A stretch of 64,000 nucleotides of DNA, from the NCBI GenBank assembly GCA_001662655.1, contig KV460239.1; one strand, 5' to 3'. Positions within the stretch are counted from its first letter, which is position 1. Each line of letters starts with the position of its first letter. Position numbers and translations under genes: made by a program. This document shows positions 1-64,000 of this stretch, in pieces. A model generated the notes under the pieces. The model was given only the letters and a program-made list of their open reading frames with translations, made no database searches and had not been told where the DNA came from. The DNA is from Pseudogymnoascus verrucosus. Its lineage: Eukaryota.

Positions 1-887
1 CCCCCCCCCACCCCCCCCCCCCCATCCCCCATCCCCCATCCCCCACCGCCCACCCCATAAATAGCCCCCCCCCCCCAAACCAAACCCCCGCCCTCCCCAT
101 CAACCAAAAGTGTAACAACCATTGAGAACACAGTCGCATCCACATCGCTGGACAGATCGATTTATGTCATCCGGATCCACGCGATGTGGATGTGAATGTG
201 GCTGTCTCAGAGACGGGGAGGGTTGGGGATGTAGAGGTGGCGGGGGAGATGTGACGGCGGTGGCGGCGGGGGGGGGGGAGGGAGTGACGGCGGTGGGGGA
301 GTAGTGACGGTGGCGGTGGTGACTGTAGACAAGCGGCGGTGGTAGGAAGGCAAAATGACAACAACAAACAAACAGCAGCAGGCCAAGCGGTGACAGCATT
401 CCCGCAACAACAGCAACAGCAGCAGCAGCAGCTGACTCATGGGCACAGCGGAGACAGGTCCACGTAATGTTTCTGGACTTTCAATCTGGCTGCTGTTGTT
501 GCTACTGGTCAATGCTGGACCTTTGGCCTTCTTGGCAGCGGCGCGTTTCTCCTGCACCCCCCCCCCTTGCCTTTCTGATCACGAGCGGCTATGAGCAGGT
601 TTATATACACTCCACGCCACGCACCACGCACCACGCACCCAAACCCGAGAAATCATATCCCATCCCCATCCCTAAACAGTCGCGCAAGAGAAAAAAACCG
701 CAAGGGAAACCGCAAAGAAATCTTCATGAAGATAAATTCGTATATTCAATAAAATTCCTATCATATAACCCCCCTCATCACTCATTACCCTTCATTATTA
801 CCCCCCACGCGGCCCCTTTCCCCTCTTTCCCCTTTTCCCCTTCCCCTTCCCCTCCCTCCCCCATTTTCCCTCCCTCCTCCCCCCCTC

Positions 888-3410
888 TCACTTCTCCTCA
901 TCCAACATCTCCCCAAAAGCACTCTTCCTCCTCCTCCCCTGACCCTGACCCGCACCATCAGACCCAACATCCGGACTCAACCCCCCCGTAGCGCTCATCT
1001 CCCCATTTCCTCCCTCCCCCAAACTCCCCAAACTCCCCAAACTCCCCCACCTCTCCGTCCTAGGCGTAACAGGGCCGCTGCGTCTCCTCTCTCCTGCGCC
1101 CGCTCCACCATCAAGCTCTCCCTTCCCAAGGCCAATGGAGGGGGATTCCCTCCCAAACGCCGCACCAGCGTCAGTCAGCCCCGGCGAATCACCTCTGGGT
1201 GACACCACCCCCGCGCCGTCAGCGCTCAACTCGCTGCTTCGTGATGCTGTTGATGCTACCGATGGGCTGGGATGCAACCCCCCCCCACCCCCAATCGGCA
1301 CATACGCCAACCCCGCCGCCCCCACCTCCTCCCGCGCCGCGCTCAGCTCCTGCGCCTGACTCGTGCCAGGGAGCTCATACACCATATCCCCCCCGGCTTC
1401 CACCACATTCACACTAACACTCGGCACCGTCCCCGTGGTGCTCAAATGCCTCCCCCCACCACCCACACCCGCAGAATCGTCATCAAACGCCGTGCTAGGC
1501 GTCTCATCAGACGTGACGGTTCCGGTTTTGGGGTCATGTCCCCACACCCAGCTTAGGATGCGGTTTCGGTTTACTTCAGATGTGGCGGCCACGCTGTCGC
1601 GGCGGCGGAGGTAGCGACGGCGGCGATAGAGGAGGAAGGCGATGGCGAGGGCGGAGAGGACGACGAGGGTTAGGACGACGCCGAGGACGGGGGCGAGCCA
1701 TTTGGGTGTCCCACCTCCGGGCGCTGGAACGGTGGTTGTGGTAGGGACGGGGGGGTTGGTGGGGTTGGTTGGGGTGCTGGTGTATGCGTAGGGATACCAG
1801 GGTGTGATTTTGCTGGTATCGTATTCAGTCTCAAAGACAGTGGCGAGGGATGCGTTATTCCATTTCGTACTCGCGGCGCCGGCGATGGCGGCAGTGACGA
1901 CGGACGGGACGGTGTAGTTACTCCACACCCGAGGGTCGTAGGAGTCTATCCACTGCAGGGATGTGAGGTTGAAGAGCTGGACTATCCCGCCGGTGACGCA
2001 GGTTTGTGCTGTCCCCCCGTTGGCTGGATAGCCGCCTAGAACGATCATCTGGTCCGGGTAGGGTTTGATGCAGCGGTGACCTGCGCGGCCGTGGCCGGAT
2101 CTGCCGACTGCGGCTTTTACCCAGGTGAAGCTCGGGAGGGACAGAATCCAGACTTCGTCGTTGAAGGGGGAGCGCAGATTGATCCCGTCGAAACCGCCGT
2201 AGTAGTAGATATTATGACTTGACCCATCAGGGGCCGAGGCAACAACTGTGCACCCCTGAGTCCAGGCCGTTTTTGCCGGTCCCCCGGTCGTGTCCTGCTG
2301 GAACCAGGTTTTAGACTCGATGTCGTAGACCGAGACTGTGGTGATGAAGCCGGGGCTTTTGAGTTGCTAGTGACGTTAGATTGATTTAATGTGATAATGG
2401 GATGAAATAAACTCACACTATTAGCCATCCTCTCAGCAGTAAGACTGGAAGACGCATTCGCAAACACCGGATCAACAACACCTCCAATAACGACCAACAA
2501 CCCATTCTTCCCCACCGGTACCCACACCATCTCCGGGCTTGCGCGACCAGGGACAATCGACTTTATCGTCTCATTCTTCCACACCTCCTGCATCTGATTC
2601 GTCATATCAACCGAGATCAGATCCCTCGAATACGTCGTCGGATCCGTCGTCGCATTGCCAGACGGGTAATAGACCGGGCCATGGCTCTTCGAATTCATGC
2701 CTCCAAAGTAATATCCCATATTCTCCGACGGCACGCTGACGCCAGCGCCAAACCCAACATAGCGCGTGATTCCCGCCGTGATCTCGGTGTTGAGAAGGAA
2801 GGTAGGCTCGAACTTCTTGTCCTGCCCGCCATACCAGTAGCGCTGGTAGCCGAATGTCGAGCCGGCATCCGGAGTCGTTACGGCCACGGTGGCGAGGGAT
2901 AGACCTCCATATGCGAGGAACTCGCCGTCGTTGGCGAGGAGGGCGCCGTCGACGTATATCGGCTTTATGTCGTCTGAGGCGCCGGTGACGGACGTGATGG
3001 ATGTGAGGACCTCGGAGAAGTTGTCGGAGGTCTTGAAGGGCGTGCTGAAATTTAGTGTATAGACGAGTCCGTGGTCGAATCCTGGGGGTGGGTGGTTAGT
3101 TTGCGCCGGCTTGCATTGGTGGTTCTCACTTACCATCTTGGAGGAGTTCAGCGGGCGAGCCGTCTTTCAGCGAAGGCTGCCAGTATAATTGTCCACCGTC
3201 AATATACGCCGTATCCCGAATGACGCCCACTAAGAGTTGTCAGAGAGGTTTCTGGATTGGCTTTCAATCTATCATACCTCGAGGCAGGGTCCATATACAC
3301 ATCGTCGTATTGGCCTGGTTCTCAACCCATCCCGAGGACTGCGCCCAAGCGAGGGGCAGCAGCGATAGCGATACGGCCAGCGGCCACCGTGAGGCCATCA
3401 TCGTGGTCAT
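888..3410 (-). CDS. Secreted/type I membrane kelch-repeat (beta-propeller) cell-surface protein, multi-exon
   Basis: Spliced model: signal peptide MTTMMASRWPLAVSLSLLPLAWA (ATG 3410), then ..VIRDTAYIDGG.., kelch-like GG motifs (YYFGG, LVVIGG, YYYGG, MIVLGG), a TM helix (WLAPVLGVVLTLVVLSALAIAFLLY) followed by RRRR and a disordered tail. GT-AG introns near 3231-3278, 3083-3134 and 2368-2417. Confidence 0.8.
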
Positions 3411-6400
3411 CAGAGGGCTTCAGTTTTTAAAATTACAGACAAGAAGGAAATGCGACAAAAGCTCACGATCGTGTAGCCGTGGTGGATAGGTTCACAACTT
3501 CAGATTGTGCACAGTGGCGGCACAACGCACGAGCATCGATCGTGGGTAAGATGGGATAAGATGCAGCGGGGACATCGCTCGCGCGCCACTGTTTTTTTGG
3601 GAGGTGATCAGATATAGGATGACAGGGCGCAGGGCCAATGGAGGAGTATTGGAAGGGGGATTGGGTGTTAGAGGGTGGAACAAAGGAGGGTACTGTCAGT
3701 ACTGTGAAGGGGAGGGCAGGGAGTACAAAGACATGCGTTCCTTGGAGCTTTTTTGCTCTTTGGGACTTGTGCGTCGGCATGGCCGCAGTCAGACACTGCA
3801 GTAACCAGAGTCAGTCAAGAAAGACCCCACCATCTTGGATGACTTGGGGCTTGGTAGTATGTGTAAGTATGTGTAGGTAAGTGTAGTAAGTACTGTACAG
3901 CAAGTCTTGTATGTACAGGATATATTTGAGTGATGGCGGACAGAAGTAGACGATAGTGGACGGGTTGAAGAATTGACAGGATGAGGTGATTGGATGGGGG
4001 AGTGTAGCTAGCAGGCATATAGAGTGTCTAGTCGAGGACCGACTTTCCTCAGCCTCGCCGGTTTAGTAGTGGAGGGGAGGGGATGGGGGTTGGGGGTGGG
4101 TGGAGACGGACGACGTGGCGGGCAGGATGGGCGAGGAGCAAGGGTTGTGGAAGGCTAGAAAGGTCGAGTGGGAGGGTGTATGTATACCAAGCTTTTAGAC
4201 CGGTGAGAACGGAGAACGCGCGAACGCGGCAGTTGGTAGACAATACGAGAGCAGGCAGGTTAGATAGCTGAAGTGACAGTAGCTCGGGTATGTTTTGTCA
4301 TGCTATGGAGAGAGTGGAGAGGGAGGAATGTGACAGGATTGAAGGAGGAATGTATGTGGGTATTTTGGTAGTGAGGGGAGGTAAGGTGTGGAAATGGAAA
4401 TAGATATCTCACCTTTGTGAACGAGTGGGTTAGGCTGGTTGAGTTGCCTATGGATGTAGTCTGTGAAGTGGAGGGGGTTGCTTTGGTTGCCTATAACCGA
4501 AGTCTGCAAAGTCTTTAAAGCAGTTTGTTAAGGCATCACTTTGTCAAGGCAGCCATCGAATACCCGTTGCTTCGAACCCAGCCACACGTGTAGTGGCCAG
4601 GATGAAGGTGACGATACTACTCAACCTCAATAACCGTGATCAATACATCCCAAAAGAGAAATAAGGCAGCCAAGAAGCACCGGAGAAAGAGCGAGCTAGG
4701 TGCAAGTGGATGCGGAGGAGACGGAGAAAAGGTAGGGCCTTGCTGACAGTATCTACTATTCGAGTAGAGTACCCATAGCACTTATTATGGCAGGCACAGA
4801 TTAGGCATAAGTGAGTAAGCGAGGAACCGAGCAATTGCGTGCATTTGGGTGGAGGGGAAGTCACGACGGAGGGAGAGAAGAAGTCACGGCAGAGGAGAGG
4901 GGAGAAGTCACGATGGAAGAAGAGAGGGAGGGAAGAGACAGCTAGAGCTAAGAGAAAAGAGAGGGGAAGACGGCGGGTGTGTGTGGCCCCCTGGTCTGGT
5001 CCGTCGAGTCCGTTGAGTGAGTGCATTTGTGGATATTGTAGGGTACCTTACCCCTGCTGTCAAAGTCAAGTCGAGTACTAGCGAATGGTGTCCGTTATTC
5101 TTGGCACGTCAGTCAGTGACAGTCAAGGTCGTCGTCTTCGCAATCCACTCTTTCTTATTGTGCTCGCCTTGTTGACTAGATGATGAGTGTACGTATGGAG
5201 TCAATCTGTACGTAACAATCATCAGCATTATCAGCATCAGCCCTAAATCCAATCTCGTTTACTATGTATAGCTGATTAGGCCATCACTTGTTGTTTACAG
5301 TAGTTTGTTTGACTGCACGCACAATCCGCTCAAATCTGTTTATAGCCTTTTTCCATCTCACCGGTCGCCAATCTCGTTAATCGACTACTCCACTCCACTA
5401 CCACCACAACAGCACGGCCTTGACACTACTAACACTACCAACACTCTGCCAATACCTGCCAATTCGATAAGAAATCCTTCGACTCCACTCCCTCCAATCC
5501 TTCACCACACACACAGCTGCCTCAGCCCTATGGCACCACGACACACCGCCCACGCCCATGTCCACGCCCCTCTCTGTTCTCACCTTTCTCCTCGGGCCAA
5601 CCTCCCGTTCTCCCTCTCCCCTTCTCCTCGGTAATTCTCTTCCTCTTCCTCTTCCCTCTGCCTCCTCCTCCCATCCCTCAAGCCACACCACCACCTCCCT
5701 AAGCTCCATGCACGCCACAGTAGTCGCATCCCATCCATGCAGTGCTTACGAACGGGGAATACCACCATACAATACACAACTATAGTATAGTGCTATCTAT
5801 TATAGTGCTAGAGTGCCATTCCCCTCTGATCATCCGAGTCTATCGATTCTCGATTCCCACCACAGACAGACGGAGGATTCCCCGGAGCAGACCCCCGACT
5901 CGCCGTCCCTTTCCCCCACCACCAGCCCACCACCTTCCCTTCCCGCCCCCAACGCGAATGATGAAGCCTCATCTAGCCATCCATACATCCCATCCACTCA
6001 TCCACTCGCCCGTTGCTGCTTGCCGCCGTCGTCGTAGTCAGCCCTTCTCTCCCGTCTGCCAAGCGGCCCAAGAATGTTCTCTCTAGCGGAATATGCCAGG
6101 GCAGGATCCGGTGGGATTGATGGCGTCTGCCGTGGTGGTGGTGGTGGGTGGTGGTGGCTGTGGCAGTATTCCCATTCCCACGATAACGTGGTAATCCAGT
6201 GACAGTTTGACAGTTCACACGCACACACATAATACTCGTATTTGTTCAGTCAATCATCATCGCGGGATCAATCGCCGGATTTTGCCTTATTATTTTTTCT
6301 TCTGTTTTCGGGCTTCATCTCATCTCACTCTGGTCTTCAGCCCTCAGCCTTGTTACCATCCTTCGCTCGTCAGCCCCAGCCACCAACCACACACTCACAC

Positions 6401-7756
6401 CCACACCTCCCCCACCACGTTGTCAACCCATCCCACCCCGCCCAACCACAACAAAGAAACATTTTCCCGAGAGAGAGAGAGAGAGAGACAACACCCAACA
6501 CCCACCTCCACCACACTCCCACAAAACCCACCAATGCGTGTCCCTGGTCCCTGGTCCCTGAACCCATCATCGTCGTCTCTTCTCTTTCGTCCATCCACCA
6601 TCCATCTCCGGATCCTACCTGACAGAAAAGCCACAGTCATACATACTGTACATAATACGGAGTTACTTCTATTATTGAACTCTCCGAGCTTACCCTCCAC
6701 CACCCCTACCTCTCCCCTGGCTTCGTTTCTCCCGTCCCATCGATCCCCTCCATTATTTTTCTCCCCCTACCTTCCGTTCATGGGTATATGCAAACATCGC
6801 ATCACGCTTGTTTACTTTACTATACTATACTGTACATTTTTTGCATACATGTGACCCCACTCGTGACGATGCCCGATGGATGGGTACACCGTCGATATTA
6901 CAATACAGCAACGAGAGAAGAGAAAAAGAACCATGTCAACTCAACTCAACCCAGCCATGTCAACTATCACCAACCCATGGCAAAGCAACTTCATCACCTC
7001 ACCAACCCCCATCCATCCACCCCCCCCGGATCCTCCCACCGTCCACGCCGCCCAAAGAAAGAATACGGGCGGGTGAGGCGGAGGCGGAGGCAGAAGAGTA
7101 CTAGAAAATACCACGCCATGCACACACCCTGCAGCTATCTGCATCTGCATCTTTTGTATCCACTCAGACACACCCCGACACCTGGCACGACTACTGCTGC
7201 TGCTGCTGCTGCTGGTTGTGCACCTATTCCAGTTGGAGAGGATGGATGTAACTCTACTTGTTAAAAGGATACTTTTGTCGGCACGCACCTGCGTGGGCAC
7301 TCGGCCAGGAAGGCAGGCAGGCAACCCCACTATAGCTCCCCATCCACATCCCCAGTCAAGCCCATCGTCTTAATTCCAGCCCATCACTCTTTCTCACCCT
7401 CATCCTCAGCCTCTCCAGCCACCAGATCCGCATTCCCCATATACCCCCAACTCCCACCTGCGGCATCCCTCTTCTCACTTCCTCTCCTCCTTTGTTCTCC
7501 CTCTCTCCCCACATTCTACCTTCTTTGTCTCTCTCCCATCTCTCCCTTGCTTTCATGCAGGAAGGAAAAGCCATTGACACATTGCCGACACCTTCGTTGA
7601 CTTTCTTGCTTGCTTTCCACACTCGCTGAGGAATTGGGTTTCCTACCCACGTTGAACACCACACACGGCTTTGGTGGTTACTCAATCACTATCTGAACCA
7701 CCCATTGAGATACAAAAATCCCATCTCAACAACCTACCCACCACCACAGGCCCAAA

Positions 7757-10492
7757 ATGCGTTCCCTCCTCCTCCTCCTCTCCCTCCCCCTCCTCTCCTC
7801 CGCGGCAGCCACCCTCCCCACCACCGCCCCGCAGGCACGCGCCATCGAAGTAGGCGTCGACGTCTCTCTGAACGGGCAACAAGCCCAGCGCTGCCCCGAC
7901 CACTGCAGCGCCACGACGACGACAGAGACAACTACGTGTTATGAGACGGTCACCGAGACTGCGCCGGGGGGAACGATTACCTTGCCGGGTGTTACTGTGA
8001 CCGAGACGGGTGCGGGGGTTACTGTGACCGAGACGGGGCCGGGGGCGACGGTGACGGAGACGCAGCCGGGGGGGACGATTACGTTGCCGCCTGTGACGGA
8101 GACGACGACTTGCTTTGAGACTGTTACGGAGACGGGGCCGGGGGGGACGATTACGCTGCCGCCTGTTACGGAGACGGCGCCGGGTGTAACTGTTACGGAG
8201 ACTGGGGCGGGCGTTACTGTCACGGAGACCGAAGCGGGAACTACTGAGACTGTTACCGAGACGGCGGCGGGAGGCACTGTTACGCTGCCGCCTGTGACGG
8301 AGACGGCGCCGGGTGTTACTGTTACGGAGACTGGGGCGGGCGTTACTGTCACGGAGACTGGGGCGGGAGGCACGGTCACTGAGACGGAGACTACTACGTG
8401 CTTTGAGACTGTCACGGAGACGGGAGCCGGAGGAACGGTGACTACGACCAAGTATGACCATGGGAAGACGGAGACTGTGACGAAGACGAAGACCAAGACG
8501 GAGACGGAGTATAAGTATAAGACTAAGACGCAGACTGTTGTGTGAGTATTCTGAGTTGATGTGGGTGTGGATGAGAAGCTAATTGGGTTCCAGTGTGCCT
8601 ACCACGGTTGTGAATGAGGAGACGTGAGTTTATCATTTTTTGGCTTCAATTGGGGTTCTCTTTGTTTGTGGCGACTCGAGATGGGTGCATTGAGCTCCTC
8701 CGTTGTCTCTAGACAAGGAGGCGCCGAGTATTAAGAGTTTTTGTTATCAAAATGCATAGGACGTTGCTGACTTGCTTTCCAGCGCTACGATCACGGCTAC
8801 ATACATCGAGGTAAGTCCACAAAACCACCATTATCAAAACAAAAGCTAACAAATCAGACCGATATCATCACATCCGTCGAGACCGACATTCTCACGGACA
8901 TTGTCACCCAGACCGACTCCTACGCCGTCACGACCACCGATACTTACGAGGTCACCCAGACGTCCGTCACGACTTACACCCAAGTTATCACCCTGCCGCC
9001 GGTGACATACACCACCACCGCCGAAGGTGTCATCACCACCATCACCGAGCCAGGCGTGGTGACTACCATCATCACCACCGCCTACGTGACTGAGGTCAAC
9101 ACCGTCCGTGAGACCGCCACCAACACCGTCCACGACACCGTCCGCGAGACCGATGTGGTAACCAGCACCGTCTCCGCCGTCATCACCACCACCCTTCCAG
9201 GCGTGGTAACAACCATCTCTGGCACCCCAATTACACTCCCCGGCGTCGTCACCACCATCACCGTCCACGAAACCGACGTGGTAACCCGCACCATCTCTGC
9301 CCCGGTAATCACCACCACCCTCCCCGGCGTGGTAACCACCATCCGCGGAACCCCAGTTACTCTCCCCGGCGTCGTGACCACCATAACCGCCTCCGTCTCC
9401 TTCGTCGGCACCCGCATCTCCACCTGCGCCGTTCCCGCGCCTACAATCCGCAACGTGAAGCCCCAACCCGATAACTACACCTGGGGCTGTCCACCCGGCC
9501 AAATCTGCGCCCCCCGCCACCCCTTCGGCTGCGACGTCTTCGCCGACCCTCCCTCGCGCAGCTACGTCTGCGATCCGCTCGACTGCTTTGATGCCCCTAA
9601 GCCTACGCTGGTGGAGTGGAAGCACGGACAAACAGGGTACTACCCCCTTACCCCCGGGTATTTCGCGCTTTCACCCCTGGCATTCGGATTAAGCTACGAC
9701 ATCTTCTCCGAAGACATCGTCGTGGAAGTCGTCAACGGAGTCCCCGTCGCTACCATCACCACCGGTAACTGGGCCAGCCAAGCTACCATCACAGCAGCTT
9801 ACACCGCCCCTGCCCTGCGCCGACGCGCCCCCGAAACCGCACCAGCGATCTGCTACCCCCAGTGCAACAACATCGTCACAACCGGGCAATCCATCGGCAA
9901 GACACCTGCTCTCTGCGCGCCTGGTTCCGCATTCTTGAACTACGTGTCGGCATGTAAACAGTGCGTTGCCAACAACGGTGATGCCACCCAGAAGAGTCTG
10001 CAGGATTACGTTATCCCGCAATACCAGCAATGGATCGATTTCTGCGACGCCCACGGCTCCGAGAGCGTCGTTACCCCTGGTGGTGGACAGGGCCAAAACG
10101 GCGGTGGTGAGGTTACTACCCAGACCCCTGGGGAGACGCAGGGAGGTGATGGAATTCCCGTCACGCCTACTGGGTGGAGGAATTCGACTATGACGACGAG
10201 GAGTAGTAGGGTGCCGACTTCGACTATTGCGGAGCCTGGGACTACTGAGACCGGGGTGTCGAGTTCGTCGAGTGAGGTCCAGACGGATGTGCCTACTGGG
10301 ACTACGAGCAGTGGTGGTGGTGGAGGAGGTGCGGCCGGACCTACTGGTGGAAATGGGGGAGGCTCGACGCCGCCTGGTCCGACTATTTCGGCGATTCCTA
10401 ATGAGGCGCACAGAGTTGGTGGAAGCGTGGGCGGTATGGGAGGTGTGTTGGGGTTGGTGATGTTCGTGGTTGGGTTTGTGATGTTTGGATAA
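7757..10492 (+). CDS. Thr/Val-rich repeat, probably GPI-anchored cell-wall glycoprotein (adhesin/mucin-like)
   Basis: Signal peptide MRSLLLLLSLPLLSSAAA, VTETGPGGTITLPP repeats, Cys-rich domain, Ser/Thr/Gly linker and hydrophobic C-terminus. Exons 7757-8541, 8594-8623, 8783-8810 and 8858-10492 splice in frame with GT-AG junctions. Confidence 0.85.
7940..8450 (+). repeat. Intragenic coding tandem repeats (VTETxxGxTxTLPP / VTVTETGAG units)
   Basis: Repeated gttactgt(c/t/g)acggagac units seen directly in the sequence. Confidence 0.9.
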
Positions 10493-11004
10493 ACACCATG
10501 CCACGATGAAGAGGAGATACTATGCGGAAGACGGGCAAGAAGAGGAATTGGGGAGGAAGAGGAAGAGCACAGTGACGATGGATTGGAGAGATGATTGATT
10601 GATACCCACGCTCCTTTACGACGCGATGTGATGCGATGCATGCTCGAATTTGCGATTTTTGGAAGATGTTTATATACCCACCACGCTCCTTTTTTGGATG
10701 ATGACGACGACGAGGGCGTTTTTGGCGTTTTGAGATTTTGGATTTGAAGACGAGAAAAAGCAGAGGTTGGATTTAATGGGCGAGGATGATGGGGATGAGG
10801 GGAGTGAAGGATAGGGGCATGGGGGGAGAGAAGGAGAAAGGGGGAATGGGGGAGAGGGGGAAGAGATAGGGGTTGAAGGATGAAGGAGAGGAGATGAAAG
10901 GAGTAGATTTGAGAGTATATAAAGAAGCGATATAATTTCTAAGTGAATGAATGAAATAATTATAGGGAACCCCACTGCCCCCCTTCTTTCCCCTCCTCAT
11001 ATTT

Positions 11005-11150
11005 TCCCCTCCTCCTCTTTCCCCTCCTCTTTCCCCTCCTCTTTCCCCTCCTCTTTCCCCTCCTCTTTCCCCTCCTCTTTCCCCTCCTCTTTCCCCTCCT
11101 CTTTCCCCTCCTCTTTCCCCTCCTCTTTCCCCACCTCTTTCCCCTCCCCA
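11005..11150. repeat. 12-bp minisatellite (TTCCCCTCCTCT)n, about 10 copies
   Basis: Near-perfect tandem copies seen directly; intergenic between two convergent genes. Confidence 0.95.
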
Positions 11151-11426
11151 TCGTTTCCCTTCCCTCCCTCCCTCGCGCCCACCCCATCCCCTCCCGCCTT
11201 CTCAAAACATATAATAAAACACCCTGATCCCCACACACACACAATCATGCCACACATCCCATCGCAGATTCCCATGCAATCATCCAGCAACCAGGAGGAG
11301 GCTTAGTGGGTGAGAGCATGTCTCGAGATGAGATGAGTTGAGTTGAGGGCAACAGTTGTCGCACGTCAACACCAACAACAAAGTGGCCATCGAGCGATTG
11401 GAGGGGGTTCGCGATGGGAGGTGGGG

Positions 11427-11463
11427 NNNNNNNNNNNNNNNNNNNNNNNNNNNNNNNNNNNNN
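11427..11463. other. Assembly gap (37 N) flanked by poly-G
   Basis: N run in the sequence. Confidence 1.
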
Positions 11464-11859
11464 NGGGGGGGGGGGGGGGGGTGATGATGGTAGGAGGATC
11501 GGAGATGACAGCAGTAGGGCTGATGGCAGCAGAACTAACGGCAAAGATTGGCGTCATGGCCACCCATCGACGCGTTCTCCAGGAGAGCGAATAGGAGAGG
11601 GGTCGGGGATTGTGAGGTTGACGAGCCCACTCTCAAATGCTTGATCTGAGTTCTTAGGAAGTAGACGAGTATATGTGAAGAAATATAATTCTACGGGAAC
11701 AATACAGGACACCTCCTTCCTTCGAGATATCACCGTCAGTAGCGACCCCTCCCCCTCTAACAGAGACTCCTGCGCAACGCTTCTCCGGGTCACGGTTACG
11801 ATGCCCCTTTCCCACAAAGATCATTGTCAAGCAACGCCTCCTCAGAATCTAACATCCAT

Positions 11860-13003
11860 TTACTCCAAAGTCGGAACATTCTCCTTCACCGTATCCTCCA
11901 AACTCACCCATCCGGGTCGCCCGTAGTACTCGCGCAGCACCTCCGCGCCACGCTCAGTCGGCACTCCCATCCCACTGAGCTCCGCTCCAGGCAAATCGTC
12001 CACGAAATCCTTCTCGGGATACAAGCGCCTCAGGATGGCGAGGATCTGGTTCCACGTGTATGGCGCTGCGGACGCATAAATGCGCTCATTGCTAATCGAC
12101 TTGCTCAGCAGCGCTGCGACGTGGATGCGTGCCGTATCCACCACATTCACATACCATCCTGTCCACATTAGCTTACTTCCAATAGTTTTTACACGAATAC
12201 TCACCAGGCGGCAATGACTTCACAAACTCGACATTCGACTTGGTAGCAAAACCAGTGATCCAGCCACCCGTGCTCAGCCCGCCTGCCGGGTTCAGCGCCG
12301 GCCCGAAATTGGCATCTGGCAACACCGCATTCACCTTGAAGCTCGGCTTCTCCTTCTCGGCGAACGCCCACAACGCCTTCTCGGACTCAGCCTTGCTGGC
12401 GCTGTAGACGGCGTTGGGGTGGCTAGGTGGGAAGGGAGCAGAGGTGACGCTCCAGGCCTCGGCGATGGCAGCTTCATTCCAGGTGCTGGTAGTAACCTCG
12501 AAGGAGTGGTTATCCGGAGCGGGGTTGCCAGCGGCGACGGAGCTGGAGGTCAGAACGAAAGATTTGACGGTGGAAGAAGTGGCGGCGGAACGGAGGAGCG
12601 AAGTTACGCCGCTGATGGTGTCGGGGATGACGGCCGCGGGGTCGGCGCTGAAGGATAGGACGGAGGCGGGGTGGATTATGCCGTGTACGCCTGGGCGTGT
12701 TAGTTGGGTATTTATTCACCAGAATGAGGGGGAATTACCCTTGACGGCATCATCGAATGCCCCGTCAACTGCCATATCTGGCACCACCACGGCAGAGTAT
12801 GTTCCAGCCTCGTGGCGGGAGTTGAAGACTTCGGTCGTCCAGGCGGCTTTGGCGGCGTCACGAACTGTTCCCCTTACGTGGTAACCGGCTAGGAGGACCT
12901 GGTCGACAATGTGGCTTGCGATGTAGCCATTGGCGCCGGTGACGAGGACGAGGGAGCCCTTTGGTAAGGAGGCGTCGGCGGGGGAGAGCTGAATGGTAGA
13001 CAT
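11860..13003 (-). CDS. NAD(P)-dependent epimerase/dehydratase family, aldehyde reductase II / GRE2-like extended SDR
   Basis: Rossmann motif LVTGANGYIASH, VRGTVR, catalytic TSSS and YSASK, NFGP, VNVVDTARIHV; three exons across ORFs 12716-13003, 12173-12373 and 11860-12204. Confidence 0.9.
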
Positions 13004-13677
13004 TATGAGATATTTATGGGGAAAGTGAGAGTGATAGTAGGTTGGTTGTGCTTTTGCTTATGCGAATTGATATGATGAGGTTGACACTGTGGAATGGGGA
13101 AGGTTTGATCTCTATTTATGATAATTCCAAGATGTTGGATACGCCATCATTTCTTAGAAGGTTTCCACCGAAACATCGGCCTAAGGGCAGACGATGGGAG
13201 TGTTTTGTCATCACGGTCTGGATTTGAATCATGACGGTTGTTAGGGGAAACCTGTTGGAGATATCGGGGATAACGTAGGGATTGCCAGGGAATAGCCTAG
13301 GTTTAGGGCGTTCCCTAGGGATATTGTTGGAGATACCGGAGATAACTTGGGAACTGGCAAGGAATAGTCTACTAAGTAGAGTAGATAATTCAATTGATTA
13401 TTATATTACTACATATAGTATTCTGCCTTGTGATAATTGTCGACACTGCAACCCGAAGGGAACTCGTGTGAATCACCTGATTTAGGTGCAGAATATCATA
13501 TTCCCAACTATTCCCCTAATAAAACCGACGTCCGTTGGTAAGTAACATCCCCATGCGGCTCCTCCAGTGGGCGCTTGGAGTTCATAGCTTAAGAAAAAAG
13601 TGGTCCTTGATCTCTCACACTGATCGGAGACTTGGTTAAGTGCATAGGCTATCAAAAACCTTGTTGCCTATGATAGT

Positions 13678-14040
13678 GGGCTTCCGGTTGGAGGTTCGGT
13701 CATCAACAACACAAATTGTCAGCGAAACGGGTACACTTCCACGTTTAAGCACGACATAGAAAGTACGAGGTTATGATATGATATGAGGGATAAAAATATT
13801 TGGGTTATGTTTTGAGATGGGTCCAACAGGTTTAAATGACTTAACTCGCATACACGACGTTCATTGGCAAACGGCAAAGCCAGTGTAGGGGCTAAACCGG
13901 GCTTCCGGTTGGAGGCTCGGTCATCAACCAGACGAATTGTCAGCGAAATGGACACACCCCCACGTTTGATCAGGTACGAAGTTATGATATGAGAGATAAA
14001 AGAAGATTCGGGTGTGTTTCAAGATGGATTTAACATACTA
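13678..14040. repeat. Degenerate direct duplication of about 140-150 bp (copies start about 13678 and 13899)
   Basis: Both copies begin gggcttccggttggagg(t/c)tcggtcatcaac..aattgtcagcgaaa and continue ..ccacgttt..gtacga(g/a)gttatgatatga. Confidence 0.85.
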
Positions 14041-14639
14041 ACTTGATGTCGTCGTTTGTCACGGACAGCAATTCGTGGCGCGAAATCTGAATATAGACAC
14101 CATCCCATCTTTTCAACGCCCTCAGCCATATTCATTTGTGTTGCTTAGAACGAGAAACAAGAATATCACTACAATAACAATTATTATTTTCTAATTCCGA
14201 AGCTGTATTGCATGCTGTGATGTCAGCTTCGATCCTGGAAGATCATTGGAGTCTTAGCGTTACACAATGTGGGTTGGCTTCCCGCACGGGTGAGGATTTA
14301 GCAACGTCGTAGCGTTTGAGGTGATTAACGGCCAGGTCTTTGCTTCATTCGAATTAAGCACCGTATATGCCGCCTACGATTATTAATGGCCAAAATTCGC
14401 CTTCTGGCTTCTATGATTGGGTTTATGCGGGCGACGGTGACAGTGAGAGACATATGGGGCTGCGAGGATATTGAGGACATACAGGAAGCGGACAAGGGTT
14501 GGCCAGGGATGGTGGTTCCTTAACACGGTCATTCGTTTGATAGCATGATACCCAACCCCGGGAATCATTTGCCCATTCAAGCTGAACATTTAAACATTTG
14601 AATAATTCGTAATAGTAATACACCTCCACATATACGCTT

Positions 14640-16281
14640 CTAAATATGGTATTTGAAATCCAACTCCCAGTCTCCTGTCTTCACCTTCCTCGTATCCTCA
14701 ATCTCGCCACTTGCAATCTTCGCCTTCTTGGCCGTGCACCTCTTGATATAAACGGCCTTGCCCACAATCAACACTTGCGATAAACAGAGGATACCCAACG
14801 AGAATCCGTGGCCCAACTTATAGGGTGCTTTTCTGTAGATTTGTCCAGCCACAACTCCGGCAACATTACCCATCGACTGTTGCATGCCAATAGCGGTTGC
14901 GCGGCGGTAATGAGGCGCAATGTTTACGTTGAGCCATGCAACGTTGAGACCTGGGCCTGTGTAGACGGCAATGGCGCACAAGAAGGTGGCGAAGAACTTG
15001 ACGCTGTTGTTGGATACGAATAGAAGGAGGAGGTAGCCGATGATGCCGAAGATGTTGGCAAAGAAGATAAACTGCGACATATTAGAAATGCCAACAATGA
15101 AGGAGTGGCCGACTTACTGGACTACGGAGAGTCATCTTGTCAGAGATGTAGGCGAAACTCATGAAGCAGAGACCACCGAAAATGTAAACGGGGATTGTGA
15201 GGTATTGAGTCTGGAGTGTCGAATGCCCCATCTCCTTGAGAATGGCTGGCAAGAAGGTGCTGAAGCCATACAGAAGGATGTCTTGGCAAAATTGAATGGC
15301 GCCGCTGTTATATGGTCAGTCTATGTTGCCTCTGTATAGTTCCGTACAAACTCACCTGACATAAACCTTTGGATCTGTGGCGGCTATTTTAACCTCATCC
15401 CAACTAAAGTCCTGGCTACCGCTGTAGGCCTTGTTTCTCTCATATCGGATAGCCATAAACTCCTTCTGCTCCTTGCTCAAGAAGTAGGCATTTCCTGGAT
15501 CGTTTGGGAGACCGAAGAACACAACTACAGCGCAGACCACACTGAACAGACCCTCGATAATATAGATCCATCTGTAATAAAATATCAGTGACAGCCCATT
15601 GCGCAAGAAAGCTCGACTAACCTCCACCCTTCAAAGCCGCCAAGGCCATCCATGAACAGGATGACATATGCAAGGAGACCACCGAAAGCACCAGAAAGCG
15701 CGGCGCAGACAAACAAGTACGAAACACGCTTTGCTTGCTCATCTCTCTGATAGACCATCGTCAAGTACAGATTCAAACTGGGAAACAGACCAGCTTCGCA
15801 GGCGCCGAGAATCAATCGCGTAGCGTATAAAGAAGCAACGTTGTGAATGAATCCCGAGAAGATGGTGGCGAGTGACCAGATAACACACAGCCCGGTAATA
15901 ACATAACGAGGCGTCAATTTCTTCAAGAGGAGAGCAGATGGCGTCTCAAATGTAACGTAGGTGGCATAGAAGATGGATACAGCGATGGAGAACTGCGAGG
16001 GACTTGCACCAATGGTCTCTGGCATACCAGCTACCCCGACATTGCCTGGCTTAAGTCAGAAAGGGGTAATTTCAAGGCCTTCAAGGAAACACACCAATGT
16101 TTGAACGATCCAAAAAGCAGCAAAGGTAGACGAGCATAATGACTGGAATAAGACATAAGTCTAGCTTTGCCAGCAGCTTGACCTGCTTGGCTGGGTCGAT
16201 GTAGTGGTCATCGCGGGATTCGACCTGGCTATCGGAAACCTTTGTTTCGAGGGGCAATTCCTTTTCCTCGATGGAACCCAT
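14640..16281 (-). CDS. MFS transporter, allantoate/nicotinate permease (DAL5/TNA1, ACS) family
   Basis: MGSIEEKE.. start at 16281; motifs KLDLCLIP..LCCFLDRSNIGN, RLILGACEAGLFP, SGAFGGLLAY, GWRWIYIIEG, P..RRATAIG; several GT-AG introns. Confidence 0.92.
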
Positions 16282-16908
16282 ATTCAATGGTATGATGAAT
16301 GGGCGAGCGAGTGTAGAGTCAATGGTATTCAAAGAATGATAGACTGTTCGTGGCAAAGTTGATGATATTTGTCACGCCAACCGTTGGCTAGACCTTGTCA
16401 TATATAAGAGTTTGCGGAGGAAATGATAAAGAAAAGGATCGCCATGCTTTCCCCCACAATTCCCCGCAAATCTCCACATCTCTCCATGCGCCTCCCTATC
16501 TCGTGGTTGAGTTATCTCTTTCTAGAGGTTTTTCGGGCCCGCCCTAACAAGAGATCGGGATCTCATACCGAGCCTTATCGCCACTCTAACGCTAGTCTGA
16601 TATCGACTAAACCATGTCGATCAGGAACAGAAGATTGGCTAAAATATAACGTGGCAGTATTGATTGGCCGAAATTTTTACATTTGCGGGGTTCAACGTCA
16701 TGCGTACCTTATCGCGTCGCGGACCTTTTTCCGTCGTGGCAAGGCTGTTCGTAGTCGGCGCCGACAGAGGAGACTATCACGGTAACTCGGTTGAAGAGGC
16801 ATGATCACTGGGGGAATCACCATCAAAGTTTACATTGCTCATCCCTAGGCCGAACCGCCACTCTCGGCCTACAATGCCCGTCGATATCTCAAGGAGCCAT
16901 CGATCGGA

Positions 16909-19342
16909 ATGTCATCTATACCAGAGTCGGGGGGGCACATAAGGCGGGCACCCATCGCGTGAGGTCTTTCCAGGAACGTTTTGCTTGACACATACTGAGT
17001 CGTAGCAGCTGCAATAGATGTAGAAAACGAAAGACGAAATGTCTGGGTGGAGTTCCTTGCAGAACTTGCGCCATATCAAGACAAGATTGTATCTATCCAA
17101 ACTCGCAGAAGAAGGTGTTGGTCTCGGAAGGGTGGGTGTCTTCATTTCCATCTCTAGCGTTCAGTTATGCTGAACTTTAATAGTTACCTCCTTGACCTAG
17201 AGGCTCGAATCAAAGCGTATGAGACCAAGGCCGAAGAAGCCTCAGTGACTCCAAGCTCTGTCGCTGCCACATCTGAAATACTGGATGCCGAAAGCGTTAC
17301 CGCGGAATCCTCTGCTCCTCTTCAACTTACCATCAGTCGTGACACTGACAAGGATGATATTGATAAGAACCCACTGATTGAAGGGACGGCGCATCTTGTG
17401 CTGAGCCCCGGAGGAGGAGAGCGCCGTAAGTACTGCAGCACAATATATGAGAATAAGGCTTATAATATACTAGAGTATCTCGGGGATTCGTCGTCCACAA
17501 GTCTTGGATTGAGGTTCCAGGACTTTATTAAAACCTTTCAGTCAGAACTCAATAACGTAGTCGAGTTCGATGCGCCCACCCAAAGCCGTACGAATTTCTC
17601 CATTCGTCGTAATTCGTTTCAGGACGGCCAGCCCAAGATCTCGCTGCCTCCTTTCGCATTCGCAAAGCGTCTCTATGCCGCACAGTATGCCTATCTTGGG
17701 ACCATCTTCTCCTTCACAGATATGGATCTGTTCGAAGAGAGCCTGCGTGAAATATATGATAGGCCGGTGGATGTATCCGACAAGGATGATTGCCTTGTCT
17801 ATTGCGAAGTACTGCTCACGTTGGCCTTTGGTCAAATGTACTCTGTCAATCAATGGACAAGCAACGATGGACCTCCTGGATTTGAGTATTTTCAACAAGC
17901 AATGCAGCTGCTTCCGGGTCTTCATGAGCAAGGATCTGTGACATTCATCAAAGTTCTATCCCTGGTTGGATATTTCTTCCAGAATCTGAATCGTCGAGAC
18001 GCAGCATTTCTCTATGTAAGCCACAGCCCCCTTTCGTGTAGTACTGGCTAATATAGACAGATTGGCTTGGCATTGCGTATGGCCATATCAATGGGGTTAC
18101 ATCAGGAAGTCCCCGATCAGAATCTCGACGACAGGGCTCGAGAACATCGGCGGCGACTGTGGTGGTCTGTGTACAGCATGGATAGGTAGGAAGACTGTCA
18201 GGTTGTTAAATGCCTGCTAATATTCCCAGGATTCTTTGTGTCAAATCTGGCAACCCATTGACAATTGCCGACCAGGACATTGGAGTTCTGCCTCCGTCAA
18301 GACTGGTAAGTTTCAAATTCACACACAAAACCCTTACTAACCAAATCAGCCCGACGAACCTGAAATGTGCCCAGCTACCGTCCTGTTACATTATACAGAG
18401 CTGTCACGAATACTAGGAAAGATAATGATAAGTAAGTTATCCTTGGCTCTCGGAAGTACGAAACTAACTATGAAAGATCTATATCGAAGGACACGCACAG
18501 AAAACTACAGTCTTGTCAGCTCTGTACAGGCCATTCTTACTGACTTGTCGAATTGGCACACAAACCTTCCTCAGGTGCTTCATTTTGACTTTACTAAACT
18601 TGACAAGGAAATCTCTCGTGAGGCGGTTTCGATATATCTACACTATTCGCAGTGTATTAATATGACTGCTCGGCCGCTTGTATTCCACGTTGTTCGAAGC
18701 CAGCTTCAAAGCAAAGAATCAAAAAACCACACAAGCGATTGGAACACTGGACTGTCTCCAACTACAATAGCAGTCATTGATACCTGCATTTCAGCAGCAC
18801 GGAATAGTATTGCAATCATGTCTACAGCTTCCAAACAGAATCTGATAGGTAAGACATGCAAGTCGCATTCTGAATTACACAATCTAACATAACTAGCAAC
18901 GTACGGCTACATGGATGGCGAACACGCTTTCTCGGCGGCAATCATCCTCGTCATGGTCAATATCGCCTTCCCGTACAACGCCCGAGACCGCGCTGCCATG
19001 AATATGGCGTTAGAGGTCCTGAATGGAATTGCCGACAAGGGCAATGCGCATATCAAATCATTGCATCGACTTCTGCTTAGCTTATACCCTATGACGAGAT
19101 TGGAGAATTCCGATGAGTCTGTGATCCAGAAACAAGCTCCAGAAGCTCTTGCACCACAACCAGATCCATTCGCAGCATTCTTGTCGCAGATAGATGGCGA
19201 CAACGCCAACGCTGGCATATTTTCCAACATAGATACGAATTTGTTTGAGGCAGCTGGCGCGGGAGACGAAAGGATTTGGGAGGAGGGGTTTGAATTTTTT
19301 GATGCGAATATGGATTTTGATTGGACACAGTGGAACAGCTAA
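16909..19342 (+). CDS. Zn(II)2Cys6 transcription factor with fungal-specific TF (Fungal_trans) domain
   Basis: Spliced N-terminus MSSIPESGGHIRRAPIA|CNRCRKRKTKCLGGVPCRTCAISRQDCIY (six Cys); middle region IGLALRMAISMGLHQE..RRRLWWSVYSMDR; acidic C-terminal tail. Confidence 0.9.
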
Positions 19343-20190
19343 ATCTTCTCGACGACATCATCTTCCATCACATCTATCACTAACATATGCCCTGGGGCAT
19401 GTCCCATCACTCGACCCGGCAATTGCGCCTTCATAACCGCAAGCTGGGGCGTAACACCACATCCCCAGAATACTGGTACAATCTCGTCGTCCGCTGGGTC
19501 AAGATCCAGCGGCATATCACCAAACTCGGGTGCATTGATATCTTTGATCCCCAACTTCTCCACCGCATCCCAGCCCCATGCAACAGGCTCGCCATGGGTG
19601 CTTACATACGGCCTCGTCAGCTCCCGAACCTTCTCGACATCCGCCCTCCTGTACGGCCGCATGCTGACCACGTAAGTTCCGCCAGTAAACACGCCCGCAG
19701 CGCAGAGCGGTATATTCGTCGCATACATGGGGACATTGCGGCCCATGGCCGTATGCCTCGGCGGCAGACCAGCTGCTGTCAAGGCGGCCTCAAAACTGTA
19801 GCTGCAGCCTATAAGGAATGCGACGTGGTCATCCGTCCACTCCTTAGCAATATCTGAGCAGTGTGACTTGACCAGCTTGCCATCGTCATATACCATGTAT
19901 AATGGGACGTCTGTGCAAATATCAAGCGCTGACGCGATCGCGGCATCAGAGATTCCAGGCAAGTGAGACTTCAGGGCCGTGGCGGACCCTGGTGTGCGTG
20001 AAGAGGCGAGTAGTGGGCATGGGACTGGGTTGCGATGACACAGAAGCAGAAAGTCGGATGCGAAGCGGGAGGGTAGGATAATTAAGTTTGCTTGCAGATA
20101 TTTAGGGGCGAGACCTGATGTCAGGGTTATTTTATTGTTGCGAGCGAGGAGGCGGGTTGAAAGAGCTGCATTATTGCCGGATTCGATCAT
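19339..20190 (-). CDS. DUF1445/UPF0317 putative hydro-lyase (D-glutamate cyclase / B. subtilis YcsI-like), intronless
   Basis: Family motifs TSGLAPKYLQANLIILP, FLLLCHRNPVPCPLL, DICTDVPLY, FLIGCSYSFE, NVPMYATN, VVSMRP, HGEPV, PVFWGCGVTPQ, HAPGHMLVID. Confidence 0.92.
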   Translation of the reverse strand: MIESGNNAALSTRLLARNNKITLTSGLAPKYLQANLIILPSRFASDFLLLCHRNPVPCPLLASSRTPGSATALKSHLPGISDAAIASALDICTDVPLYMVYDDGKLVKSHCSDIAKEWTDDHVAFLIGCSYSFEAALTAAGLPPRHTAMGRNVPMYATNIPLCAAGVFTGGTYVVSMRPYRRADVEKVRELTRPYVSTHGEPVAWGWDAVEKLGIKDINAPEFGDMPLDLDPADDEIVPVFWGCGVTPQLAVMKAQLPGRVMGHAPGHMLVIDVMEDDVVEKI

Positions 20191-20897
20191 TTTGAGGGTG
20201 AAGAAACAATATGCACGTAGCTTTCAATACAAAGTCCTGTCAAAGCATATATACATAACTATGCCGAGAAGTTAGGATATCCACATCTCCTCTCCCCGTC
20301 TATGCCTCCGCTGCCGGCCCCATGGCACCGGACTCTTTCCGCTGAATCGCACGAGACAGTATACAAATTTTGGCTTAATCATTTATCATTTGCGGGGATA
20401 AAAGTGCGGGTCAGGAACGCCCGAGGAAAATCTACTCCAGTTTTTTATTCCGCTGTGATGGTTGTTATACCCCGTCCGCCCTTCCATGGTACGCGGCCGG
20501 CCGGAGACCGTGCCGCCCTAGCGCGATCGGCTTCAGATCCCGATCGTAAATGTCCACCTCGTCATGCATTTGACCCCTCCGATGGGATATGCCCACGTTC
20601 TCCCCGCAATTCAACTGCCAAAGAAGAACTCGTTTGTAACCGGAAGCAACTGTAAGTGTAGTATTCGCCCGTTTCGTGGGTCTCTTGTGGCAACCCGGTA
20701 TCAGGATCCGATCATATGGTGCCGGAAGTTATGTTGCCGGAGCTTGCGTGCTGATGGTGACCTTAGGTGATTAGTTATAACTTAGCCTCTCCCCCCGCAC
20801 CCCATATTTCAGTACATGCCATTAAATCTTGTTTTCTTGTACTCTCTTTGATTGTTCTGCCCGACTGTTTTTTAGATTCCATATTATACCCCTCAAC

Positions 20898-23800
20898 ATG
20901 ACAGTGGGACAACACCAGCCAGCGGCCGGAAGGCTACGGATATCCATCGATCGCGGTGGAACTTTCACCGATGTCCACGCCTCGGTGCCTGGCCGCAGCG
21001 ACATTATCTTGAAGCTGTTGTCCGTCGACCCTGGAAACTACCAAGATGCCCCAACCGAAGGCATCAGGCGAGTTCTCGAAATCGCGACAGGCAGGACCCT
21101 GCCCCGCGGCGAGTTGCTCGACTTAACCCCAATCGAGTCCCTGAGAATGGGAACGACGGTTGCTACCAACGCATTATTAGAGAGAAAGGGTGCTCGCTCA
21201 GCACTCCTCATCACACGCGGATTCAAGGATCTGCTGGTCATTGGAAACCAATCACGACCAAACATCTTCGATCTCTCAGTCTCAAAACCAGACGTGCTGT
21301 CTGAAAAGGTTGTTGAGATTGACGAGCGCATCACACTCGAGGGATATGCCGAGAACCAAAACCCCGAACCTATTGAGGAGTCGGAAGATGTTGTTCGAGG
21401 AATTACTGGGGAGCATGTGCGAATTATCACCAAGCCGGATATGGAGGCTGTAAATGCACAGCTGCTCCAGTTGAAGGAAGAGGGATACAGGTCGATATCG
21501 GTTGTCCTACTTCACTCATATACCTACCCCCATCACGAAAATTTGATCGGGAACGCAGCTGTAAAGATGGGCTTCTCAGTTGCCTTATCATCGGCCCTAC
21601 AGCCTATGATCAAGGTTGTTCCCCGTGGAATGAGCGCCACGGCAGATGCATACCTCACACCAGTTATCAAAAACTACATCGACTCGATCTCTTCAAACTT
21701 CCAAGGCGGTCTTGCCTCGAAGACCACCCGAGTCGAGTTCATGCAGTCGGATGGTGGCCTTGTTGATTTCCGCAAATTTAGCGGACTGAAGGCGATCTTG
21801 TCTGGTCCAGCTGGTGGTGTTGTTGGCTATGCCCAAACTTCATACGATGCTGCCGAGAAGGTTCCTGTTATTGGCTTCGATATGGGAGGAACTTCGACTG
21901 ATGTGTCGAGATATTCGGGCACATACGACCACGTATTTGAGACCACAACAGCTGGCGTGTCTATTCAATCGCCACAATTAGATATCAACACCGTTGCAGC
22001 AGGCGGTGGATCCATGCTCTTCTGGAAGAACGGCCTGTTCGTTGTTGGCCCCGAGTCCGCATCAGCCCACCCTGGGCCGGCATGCTACAGAAAGGGCGGA
22101 CCTCTTACAGTCACCGATGCCAATCTCTTCCTAGGCAGACTCCTACCCGAGTACTTCCCAAAAATCTTCGGCCCCAACGAAAACGAGCCTCTTGATGTGG
22201 CTATCACGGGAGAAAAGTTTGCTGAACTTACTGCCGTTATCAACGAGGAACAGAAGTCAAACGGACGCATCGAATTTACCCCTGAGGAGGTCGCTCTCGG
22301 TTTCTTGAATGTTGCCGATGAGTCTATGTCGCGCCCTATCCGAGCATTGACTGAGGCTCGTGGCCACAACACTGCGGTTCACAACCTTGCTTGCTTTGGT
22401 GGTGCTGGTGGCCAGCATGCATGCTCTGTGGCTGCTGTTCTTGGTATTTCCAGAATCATCATTCACAAATACTCTTCTATCCTCTCTGCTTACGGAATGG
22501 CATTGGCGGATGTGGTCAACGAGGTTCAACAGCCTGCTGCTGATGTTTTCAACGACACAACTCAAGACATGTTCCAGTCGAAGCTAGAGGCGCTTGTTAA
22601 GCAGTCCACAGAAGACCTAGAGTCTCAAGGATTTGCAGGCAAGGATATCCACCATGAGCTGTATCTGAATATGCGTCATGCTGGTACAAGCACCTCTTTC
22701 ATGATCCTCAAGGGTGGGGATTGGAACTTTGCTTCCGAGTTTGAGAAGAGGCATCTGATAGAATTCGGCTTCTTGACAAAGGATAAGGCTATTCTTGTCG
22801 ACGATATTCGTGTCAGGAGCACTGGTTCTTCATCTCACGGGAAGGAGAAGAGCCCTTACATGCAGGTGAGTCAAAGTATCCCTTCGAAGACGAACTAGCT
22901 AATAGATACGTAGATGAAAGAAGTTGTGCCAAAGAAGGTTTCCGAACAGAAGAGCCAAGGAATTTCCAAGGTTTACTTCGGTTCATCCAAAGGATCCGTC
23001 GACACTCCCATCTACAAGCTTGAGGATCTTGAGGTTGGCTCACAGATTAAGGGCCCTGCAATGATTATTGATAAGACTCAAACCATTGTCCTTGTTCCCG
23101 AAGCTGTGGCGAATATCCTCGAACGATGCGTATTGATCGATCTGAAGGAGAAGCCAAATGTTGATGTTACTTTCGAATCTATGGATACGAGCATCAACCC
23201 TATCCAGCTGTCCATTTTCGGCAACAGATTCATGTCGATTGCTGAGCAGATGGGACGAACTCTCCAAAAGACCTCCGTTTCCACCAACATCAAGGAGCGT
23301 CTCGACTTTTCTTGCGCGTTATTCTCTCCTGATGGAGGCCTGGTCGCCAATGCACCCCACGTTCCAGTGCATCTTGGCTCCATGCAATTTGCCGTCCGAT
23401 ACCAACACAAGTACTGGGCTGGAAAGCTCGTGGAAGGCGATGTTCTCGTCTCAAACCACCCAACATGTGGAGGAACTCATTTGCCAGATATTACTGTCAT
23501 TACACCCGTATTTGAGAATGGCGAGATTGTCTTTTACGTTGCATCCAGAGGACACCACGCAGATATCGGTGGTTCCCTCCCTGGATCGATGCCTCCGACT
23601 AGCAACCAGCTGTGGCAGGAGGGTGCTGCCATTGAGGCAGAGAAGCTCGTTAGCGGTGGTCATTTCAACGAGGAGAGAATGATTGAGTTGCTCCTGAAGG
23701 AGCCCGCCAAGTTCGAAGGCTGCTCAGGAACTAGATGCCTCCAAGACAACCTGTCTGACTTGCGCGCCCAGGTAGCAGCAAACCAGAGAGGAATCTCGCT

Positions 23801-24881
23801 CATCAATGGCCTGATCAAGGAGTACGGCTTGAAGTGCGTCCACAACTACATGTACGCGATCCAAAGCACGGCCGAAATCGCTGTCCGCGAGCTCCTCAAA
23901 TCGACCTCAGAGAACCTCGGTTCTGTGTTGGAAGCAGTAGATTGCATGGATGACGGAACTCCAATCGCGTTGAAGGTCACCATCGACGCCGCCAAGGGCG
24001 AGGCCATCTTCGACTTCGCCGGAACTGGCAGTGAAGTATTCGGCAACACCAATGCCCCTACTGCGATCACACACTCCGCAATCATCTACTGTCTACGTGC
24101 GCTCATCAAATCCGATATCCCGCTCAACCAGGGCTGCCTGAACCCGATTGACATCCGCATCCCCGCCCACTCTCTCCTGTCGCCATCGAAGACCGCTGGC
24201 GTTGTGGGTGGAAACGTGCTCACCTCCCAGCGTATCACCGACGTCATCCTGAAGGCTTTCCGCGCCTGCGCCGCCTCGCAGGGCTGCTGCAACAACCTGA
24301 CCTTTGGCACAGGCGGCAAGGGAGAGGACGGAAACCACGTCGACGGCTTCGGTTACTACGAGACAATTGCAGGTGGTGTTGGTGCCGGCCCTACTTGGGA
24401 CGGACAGAGCGGTCTGCACACCCACATGACGAACACGCGTATCACGGACCCGGAGATCTTCGAGAAGCGATACCCATGTATCCTGCGCGAGTTCTCGCTG
24501 AGAGAGGGCTCTGGTGGCGTCGGTCTGCACCGCGGTGGCGATGGCGTAGTTCGCGATATCGAGTTCCTGGTCCCGGTTCAGTGCTCTATTCTGTCTGAGC
24601 GCCGCAGTCATCGCCCGTACGGGTTGGAGGGCGGCGGGCCGGGTGCTCTGGGCAGGAATGACTGGGTTAGGCAAGGCGAGGATGGCGAGAGCAGAGTCAA
24701 CCTTGGAGGAAAGGCAACGGTCAAGATGGCCAAGGGTGATAGGATCGTGATTAACACGCCAGGTGGTGGTGCTTGGGGGTCTGAGACTGCAGAGAAGGTC
24801 AAGACGAATGGTGTTCAGAAGGAGGTATTCGTCGCGAAGGGGTCGGTCGATCGTTATAAGACGAGACAGGAGACGAATTAA
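20898..24881 (+). CDS. OXP1: ATP-dependent 5-oxoprolinase (hydantoinase A + B fusion)
   Basis: [101 protein letters not shown]; one 48-nt intron at 22866-22913. Confidence 0.97.
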
Positions 24882-26093
24882 AGCGTGCAATTATTTTATT
24901 ATAATATAACTTAGAAATATATCCCATTTTGTAAAATTTCCCAAATAGGCTCTAAGGTCGTAGGAGACTGTGATACATATTAAAGATGCGAGAGCATGTC
25001 ATAGTGAAATATTATAAGAGGACCTTTATATATCCTGATTGTGAATAATCAAAAGTTGTTCGTCTAATGTGAGTCTATTATTACGGGGGTGAAGGAGGGG
25101 GTTTATAGTGAAGGGAATAAAATACGGTTTCTAGTATAATAACATTTCACAACAGTTCTATATTGAGATACTGCCCGATCAGAGAAATGGTAAGTCTGCT
25201 TGTGTCGTGTCATCGAATCTTTTAACAGGTGTATGACTGAGTCTTCTTCGAAAAATCGAGGCCGCCTTTGACACCGGCGACATAGTCTTTGTCCTAGACA
25301 AGCCGGCCCTGGGAGGGGATATTGTATGGAGGTGTATACTACTTAACCAGGATAATGCATCACACGAGTATATGAAGCCTGGAAAGTGGAGGGAGCTTGA
25401 CGGGAAGGGAGTCAGATGTCTGGTAGCTGTCACCCATTTGCCGCCTGCTCCTGTCGTTACTCCCTGTCACCGTTTACCTGCTGCTGTCGTTACACCGTTC
25501 TCGTCGCTCTCGGCTGCCGATGCCCACTACTATCAACAAGGCCATTTGCCACGGCTGGCCCGGATCTGTCTGTCGAGAACTTTATCATCCATAGATCGCA
25601 GTCCTATCATTATATATCTGTTTTGCGTCTGTCCGAAGTCCCATCATGGCAAGCGTCGATCGGTCGAGAGCGTCGACAATATATCATCTCTATACAGCCT
25701 CGCCTGACTCCCGGACGGCATCCACAACAAGTCGATTCCCCGCCAGCTGAGCATCCTGAAAAGTCCTCAACTCTTCTTTTGTGCTCTTATCACACGCTCA
25801 GGTGTGGCTTCTTGTGAGAAGGCATCGCCGAAATACTCGAATGTTTCTCCTCGACTCAGAGTCCAACACTACTCAACCATCCCTAGCACACACAACACCT
25901 CATGGGCCGAAAAGCATAAAATAATGTCATTTTCGTTTCTTCTATGTGTACATAAATGTAGATAAAAACGTGTTGTAGCAACACAAAGCTCGAAAGTTAT
26001 TACCATCTCCTCCCTCCTTTACCCAGCACCATCGTCAACATCACTGTCGTCGTTGCCGACGCCGCCGCTGAAAGCAAGCAGCACCACACCCAC

Positions 26094-27143
26094 TTACAAG
26101 TGGATATAGTCAAAGGTGCTAGCCGGCACCGTGCGCGTGCTGTACCCCTCCACATTCACATAGTTGTACTCCTCAATAGTGACCATATCGCCCTGGACAG
26201 CCGCAACCCACGCAACATGTCCCGCTCCCCCACCGCCGGCATTAGTATGCGCAATAGCTCCCGGTACCGGCTTGTTATCAACCAAGACGCCGGTCTGGCG
26301 AGCAGCCTCGTCCCAGGACTCGGCGTCACCCCATGCAGCGCCCTTGTACTTGTTGTGGAAGTTGAGACCGAGGCGGTCGTTGATGCGCCACGCGACGAAG
26401 CTGGTGCACTGGCACGCGTAGTAGTACCAGCGGTCGACGTCGCCGCAGGTGCTGGCGCCGTAGGGGTAGTCGTTCTTGATTTCGCCGGCGTCGCCGTGGT
26501 CTGGTGGGGTGGGTGCTTCGGGGAGGGAGGCGGCGTCGCACTTGGGCTTGACGTACGTGATGGAGCCGGTCTTGACATAGAAGTCGGAGACGAAGCAGCC
26601 GTCAGACGTCAAATCCCAGATCTCGTTGCCGTTGATTTTGGTGCCAGGCGTTTGGCAGGTGATGCTCACGATGCTGCCCTTGGCGAAGGTCTTCTTGATG
26701 GGGAAATCTGTGCCGGGACCAGAGCGGCAGTTGACGGTGTTTCCAGTGATGGGATAGGGGCCATCAGGGTTGCCGCTTGGGACGGGGACGTCGGTGGGGC
26801 CAGCCTCGGTGGGAGAGGCGTCTGTGGGAGAGACATCCGTGGGAGCAGCCTCGGTGGGGGAGGCATCATCTGCGGAGGAGGTGGCTGTAGGAGCAGCGTC
26901 CGTGGGCGAGACATCCGTGGTGGGGACGCCCGTGGGAGCAACGTCCGTGGGGGAGACGTCAGTGGCGGTTGGGAGAGAGCCGTCGGTGGCGACGCAGGTG
27001 TTGATTGTGACATAGACGGTGCTGCGGGTTGAGGTGGGCACAGGGGTGTCACAGGTGACGACTGTGACATAGACAGTGCTGCGGGCCAGGACAGACGTGG
27101 AGAGGATGGCCGCCGAGGCGGCGGCGATGTTGGTGAGCTTCAT
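26094..27143 (-). CDS. Secreted SH3-like cell-wall-binding + CHAP domain peptidoglycan hydrolase, intronless
   Basis: Signal peptide MKLTNIAAASAAILSTSVLA; Thr/Pro linker; SH3-like VNCRSGPGT..VSITCQTPG..WDLTSDGCFVSDFYVKTG; CHAP motifs QCTSFVAWR, WGDAESW, PVPGAIA, GHVAWV, IEEYNY. Confidence 0.9.
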   Translation of the reverse strand: MKLTNIAAASAAILSTSVLARSTVYVTVVTCDTPVPTSTRSTVYVTINTCVATDGSLPTATDVSPTDVAPTGVPTTDVSPTDAAPTATSSADDASPTEAAPTDVSPTDASPTEAGPTDVPVPSGNPDGPYPITGNTVNCRSGPGTDFPIKKTFAKGSIVSITCQTPGTKINGNEIWDLTSDGCFVSDFYVKTGSITYVKPKCDAASLPEAPTPPDHGDAGEIKNDYPYGASTCGDVDRWYYYACQCTSFVAWRINDRLGLNFHNKYKGAAWGDAESWDEAARQTGVLVDNKPVPGAIAHTNAGGGGAGHVAWVAAVQGDMVTIEEYNYVNVEGYSTRTVPASTFDYIHL

Positions 27144-28196
27144 CACGAGCGACAACGAAGGAGTGTGTGCTATAAAACAAAAACAAACACAATAAACGAG
27201 CGTGGTGACTATGCGAGCTAGTCAGCGAAATGAGGGTGGTGGTGGAGTGAGAAGCTAGAAGGGGGCGGGACGGGTGTCTATATACATCACATGAAGCGGA
27301 GATTCCTCCGGCGGTCTTCATTTCTTACTTTTTTCATTCTAGGCCGTATTCATACACCAATTCGGCCTTGCACTAACCGGGTACCTTGCAGATTTAAGGG
27401 GCCATCTGGGGCGGTTGACTGGAGGGGAATAGCGCAAGGCGAAGCTGTAGGGCTGGTTTAATGTCGGTTCAGCGTTATGGCGCTGTCAGGTCCTGTCAGA
27501 CGGACGAACCTAATGCCCATCTCACCGTCAGTCGGAGCTGCGCCCGGGTCGGGGCGTCGCTTAGAGTCCTGACAGTGGTTAAAAGGGTAAAAAGTGGCAC
27601 TTCGCTTGGAAGGGTTGGCGTTGTGCCCCTGAGCTAGCGTGGGCTAGTGCGTGGTGGGGGCGGCGTGGTGTATGGGATGGCGTCGACTCACGCAAGATTG
27701 GACTACACCGCGCCGTTTGAGGACATTCTGGAGTGTTGCGATGGTGTCATTGAAATGGGTTGAATTGGAGTCGTGCTTGCCTTAGTGTTGTAGAAGTAAG
27801 GAGAAATGTGTAAAAATGAGCGTTGTGGAAAGAGCGTATTGAGGCAGGATGAGTTCTCATGCGCCAGTGCCGTGACCGATGTATTGCGTGAACAGCTGAA
27901 TTTTGTGGGGTCGGCAGGGGCGATGGGGCTTGGATCTTCTTGGGTCTGCCTGGGTGCGGGGATGAGCATGCTTCAGAAGGTTATGAGAGGTTCTGGGATG
28001 TGAAAGGGATAGGGGATTTACTGTGAGGGGGTGGAGGCGTGGGGGCGCCTGAGAGCGATGGGGGATGAGTGGCGGAGGGAAGGAAGAGATTTATAGATTT
28101 ATAGCCACATATAATTCCATAAATAGCACACAGTGATGTATTATTTGAACTAAAGTACATTATCCAGTCTCTGCCATTGTTTTGCTACTACTGTCG

Positions 28197-29455
28197 TTAC
28201 TCTCTGCCATCGCTCGTTTCCTCCTCTGAGTCTGAATCGTCACCCCATTCATCATCATCAGTTTCATCATCGTCAGATTCATCATCGTCAGATTCATCAC
28301 CGTCAGATTTATCACTGTATTCTTCTCTATATCCGGTTACTTCGGCATAATCGTCCTGCATCTTATAGTATAATGCCATAGCGAGGTCATTCTCCTCTTC
28401 GGCGCTGCGCTGTGGACTGCCATCTGCAACAGTAAACGTTGACTCGTAAAAACATTCGGGCAAGCCTTGGTCCGAAAACCGCCTTGCTAGTGCAATCAGC
28501 ATCGATTTTCGGAGATATGGACCTGGTAGTCCCCAGTGGTACCCTCGTGCTTTCGCGTCATCGAACCATTCAACGTTTCCGAGCCTCTGCTGTTGCAAGT
28601 ATGTCATCACATATCGCAGATATAAGTATCGGCGGGCCGGGCGATTTGAGTTGAGGAATTCCAGTGGCCTTCCATCGATATCCTAGAGTCGTTTTCAGCT
28701 CATCACATAGTGAAGTAGGGCTACGAATATACAAACGTACCTTCCACGTTGACCTACAATAAAGTAAATTAGAAGTCATTGATTTCTGTACTACTATGCA
28801 TCGCCAAATGGCCTCCCCTCCATATCTTGGCTTATCGGGCACTATGACAATCCACCCCTTCTCAAGGGCCTCGTGCGTAGATGTCTCAAGTGTAATTCCT
28901 TCGCATACGAATTAACAACATACTTGATAGGAGCGTAAGAAAGGTAAACATACCATTTCGAGGCTCAGATAAATCAACTTCACGAACGCCAAAGAGATAT
29001 GCAAGCTCATCCGACTCGAGTGACTTTGGAACAATATGCACGCATTTGGCACACATTCCATGTAGCCATTGAGCATTTAAATGGCAGTATTTTTCAACGA
29101 CGTTTCCAGACGGGCCAGGCTTTACAGACTTGTAGTATGATAGTACACCGTCCGCGTATAGTCTCTGCTCGGGTGCATTTTTCCACTTTATGGAAGCAGA
29201 TATGACTTTCGTGAGTAGAGCTGAGGAGTAGGCGCCTTCGACCGTGGGGTATCGTTGCAAGGCCTCGTCGACATCATCTGCCATTGCTTTCTTCTGGCGC
29301 TTAAGGATTACGAGCTCTCGTTCCTTCTTTCCGAACGTTGACTTTGATCCCTTAGCAGTATCATGGTTGCCACCAGTCAGTTCCGCTGATATCTTTCGGA
29401 TTTTAGATTCAATAAACTCGCTCCCAAGGCTTATGTCGTGACGGAAAAGACCCAT
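28197..29455 (-). CDS. Fungal HNH endonuclease (HNH_2-like) domain protein with acidic tail
   Basis: Spliced: ..YCHLNAQW..KCVHIVPKSL..LAYLFG..SEPRN|GITLETSTHEALEKGWIVIVP..STWK|DIDGRPLEFLNSNRPARRYLYLRY..WGLPGPYLRKSML; two GT-AG introns; start uncertain. Confidence 0.75.
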
Positions 29456-30286
29456 GTCGTTGCGTAAATAGAACAGTTTCTAACGAGATGGTAAGAGAGG
29501 CTTGATAAAATAACGTTAACGAGGAAAGAGAAAATAAATGGGAGATCAAACCATGATTTTATATTCTGAGTTCTGTACTAATCGTAGTGTGGCTAGCTAA
29601 ACTTTAACCTTAATTAGTACCAGCGCGGACCATGAGTAAAAAATAACATCGTACGCACTATATGAGTCACATTGAAGCACCATTACTACGAAGCTATCAG
29701 TCGTTAATGCTGAAAATGTTTCACTATGGAGTGGAAAGAATGTCAGGTAAGAACGGCTGACATCGATTCCAAGCGATGCATGAGAGCCAGAACCGCTGTG
29801 GTGGAGCATATGGAGACAAGAGCGTATTATCCGCAAGGCATATCACAGATGTCAAACAATTAAAAAAATGCAATACGCCATTCAAGTTGAGTTAGATTAC
29901 ATGCGAGCTTGAACAGACATACTGTACCGCCTAAAGTCTGACGAAAGATAGCCTTACTAGAGGATCGATACGAGTTATTTATGATAATGTGACTTATCCT
30001 TTTCTCTCTCTGTATGAGTGACTGGCCTATTAGTTGCAGTTCTGAGTGAATGAATACCTTTATTTCAATTATAGTTGCTATAATCGCTATTGTTTTGCAC
30101 AGTCTTCGAACTTTTAGGCGTGGCGAGTATTTCTTGAAATATCCCAAAACACACATCACATAGTTGGCTCATCACCACATCATAGAAGTCAAACAATTGG
30201 AAATGGCAACAAGTCATTCAAGCTGAATACAGTAAGTACTACATACAGTGTCCAAATACGTTCATCCAAACCCGCTCCGCAGCTAT

Positions 30287-31357
30287 CTAACCGCGGAAGG
30301 CAACCTGCCTCCTCTCAACAGCGAAGTTGGAGGCCTTGGCGGACTCAGCCTCGTTGAAGTGGAGGTTCTTGTACTGGGTGACCTTGCTGGTGTGCTCGAA
30401 TGGCAGCTCCTTGACACCGGGCTGGCCAGCGACCAAGTTAGGGGTCGGCTTGGCGCCAACGGCGCGCTTGCCGTTGCCGGTGGCGGGACCCATGCTGACG
30501 ATGGCAGCGTCGGCCCAGCGGAAGTTGCAGGTGCCACCGGGGATCATAGCATCACCCTGGAGCTGGTTGACGGCGTTCTTTTGCCTCTCCAGGCAGCGCC
30601 AGTTGCCGATTGGGTCGAGGCCGCCGGGGTTGACGATCTCGTAGAGAGCGAGAACGCTGACTTGGGTGTAGTCCTCGGCGTTGCCTGATTGGTTAGTATG
30701 TCATATTTCGTAAGTGGTAGATAAACGTACTGGAGTTGGAGTAGTCATCGGGAACGCAGGAGTCGGCGTTGATGGCATCCTTGAAGAGAGAGGTCTCGCT
30801 GGATCCGACGCTGTTGTGGTAGGCATCGACAGCGTGGCCGACCTCGTGCTGGAAGACGGATGGGGTGCCGACGGGGCCCTGGAAGACAACGATGGCGGAG
30901 GTCTCGTAGGCAGAGCCACCACCTGGAACAGCAATTACGTTGGTGATGTACTGACGCTCGTGGATGGGCAGGCGGCCGAACAGGTCAATCATGTCGATTA
31001 TGCTGGAGACGGTCAGTGTGGTTCATATCTCCAAGTGGAGGGGACTCACCCAAGGTTGGCAGCGTTGTGACGGCAGAAGACGAACGCACTTCCGCAGTCG
31101 GTGTAGTGAACGTTGTAGATCTCCATGTCGTATGGGCTGACATTGTTGTCGTTGGCGTGGTTGAGGCACGTCTGTGGGATCCATCCCCATCCCCACCTGT
31201 CCCAGGTGCTCTGGGTTGGGGTAAGGTGCTCCCAGAAGACAGAGTCGACATGGGGAGACAGACCATCGCTGAAGAGCGTTGGCTTTCCGAGGCCAGCGAG
31301 GGCGGGGGCGCTGAAGAGGACAGCTGCGGCCGCAGCCTTCATGAGGGAGGAAGCCAT
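30287..31357 (-). CDS. Secreted conidiation-specific protein 13 (con-13)-like protein with HExxH motif
   Basis: Signal peptide; WGWGWIPQTC..YNVHYTDCGSAFVFCRH, LFGRLP, VFQHEVGHAVD, DSCVPDDYS; three exons. Confidence 0.75.
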
Positions 31358-33522
31358 AATGATGGATTGACGTTTGTTTGAACGGAGTTGACTGAGACTG
31401 ATAAGAATGCAGCTGCTCTGGCAAAGAAGCAGATCTTCATGGCGATCACCATGCCTTTATACTTCGAGCAGGCTGATGTTCGGGCCGTGAGGACAATCAC
31501 TTTGACATGCTATAAGCACCGTTCAAGGAATACCGTAAATTTAGCAACCACTCCCGTTGAGGCGTCCCCACAAAGAACATCTCCACAGTAAGCTTAATGA
31601 GAGCTACGTGCGGATTTGCGGCTTCTCCATTCGCCGATCCCCCTTTTCAAAGGATCTGGTGCTGTCAACGGGGTAGCACTCTCTTTTGGAAGCCTTGGTA
31701 AGGAAGCTTGGCGCGGCAGAGGCGCGGATCGCACGGCTTCAGTTGGTGGCTGACGCCTGGCGCTCACCCTTAAAAGGCCAAGTCGGAGGCATGAAACCCT
31801 GTATACCCCTGGCTTAGTAGATTGGGCTCGGACGGTCACAAATGTCCTCTGCGCGTAATCGTGGGCAAAACAAGGCCCATCGCAGCACTTTCTTCTCACG
31901 ATGCCTCACAACAACTCTCGGCGAATTACCGTGCCAAACCACGCCGTCTCTCACTACCGAACGCCAACATCCCCTAAATGGCATCTCATCCCAAATCCAG
32001 GAACCTGTCGGACCGATCTCCCCACGCCAAGCGTCTCCATGAATTGACCGTGACTATCTCCACACTCATCGCCCGCCGTCAGGGCATGCATCATCTTAGA
32101 AGGCCCGAGGATGTGACCCAGCCACTTTCCTATTCTATATAAACCTCGAGCTAAGGATCCTTCGTCAAGTCTTAGCGGCGGTTTTGCCCGTGGAGGAGCG
32201 CTAAGGTGTTATTAAGCGCATTTGCAGGCTTTCCGGCCAAGACATGCATGGTCTAGATGGACTCAAATTGCCTTTTATGCGCGATGGATTGTTCTGTAGT
32301 ATCGTGGCAAGAGGGAAGATAGTGTTCATCCTGTATTTCGTCCTGCTCCTACGTCGTTCTATCGCTGTTTCTGGGAGTATTGATGGTGGACAGTCGACTA
32401 ATCAATTGAGCACGCGTCCGGAACCCCTGCGTGGGTGGGTTGAAACATCACAAGGCATACGAGCGTACGTGAGACGCAGCAGACCGTATTGGTGGAGATA
32501 ATGCAGGCATAGTCAACTCTTCTCAAGACGATGTAATCCAGTCGCGTCTAAGCTGAGTTTTTGACGTAAGGATCAATAAACACGCCTGATCGAGTATCCT
32601 CCTTGCAAAAGTGATTGTAATATCATCATGGGCTTGTTTCATGGGGAAAGTGCATTTCCTCATTCCATTGTTGATGGTCTATTTTTGGTCCAGTCTTCCC
32701 TTCCCACCTTGAATTTACAGATGAAACTCGTCTAATTTAAGCATGTTCTTTGACGTATGCATGTCTTGGCGGGACGGACAACGGAATGCCGCTGGTCCCT
32801 TGATACTCAGGAACAACATCAAAAGCACATAATATAGCCTCCCTTCCCTAATAAGTGTAACGTTACGATTCCTGCCGGCGGAAACCCGGCAGACGAAATA
32901 AGAAAGCGCGTAGGTAGGCTGCGGATCCCGGCAACCAACCAAGCAAGCACTGCCAAGGTCAGATTATCCCCGCCGTCAGCATTGGGTCAGCCGCACGCTG
33001 ACGCTGACGAGGATCCGGACATATCGGCATCTTCCTTTAATAGTGCAGCGGTAATATAGGTATTAGCAAATTAGTCGCTGACTTAACGGCCCCTTGCTTG
33101 ACAGTATGTTAGTGTATGAAGTCCAGAAAGCTATTCATAAATATTCCACGGTGGGCTGGATGTTAAGAAGATGCGTGATATATTCCGTACCCTCAAAGTA
33201 GCTTGGGTATATATAAGATTATCCCACAAAATGCACGGTTTTGACTCCTTCTCTCATCCAACGGTTTTTGGTCGGAAGTTACAAAAGATTGGGGTCGTGA
33301 GGGCACACTTATTCATTCATGGCTTTAACCCCGAATTAAAGCTGTATCAATGGGATATTTATTGTATTAATAGTACTTTATATGGTAGTACTATCTTTAA
33401 TAATTTTCTCACTTTATATTTGCTACTGTCAATTTATTTTGATGTTGATAAAATCATATTTCCTATCAAATGAGAGACTACCATGGTATATTATTGCCAC
33501 AGACACCATACTGATATTTAAT

Positions 33523-33600
33523 AATAATTATTTTCTACTCGATATTCCTGTACACTAAATAATTATTTTCTACTCGATATTCCTGTACACTAAATAATTA
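33523..33600. repeat. 35-bp perfect tandem duplication in an AT-rich tract
   Basis: aataattattttctactcgatattcctgtacacta x2 plus a partial third copy. Confidence 0.95.
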
Positions 33601-33857
33601 TATTCTTCTAAAACTTGATTAATATAACCCTGACTCCATTGAGCTTGCTGAAGAAAATGCTGTTCACGATCGTACATGCGAGCAAAATATCACAAGCATA
33701 AAGTACTTAATTTAATGGGCGATGTACAAAATAAAATAGCAGAAATCATATTATTCAGAGTCCGGTATACTTTTGAAGAGATCGAGATATTTTGGTCGTG
33801 TCGGGCTGTAAGTGGTTTTCTCCGCTGTGCCTAGGGTCCATCGTTAGCGCGATCCCA

Positions 33858-34087
33858 AAAGTCGCGTCGTCACGTCTGTCAACGCCAGTTACGCGACTTT
33901 GATACATGGACAAGTGCACTTCATACATATCACAAATAATCACACCTACGACTTCTCCAGCACGCCAGTATACAACTATACACATCCTGTACATCTTACT
34001 CACTAAACAAACTTGACAATTTGCTTGCAAATGTCTCCCATCGATCTCTAGACGCGACCAAATTCTCTGAGAAATCCGCCCCGCGTC
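33858..34087. promoter_or_regulatory. MCB-like (ACGCG core) elements upstream of CDC45
   Basis: AAAGTCGCGT 33858-33867 and its exact inverse ACGCGACTTT 33891-33900; GACGCGAC at 34051; CCGCGTC at 34081. Confidence 0.5.
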
Positions 34088-34213
34088 TTTGCACGCCTCG
34101 TTCTGGAAGATACATTGACAGCCTCGCAACGCTCCAGACGCCTGAGTCTCTCAATTCTTGGCTTCTGCTCCCAAGGGCAGAGGTCCTGCGACACTTGACA
34201 GCGATACGACACG

Positions 34214-36880
34214 ATGTACCTCCCACGATCGCTCCTCTCGACCCTCTACCTGCACCTCCAACGCACCCACCACCCTCTCTCCCCACCAGTCCTGATCCTC
34301 GTGGCCCTCGAGCCCGATGCCCTCTGCGGTTGCCGAATCCTCACCCATCTCCTCAAACACGACTATATCCCCCACAAGATCCAGCCGATCGCCGGCTTCA
34401 ACGACCTCGAGCGCGCCGGACGAGAGAATGTACGGCCCATGCTCGCGAGCCAGGGTGGCAGCGGCGGCGTCGTGGTGTGCCTCGGAGTTGGAGCAAGGAA
34501 TGACTTAGGCGCCATGCTGGGGATTGACGCGGAAAGTGAAGGCGAAGGCGCGTTCGGCGGCGTTGAGGTCTGGGTTGTGGACGCGCAGAGGCAATGGCAC
34601 CTGGAGAATGTGTTTGGTGGGGCGCAGAGAGACGGCGTGTTGGAGGATGGCAGCCCGGGACCCATAAAGCAGCAGCCGGGCGTGGATAATGGGAAGATCG
34701 GAAGGGGCTTCAAGCCGGGGAAGGGAGGCATTATTGTGTTTGATGATGGGGATATTGAGGAGGAGTTGGGTCCGGAAAGGGCTGCGTATTTTGCTCTTGA
34801 CGAGATGCCAGCTATCGACGAGAGAGATGACGAAGGAGACAGTGAGAGCGAGGAGGATGAGGATACCCCTATGATTGAGGCTCGGCCTGGCCAGAAGAGG
34901 AAGTCGTGGTCGGATCGTGAGGATGACGAAACGGATGAAGATGTTGACGACAGGCCACGACAGAGGAGGAGGAGCAACTCTGTAAGTTTCGCAAAATGAC
35001 TGCGGCGACGATATTCTAACATAGAACAGTCAAGCTCCATTCCCGAATCTCCGTCACGACCCCAAAGGCGAGGGCTTATGGTTGTTGATGGCCCGAATGG
35101 CGTTGCAAGAACAGACTCCCGTTCCGTATCGCCCTCACCCGCACAGCCTGCGAAGCAAGTATCGTCAAGGACACTGAGACGACGACTGATCAAATTACAA
35201 CAAAAGAATCAGATGGTCCTGGATGCATATTACAGCCTTGGTACCTCATACTCCGAACCCATCGCCTCCATGATGTACTCCCTCGCCTCCGAACTAGGCC
35301 GCGAAGACAACGACGTCCTCTGGCTCACCATCGTCGGCGTATCATCAATGGAACTCTACGGCCGCTCTGCAACTGGCGTCGCCATCTCCCTCAAAAACTC
35401 CTCCAACCGCTCAGGTTGGCGCGGCACCCGCGGCTCCCGCATCCGCCAGCTCCTCCGCGAAGAAGTGCGCCGTCTGAACCCCCCTGACCTAAACGACCGG
35501 GCCTCCTTAAACACTAGCACCGGTCTCATCCCTACTACCGCGCGCAGCCCCACGGATACCAGTATCCGACTCTCCCCTGAGCCGAAATTCCTCCTGATCC
35601 GCCACTGGAGCCTGTACGATAGCATGCTGCACTCGCCCTACCTGTCAGCCCGGCTACATGTGTGGACGGACGTCGGTCGCAAGCGCCTGCACAAGATGCT
35701 TGCCAAGATGGGCGTGAGCCTCGTGCAATGCAAACAGAGCTACACGCACATGGATATGGACCTGAAGCGTGGACTGCGCGCGAAGCTCCTGAAGTACTCA
35801 GCGATGTATGGCCTGGATGAGCTGGTGCCATCGCAAGAATCGGACGAGGTGGGTGGGGATAAGGAGGGGTGGGGGTTCGTCAGGAGTTGGGGGTGGAGGG
35901 CTACGCTTAGCGCGCAGGATGTGGGAGTTGTTGTGGGGTCGATTTTGGAGGTGGGTAAGAAGGGCGTGACTACGCTCGAGAACGGCGGCTGGGATCGCGG
36001 CCGCGAAGTCAAAGAGGTCACGGACGAAAGTGGTGAGATCGAGGCGGAAGAGTGGGTGAGCCGGTTCTGGGACGCCTACGACGCTCTTGAGAAGTAAGTC
36101 CTCTGTTAACATCCTGTCGAAGTCATACTAACGCACCGCAGCATTGAAGAACTCAAAGCCGCGCTCCCCACAGCACAGCATCTCCACCGCGCCATCCTGC
36201 GCACCGGCACATCCATCATCGAAAAGCGCCAGATTAAGCACTTGTCTAGCTTCCGATTATGCATCGTCAAAGACGGCCCGGACGTGGCGCTCTTCACCCA
36301 CCCCTCTGCGCTAACGAAACTCGCGCTGTGGCTGGGCGAGGCGTTCGCCGAGCAGGACTTGCAGCGTACGGGCAAGCTGGGGATGGGAGGCCGAGGGACG
36401 CCGCTGGTTGTTGCGTGTTGGAACGCGGAGAGAGGGGTTTATGGGGTTGTAGGAACTGGCGGAGGAGGGGGGGAGGGCATGAGTTGGAGTGATAGAGAGG
36501 CGGCTAGAAAGAGGAAGGAAGAGAAGGCTGGGAAGGCGAAAGAGAGGGAGGCAGCCAGGAAGGTGAAGGAGACTATTCGCGAGCAGAAGAGGGAGGCAAA
36601 GCGGAAGGCGAGAGAGGAAGAGGGGGAGATCGATGAGCTGGAGACGGAGAGCGAGAGTGAGAGCGAAGAGGAGGAAGAGGATGACGAGGACGAAGAAGAC
36701 GAGAAAGAGCACGGGAAGGGCTTTGGCCGTAATAGGTTCGGGAATGCGTTTCAGGAAGTCATTGAGGAAACGAATGCACGGATCAGGGTTGATAGCTTTG
36801 AGCACTGTGTCGCTGAGGTAGCCAAGGATAGCTTGAGCGTGTTCTTGGAGGGGCTGAGCATGAAGAGCGTTGTGGGGTAG
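34214..36880 (+). CDS. CDC45: DNA replication initiation factor Cdc45
   Basis: LVALEPDALCGCRILTHLLKHDYIPHKIQPIAG, WVVDAQR, FLLIRHWSLYDSMLHSPY, GRKRLHKMLAKMGVSL, FWDAYDAL, NRFGNAF..RVDSFE; introns 34982-35029 and 36094-36141. Confidence 0.97.
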
Positions 36881-37885
36881 ATGACGGGATAGCGGGAGGG
36901 ACTGGCGATCACTGGGACGGGTTACATGGGGATCATGTTGGGATGGAATGGGGAGGCATAGGAGGCGTTTTTGGCTGGCATGCTTATTTGGTTGGGTCAT
37001 GAGCGGACTGTATGGCTTTAGCAGACTGGCGATAGCGGTCATATCAGCTAGCGGTGAATATATGATGGGTTATTGTACGTTTAGAGTGGGAAAACGTGAA
37101 TGTAATCATAGTTATCACAGCATCGGCGGCATCGGCGATATGCATTGAAGTTGTGCCGCCCTCTTATTATCCACCGACATCCTCTGAAATTCCAATCCCC
37201 AACTATGTGCTCCATGACGTGATAACCAACGACCCTTTTATAGCTTCAAATAAGAAAATAAGAAAATAAGATTATGTGTGGTCGCCACGATTTTCCTATG
37301 GGTGAGCGATTATTGTGATAATAGTCCCTGCTCTCGACCAATCAGAAAATCGCGAAATACGATTTACCAACGATTTACCAGACCCCGATTCCAGGCGAGC
37401 GAATTAAGGCGGCCCATTCGGACTCGGAACCCCGTGATCCGCCGAGACCCTTATCGTTGCTGGTAGAAGTGGATGCCCAAGCAACACCGACGACGGGAGA
37501 CGAAGATAAGGCTTGTGACTTTGTGGGGAAGGCAACTCCGCATTTATTTCTATCCACAGCTAAGAGTACACAGCCACTATTGGGTAGAGCAGGACTGTAA
37601 CGTATTATCGAGCCTCGAGGATTGTTTGTTCACTCTAGACTTTATTTCCTCCTCTACCAAAATACACTCATTGCTACTACGCACCTGCCTCTTTGTGACG
37701 AACCCCCTCATTTGGCAGACCCCGAACTTCGCAGAGATAGGATTTATGCTGCGAAGTCCACCTGTGAGAGCACGCGATACCTCGTCCTCGGCGCCCACAC
37801 TCACCTGCGTAACGTCGCACAGCACAATGGGCGCGCGCCCCCTTGCCTCATCCACGACGACGACGACACCCTCGCCCAGCGCGCC

Positions 37886-40635
37886 ATGAACTCGCCCCCC
37901 TCACCACGCGCCGCCAAGCGTGCGCGCACCTCTCCCACCTCCCCCCAATCCCCGCGCACCCTCGGCCCAGTCGCCGAGGCATCCCCCGACCAGCCCGCCG
38001 CGAAGACTACGGGTCAGAGCAGCAACTTCCGCAATGTGAGCGCGTGCAATCGCTGCCGTTTGCGCAAGAATAAGTGTGATCAGCAGCTGCCGAGTTGCGC
38101 GAGCTGCACGAAGGCTGGTGTCAATTGCGTGGGATACGACCCGATTACGAAGCGGGAGATACCCCGGAGCTATGTCTTTTTTCTTGAGGCCAGGGTGGGA
38201 TATCTGGAGGGCTTGCTGGGGGAAGCTGGTGTTCCGTTCGAACCGCCTGAGACGCTGGAGTTAGCTTCGAGGCCGGGACCGGAGCCTAATACACAGAAGG
38301 GAGATGACGATTCGAGTTCGAACCAGGGACCAACGGGGAGACGAGGGACTGGATGGAGCGAAAAGCAGGAGGAGGAAGACAAGCTGGATAATTTAGTGTC
38401 TAATGTAGGCATGATATCGGTGCAGGGTGCTTCAGACCCGCGATACCTCGGCTCGACGAGTGGCATCTCGTTCGCGAGGGTTGTGTTTGCAGCTGTCAAG
38501 AGCTCAGTGTCGTCGGGCGCGGAGAAGGGCGGTGCGAGGGCGCCGGCGGCAAAGGCGGGGCCTAGCGGGACATCTATGCGGGACTCATTTTTTGGGCTTC
38601 AAACTAAACCGACCATCAAGCCGGCGCCATTCCCAGACCGCAGTTTGGCGCTGCGGTTGATGCGTTTCTACTTTGAGCATGCGAATCCGCAGATCCCGAT
38701 CCTGCATCGCGGGGAGTTTATGAAGATGTTTGACCTAGTGTATGGAGACAGGAATCATGTGCGCACACCGAGGGAGTCGTATATAATGAACATTGTGTTT
38801 GCAATCGGTGCGGGGATATACCTGGGGGATCCTAATACGGAGCCAGACGCTCCTCCAACTGATCCGGCGCCCAATACGAGCGGGCTCGGGGCGGCTAATA
38901 GGCAGTGCCAGCCGGAGGAGTATCATGCGTCGGCGATTATGCATTTAGAAGCGTGCCTGCAGTCTACAGGGACGGCAGACAAACCAGAGGGGTTTGGCGG
39001 GGGGTTAGAGGAGTTACAAGCTGTTCTCCTGCTAGCTGGGTTTGCGCTGTTAAGACCAGTGGCGCCGGGGTTGTGGTATATCACCGGTGTTGCTGTGCGC
39101 ATAGCACTAGACCTTGGTCTGCACTATGAAGACGGGAAAGATATTGACACTGGACTTCGCGAGCAGAAGGCAGGGAAGACCGGAAACGGCGAACCAGAGT
39201 CATACTCTCGCGAGAAGGGAAGACGGGAGTGGATCCGTGACTTCCGCCGGCGCCTCTGGTGGTGCACATACTCCTTCGACCGGCTCGTGAGCACCTGCGT
39301 CGGCCGCCCCTTCGGTATCTCCGACCAAGTAATCACCACATCCTTCCCCTCCCTCCTCGAAGACAAATACATAACTCCGCACGGCTTTCTGACCGAGGGC
39401 GCCCACGAAACCTCTAGCAAGCACGTCGCACACCACTACTTCCGCTTCCGCCTCCTCCAGTCTGAGATCCTGCAGGTCTTGCAGCACCAACAGGCGCAAG
39501 CCGTGCGCGCCACATCCGCAGACCCGTGCAACCCCTTCCTACCGGCACAGCAGGCTTCGCCATTCCTCGCGCCGTTCGGATCTTTCCGCGCGTGGCGCCT
39601 GGATATGGACGGGCGGCTGTGGGCGTGGAAGTCGGCGTCGCCGACACGACGCGAGACTGGTGTGCAGTTCTCGCATGAGTTCTTGGAGCTGAATTACTGG
39701 CAAGCGGTGCTGATGGTGTATCGGCAGAGCCTGAGCGTGCCGGCACAGTTTGCAGAGGAGTTTGATGGCGCGGCGGAGGTGGGTGCGGGAGCGGTTGGCG
39801 AGGGAGAGGAGGCGGTGTTTTTGAAGGTTGCGGAGGCGGGGCAGAGGGTGTTGAGGTTGTATTGGAGGTTGCACCGTGTGCATCTTGTTAATTATACGTT
39901 CCTTGCTACGCATCAGCTGTTTATGGCGGGGATATCATTTCTTTATGCCATATGGCATTCCCCGACTGTGCGAAGTCGACTGGTAAGTCCATCACGCCCC
40001 TGAATGAAATTTAAGCTAACACCACGCGGACAATGGATGAAGTCGACTTCAACATCCTCGCTGCGACCTCCGTCCTCGGTGACCTCGTTGAAAAATGTCC
40101 CCCTGCTGAAGCATGCCGTGACGCCTTCGACCGCATGGCTAAGGCCACAGTGCAGATGTGCATGTCAACGAGCAGCCTATCCGCCGCTCCCGGGCTAGTA
40201 CCACTGCGTGCACCGGATGCACCAGCCGCGACGCCAGCGCCGAGGCCCAGGCTGCAGTTTGGGTCGCCTGGGGATTTATACACGGCGAGCCCGCCGAGCG
40301 GAGGAGGAAACTCGGGGGGCGTCAAGAGTGAGAGCACTGGAGGGGAGGCTGAAGCGCCGAGGGGGCATGTTCTGGATCCTTCGATTATTCCTGGTGAGGA
40401 GAGAGAGAGTTCGTTTCTGGGAGACGGAGGGATGGGGGTGGAGAGTGGAGATACATATGGAGGATACGGGGACATGGGGATGAGCGAGATGAACTCGATG
40501 GAGTATCTCGGGGATGGTGGGGGCGGGCTGGAGCTGGGATTTGGGTGGGGTGCGGATGGAGAAGGGCACGATTTTGGGGATGGGGCAAACCAGCTGGACT
40601 TTTTTGATGGGTTCTACTTTGGGACTGGGGTTTGA
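37886..40635 (+). CDS. uaY: Zn2Cys6 positive regulator of purine utilisation (UaY/Ppr1 family); intron acceptor is anomalous
   Basis: FRNVSACNRCRLRKNKCDQQLPSCASC..VGYDPITKREIPRSYV, YLGSTSGISFARVVFAAV, RRRLWWCTYSFDRLVSTCVGRPFGI; second exon MDEVDFNILAATSVLGDLVEKCPPAEACRDAF. Confidence 0.88.
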
Positions 40636-40852
40636 GGGGTGTACGTTGGACATGATACCGGGGCTTGTAAGACGACGGCGTCTATTGTGGGGGATTAGTG
40701 TATCATACACTTTGAGGGTGATTACATAGGTGGTATTATGAGGCAATCCAAATGCCGTTCAATTTTGTTTTATCCAGAGACTTCTATAGTCAACCACAGC
40801 GCTCGCCACCCGGTCAAACTCCCCCCCACACAACCCTATCAACAACTCTCGC

Positions 40853-41571
40853 TCAGTTCCCCAACCTATCCTCAATCTTCTTCTTCTCTCCCTCCCTTAT
40901 AGCAGCGATCTCCTCCTTCGTCGCATCATACGCCACACTGACATTATTAAACGGATTCTCCGGGCTCTTCTCAAACTCCTTCCTGATCCTCTCCTTCTTC
41001 TGGTTCTGCCTCAGCCCAGCCCCACTTCCATCCTCCTCCATCTCCGCCAACCGCCTCTCCTCAAACGCAGCATAAGCCGCCTTGTATCTCCTCTCGGGGT
41101 GCTTCTCGACCTTCGTACTGTCACCGCTGGTCAGGGTAAGCGCATCGAGCGCGTTGTCGATACCCGTGGCGTTGAGCGCCTTCGCAGGTCCCGAGGGAGC
41201 GTCATCAAGCTGTGCCAGGTCAAGACCACGAGACACCTTCTTAGGTGCCGCCTTGGAGGACTTGGGTGCGGACTTGAGGGATTTCTCTTCTTCGGCGAGG
41301 AGAGCCTCTTTTTCGGCCTTCTTGCGTGCGAGTTCTAGCTTTTTGGCGGCCTCAGCGTCTCTGTGACGTTGTTAGTAGTGTACTAGAAAGTTTAAGGGGG
41401 TGGCGATGCGTACTTCTTGGAGCTGTTCTTTGCACCGCGTCCCCAGTCCTCGTCTTCTGCTTTGGCTTTAACTTGGTTTGCGGCGGCGGCTTTGGCGGCT
41501 GCGGCCTCTTGCTTTTGTGCGTTGCCAGAGACCTTTTTGCCGTTCTCACCGAAGTTTTTCTTGCCCGCCAT
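40853..41571 (-). CDS. CCDC124/Lso2 (DUF1014) family coiled-coil ribosome-binding protein
   Basis: MAGKKNFGENGKKVSGNAQK..EDEDWGRGAK; C-terminal ATGIDNALDAL..EKHPERRYKAAYAAFEERRL..GLRQNQ..FEKSPENPFN; one intron near 41363-41412. Confidence 0.9.
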
Positions 41572-41899
41572 GATTATGAGGGTTTGTGACTTTGTTATAG
41601 GTGAGGTGTTTAGGTTTGATAGATAGATCTGTTTGCTTCGGGTTTGATAGCGTGGATGATGTTTTGAGATGGGAAGGTTTTGGAGGGGTAAGGCAGTGAT
41701 TATGTCCTTGGCGGGGTCATTATTATACCCCACACATTTGCCGCCGTCTCGATTTCAGACTTCGGTGATGGATTAACGTTGCTCCGAAATTTAGATGCCC
41801 GTCGAGCTGAGTTGCATGTGAACACATTTATTTGTTAACCGGGATAGCACTTTCAGTTGAACTTGGACTTGAAGGCGATTATAATCTGAGCTCTTAGTG

Positions 41900-42977
41900 A
41901 TGCAGAATCAACGCCTGCTTGTAGAATTGTAAGAGACCTCCCCCGCTCGTTCACCAGTTCCAAAGCTCACCGCCTTTAGCAATGGCTTGAAGACTGCCAG
42001 TCCAGCGGGTGTCTTTCTCAGCTTGTCACCCAGTGATCCAGCACTCTGGACTGGTGTGATTTTTGTTAGAGAGGGTAAGCCGCTATCTCTCATACCTGTC
42101 ATGATTTGAATGAAGGACAATTAATTAACGGTGAAAACAGGCCCCTATGCACCGGCTATCTTGAGGTTTCAGATATCGTTCCCGCCAGCATATCCAACTA
42201 TCCCTCCCCTCATTACATTCTCAACGGATGTTTTTCACCCTCTGCTTGCACCATTGACCGTGCAGCTGTACACTTCATCTGAGGATGACAGCAACGGTGT
42301 TGTCGTTCTAGAAGATGAGAAGCTACCCCCGGGAGGCTTCAGCTTGAGGCATGGGTTTCCATCCTGGTTCAAGAGGACAAGAACCAAGCCTGTTTCCAAT
42401 GCAGAAGCGGACCCCAAGAATAAACCTCAGAGCGCAAATTCCCAAGTCACGCCTCTTGCCCTGAGCAGCAGCTCATCAACATCGCGTGATATGGCTGATC
42501 CTGAGGACGGAATCACAGTCTATGAGCTCTTGAGATATATCAGGAGCACCTTCGACGATGCCAGTGTGCTTGATGAAGTCCCAATAGAAGCAGCTGGAAA
42601 CTCTGGGGCCTGGAGGGCTTGGAAAGCTCACCGAGCCCACGAAGCTCAAGTTGCTCAAGTAAAGCGACTTTCAGGGATAAGCGGCAACACAAATTCCCCA
42701 TCAAAACGGAACCTGGTGCCAAAGCCAGTTAGGCAGCCCGGAGAATGGAATTGGGAAGGCGTATGGGAAGTCCGGGCCAAGAAAGGAATTGATCTCAGCG
42801 TCTCCGAAGCGTCTCTCTACGGGAATTCAACATCAAACGATGAGCTGGTAGGGGTTCCAGGCATGTCACGGTTTGGGGGTTTGTGCTAACGAAATGTAGA
42901 TCAATTTCCTTGAAGCTGATGAGGATGCCGTGGAGACAATGAAAGAGAATATGGTCCGCAGCTTAAGAGCTGTATGA
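41900..42977 (+). CDS. Ubiquitin-conjugating enzyme variant, AKTIP/FTS-like
   Basis: Spliced QRLLVEF|NGLKTASPAGVFLSLSPSDPALWTGVIFVRE|GPYAPAILRFQISFPPAYP..PPLITFSTDVFHPL; no catalytic Cys seen after HPL; start uncertain. Confidence 0.8.
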
Positions 42978-43330
42978 TTAACTATGGGACTTGCTTCCAC
43001 TGGGATTATTGGGCTGATATATCAGTCTTGGCATGCCGGTCCTTCCCTGGCGCATATCTATACACACTGGTCGTGCCTTCCATTGTGAGAAATGTCTCTA
43101 CCTTTTTAGAATGGAAGGTGCGATCCGTTACTGCCAGCTGCGCCTTCCGAGTTTGCAGCATCGGATCGCGCCTTCCATTCTACGTATGTTGGAAGCTCCT
43201 TCCATATTGTGCTGTGAATACGTGAGCTTTCCCATGGGCCGCGCTTTCATGATCAAGCTCGACAAAACATATCCTCAATATCCAGCTTCGCCATACCAGG
43301 TATTGGCATACCAGCATCCTTCATCAAATA

Positions 43331-43999
43331 TTGGATATGATTACTAGTTCTGATATTGCTCCCGCCCCAAACAAGATCACTGCAGCCATTGGGGGGCTCA
43401 TCTTGGTTCCAATTGCGATTGCAGCTGGCGTTGCATTTGTGGCAATCAAGACAACAGATATTTGGCCTTCAATCAAGAGGTGGTTTGCGAACTCCTGTTT
43501 CCGACATTTGTTTTTCTGGAGGCGCAATAAAGCTCCCGAAGACTTGAAGAGCTCGCCAGATTCGTTCTGTGACTTGGAGGGAGTGCAATCACCACATTTT
43601 CAAGCTGGTTCATTGGTGGAACGGCCTCCGTCGAGAGAGACACCAACCAAAATATGGCATCCGGATCGTTCGAATCGGCTGAAATGGAGTTTTGGTCGGA
43701 CTGGGATGAAGATGTCGACATTCCCAGCCCCTTGCGAATTGTCAAGCGACCAAGCACCGGTACCAACACTGCTGATGCCGGCACATCCAGCCCACTCCGA
43801 GTTACTAAACGCCCCACCACCGTCACCAAGGCCGATTCTGTCATACCCAACCCCCTGCGAATTATCAAACGCCCAAACAACATCGCCAAGACCGATACTG
43901 GGACCAATTCGAGAGAGGTCATCAACATCCCAAGACGATCATCCTCTATCTACAACTGCATCTCTAGTTCCCCACCAGATTCCGATGGCGGTTGCTTGA
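43331..43999 (+). CDS. Hypothetical protein with one N-terminal TM helix
   Basis: ORF with hydrophobic ITAAIGGLILVPIAIAAGVAFVAI; its 3' half overlaps a second ORF. Confidence 0.4.
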   Translation: MDMITSSDIAPAPNKITAAIGGLILVPIAIAAGVAFVAIKTTDIWPSIKRWFANSCFRHLFFWRRNKAPEDLKSSPDSFCDLEGVQSPHFQAGSLVERPPSRETPTKIWHPDRSNRLKWSFGRTGMKMSTFPAPCELSSDQAPVPTLLMPAHPAHSELLNAPPPSPRPILSYPTPCELSNAQTTSPRPILGPIRERSSTSQDDHPLSTTASLVPHQIPMAVA

Positions 44000-44175
44000 C
44001 AATACACAAACTAAGGAAACCAAGACCTGTTGTGCCACATGGGAGCTTTTGCGATTCTTCGCCAGTTGAGAAGGGCCATGTTACGGGGGAGATTCCAGGT
44101 GGCATAAAGTTGACAAAGGAGGTCAAAGATCCCAAGCTAAACCAGAGGACTGAGGGGCGTATTTGCTTCCTCTGA
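43654..44175 (+). CDS. Hypothetical disordered protein with three (S/N)PLRxxKRP repeats
   Basis: At the conserved P, L, K, R and P residues the repeat copies differ by synonymous changes in this frame. Confidence 0.5.
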   Translation: MASGSFESAEMEFWSDWDEDVDIPSPLRIVKRPSTGTNTADAGTSSPLRVTKRPTTVTKADSVIPNPLRIIKRPNNIAKTDTGTNSREVINIPRRSSSIYNCISSSPPDSDGGCLTIHKLRKPRPVVPHGSFCDSSPVEKGHVTGEIPGGIKLTKEVKDPKLNQRTEGRICFL

Positions 44176-44614
44176 AATTTCCGATAGAGTATGCAGCATC
44201 CCAGCTCTGTATATAACCTATCTGAGCATGAACGTTCTCAGATCCCTTGTTCAGTTTTCAGTCTAGTGTGTTTACAACCCTTCAAGCATTGGCCGCGGGA
44301 ATCATACATTGTGAACAAAGAAAGTTTCTGAATATTTGATCTACTGATGTAAACCCTAGCCACAACTCTAAATAAATAATAAATATGACTTTTCTGTAAA
44401 TTCAACCATACTTCATGCATCAACTGTGTGATAGTTGTGAACCCCAAGAAGTCGCCCCGCCAACCGCCTCACACGTGACCGCGCAGCAATCCCGCGTTTC
44501 GTTGATGTAACCATCGTCAACACCAAAAACGCCAAATGATCTCGATCTGAGGACGACAACGACCACGCCTGCGCGCCAACCCATATCACTCCCACGGAGT
44601 AGAATACGCAAGCC

Positions 44615-47025
44615 ATGAAACCGTCGCCGTCAGCTGACCAGCGCCGCCGATCGAATAGCATAGCAGGACGCGCGAGCCTGGGCGCAGGTGGGCGGACGAG
44701 CATTGGCTCTGCGACTGGGAGGACAAGTATTGGGCCTGGCGGGAGCGGAATTCCAACTAGAGCGCCACTGGGCACGAGTCGGGTTAGTTTTGGTTTTTTC
44801 CCAGAAGGAGTTGAGGGCGACGTGCTACAATGGGTGGGGTACTAATAATGGGGCAATAGTTATCAGCGATGCGCGCTTCGACTACACAACCGAGCTATGA
44901 TTTCCTGACGGGCACTGAGGCGAGGAAGGAGGGGGAGGGGCTTTCGAGGCCGCCTTCTAGGGGAGGGGGAAGGATGAGGACACCAAGCAATGAGAATTTG
45001 CGCGGCTCGACGACGAATCTGCCTATCCATAGCGCGGCTGCGCAGGAATTAAATGAGCTGAAAGCTGAGGTCAAGGCGCTGAAGTACAAGATTTCGAGTT
45101 CGGCGCAGGAGGAAGAGTTAGCGGGCTTGAGGCGAGAGGCGGAGTTACGAGAGGTGAGGCGGAAGGGGGAGGAGGATTTCAGGAAGATGCAAGCTGCGGA
45201 GGGCGAGAGGAATAAGGCGGTCAGGGCACTGGAAGAGATGAAGGCGGAGGTCGAAAGAAAGAGGGATGCAGAGATCGGGGATACCGGACGACTAGAGAAG
45301 AAGGCTAGAGATGCTGAGGAGGGGAGGAGGGTCGCCGAGGAAGAAGTTGAGGAGCTCAGGACAGAGGCAGAAGAGCGGGTTAGGGGGCTCGAAAGGCGGC
45401 TGGCAGACGAGCAGAGCCGAACCTCAACGCTACAACGCACTGTCCAGGAGCTACAACAAGATTCTGAGGCCAAGGATGTGGCGATGCAAGAAGTCCAACA
45501 AATTCTCCAGAAGAAGGATGCAGAGATCGGAGCCCTGGAGGCAGAAGTGTTGAGGCTTAAAGCGCAAACTGGCGACGTTGATACGCTCGATATCATCAAG
45601 CGCGAGCTCTCGGAGCAAGTAACGCACATCCGCACACTGGAGGCGAGCAACCGTGAGCAGGCGCGCGAGTTGAAGCACCTGCGCATGCTGCACAAGAGCG
45701 TCGAGGTGGTGGAAGAGGAGAAGAGACAGCTTCAGCGCAAGGTGGGGCAAATGGAGGACCTGCAGCAAGAGCTGGGTGAGGCGCGCCTGCAGCGCCAGAG
45801 GCTCGAGGATGAGCGCCTCGCATGGACGGCGTATCTCGAGTCACAGGATGGAAACGTGGAATTCGAATCCCCTGAAGCCCTGGCACGAGCGCTTGTCCAA
45901 GAGCGTCTGGAGGCAGCGACGCAGTTGGAGAAACTTGGGCGGCTGGAACCGGCCTTGTCGGAACGCGACGAGATTATCAAGTCTCTCGAAGGCGAGAAGG
46001 CAAGATTAGCCAGCCAGCTCGACAAGGCGAATAAGGAAGGCGGTGGTGGCGATGTGAAGGCCCGCCAAAGGTTAGAACGACAGCGCACTCTTGCCCTCAA
46101 GGAAGTCGAGTATCTCCGCGCCCAGCTCAGCGCCCTCGATGGCGAGGAATCGACCATGGAACTCCCATCCTACGACGCCGCAAAGGCGGAGCGCATCACT
46201 TCCCTCGAAGAAATGGTCGCGGCCTACTCCACCGAAGTAGCAACTCTGCATGCCGAGATTGCATCTGCTCCCGTCACCACCACGACTCTGAAACGCACAC
46301 GCGATGAGGCACCCGATGAGCAAGAGCGCCTCGGCTCGCTGACACGCAAGAATAGAAAGCTGCAGGACGAATTATCAACGGCGCAATCCGCGGCACAGAA
46401 ACTCACCAAGGAGCTCTCGGTCACAAAGGAACGACTCACTGCCGCAACTGCACACAAACAGACGCGCGTCCTGGAATTAAGAGATAACCCCACTGCGAAC
46501 GCAGAGGCGATTAAGATGTCGACCCTGAACGCCCTCAAAGAAGAGAACGCCGCGCTCGTGGCCCAACTTCTTGCTGGACCAACCACAACCCGCTCCTCCG
46601 CATCCGCCAAGACCGTCCCTCTGGCAACGCTCGAATCCGCACAGCGCGAATGCCGCGAACTCGAAGCGCAGGCGGCCTCGTCACGCAAGGCGATGGCTCG
46701 ACTGAAGCAGGTATGGGGTGCGAAGACGGCTGAGTTCCGTGAGGGCATCGCCAGTCTCCTGGGATGGCGCGTCGAGTTCATGCCAAATGGTAAGATGCGC
46801 GTTAGCAGCATCTTTTACCCCGGCACCGAAGACGAGGAGCGTAGCATTGTGTTCGATGGCGAGGCGGGGACGATGAAGGTCTCGGGTGGAGCGAGGAGTG
46901 CGTTTGCGGGGAAGATTGCGGAGAGTGTCAAGTTTTGGGTTAGGGAGAGGGGGGAGATTCCTTGCTTGCTTGCGGCGCTTACATTGGAGTTTTATGAGGA
47001 GGGGACGAGGGGTGCTGGGGCGTAG
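44615..47025 (+). CDS. MAD1: Spindle assembly checkpoint component Mad1
   Basis: Long coiled coil; IIKRELSEQVTHIRTLE, RVLELRDNP (Mad2-binding region), RLKQVWGAKTAEFREGIASLLGW, IPCLLAALTLEFYE; intron 44783-44859. Confidence 0.95.
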
Positions 47026-47561
47026 TGGGTGAATATGAGTATAGCTGTATATAGGCTTGAGCGAGGAGTTTGGAGTTGGTTCGTTGCTGGGCTGGTTGGC
47101 TATTAGATGAGCCCCTGGGATTTAGCTTGGGGCCGGGGGGGAGGTTAGTTCGTGTCTACAACGAATCGAGGCGGAGACACTAGTAGTCAATACGATGAGC
47201 ATATGGACTATATAAGCGACAGTCAAGATGAGGGCGTACACGATACACACATCTGGTCATCCATTTTCAGAACAAAGTTAAATAGCTAAATCTGTGTGAT
47301 AGTAACAGCATCGTAAAAATAAAGCTAACACTTCCTCCAAAACGCCCCTCCATAAAGCATGATATCGTCCCCGCCATTCCATCCATACCCCCCGACCCTT
47401 TTGCCCCCAAACCCAAAATAAATAGCAAAAATATCAGCAAGTATTTGGCATATGAGGATCACAAGATCTCCCCCCACGAGCTCCAAAATAACCCCCGAAA
47501 ACGCGCCAAATCACCACAGAAATCCCACGCCCCAAACTAACGCCATCGCCCTCACACCTCC

Positions 47562-48047
47562 TCACCTCCTCTCCCTCCTAACCTCCCTCATCGGCCTTCC
47601 CCCCCCCCCAAACTCCCTCGGATCAACCTCCCTATACCCACCCCCCCTCTGACTCCTACTCCTCCTCGGCGGCGGGCTCCCCTCCTCAATAACCACCACC
47701 TCCTCCACACTCCCCACACTCCTACTCCTCTGACTCCTCCCACTCCCCATCCTCCTCTCCGTGCGTTCCTGCACCACAATCCGCTCCACTACCGGCGTCC
47801 CCCTACTACTCCTACTTCCGCGCCTCTTCCGCCTCCGGACTTCGACCTCGGAAACCGTCTCGGCGTCGCTGATGAGCACGGCGGACCCGCTGCAGGTCGT
47901 GTAGAGGAGGTAGGCGATGAGGATGAAGCCGAAGACTGAGCCGAGGACTATGCCGGCGATTTGGCCGGGGGGGGGCCCGTTGAGAGACGAGTAGGTGGTC
48001 GGGATGGGGGTGATGTCGTTGGTGCTGGGGTGGGGGAGGGGCGCCAT
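47562..48047 (-). CDS. Small single-pass membrane hypothetical protein
   Basis: PPPGQIAGIVLGSVFGFILIAYLLY TM segment followed by an Arg/Ser-rich tail. Confidence 0.65.
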   Translation of the reverse strand: MAPLPHPSTNDITPIPTTYSSLNGPPPGQIAGIVLGSVFGFILIAYLLYTTCSGSAVLISDAETVSEVEVRRRKRRGSRSSRGTPVVERIVVQERTERRMGSGRSQRSRSVGSVEEVVVIEEGSPPPRRSRSQRGGGYREVDPREFGGGGRPMREVRRERR

Positions 48048-49114
48048 TGTGTGGGTTTGTGGGTGGTGGTGATGGTGCGCGGCTTATGTTGATTACAGCG
48101 AGGCTGTGGACGTGGGGAGAGAAGTGTACTGCGTGAGCCGTCTATCTGGCTCCGCGCTCCTGTTCGATGCGCGCGTGTGCGATTGGTGTTGCGCAACGCG
48201 GGATATCGCGATTATGGCCGCTTCTAGTCGTGTCTCGATGGTGTTCGCGCGTAGTTCCTGTCGCGGGTAGCTGCGCTCGAGTGGCCAATCCGTAGCCTTG
48301 CTTCCGTTGGAGTCACCCACAGAGTATCCCAGCTCAAAAGTCGTCAATCAAGCTCCCAGTAGTCTTTTCGATGATAACAGTTCGTCTCGCGCGCGAGGGG
48401 ATGCGGATTGAATCGTGAAGTCGAAGTAAGATATCGCGATGCGATCGAGGGAGGCAATGTTGTCACCCTGGGGATGGGACGCACGGCAGCCTTGGCTGGC
48501 TGGCTGATGCAGGTGGGTGTTCTGTGCAGCGAGGGGCGTGGCTGGCGGGGTGGCTGGGCGGCGTAAGGGACCAACCAAGCAATGGAGAGGAATGGATGTT
48601 GGTGCTGAGATAACGTAGCTGCTGTGTACAGTACAATCGTTTGAAGGAGGGGTAGTAATAATGCAAGGAACGAGGGGATATGTATAGAAATATGTACAGA
48701 GTATATTAACACGCAGTGATGTCTCGGGGAGAAGGCTGGTGGGGGGGAACGTGAGATGGGCGTGGTTGATGTTGTTGATCCCCCACCTCTCTCCCCCCGC
48801 CTTCCCAATTTCTCACTTTGGGGGGATAAATGGCGGTGGTTGGCGTCGCGGTTGGCCCCAGCTTCCCACGTTTAGCGTGTGTGACGGCGCCGGCGCCCAC
48901 GCCCACGTAGCGACGGCTTGGCTAGCTGCGGGCGCGTTCCTGGGCTATGACGTTGGTTCAGAGAAGCTGATAAGGCCTTTGCGTATTTACTCGGCCTCTA
49001 TTCTCATCTCACACGTCGAGGAAAAAGGCAAAAAAAGGCAAAAAATTGGTCGGGACTAGACGAAATGATCTGCTAATTTCCGATAAGTCTTCTTGTTGAT
49101 GTTGGCGACGTCGA

Positions 49115-49235
49115 AACTGAGCTGTCTACTGTCACCACTTGCCTCCTGTCACTACTTCTCTATCATCACCACTTCTCTACTGTCACCACTTTTCTACCGT
49201 TCCCACTTATCTACTGTAACTTCTACGACCATTTC
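49115..49235. repeat. Degenerate 16-18-bp tandem repeat (tctactgtcaccactt-like)
   Basis: About six diverged units such as tctactgtcaccactt, cctcctgtcactactt and tctatcatcaccactt. Confidence 0.6.
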
Positions 49236-49757
49236 AGCCATCAACTGCCGTTTCCACTTCATATATGTAACGTCCTCGGCTCGGCGCCCGAGAGTTTGAC
49301 TCACCTGCCATGTGATAACTGAATCCACTTCCATGTGTTGTGCAGATCTAGGCCAATCCTAGAAGCAATATATATCCTCTTGACGTGTGTCTCCAAACCG
49401 ACCCGACAGAAAGGCAGCAGCTGTACTTCGTCGAATAATATATCCTCCTGTGCTCAGTGTGGAATTATACGTGGCAGTTGAGCCCCTCCCATAAAGTGGT
49501 CTTTGAACCACAGGAAACAAGAACGGTAGTAGTAGCTCTGGATATCATTTATATATCCCACCCCCTCCTATCTACATTCTATATACACTACATTCCCCCT
49601 CCCCCCCCCCCCACCCCCCCCAAGCCAGAGCCCCAGTCCCCAGCCCGCCCCCTCCCCCCCAAAAATCCAAAAACAACACACTCATCACAGATTCCTACAA
49701 TACAAATCCAACGCCCGCTTCGCACGCAAGATCAAATCAACCACCTAAAACCCCCCC

Positions 49758-51932
49758 TCAGATAAACGACCCCCTCCCCCCACCCTTCTCAAACGGCGGC
49801 AAAGGCGGCAACGGCGGACTCTCACTCCCATCCGTCCCCCTCCTCCCCCTCCCGCCACCACCTCTCCCTCCCCTCCCACCTCCCCTTATCGCCTCATACG
49901 CCGCCTCCCCTCCATGCTTCGGCACCGGCGGCGGCTTCTCCACCTCCCCCATCCCCGCCTCCCACCCTTCCTCTTCCTCATACTCCGGAAAGCTTCTAGT
50001 GACATCACTCCCACTATCGCCCCTCGGCCTCACCAAGCCCGCGCGCTCCTCCTCCGACGCGCCTCCAGCGGCTTTCTTCACACTATGACTCGTCCCGCGA
50101 CTCCCCAATCCCGGTCTCATCTTATGCCCCGCCAATTCGCGTTCCCTCTCGCGCTCTCTCGCCCGAATCTCGCGATCAGACATATCCTCAATATTCGGCG
50201 TAGCGTTCCCCTTCCTAAACACATTCTGAAAGCTAAACTGCCTCCTCGCGCTCTGCGGTGGGCGCTCAGCAGCAAGGTGACTACTCCCACCACCGCGCGG
50301 GTCCTCCGCGAACTGGATGTGCGGTTCCCCGCCACCCCCAGCGTGGGCGTCATACGCCGTCTTCTGCTCGTCGAGGCCGGTGGTGTCGTAGTAGCCCGGG
50401 ACGGCGATGGAGGTTAGTGCGACGGGGTGCATAGGGCTCTGCGCGCCGTTGTGATCGTCGACGTGGCGGATGGAGCCGGGGACCATGCTGCGCGCGCGCG
50501 TGCGGATCGTGCCGAGGAAGCTGGGTGTGAGGGAGCCGGTCGTGGGTCGTTCTTCGGCGGCGAGTTCTTCGTCGGTGGGGAAACGGGACATCCCTAGGGG
50601 CGGGTGGGGAGATGCGGCGTATGCGGGTGTGAAGGGGCGGTGCGCGCTACCATATGTAGTGCGTCTCCTCCTCAATCCATCCCATTCAATCTGCTCATTC
50701 TCACTGACGGGTTGGAGATCAGATTGCATGTCGTCGTGTAGGCGGCGTGCCTCCGCCAACTCCATGTTCTGGCGCGCGGTGGAGAGGCGACGGATAATTG
50801 CCGCGGTGCCGCGGATGGCGTCGGCCTTGGGCTCGGACTCGGGCTGCTCCTGCTCGGCGATGGTGCGGATCTGGTCGAGGTTTCCGGAGAAGACGGCGGC
50901 GTCGGGGACGTCCTTGGCGGATTTGGAGAGCTGGAGGAGGGCGACACCGGAGCAGATGGTGAGGAAGCCCATGATGACGGTGATGATTTGGGAGGGGGTG
51001 CCGCCGAAGCCTTTAAAGAGGATGGCGGAGGTGACAATGGTGGCGCTGGTGAAGTAGACGTAGTATGTCGGCGTGACCAGGGCCGCGTTGAAGATATTGA
51101 GAGCTTTCTACACGGGATATTAGTCTTGGCCTGTTCTCAGATCTGGAGGGGAACTTACATTTAAATAGATAATCTCGGTGACCAAAGTGACCACCACAAA
51201 TGCAAATAGCACATACAAAAACCACTGATTAAACTGCTTCTGCCCGCCGATCTGCGCCAGAATCGCAGAACCCAGCCCTTGGGTAGCAACGACACTGAGG
51301 CCTCCGATCAGACTGCAAATAGACAAGTATACGAGCACGGTCTTGTTCCCGTACCGCGGCGCAACCCACACCCCAATGAACACGCATCCCACGATCACGA
51401 TGCCGCCGTAGACGAGGATTCCCGGCTGTACGACAAAGTGTTGCATCTCCTGGATGTTGGTGACGGAGCTCGACGCCGGGATATTGAGTGCGATGACCAC
51501 ACTGCCGAGGATGCAGAGGAGGCATCCCACCATTCCAACGGCGCTCAATCGTTCTTTAAGGAATATGGCTGACAGCACGGTACTGATGACGACACTCAGT
51601 GCTCCCATCGAGGCGACGAGAATCGCATCCGTGAAGGCGTATGCGACGAAATTACAGATCTCGCCAACGATCATGAGAGACATGCCACCCCACCACCATG
51701 CATTCTTGAGGTATCCGTAGCCCTCGCCGGGGATCTCGTCGTATTTCTTGTTCGCCTTGAGCAGGCCCATCTTGGAGAAGATGAAGGAGACGCCGATGAA
51801 GCAGCCTGAGGCGATGGCGAGAACGATACCGATCGTCTTGTAGATTGGTGGCCTGGACTCGGCTGGGCCACCGAGCTCGGCGCGGGAGGAGAGTGTGTTT
51901 GCCGCATCGTAGAGGATATGGGCTGAGGACAT
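49758..51932 (-). CDS. NIPA-family (DUF803) magnesium transporter
   Basis: IGIVLAIASGCFIG, GYLKNAWWWGGMSLMIVGEICNFVAYAF, LSAIFLKERL, YLSICSLIGGLSV, ALNIFNAALVTPTYYVYFT; one intron near 51109-51158. Confidence 0.95.
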
Positions 51933-53832
51933 GATGAGGGAGAGAGCGGATGGCGCAAGGCGCCGAGAGAGGGGGGGTTGGTTTGCTCGATGGACGATCA
52001 GACCATGGGAGTATTTGTTCGTATTTGTTTGTTTCCCTTGGCCTCAGTGTCAGGTATAGATATTCGAAAAGCTCGAAGTTGTCGTATAGTCTCGTCGTCA
52101 AAAGGAGAGGTTCGTAATTTCGGGATTTCTCAGTGTGAGAGAGCGGGTATAACGATAAGTATGCAGGACGAGGTGCCAACGTGCAAGCGCCGAGGATGTT
52201 GGAAAGAGAAGAGGTTCGTGTCTAGGCTCGTGGCAGAATTCGTAGCAGGCGTATGCCTTTCTAAACAGATATTGCCGGAGAGAGTTTCGTTTGGTGTCCT
52301 TTTTGGGTCTATAGACGACAAGGGCGAGAAAAGGGTTGGAAGTTGAAACCTTGGTACAGTCGCAGTCGTACTGTGCACCGTGCTGTTGTACCTGGATCGT
52401 TGACCAAGTGATGGGAGTGGGGTGGGAGGTGGGTTGGGGGGGTGGGTTGGATAAAGGCGGTGGGCTGGTCTGTGTGTGGGCTGTGTGAGCTGGTTTGGTG
52501 GTAGGTAGGTGGGTGGTTCGGTGGTTCGATGGGGCCTCCCGTCAGCGCCAGCGTTTCTAATAATAAGAAAAAACACACAATAAATATGGGTTTATTGAAG
52601 AGAGGGTTGGAGATGGTAATAATTGAAATAAATCGTAATAGTCGTGGAAATAAATCGTAATAATCGTGAAAATAGTGAGAATATCCTGAGGAAAATGATA
52701 AAAATATAAAACAGGATACAGCGATCAACCCTCTCACCCGCTCTCTCTGAAGGATCTACTCCTTCTCCTCGTATCATGTCGAGCTGAGTGTATGGTGCAT
52801 GGAGCATTGATTTGCACAGCCCACCTCCATATAGTAGTGGCGTAAAATACATAACCATACCAGCGCAGTCATTCATCTACGTACTCTGCAGCATCAGCAT
52901 CCCAGAATACATACTCATGATCCCACAGATCAGAAGCCAAAGGTTCCAAAAGGTCCAGAAGTTTGTTGGTGGAGTGACTCCCAGACTTCCTTACCCACAA
53001 TTGAACCCTCCACCATCCACACCAAACCAACACCGACAAGGTTTCAAAGCCTGGCGCCATCTGGCGTGGTTCTTGTTTCAAACCCGCCCGATCGACAGGC
53101 CGCGTCGCCCTTCTGGCCACTCTGAATCTGCAGTCCCAACAATGTCGATCGATAGTATCGCTCCACGTCATGACTCTATCTTTCTCCCGCAGAGTTCGTC
53201 CCGTTCGAGCTTGCGGTGTGTCTGTGCTGTGCTTTACCGCCAAGGTCTAACGACGGCGCTTAGTCGAACGGCCTGATGCCGCCGTCGTTCTATTTCTGAC
53301 GCCGGGCCTGGTAAGAACTAACCCCAACGGCGCTTACTAGTAATATGTAGATGCATCCTGCGTCCTCAGATGGTGGAGTGGCGGAATGGGGGAGGTAAAT
53401 GGAATCGGCAAGCGGTTGGAAGAATAGAAGCTCTCGCACATGGTCATCTGAAAGTAGAGACATTCTCGACGTGTTGAACTGAGTGATGCACCATATTACC
53501 CACGTGATAGACATTCCCAGCCAGTTCTCAACTTGACGACAGTAGGCATTTGCCATGAATGCGATATCGTGCATACTTCAATTATAATGAGAACGTAGTC
53601 AATCTGAGACATCAGCCGTCAGCGCTGAGGACATCCAGTACATGAGATAGAGAGAACTCCAAGGGAAACAGATGTCGGACCCCAAGGTCGTTGCGCGCAT
53701 GGAGTCTGAGATCCCAAGCCCAACAACCTGACGATGTGGTGACAAGAAGGGCGTTGCAAGAAGGATGTGACAGCGAGAAGGGAAGCGGCAGCGAGAAGGA
53801 AAGCAGCAGTGAGAAGAGCAGGTGCATACCTT

Positions 53833-53907
53833 GATCAACTCTGGTTCTTGATCCAAGAAGACTTTAGCCTCGATCAACTCTAGTTCTTGATCCATAGAAG
53901 ACTTTAG
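53833..53907. repeat. About 39-bp direct tandem duplication
   Basis: gatcaactct(g/a)gttcttgatcca(-/t)agaagactttag twice. Confidence 0.85.
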
Positions 53908-54431
53908 AGTAATAGTTCGGTTGAATGCTTGCTTGTCTTCATGCGCTACGGGCCATCCTTCATTCTGATTTCTGGTTACGCTTCTTAGTTTGGGTCGTAG
54001 GAGTATTCGGTATCTCACCCATCATTCTTCTAAGAGCATTCCCTAGGTGGCAACTTGGCTTTTTAGTTTGGGGATTGCTTTGATCGCCAGGAGAGGAGAG
54101 CATATATATGTAATAACAAGTCTGCCTTAACTTGATGGCGCGCCTTGCTTCTGAGCCATTTAATCATCCCATGGACCAGGCGCCCTGCGACTTCTTCACG
54201 GGATCAATGTCTATGGCTGGAGTCATCATCAGATATCACACGCCTCATCCCCAAAACACCCTCTTCCCATCCTCATAAAAAGAACAATCAATTCATATAA
54301 AAAATCCCACGCCCCCATCACCATCTAACTCATTATCATCATTACCACCCCCCCCAAGCGCCCCCATCCCCTCCTCCCCCACCCCCCCAAAATAAAATAA
54401 AACAACCCCCACCGCCCCCTCACCAACCCAC

Positions 54432-57400
54432 CTACTCAACAACCTCCACCCCCTCCAACGCCCTCATCGCCCTCCCCCCCTCCCTCTCAAAGCACCCAAC
54501 CATCCTCTCACACTCCCTCCTCAACCTCTCCTCCGCAACCCCCGCATTCCACCCCACCCACTCCTCAACAGTCATCCCCCTCTCCTCCGCCGTCAGCTCT
54601 CCCCTCCCCAACCCCCCCTTCGCCCCTCCAACCACGAAATTCTCCTTCTCCTTCTCCGCGCTCCTCAGGTGCCCAAATACCTCGTCCAAGTCAACGCCCA
54701 CCCAGGGCTCCCCGCTCTTCAGCCCAGCAACCATGTTTCGCCTCGACGGCGTCCCGGGGGTCGGTGCGAGTGGGATGCGGATGGGAGCTGCTTGCTCAGC
54801 CGAGGCATTCGGCCGCGAGCTCGGGGGACGGTTTTCCGCATCCGAACTCTGCGGTGAAGGCGAGGGCGTGATACTCGCTGCCCTCGCGCGCACCGCAGGC
54901 TGTGGCGTTGGCTCTTCAACAGGCGCTGATTCAGGTGCGGGAGAAGGCGATGCGGCTACGGGAGCGGGCGCCTTCCCCTTCGCCTTCGACGCCGCAGCGC
55001 GGGCTTTTGCCGGCTTGGGCGCTACGACCTGTGGCGGCGGGGATTTGACGCGGTCTTCGATGTTGGCTACGCGCTTGGAGACGACTGCGCGCTGACGCTG
55101 TGGCTGGGGCGCAGGTTCTTCTTCTTGTGGCTGTGGCTCCTCGATGGACGGTTGGATGATATCCTCAATGTTGCGGATGGGTGCTTTCTTCCCTCCCTTA
55201 GCCTTCTTGGTCAATGTGGAGCCACGCTTCTTTCCCCCACGCACGACGGTGGCTTGGCTGGCGTCTGTCTCGTTACCAGAGTCGTCGTGGGCGGTTGCTA
55301 CGCTGTCGTCTTGGTGAGATAAGGCGGATACCATTGACTCATTGACAGACATGGTTGAGCCTCTCGTTGCCCTCGTCGCAGCTGGCTTCGCGGCCTTGGC
55401 CTTTGATGCGCGGCCAGCTCGAGCCTTTGGCGCGGGTTTCAGCTGCTGCTCCAACTCCGCCTGTTCAGCTTCGATTCGGCGAGCCTCAGCTTCAGCAGCC
55501 TCACGTTCGGCTGCTTCACGCTCAGCGGCGGCGGCTTCTTCGGCTTCAGCTGCCTCACGCTCAGCGGCAGCAGCTTCTTCAGCTTCGGCTTCAGCTTCGG
55601 CAGCCTCACGTTCAGCGGCAGCTGCTTCTTCAGCTTGAGCTCGAGCGAGTTCAGCCTCAGCAGCCTCGAGCTCCGCAGCAGCAGCTTCTTCTGCTTGAGC
55701 GTGGGCAAGTTCTGCTTCAGCAGCCTCAAGTTCAGCGGCTGCAGCGGCTGCTTCTTCAGCTTGGGCGTGAGCAAGTTCCGCTTCAGCAGCCTCAAGTTCA
55801 GCAACTGCAGCTGCTTCGGCCGCCTCTGCCGCAGCCTCCGCCGCAGCCTCAGCAGCAGCGGCCTCAGCCTGTGCAGCACGCTTTGCTGCAGCTGTTTGCT
55901 TTGCGGATACCTTTCGTGGCTGGCTAGCCTTTGCACCTCTTGCCTTGGGGAGAGGTTTCGATTCCTCGATTTCCATAGCCTCCAGCTCGGCTTCGAGAGC
56001 TGCCTCATCTATCTCCGCATCTGCCGCTGAAAACATGTCGTAGTCTGTCTTCGCGACCTTGCTAGTGCGTGTTGCCCGTCGAGTTGGTGCCACAGAAGCC
56101 TTGGGCTCCTCGTGAACAACTGGTTTCGCTTCCACAGCATCCTCTTCATCAGTAAGTGGCCTGTTCAGATCTTCTTCGAGCATTTTATCGATTTCATCGT
56201 CATCAGGAACATGTGCGCGGAGGGACGCCTGCGAAGCTGTCGAGACTTGTCGCGATGTCTTCGATTGGCGTCCCTTCCTTTTTGGGGCAGCCTTCTTAGC
56301 TGGTGGTTGTTCTGTCACAGTGACGTCTTCCATCGACACATCGCCCATTACGCTCTCTTGAACGGCAATGCTTCCCCGTGTCCTCCGTTTGGGCGGCGGA
56401 GCTTGAGCCTCGATAACACTAGCAGTATCCTCCATCGCTTCACTGGCCCTTTTCTTCCCTCGTTTGGGCTTTGGTTGTTCCACTGGCACGACATCGACTT
56501 CGTCTTCCGGCTCTGGTAACTCGCTGACCTCAGCCGGCTCTTCCTTCTTCTTCCTGCCTTTTGCAGGGACTTTCTTTCCTTTGGGCGCCTTTCGGGTGGA
56601 TTGAGACGCAGTTGTAGCAGTTGTCATCACACTATCACCTTCATCGACATCCATGTCAACTATAGACGGTGCTTCTGTGAGGGCTGATTGTGTTGATAAT
56701 CTCGAAACCTTGGAGGCGCGGGGTTTCCTGCCCTTCGCAGCTTTCTTCGCAATCGGGCTTTCCGGTTGGTTGCAAAGTGTGAAGAAGGCGCAATCCTGGG
56801 ATCGAGCATGATGTTCGTGGCTGTAATTATATTAGCAGAGTTTTCGCATCACTTGGGATTCGAACTCACAATGGTTTATCAGCTGGCTCCCAGCCATCCA
56901 GTGCAAGAGTACAGTAGACACATTCCGCGTAATCATCGCCTTCCGGCGTCGGCTTGTGTATCCACCCAGCTTCCACCAGCTATTACCGTCAGTACGAGTA
57001 AAACATACCATCCACATCAACATACCTGCTTAGTCTTGCACTTCCACCCCTTCTTCCCCTCATGCGGCCAGCGATCCCCAAACGTCGCCTTCCTCGCCTC
57101 CACCATCCGCGTACTCATCGGGTTCTCCAGATGCATATCACCCACTCTCGCCTCAATACACGACGTGACCGCCCATCCGCAGCCGGGCGACAGCTTTAGA
57201 TGCTCCTCAAGCGGGTTGTCGCCCTTCTCCCACCCACATATCGATTCTCGGCAAAGGAAGCACTTTACATTGTCGGGGTTCTCGTGGGATGGGAGGAAGA
57301 AGAAACCTGCTGCCGCAAGCTGTAGCGAGTTAGCAATAAACTAAACTGTTGAGAGGTGTCTCATCATACTTGTTCTGGGCCGAGCCATGAATGTGGCCAT

Positions 57401-57525
57401 TTCATAGACTTTGGGGCGCGTCCTGTCGCATTGGACCCTCGTCGTTTCGGTAGTGGTTGCGCTGTGTGAAACGACTCCAGCCGTGCAACTTCCGTATAAT
57501 ACTGATCCGGTACGTCCGCCGCCAT
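54432..57525 (-). CDS. BIR1: Chromosomal passenger BIR-domain protein (Bir1/survivin-like)
   Basis: MAADVPDQYYTEVARLESF..WPH..|LAAAGFFFLP..DNVKCFLC..CGWEKGDNPLEEH; second BIR ARKATFGDRWPH..LVEAGW..CVYC..LDGWEPAD; C-terminal MTVEEWVGWNAGVAEERLRRECERMVGCFEREG. Confidence 0.93.
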
Positions 57526-58698
57526 TGTTTTCAGAGTTGACAGTGCACTGTCGTAAAATCTGTCTGTGTTGGAGTTGTTTTGCTGTTCTCGTTGTTTGGC
57601 GATTCGATGTGGGACACGCTGGGAGCCGAACGATTCGAGGTATCACCGCGCGATAAGTATGCGCTAACTGGGCCGAGTCGCTATTTAGTGATGCTTCATA
57701 AATGGGAATCCCTAAAAGATTAGTAGTCGCACGCGTCGAAGTGTTGTCGAGAGTTAATTGCTGGGCGTTGGTTGTTGCGGGAGTCCAGGATGTTATTGTT
57801 TACATCGGAGGGCAGCCGCGATTCTGCAGCCCCACACCGCCGTTGCTTCCCAATCTGGTAGCTTGGAACTCCACTTACTCCACGTTCAGCCAAATATGAT
57901 AATTATCCGTGCATTATCTTCATATGGATTTATATCAATACTTTGCATGCACGCCGATATTGTCTCTTCGTTGGTTTAATTTATATCCTCGCGGCAAGAT
58001 GCTTATATGGAGAGTACTACAGTACCGCATGAATCCTCTTCCCAACCATATCAAGGATTGTGATAGAAGACAGGTATTGCTGTGCTTACGAGCCAAATAG
58101 AAGATACAAGCGCCATGGTTCTAACAAAATAAAAAACTTGACTCCTTTTAAATTACTACACAAGCAAAAAACCTCGTCTCAGACACGGGGGTGGCGGCGG
58201 CGGTCTGTTGGTATGGTGCTTGGCGACGCAGCCAGGGGCTCAGCAAGCTCAAGAACGCCATCGGGAAAATAGCTACTGGAGTCTATCTATAGTGGAGTTA
58301 TTGAAGACATGAGATGAGAGCTATTTATGATAACAGTAATATGAAATGACGGTATGAAGGATAGGAGACGCTGCTGTTGCCGCTCTTACCTATTGCTGAC
58401 ATAATTCTTATCACTAATCACACCTCTATCACCGTCTGCAGCGGCTTTGAGGGCAGGCCCTTGATCAGCTTGTTGCATTCCTTAAAAATGCTACAACACC
58501 TTCTCGGAGGCATAGCTTTTCGACTCCCGGTATTGTTGGTTGGGCAAAATCAGATCAACAGAGTTCCATTTCAACTTATATATTAATGAAAAAAACGTTT
58601 GCTAATTCCTCATTTCATAACCGCTACCACCATATGTTCAGCTACCTCTCTTTTCAATACGAATCTCGGCCACCTATTTACAATATTTCCATACCACT

Positions 58699-59375
58699 TC
58701 AGTTCCTTCGGATCCTGCTTGAAGGCGCAGTAGGCGCGAGAACAAAGTCCACACAAGACTCGTAAGTCTGCCTTGCACCAACTCCATACCACCACCACTG
58801 GATGACCTAAATCCTCAAAGTCAGAAAGTTACTCCCACTGACATTATGTGAAAGGATTCACTTACGCATTCACCGGCAGTCGTGCATTTACCCTCTTCAA
58901 TATCGCTTGGGATCGTGACAGAGAACAATGTGTTGTTCGCTGGCACAGCAGGCAACTTCTCGTCTGCATAGCTATCCCAGTAGAGAAGCTCACTTCCAAC
59001 CACCGTGTTAGATGCTGTGTCGACAATGCTCACATTCGCAGTTCCGGCGTGGAGAATGCGAAGATAAACCTCGATTGGGACGACCTGGCCAGGAGAGTAA
59101 GTCTGAACTGGACCACTGGCTTCCTCGTCCAGCTGGAGACCTTTGCAAAGCCAGAGGTTGCACTCGTCGGCATGGTAGGTCGAATCCACAGCGGCTACCT
59201 GCGGCATTCCTTCGACGTGGTCGGTCACATCTTGTTTGTGAAGGAGCGTTATGGCGGTACCGCAGGCTGCACGGGAGACAGCTCCAGCGATCCTGGGAGT
59301 AGGACTGGTGATTACTCCATGAGAAGAGACTGTGGTTGCAATACCGACAAGGGTGGCTAATGATAGATACTGCAT
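58699..59375 (-). CDS. Secreted AA16-family lytic polysaccharide monooxygenase-like copper protein
   Basis: Signal peptide ends right before His1 (SS|HGVITSPTPR); CNLWLCKG, RILHAGTANVSIVD (second His), and after the intron VIQWWWYG..QTYESCVDF, matching the AA16 pattern. Confidence 0.85.
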
Positions 59376-59971
59376 GATGATGATTTGGACGAAATATACT
59401 CTGTGGGGTTTTTGATAATGAAAATAGAATAGGAAAGTGGCTCAAAGGTATTTATGGGGACAGTTATATATCTATTTCCAAGAAATATCGCGCTGCTTAC
59501 TCGAAATCAGGCTGTGGAAGCAGCCTGTAATGGTTAAACAATATATAAACGGAAGAATTTAAAACTGCCAGTTCTATACCTGGGTAGATCGACAACTTTA
59601 TAGATGATGCTTATGCTTCTCAGTAGCCTGTTTAGTGTGATGAAACTGCCGGATATCAACTTTATATTAACGAAGTAACCTTGTTTGGTTGAGTTTCAAG
59701 GCTAAGCGGCGGGCGGCACGGCGTGCCTCCGCACGGTGGTTCCGGCAATTGTTTTCTCAGATTGAGTGGACCGATCAGTGGGATCCACGGACGATATCTA
59801 CCCCGCCATACTCTAAATCGCACCGCAGTCAACAAAACACATTCGGACCATTCGGATGCCACTCATTCCGTACTGGCTCTTGGATAATAAATACTGAGGT
59901 ATTATAGTATTTATACGCCAATATTTGTTTATGCAATTTTGAAGGCTTTTTCCTGTTCGGATCCCAAAACC

Positions 59972-61084
59972 ATGCCCTCAGACCAGAGATCCACATATAC
60001 CAATCCAGATGCCAAAGCGTACAATCTCCCTGAGCTTGCCGATGCGCAAACGGTGAGGAAATTTCACGAGAGTCTGCCAGAATACAGCCCTACTCCCCTC
60101 GTGTCTCTTGGGGAGCTGGCAGAAAAGTTTGGAGTGAAGAGTATCTTCATCAAAGATGAAGGAAATCGGTTGGGACTCCCGTCGTTCAAAATCCTTGGCG
60201 CCTCTTGGGGAACATTCCGAGCAATAGCGTCCAAGCTCGATCTTTCCCTTGATAGTAGCCTTGATGATCTCTCAGAAGCTGCCAAAAATGCATCCATCAA
60301 ACTATTCGCTGCCACGGATGGAAATCATGGACGGGCCGTTGCATACATGGCAAAGCTTCTGCAAATATCAGCTGAGATATATGTCCCAACGGCTGTAAGC
60401 AGCCATGCTCGGGAATTGATTGCTGCAGAAGGCGCTGAAGTGATTGTTATTCAAGGCGACTACGACGATTCCGTACGTATTGCTGCTGAAAAATCAACCA
60501 CGTCACCCAGTGGGCTTCTGATCCAGGACATGGCTTTTGAAGGATACGACTATATCCCGTCTTGGATTGTTGATGGATACTCTACGATGTTGCATGAAGT
60601 CGGTTCTCAGCTCGAAGAGAAAGGGTTAAAGCCCACAATCATCATCACGCCAGTTGGAGTGGGCTCCCTTGCAACAGCCGTCGTCACTCACGCCAAGTCC
60701 GGAGGGCGTTCGATTACCATACTTGCAGTTGAGCCCGATACCGCAGGATGCCTTCACACCAGCCTGAAAGCTAGTCAAATGACCCCCATCAAGACACCCG
60801 GGACTATCATGACGGGCCTGGACTGTGGCACGGTCTCAACTGCTGCTTGGCCAGTCCTCCGGGCTGGTATTGATGCCAGTGTCACTGTCTCCGATTCTTC
60901 GTGCCATGATGCAGTGCTGTATCTGACGAGGCATGGCATTTTTCTTGGGCCATGCGGTGCTGCTGGTCTAGCTGCACTCTTGAGCATCGGGCCTACGGAA
61001 CCTGAGTCTATCGGACTAAATTCGGACTCTGTGGTTGTCATCTTGGGCACTGAGGGGCCCCGGCCGTATTTTGACAGCCTTTGA
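59972..61084 (+). CDS. PLP-dependent diaminopropionate ammonia-lyase family protein (fold type II), intronless
   Basis: FHESLPEYSPTPL, KDEGNRLGLPSFKILGASW (PLP Lys), ATDGNHGRAVA, IQDMAFEGY, GYSTML, VGVGSLA, TIMTGLDCG. Confidence 0.88.
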   Translation: MPSDQRSTYTNPDAKAYNLPELADAQTVRKFHESLPEYSPTPLVSLGELAEKFGVKSIFIKDEGNRLGLPSFKILGASWGTFRAIASKLDLSLDSSLDDLSEAAKNASIKLFAATDGNHGRAVAYMAKLLQISAEIYVPTAVSSHARELIAAEGAEVIVIQGDYDDSVRIAAEKSTTSPSGLLIQDMAFEGYDYIPSWIVDGYSTMLHEVGSQLEEKGLKPTIIITPVGVGSLATAVVTHAKSGGRSITILAVEPDTAGCLHTSLKASQMTPIKTPGTIMTGLDCGTVSTAAWPVLRAGIDASVTVSDSSCHDAVLYLTRHGIFLGPCGAAGLAALLSIGPTEPESIGLNSDSVVVILGTEGPRPYFDSL

Positions 61085-61449
61085 TATATCCTCAAGGTTA
61101 TTGCGAGACTGGGTTGAGACGAGATGCCTCCTCAGAACTGTACTGTCAACTACTTTCCCAGTTTGACGAGCCAAACAGATCAACTATATTCACTGCTATT
61201 AATATACTATAATGTTTATAATGTTGATATAATTTATATTTATATTTCTGAGTGGCTAACTTATTGATTGCAGCCCGAAGTGGCTGCATGCTTTTCTTCA
61301 AATTACAGATGGTGAAACACTCCACAGTCTCTCTAACACGTCCGGCCATCACCAGCACCCCTTCTTAGCGGCCGCGCCAGCCTCCAGTTCATTCACAATT
61401 TTGACACTAATGATAATTAGTTTACATTTTCATAAAGTTTAAAAGATGC

Positions 61450-61692
61450 TTACAGCTCGCGCAGTGTTTCGAGATAGCGATCCATGGAATAATCGTGCAG
61501 AGGAGGAAGTATCCTATATAATGTGTATCCGGTTGCGAAGAACAAAATCACAGCAAGTAAAATAGCCAAGACAAAGACCAGTGGTCCCACTTCATCTACT
61601 TTATTCCATATATTGGATTCCTTGGTGCGTCTCTGGCGATGTGACTCTTCGTCGTAAATTATTTCTTGCGGGCGCTGTTGCGATACCGTCAT
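61450..61692 (-). CDS. Small hypothetical membrane protein (80 aa)
   Basis: ORF with one hydrophobic segment PLVFVLAILLAVILFFATGY; TATA-like element upstream. Confidence 0.4.
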   Translation of the reverse strand: MTVSQQRPQEIIYDEESHRQRRTKESNIWNKVDEVGPLVFVLAILLAVILFFATGYTLYRILPPLHDYSMDRYLETLREL

Positions 61693-62237
61693 CTTGGAAG
61701 TTGAAAGGTTCGATTTATGCGTTTGTGATTGTTTTGGCTGTATAGGCTGTGGATGAGGAACGGAGCTGTCGAAGAGAGAGAGGCTTATGAAGTCTGACCT
61801 GACGCTAATTTTAAAGTTATATAGCTCCGTCCGTTTGAGAATACACTAATTTGGGTGACATGCCATCGTGGGAGTCATTTGAGTCTAAATATCATGGTTA
61901 GCTAGCATATACCATGAAAATGGCACGTATGAATAATAAATTTAGTAAAATATATATTAAAATTCTATAGTATGTGATCTAACGAGTTAACAATGCCCTG
62001 TCCATGAGCGAATAGGACTTTGCAGACAAATGCACGGCGCCGTCATAAAAAACTGCACCCAGTGAGCAATCAGCTTTGTCTAATTTCGTAATCCCCCTAC
62101 GCCTGCCGCTGTAGTTCCGCTCTCGCTATCATCGCTGTGTATCCATCCCTAGCAAAGCAAACCACCTTCGTCCAGCGCGCCAAATAGGTAATCATCGCTC
62201 AAAAAGCAGACCAAAAAATCGTATCGTCTCGCATCTC

Positions 62238-62513
62238 TCATCCTCGGCAGCAGGAACCAAAGCACATATCTAAAAGAGAAAGTCAGTATATATCAACGAT
62301 AATAGAAAGGATAGGTCACCTACCTGGGTTTCCTCCAGTGCGGACGGACCTTGGCTTCTTCACTGCCACAACCTTCTCAGCTGGAATGAGGTTCAAGATT
62401 GAATCGGTATCTCCGCGGTCAGCGTTGAAAAGGGAAACACGGACCTTCTGCCAGATGGCCTGAGGAGAGTGTCCGTTGGTGTTCTTGTTGTATGGAGAGG
62501 TATAACGCGCCAT
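62238..62513 (-). CDS. Small hypothetical two-exon protein (about 72 aa)
   Basis: ATG in good context (caaaaATG); intron gtaggt..ctgac..ttttag gives the C-terminus ..GGNPDMCFGSCCRG*. Confidence 0.35.
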
Positions 62514-64000
62514 TTTTGATATGGTGGGGTTTGAATAGCTCTGTGTGTGGTATGTGGGGTTGAGGTTGTCAGCGTTTGAAGGTGACAGTGGGTTCTCCGT
62601 GGATGTGGGAGGTAGGTAGCTTTATACTGTAAACGTTAGCCATGTGAACTGCATGCAGGCGCCTCACGGGTATGCGAGTGAAAGAAAATGCAGTGTTTGT
62701 CCAAAACGGATATGATCTGGGGACAAAGCACTTGACATGAGGGATAGGTCTTACAAGATTTGGCGGGATAGTCTCACGGGGGAGATTTGTACGTTTGTTT
62801 GGTTGGCGATCTGCCGCTGGAGCTTGGACGGCCTCGTGCAGAAGGGTCACACTGTTTGCTTAAAGGAGGCACTACTCGACGGGTAAGTGTGTGTACCACC
62901 GGTTGTAATGTGGGGACTAGCTTTTTAAGTGAAAAAGGTCTGGTCGTGGGAATACAGAGTGATTAGTTTTCTTTGTTGGTTGTTTGTATTTGGATAGTAA
63001 TCGGTTGAGGTTATAATGGTTTTCAGTAATCACATTTGGGCAGGAAATATCGAAGCCTTTATACTTGATTTCACCTTTTTTCACTTTTTGTATGATTCAT
63101 AAATGCCAAGGGCATATGATTGATAACTTATTGTTAACTACGAAAATTCAACTGCCAAGACCGAACATTGCTTGTTGTTTACACATATGCTATAAATTCA
63201 CTGTTATTATAGGTTCAAGCAATTATTGCCGAGCCTTGACACCGTCATCCGAAAGCCCTCGGCTTCGGCAGGATAGAGCGGCATCTGTCAGCCGAGTAAC
63301 CTCGGAGAAAGTCCGACAATAAATTATTCCTTTGGGTAAGTGAATTATAACTGGTATTGGCAACGTAGTATAATGAATATGGAATCCCAAATTAATAAGC
63401 GGCCGATAAATAAGTCAAATTGTCAAATCCAGCGTGATATTGAGGTTGCACCGCTAAGATAAAGGTACGACGTCACTTTTTCTATTATAAGCAGGGGTGG
63501 GGCGCCACCAGAATTCCTTGCATCGGGATAGTGTCGATCGATTATCATGATAGGCTCCTTGGCAAACCTTCGTTCCCGCCTCTAACGGAAGCCGTTGGGA
63601 TAAGGCAAAACGACAACATCAATTCCTCATAACGACCGATTTCATAGCACAATTCCGCTATGATTATCCGCGCAGTCTTGGCTACGAGCGCGCTGCTCAT
63701 ATCATCGTCGACTGCGGCAATTAACCCCGCATTGGTTGGGACATGGTCATCCAAGTCCGCCAAGGTGATGACAGGGCCGGTATGGTCGCACCAACTGTGA
63801 ATTATCCGATGGGCAAAGGCTTATTCTTTATCTACAGGGCTTCTATAATCCAGTCAATGACAGCTTCATCGAGCCATCCCACGCGGGGATTTCATACTCC
63901 TTCACTGCGGATGGCTTCTACGAATCAGCCTACTACCGCGCAGTCTCCAATCGTATGTTCCCCTCCCCCCAGCCACATCGCAAGCTAACCCCTCCCCAGC

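Follow-up and report, generated by a model that had tools for sequence, protein, structure and literature searches.

At the lam locus of Aspergillus nidulans, which serves growth on lactam nitrogen, the divergent genes lamA and lamB include one for an OXP1-type lactam hydrolase; the substrate is 2-pyrrolidinone, and the partner of lamA, LamB, belongs to the PxpA family (PF03746). Animal 5-oxoprolinases are L-specific, as established by Meister-era enzymology. For the stand-alone DUF1445/UPF0317 proteins, we know of no member with an established function, though two crystal structures have been solved. In Schizosaccharomyces pombe, homologues of DUF1445, an oxoprolinase and a permease are presumably physically adjacent, judging from their systematic names and cosmid order. 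There, the genes that high copper specifically represses include SPAC5H10.01 (DUF1445), SPAC11D3.18c (permease) and SPAC11D3.15 (5-oxoprolinase) (PMC1929147; gene annotations from PMC5983419), and SPAC5H10.01 and SPAC11D3.18c are also lowered in a klf1 deletion strain (PMC3805531). In Bacillus subtilis, ycsI lies downstream of ycsG in the same operon (PMC10448178, available part). As reported in the part of PMC5339696 available to us, mouse DGLUCY (C14orf159/9030617O03Rik) converts D-Glu to 5-oxo-D-proline and is the only assayed member of the PF07286 family, its activity being demonstrated for the whole DUF1445+DUF4392 protein and not for each domain. The Region B block of wine yeasts contains a fungal transcription factor (TF; B24), an OXP1-like 5-oxoprolinase (B25) and a TNA1-like/galactonate-type permease (B26), and the words "oxoproline" and "pyroglutam" are absent from the available part of the paper that describes it (PMC13447093). 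Moreover, bacteria have been proven to use pyroglutamate as a nutrient, which they take up through dedicated importers (available parts of PMC13274462 and PMC11485210).

In this study, a 64,000-nucleotide stretch of Pseudogymnoascus verrucosus DNA (the window) was analyzed. Positions 14640-24881 hold four genes in two divergent pairs, MFS(-)/TF(+) and then DUF1445(-)/OXP(+) (Table 1). The gene models were built by hand, with splice sites read off the sequence and exons joined, and no internal stops were found in the spliced products. All four genes are intact, and within each pair the two genes share a short promoter, as the earlier note had described. The TF and DUF1445 genes run toward each other, with stop codons that overlap at 19339-19342. 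An in-frame 45-nt stretch of the TF gene (18432-18476) is a putative intron, and a 22-codon upstream ORF starting at 16874 precedes the TF inside the MFS/TF promoter.

Table 1. Genes and promoters of the four-gene locus, in window coordinates.
Feature	Position	Strand	Details
Probable ACS-family (TNA1/DAL5-like) MFS permease	14640..16281	-	5 exons, 481 aa; ATG 16281, stop at 14640; exons 16281-16095, 16045-15622, 15571-15356, 15304-15118, 15071-14643, plus stop
Bidirectional MFS/TF promoter	16282..16908	.	627 bp; one CGG-N9-CCG element (16556-16570)
Zn2Cys6 / fungal-specific transcription factor	16909..19342	+	8 exons, 702 aa; ATG 16909, stop 19340-19342
Stand-alone DUF1445/UPF0317 (YcsI-like "putative hydro-lyase")	19339..20190	-	Single exon, 283 aa; coding 20190-19342, stop 19341-19339
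Bidirectional DUF1445/OXP promoter	20191..20897	.	707 bp; two CGG-N9-CCG elements (20528-20542, 20696-20710)
OPLAH/OXP1-type, predicted ATP-dependent 5-oxoprolinase (OXP; fused HyuA-HyuB)	20898..24881	+	1311 aa; exons 20898-22865, 22914-24878; ATG 20898, stop 24879-24881; 48-nt intron 22866-22913

OXP is a single polypeptide of about 1300 aa in which HyuA precedes HyuB, the architecture of the eukaryote-type OPLAH/OXP1 enzymes. Its Pfam domains follow one another in the order Hydant_A_N (2.8e-53), Hydantoinase_A (1.9e-103), Hydant_A_C and Hydantoinase_B (5e-213). The protein shares 99% identity with a Pseudogymnoascus protein and 69-81% with fungal proteins named 5-oxoprolinase; for the C-terminal half, identity to 5-oxoprolinases of insects is 55-57%. 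These names are annotation and not assay. The nearest NCBIfam models are caprolactamase subunits, with scores far under their cut-offs. Judged by its sequence, OXP looks like a canonical 5-oxoprolinase. It may also be the sole, housekeeping copy of the cell, which would count against reading the locus as a nutrient cluster.

The DUF1445 protein covers the whole profile (1-143) of Pfam D-Glu_cyclase (PF07286, 4.5e-57) and matches an annotated 283-aa Pseudogymnoascus protein along its entire length (100%) at 99% identity. HMMER matched residues 7-276 to the PDB entries 3db9 (1.6e-56) and 2pif (1.7e-53), and the predicted fold aligns with 2pif over 250 residues (Z 28.0, rmsd 2.6 Å, 44% identity). 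Against the UPF0317/YcsI model NF003969, which was built for prokaryotes, the protein scores 270 bits, under the 324-bit equivalog cut-off. The family is widespread: of 4724 candidates scored, 3229 were relatives at E <= 1e-10. In a quick tree, the eukaryote-like sequences group in a clade of their own (SH-aLRT 100). Seven residues, Cys129, Cys244, Asn54, Glu134, Arg178, His199 and His264, are invariant in 38/38 diverse homologues. Each of the two cysteines lies in a "G-C" motif at a strand-to-helix junction, and a profile alignment of one half of the protein against the other superposes both motifs, although this alignment is weak (E 0.014, probability 3%). Beyond the UPF0317 structures, the best fold match is the NrpR-like domain 3nek (Z 8.6, rmsd 4.4 Å, 171 residues), and the fold search with the DUF1445 model returned no Asp/Glu-racemase-like and no DapF/ProR-like fold. 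Additionally, the PF14336 (DUF4392) profile had no match among the window ORFs scanned, and tblastn of the window and of the fungal loci with a single bacterial DUF4392 query, a search of limited sensitivity, gave only chance matches (E 0.36 or worse).

The MFS permease matches Pfam MFS_1 (1.2e-17) in one exon. The top NCBIfam match of one exon is TIGR00893 (2A0114/ACS), at 92 bits, where this bacterial model has its cut-off at 395 bits; the yeast-like orthologues, at 168-188 bits, likewise score below it. The permease family is broad, and ACS permeases transport many organic anions. The TF contains Zn_clus (2e-8, 34.6 bits; Pfam cut-off 21) and Fungal_trans (4.4e-11, 42.8 bits; cut-off 23), and the CX2CX6CX5CX2CX6C pattern is readable in its sequence.

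Both divergent promoters contain CGG-N9-CCG, a candidate site for the TF, to which we infer that it binds. The TF/MFS intergenic region of the metagenome locus L002 has two such sites. A pattern derived from the L002 sites matched the window three times, all in the two divergent promoters (0.14 expected); the reciprocal pattern derived from the window matched L002 three times, all in its two promoters (0.05 expected). An extended element, ATGATCGGAK-N7-CCG, occurs once in the window at 20696-20715 (0.01 expected) and once per locus at L002, L003, L004, L006, L007 and L045, always between OXP and DUF1445.

On metagenome contigs, 46 eukaryote-like DUF1445 loci were collapsed into 35 distinct groups. 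DUF1445 is accompanied by OXP in 9/35 groups, by an orthologue of the MFS permease in 13/35 and by a TF orthologue (44-92% identity) in 10/35; all four kinds occur together in 8/35. In eight groups the flanks reach 7 kb or more in each direction, and five of these contain OXP. It is absent from the other three, L017 having MFS and TF only and L024 and L039 none of them, so the linkage of OXP and DUF1445 is not universal. Gene order is shuffled among the groups, with three different orders seen. The other window ORFs of at least 120 aa have no counterpart in any eukaryote-like locus. The sole match of window ORFs outside the cluster is a 24% PALP match to the bacterial-like locus L068. Among annotated genomes, OXP and DUF1445 carry consecutive locus tags in Pseudogymnoascus sp. 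WSF 3629, Emergomyces pasteurianus, Onygenales sp. PD_40, Arachnomyces sp. PD_36 and Saitoella coloradoensis, and lie on contigs of unequal length in Xylogone and Ilyonectria. L003 and L004 are 98% identical to Aureobasidium pullulans, and L037 and L038 are yeast-like contigs that hold TF, MFS, DUF1445 and OXP without introns. At L009, L037 and L038, a scan of ORFs of 150 aa or more lying up to 7 kb from DUF1445 showed no D-amino-acid oxidase or racemase. Furthermore, oxoprolinase and DUF1445 domains are fused in single proteins: P0305 and P0307 join a full OPLAH to a C-terminal DUF1445, P0304 is HyuB+DUF1445, and P0308 is PxpC-type+DUF1445; DUF1445 is also often fused to DUF4392. Collectively, the metagenome synteny counts and the locus-tag adjacency show that the gene arrangement is far beyond chance. 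The linkage of DUF1445 to a eukaryote-type oxoprolinase, noticed earlier in this one stretch, recurs in these groups and in the five genomes, transporter and regulator accompany it, and the four-gene unit is conserved in other fungi.

We consider it about evenly probable (roughly 0.5) that the four genes form a cluster, induced by its substrate, for feeding on external pyroglutamate (5-oxoproline), with DUF1445 handling the D-series. The ACS-family permease would import the lactam-carboxylate anion, and the Zn2Cys6 factor would bind CGG-N9-CCG in both bidirectional promoters and switch on all four genes. OXP, as an OPLAH-type enzyme, would convert 5-oxo-L-proline to L-glutamate at the expense of ATP. 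DUF1445 would act as a D-series adaptor, running toward ring opening without ATP because cellular D-Glu is low, and imported D-lactam, or D-Glu from bacterial debris, could thereby be processed too. The substrate, the transport of pyroglutamate by the permease, and the direction and stereochemistry of DUF1445 are presumptive in this scheme; since L-pyroglutamate alone requires just the permease and OXP, the role of DUF1445 in particular is one that we infer. Against this best reading, if DUF1445 makes D-Glu, the cluster is without an enzyme to use it.

The first interpretation of the locus was right in recognizing a real four-gene unit, conserved across fungi, and its chemistry from D-Glu to L-Glu is not supported in the form proposed. 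In that chemistry, imported D-Glu would be cyclized by DUF1445 to 5-oxo-D-proline, and OXP would open the ring to L-Glu. Opening the ring leaves the configuration at C-alpha unchanged and would only return D-Glu, in a futile ATP-burning cycle. An inversion step is needed because a cyclase and an oxoprolinase run one reaction in opposite directions: if both act on the same enantiomer, the cycle is futile, and if OXP is L-specific, like the animal enzymes to which it is 55-57% identical and beside which it looks canonical, the two steps are unconnected. The conserved DUF1445-OXP pairing, the Pfam name of PF07286 and the activity of mouse DGLUCY speak for this route, but the cyclase activity is assigned to the whole mouse protein and not to the DUF1445 domain alone (PMC5339696, available part), and neither the profile scan of window ORFs nor tblastn with the one bacterial query found DUF4392 in the cluster; we regard the route as very improbable. 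Inversion would be provided if DUF1445 were a cofactor-independent 5-oxoproline racemase using the two invariant cysteines, turning the 5-oxo-D- into the 5-oxo-L-form, which OXP would open irreversibly to L-Glu. DUF4392, where present, would then be the actual cyclase of D-Glu; combined, the three would drive D-Glu to L-Glu one way with ATP. The four fungal genes would then be self-sufficient (import, invert, open, regulate), and the ties and fusions of DUF1445 to two unrelated oxoprolinase types, as well as its frequent fusion to DUF4392, would be explained. Cys129 and Cys244, invariant and placed in G-C motifs at strand-to-helix junctions that the half-against-half alignment superposes, are consistent with this proposal. 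However, that alignment has a probability of only 3%, no racemase-like fold was returned while 3nek was the best match beyond UPF0317, and three invariant cysteines plus histidine would be equally able to form a metal site. We know of no 5-oxoproline racemase activity on record. In addition, although mammals have the DUF1445+DUF4392 fusion, they make 5-oxo-D-proline from D-Glu, and its excretion exceeds that of the L-form (PMC5339696, available part). On balance, a racemase is unlikely.

A different substrate would move the cluster closer to the A. nidulans lam locus or to Pseudomonas lactamases: another lactam or cyclic amide (2-pyrrolidinone-type, 6-oxopipecolate-type or hydantoin-like), with DUF1445 as a hydro-lyase on the compound or its product. 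The range of organic anions carried by ACS permeases and the caprolactamase subunits as nearest models of OXP, even far below their cut-offs, point in this direction. Similarly, both oxoprolinase types have Pseudomonas putida homologues acting on other lactams (bioRxiv 10.1101/2021.12.09.472016, available part), and members of the Hyu/Opl and Pxp types have evolved to act on butyrolactam, valerolactam and caprolactam (the same preprint and PMC8453981, available parts). Such a substrate is nonetheless distinctly improbable, given the high identity of OXP to animal and fungal proteins named 5-oxoprolinase, the ties of bacterial DUF1445 to Pxp-type oxoprolinase and importers as well, and the action of the only assayed PF07286 relative on glutamate/5-oxoproline (PMC5339696, available part). 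Finally, OXP might be an ordinary 5-oxoprolinase of the glutathione cycle or of damage control, with DUF1445 clearing a D-form by-product and the permease and TF being neighbors for another reason. Its canonical sequence would fit such housekeeping repair, as would the spontaneous formation of 5-oxoproline in all cells (PMC13274462, available part). Against it, the permease and TF remain linked through three gene orders, the same element occurs in both promoters, bacterial DUF1445 genes lie beside importers and LysR regulators, and the S. pombe permease is co-regulated with DUF1445 and OXP, which makes housekeeping repair highly unlikely.

The tie between DUF1445 and 5-oxoprolinase, known from bacteria, now extends to eukaryotes in a cluster that is conserved and apparently co-regulated, and the presence of this cluster in genetically easy fungi (S. 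pombe, Aureobasidium) offers a tractable route to DUF1445 function. If the pyroglutamate reading is true, it would explain a recurrent module of OXP, permease and TF, including Region B of wine yeasts, and would bear on the use by soil fungi of pyroglutamate and of D-glutamate from bacterial necromass. If a racemase were instead at work, fungi and many bacteria would turn D-pyroglutamate into L-glutamate irreversibly; with DUF4392 as the cyclase, bacterial cell-wall D-glutamate would be convertible too, and the four genes clustered in fungi would make up the smallest complete version of the pathway.

Compared with the described systems, the lam locus differs in the divergent partner of its hydrolase, PF03746 LamB as opposed to PF07286 at the window OXP, and PF03746 had no match among the window ORFs scanned. 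DGLUCY is mitochondrial and combines DUF1445 with DUF4392, whereas the fungal protein is DUF1445 alone, 283 aa long; both contain PF07286, and the fungal protein is closer to bacterial UPF0317 (near full-length match, 44% structural identity to 2pif) than to DGLUCY. The likeness to Region B pointed out in the earlier note, a TF, an OXP1-like enzyme and a TNA1-like permease, holds by gene content only; as listed in the available part of PMC13447093, Region B also includes a flocculin and another TF and is without DUF1445, which the window cluster has. The S. pombe set comprises a DUF1445 protein, a TNA1-like permease and 5-oxoprolinases, including oxp2 (SPAC11D3.14c), co-regulated in two array studies. 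Among bacterial-like loci, scanned over ±4 kb, an oxoprolinase lies beside DUF1445 in 4/27, of PxpA/B type at L049 and of Hyu/OplAH type at L050, L058 and L065, and LysR regulators with ABC, TRAP or NRAMP importers stand alongside DUF1445. As in the fungal cluster, the neighbors of DUF1445 at the bacterial YcsI-oxoprolinase loci include genes for 5-oxoprolinase, for import and for dedicated regulation. In contrast, the fungal cluster consists of separately transcribed genes with introns in two divergent pairs, and employs a probable ACS-type MFS permease in place of TRAP, ABC or NRAMP importers, a Zn2Cys6 in place of a LysR regulator, and, unlike the bacterial loci, a fused eukaryote-type OPLAH.

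The window carries short GT-AG introns at a G+C content of about 50%, which marks it as fungal. Four gene models were built by hand within 14640–24881, and none of the four spliced products contains an internal stop codon. These models agree, end coordinates included, with the earlier note, which had placed four genes in two divergent pairs there. The 5-oxoprolinase (OXP) contains the Pfam domains Hydant_A_N, Hydantoinase_A, Hydant_A_C, and Hydantoinase_B (5e-213), and both domains of the Zn2Cys6 regulator exceed the Pfam cut-off. For the permease, the top subfamily model is the ACS model TIGR00893, at a sub-threshold score. The divergent intergenic regions measure 627 bp (permease/regulator) and 707 bp (DUF1445/OXP). 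The regulator and DUF1445 genes are convergent with overlapping stop codons, and their 3′ UTRs must therefore overlap; in the metagenome locus L001, the same two genes likewise lie tail-to-tail with a gap of 8 bp. Additionally, an upstream ORF in a different frame overlaps the predicted start codon of the regulator and may be an element of its translational control.

Positions of the cluster genes, associated elements, and neighboring features in the window and in metagenome loci
Sequence	Feature	Position	Strand	Description
Window	MFS permease gene	ATG 16281, ends 14640	-	five exons, 481 aa; MFS_1 1.2e-17
Window	Zn2Cys6 regulator gene	ATG 16909	+	eight exons, 702 aa; Zn_clus, Fungal_trans
Window	DUF1445 gene	20190-19342	-	single exon, 283 aa; D-Glu_cyclase/PF07286 4.5e-57
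Window	OXP gene	ATG 20898, intron 22866-22913, ends 24881	+	two exons, 1311 aa
Window	Regulator/DUF1445 stop codon overlap	19339-19342
Window	Upstream ATG and ORF of regulator	16874-16942		22 codons
Window	Matches to L002-derived pattern	16556-16570, 20528-20542, 20696-20710		at most one mismatch
Window	Assembly gap	11427-11464		38 N
Window	CHAP-domain ORF	26097-27221	-	5.8e-16; 1.2 kb past OXP stop
Window	Second Zn2Cys6/Fungal_trans regulator gene	37601-40000	+	adjoins CDC45, unrelated to cluster
Window	PALP gene	59891-61081		35 kb from cluster
L009	PALP gene	16170-17444	-	adjoins cluster
L037	GAL7- and GAL10-like genes	15261-18078		directly after regulator-permease-DUF1445-OXP block
L048	PALP gene	11663-12940	+	in DUF1445-NRAMP-M24 peptidase-PALP string
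L063	PALP gene	13714-14991	+	in DUF1445-NRAMP-M24 peptidase-PALP string

Judged by its sequence, the window OXP is canonical. Its C-terminal half shares 69–81% identity with fungal proteins named 5-oxoprolinase, 55–57% with insect proteins of that name, and 54% with an aphelid protein. A distinct clade of cluster-type OXP did not emerge in a FastTree phylogeny of 56 C-terminal halves, where linked genes are interspersed with unlinked ones; the topology of this tree, built by a quick method, departs from the species tree.

To follow the linkage beyond the window, a profile made from 16 fungal DUF1445 proteins was run against metagenome contigs. This gave 372 pattern matches, among which 245 code for a relative, and the four window proteins were placed by tblastn on the best 80 of these 245. 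Based on ORF density and identity, 46 loci among the best 80 were called eukaryote-like, and merging DUF1445 copies at least 97% identical left 35 groups. Beside DUF1445, OXP was found in 9/35 groups, the permease in 13/35, and an orthologue of the regulator in 10/35, with all three partners detected by tblastn in five. Three further loci (L009, L037, and L038) carry a more divergent Zn_clus/Fungal_trans gene found by Pfam, so all four kinds of gene occur together in 8/35 groups, the contigs of the majority of the remaining groups being too short for partners to be judged. Co-location of the four genes in other fungi, which the earlier note had proposed to check, is borne out. Three gene orders were seen: that of the window (OXP and DUF1445 divergent, followed by the divergent regulator and permease), one with the permease/regulator pair flipped, and one with OXP placed past the regulator. 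Outside the cluster, none of the window ORFs of 120 aa or more is matched in the eukaryote-like loci, including L002, whose DUF1445 is 83% identical to that of the window; the sole match outside the cluster is a 24% PALP match to the bacterial-like L068. The varying order and the lack of common flanking ORFs indicate that the cluster genes are held together while their surroundings change.

Eight groups are flanked by at least 7 kb on each side; OXP is present in five of them and absent from three. One of the latter, L017, retains only the permease and a regulator, and no OXP, permease, or regulator was found near DUF1445 in L024 and L039. In a DUF1445 tree, also built by a quick method, the eukaryote-like sequences form one clade (SH-aLRT 100), with L017 sister to L009 and L024/L025 inside the core clade. 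As the unlinked cases are scattered amid linked ones, they are read as clusters that broke up secondarily rather than as a distinct paralogue.

The linkage also appears in named genomes. Locus tags of named proteins matching DUF1445 and the OXP C-terminal half are consecutive in five genomes: Pseudogymnoascus sp. WSF 3629 (OXP VE00_08908, DUF1445 VE00_08909), Emergomyces pasteurianus (AJ78_06925, AJ78_06926), Onygenales sp. PD_40 (FQN55_005349, FQN55_005348), Arachnomyces sp. PD_36 (FQN54_003696, FQN54_003695), and Saitoella coloradoensis of the Taphrinomycotina (YB2330_004844, YB2330_004845). As counter-examples, OXP and DUF1445 of Xylogone and Ilyonectria robusta are reported from contigs that differ in length. 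An annotated Pseudogymnoascus protein shares 99% identity with the window DUF1445 along all 283 aa. Taxon labels of the metagenome loci are guesses from the best named match, which is Aureobasidium pullulans for L003/L004 (98% identity) and Xylaria and Ilyonectria proteins for L009 (78%). L037 and L038, each with regulator, permease, DUF1445, and OXP, look like budding yeasts because they lack introns, have 41–43% G+C, and, in L037, adjoin GAL7- and GAL10-like genes. Moreover, the Rhodotorula araucariae protein P0310 is chimeric, combining one half of a DUF1445 with the central part of an OXP; it may be a merged gene model and hints at OXP/DUF1445 adjacency in a basidiomycete.

In the Sordariomycete-like L009, a PALP gene adjoins the cluster; in the bacterial-like L048 and L063, one stands in a string with DUF1445, NRAMP, and M24 peptidase genes (table). 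The CHAP-domain ORF is suggestively placed beside a putative D-Glu/pyroglutamate cluster, CHAP domains being peptidoglycan amidases/peptidases of bacterial type. This placement is probably a coincidence, as none of the related loci, L002 included, carries such an ORF. The flanking CHAP-domain and NAD-epimerase-like genes were both rejected as cluster members, since no locus contains a counterpart of either one.

Both bidirectional promoters of the window contain CGG-N9-CCG elements with a common core. A pattern derived from three L002 sites only matches the 64-kb window three times, and all three matches fall in the two promoters (expected 0.14). Reciprocally, a pattern from the window alone gives three matches in L002, all within its two divergent promoters (expected 0.05). 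A longer element, ATGATCGGAK-N7-CCG, was derived from the very sequences in which it is counted, and its numbers are descriptive: one copy in the window, at 20696-20715 (expected 0.01), and one each in L002, L003, L004, L006, L007, and L045, in every case in the OXP/DUF1445 intergenic region. Zn2Cys6 factors typically bind inverted CGG repeats, and we infer that the cluster's own regulator binds the CGG-N9-CCG elements.

Co-regulation is also recorded in other fungi. In Schizosaccharomyces pombe, the SPAC5H10.01 and SPAC11D3 genes are presumably physically adjacent. SPAC5H10.01 (DUF1445), SPAC11D3.18c (permease), and SPAC11D3.15 are listed in a passage of PMC1929147 as part of a set of nine genes that high copper represses specifically, and passages of PMC5983419 and PMC12610034 give SPAC11D3.15 and SPAC11D3.14c as annotated 5-oxoprolinases. 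Expression of SPAC5H10.01 and SPAC11D3.18c is also lowered when klf1 is deleted, according to an excerpt of PMC3805531. Similarly, a DUF1445 gene of Aspergillus fumigatus falls together with nitrogen-source transporters upon gprK deletion, as stated in part of PMC5008803.

A search for longer DUF1445 relatives yielded 33 proteins, many of which fuse DUF1445 with DUF4392, either domain coming first. P0305 (1473 aa) and P0307 (1491 aa) consist of a complete OPLAH and a C-terminal DUF1445; across some 1280 residues, their OPLAH part shares 43% identity with the window OXP. In other fusions, DUF1445 is joined to HyuB (P0304), to a PxpC-type carboxyltransferase domain (P0308), or to a LysR regulator (P0292). 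Furthermore, 27 bacterial-like loci were scanned at ±4 kb. An oxoprolinase was found within this distance in four, as PxpA and PxpB in L049 and as Hyu/OplAH types in L050, L058, and L065; LysR regulators lie by DUF1445 in 7/27, and DUF4392 is present in the near-identical pair L051/L056. The importers by DUF1445 are of the BCAA-type ABC (L043, L047, L057, L058 (partial), L060, L064, L065, L069, L071, and L073), TRAP (L049, L068, and L078), and NRAMP (L048 and L063) kinds. Collectively, in fungi as well as in bacteria, DUF1445 is tied by neighborhood and fusion to two unrelated types of 5-oxoprolinase, and to importers and dedicated regulators.

The window DUF1445 is a stand-alone UPF0317/YcsI-type protein, which HMMER matches over nearly its full length to the solved bacterial UPF0317 structures 3db9 and 2pif. 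Its AlphaFold model (pLDDT 82) superposes on 2pif with a Z score of 28.0 and an rmsd of 2.6 Å over 250 residues, at 44% identity in the structural alignment. Beyond UPF0317 structures, the best fold match is the NrpR-like 3nek (Z 8.6, rmsd 4.4 Å, 171 residues aligned), and the remaining matches are generic PII/ferredoxin-like folds (Z 5–6). An ESM Atlas search gave no usable match beyond PF07286. Internal duplication was dismissed, since global hhalign found nothing and the local alignment reached only E 0.014 at a probability of 3%. Among 38 diverse homologues, comprising fungal, bacterial, and fused forms, Cys129, Cys244, Asn54, Glu134, Arg178, His199, His264, Gln33, Asn35, and Gln249 are invariant, and Cys58 is present in 37.

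Mouse DGLUCY, the sole relative with an assayed activity, forms 5-oxo-D-proline from D-Glu; it contains DUF1445 and DUF4392, and PMC5339696 does not specify which domain is catalytic. DUF4392 was not found in the window ORFs with Pfam or in the fungal loci by tblastn with a single bacterial query. The earlier note had DUF1445 and OXP convert D-Glu via 5-oxo-D-proline to L-Glu; this route fails because ring opening leaves the α-carbon uninverted. A cyclase and an oxoprolinase acting on one enantiomer would form a futile cycle. With an L-specific OXP, the cyclase and OXP steps would be unconnected.

Because DUF1445 is tied to two oxoprolinase types, importers, and regulators, the data support a module centered on 5-oxoproline and glutamate. 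With a probability of roughly 0.5, we read the cluster as an inducible system for pyroglutamate uptake and ring opening, in which OXP serves the L-form and DUF1445 the D-series. Pyroglutamate would be taken up and the cluster induced; OXP would open the L-form of 5-oxoproline, while DUF1445 would interconvert D-Glu and 5-oxo-D-proline. Since free D-Glu is scarce in cells, the DUF1445 step could favor ring opening and would not need ATP. The weak point of this reading is that D-Glu is left without a consuming gene in the cluster. A bolder reading is that DUF1445 is a 5-oxoproline racemase supplying OXP, which would make the four genes self-sufficient and account for both the DUF1445 fusions and the two invariant cysteines. 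We consider this unlikely, as it lacks fold support: Asp/Glu racemase, DapF, and proline racemase chains were absent among the matches listed by a wide fold search and a Foldseek PDB search with DUF1445, and a two-thiol racemase fold was set aside accordingly. It also fits poorly with the excretion of 5-oxo-D-proline by mammals, described in a passage of PMC5339696. It is possible, too, that the substrate is some other lactam, given that enzymes related to either oxoprolinase type have come to act on butyro-, valero-, and caprolactam, as reported in parts of bioRxiv 10.1101/2021.12.09.472016 and PMC8453981.

In the literature searched, no paper links fungal DUF1445 to oxoprolinase or pyroglutamate. 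The cluster provides an experimental handle on an uncharacterised family of DUF1445 enzymes. Four known systems come closest: the bacterial loci of YcsI/DUF1445, oxoprolinase, importer, and regulator, the S. pombe trio SPAC5H10.01, SPAC11D3.18c, and SPAC11D3.15, the lamA/lamB pair of A. nidulans, in which a PxpA-family protein takes the partner position, and wine-yeast Region B. Region B combines a regulator, an OXP1-like gene, and a TNA1-like permease, as here, but is without DUF1445 in the portion of PMC13447093 that describes it. The window cluster is the eukaryotic gene-cluster form of the DUF1445–oxoprolinase linkage known from bacteria.
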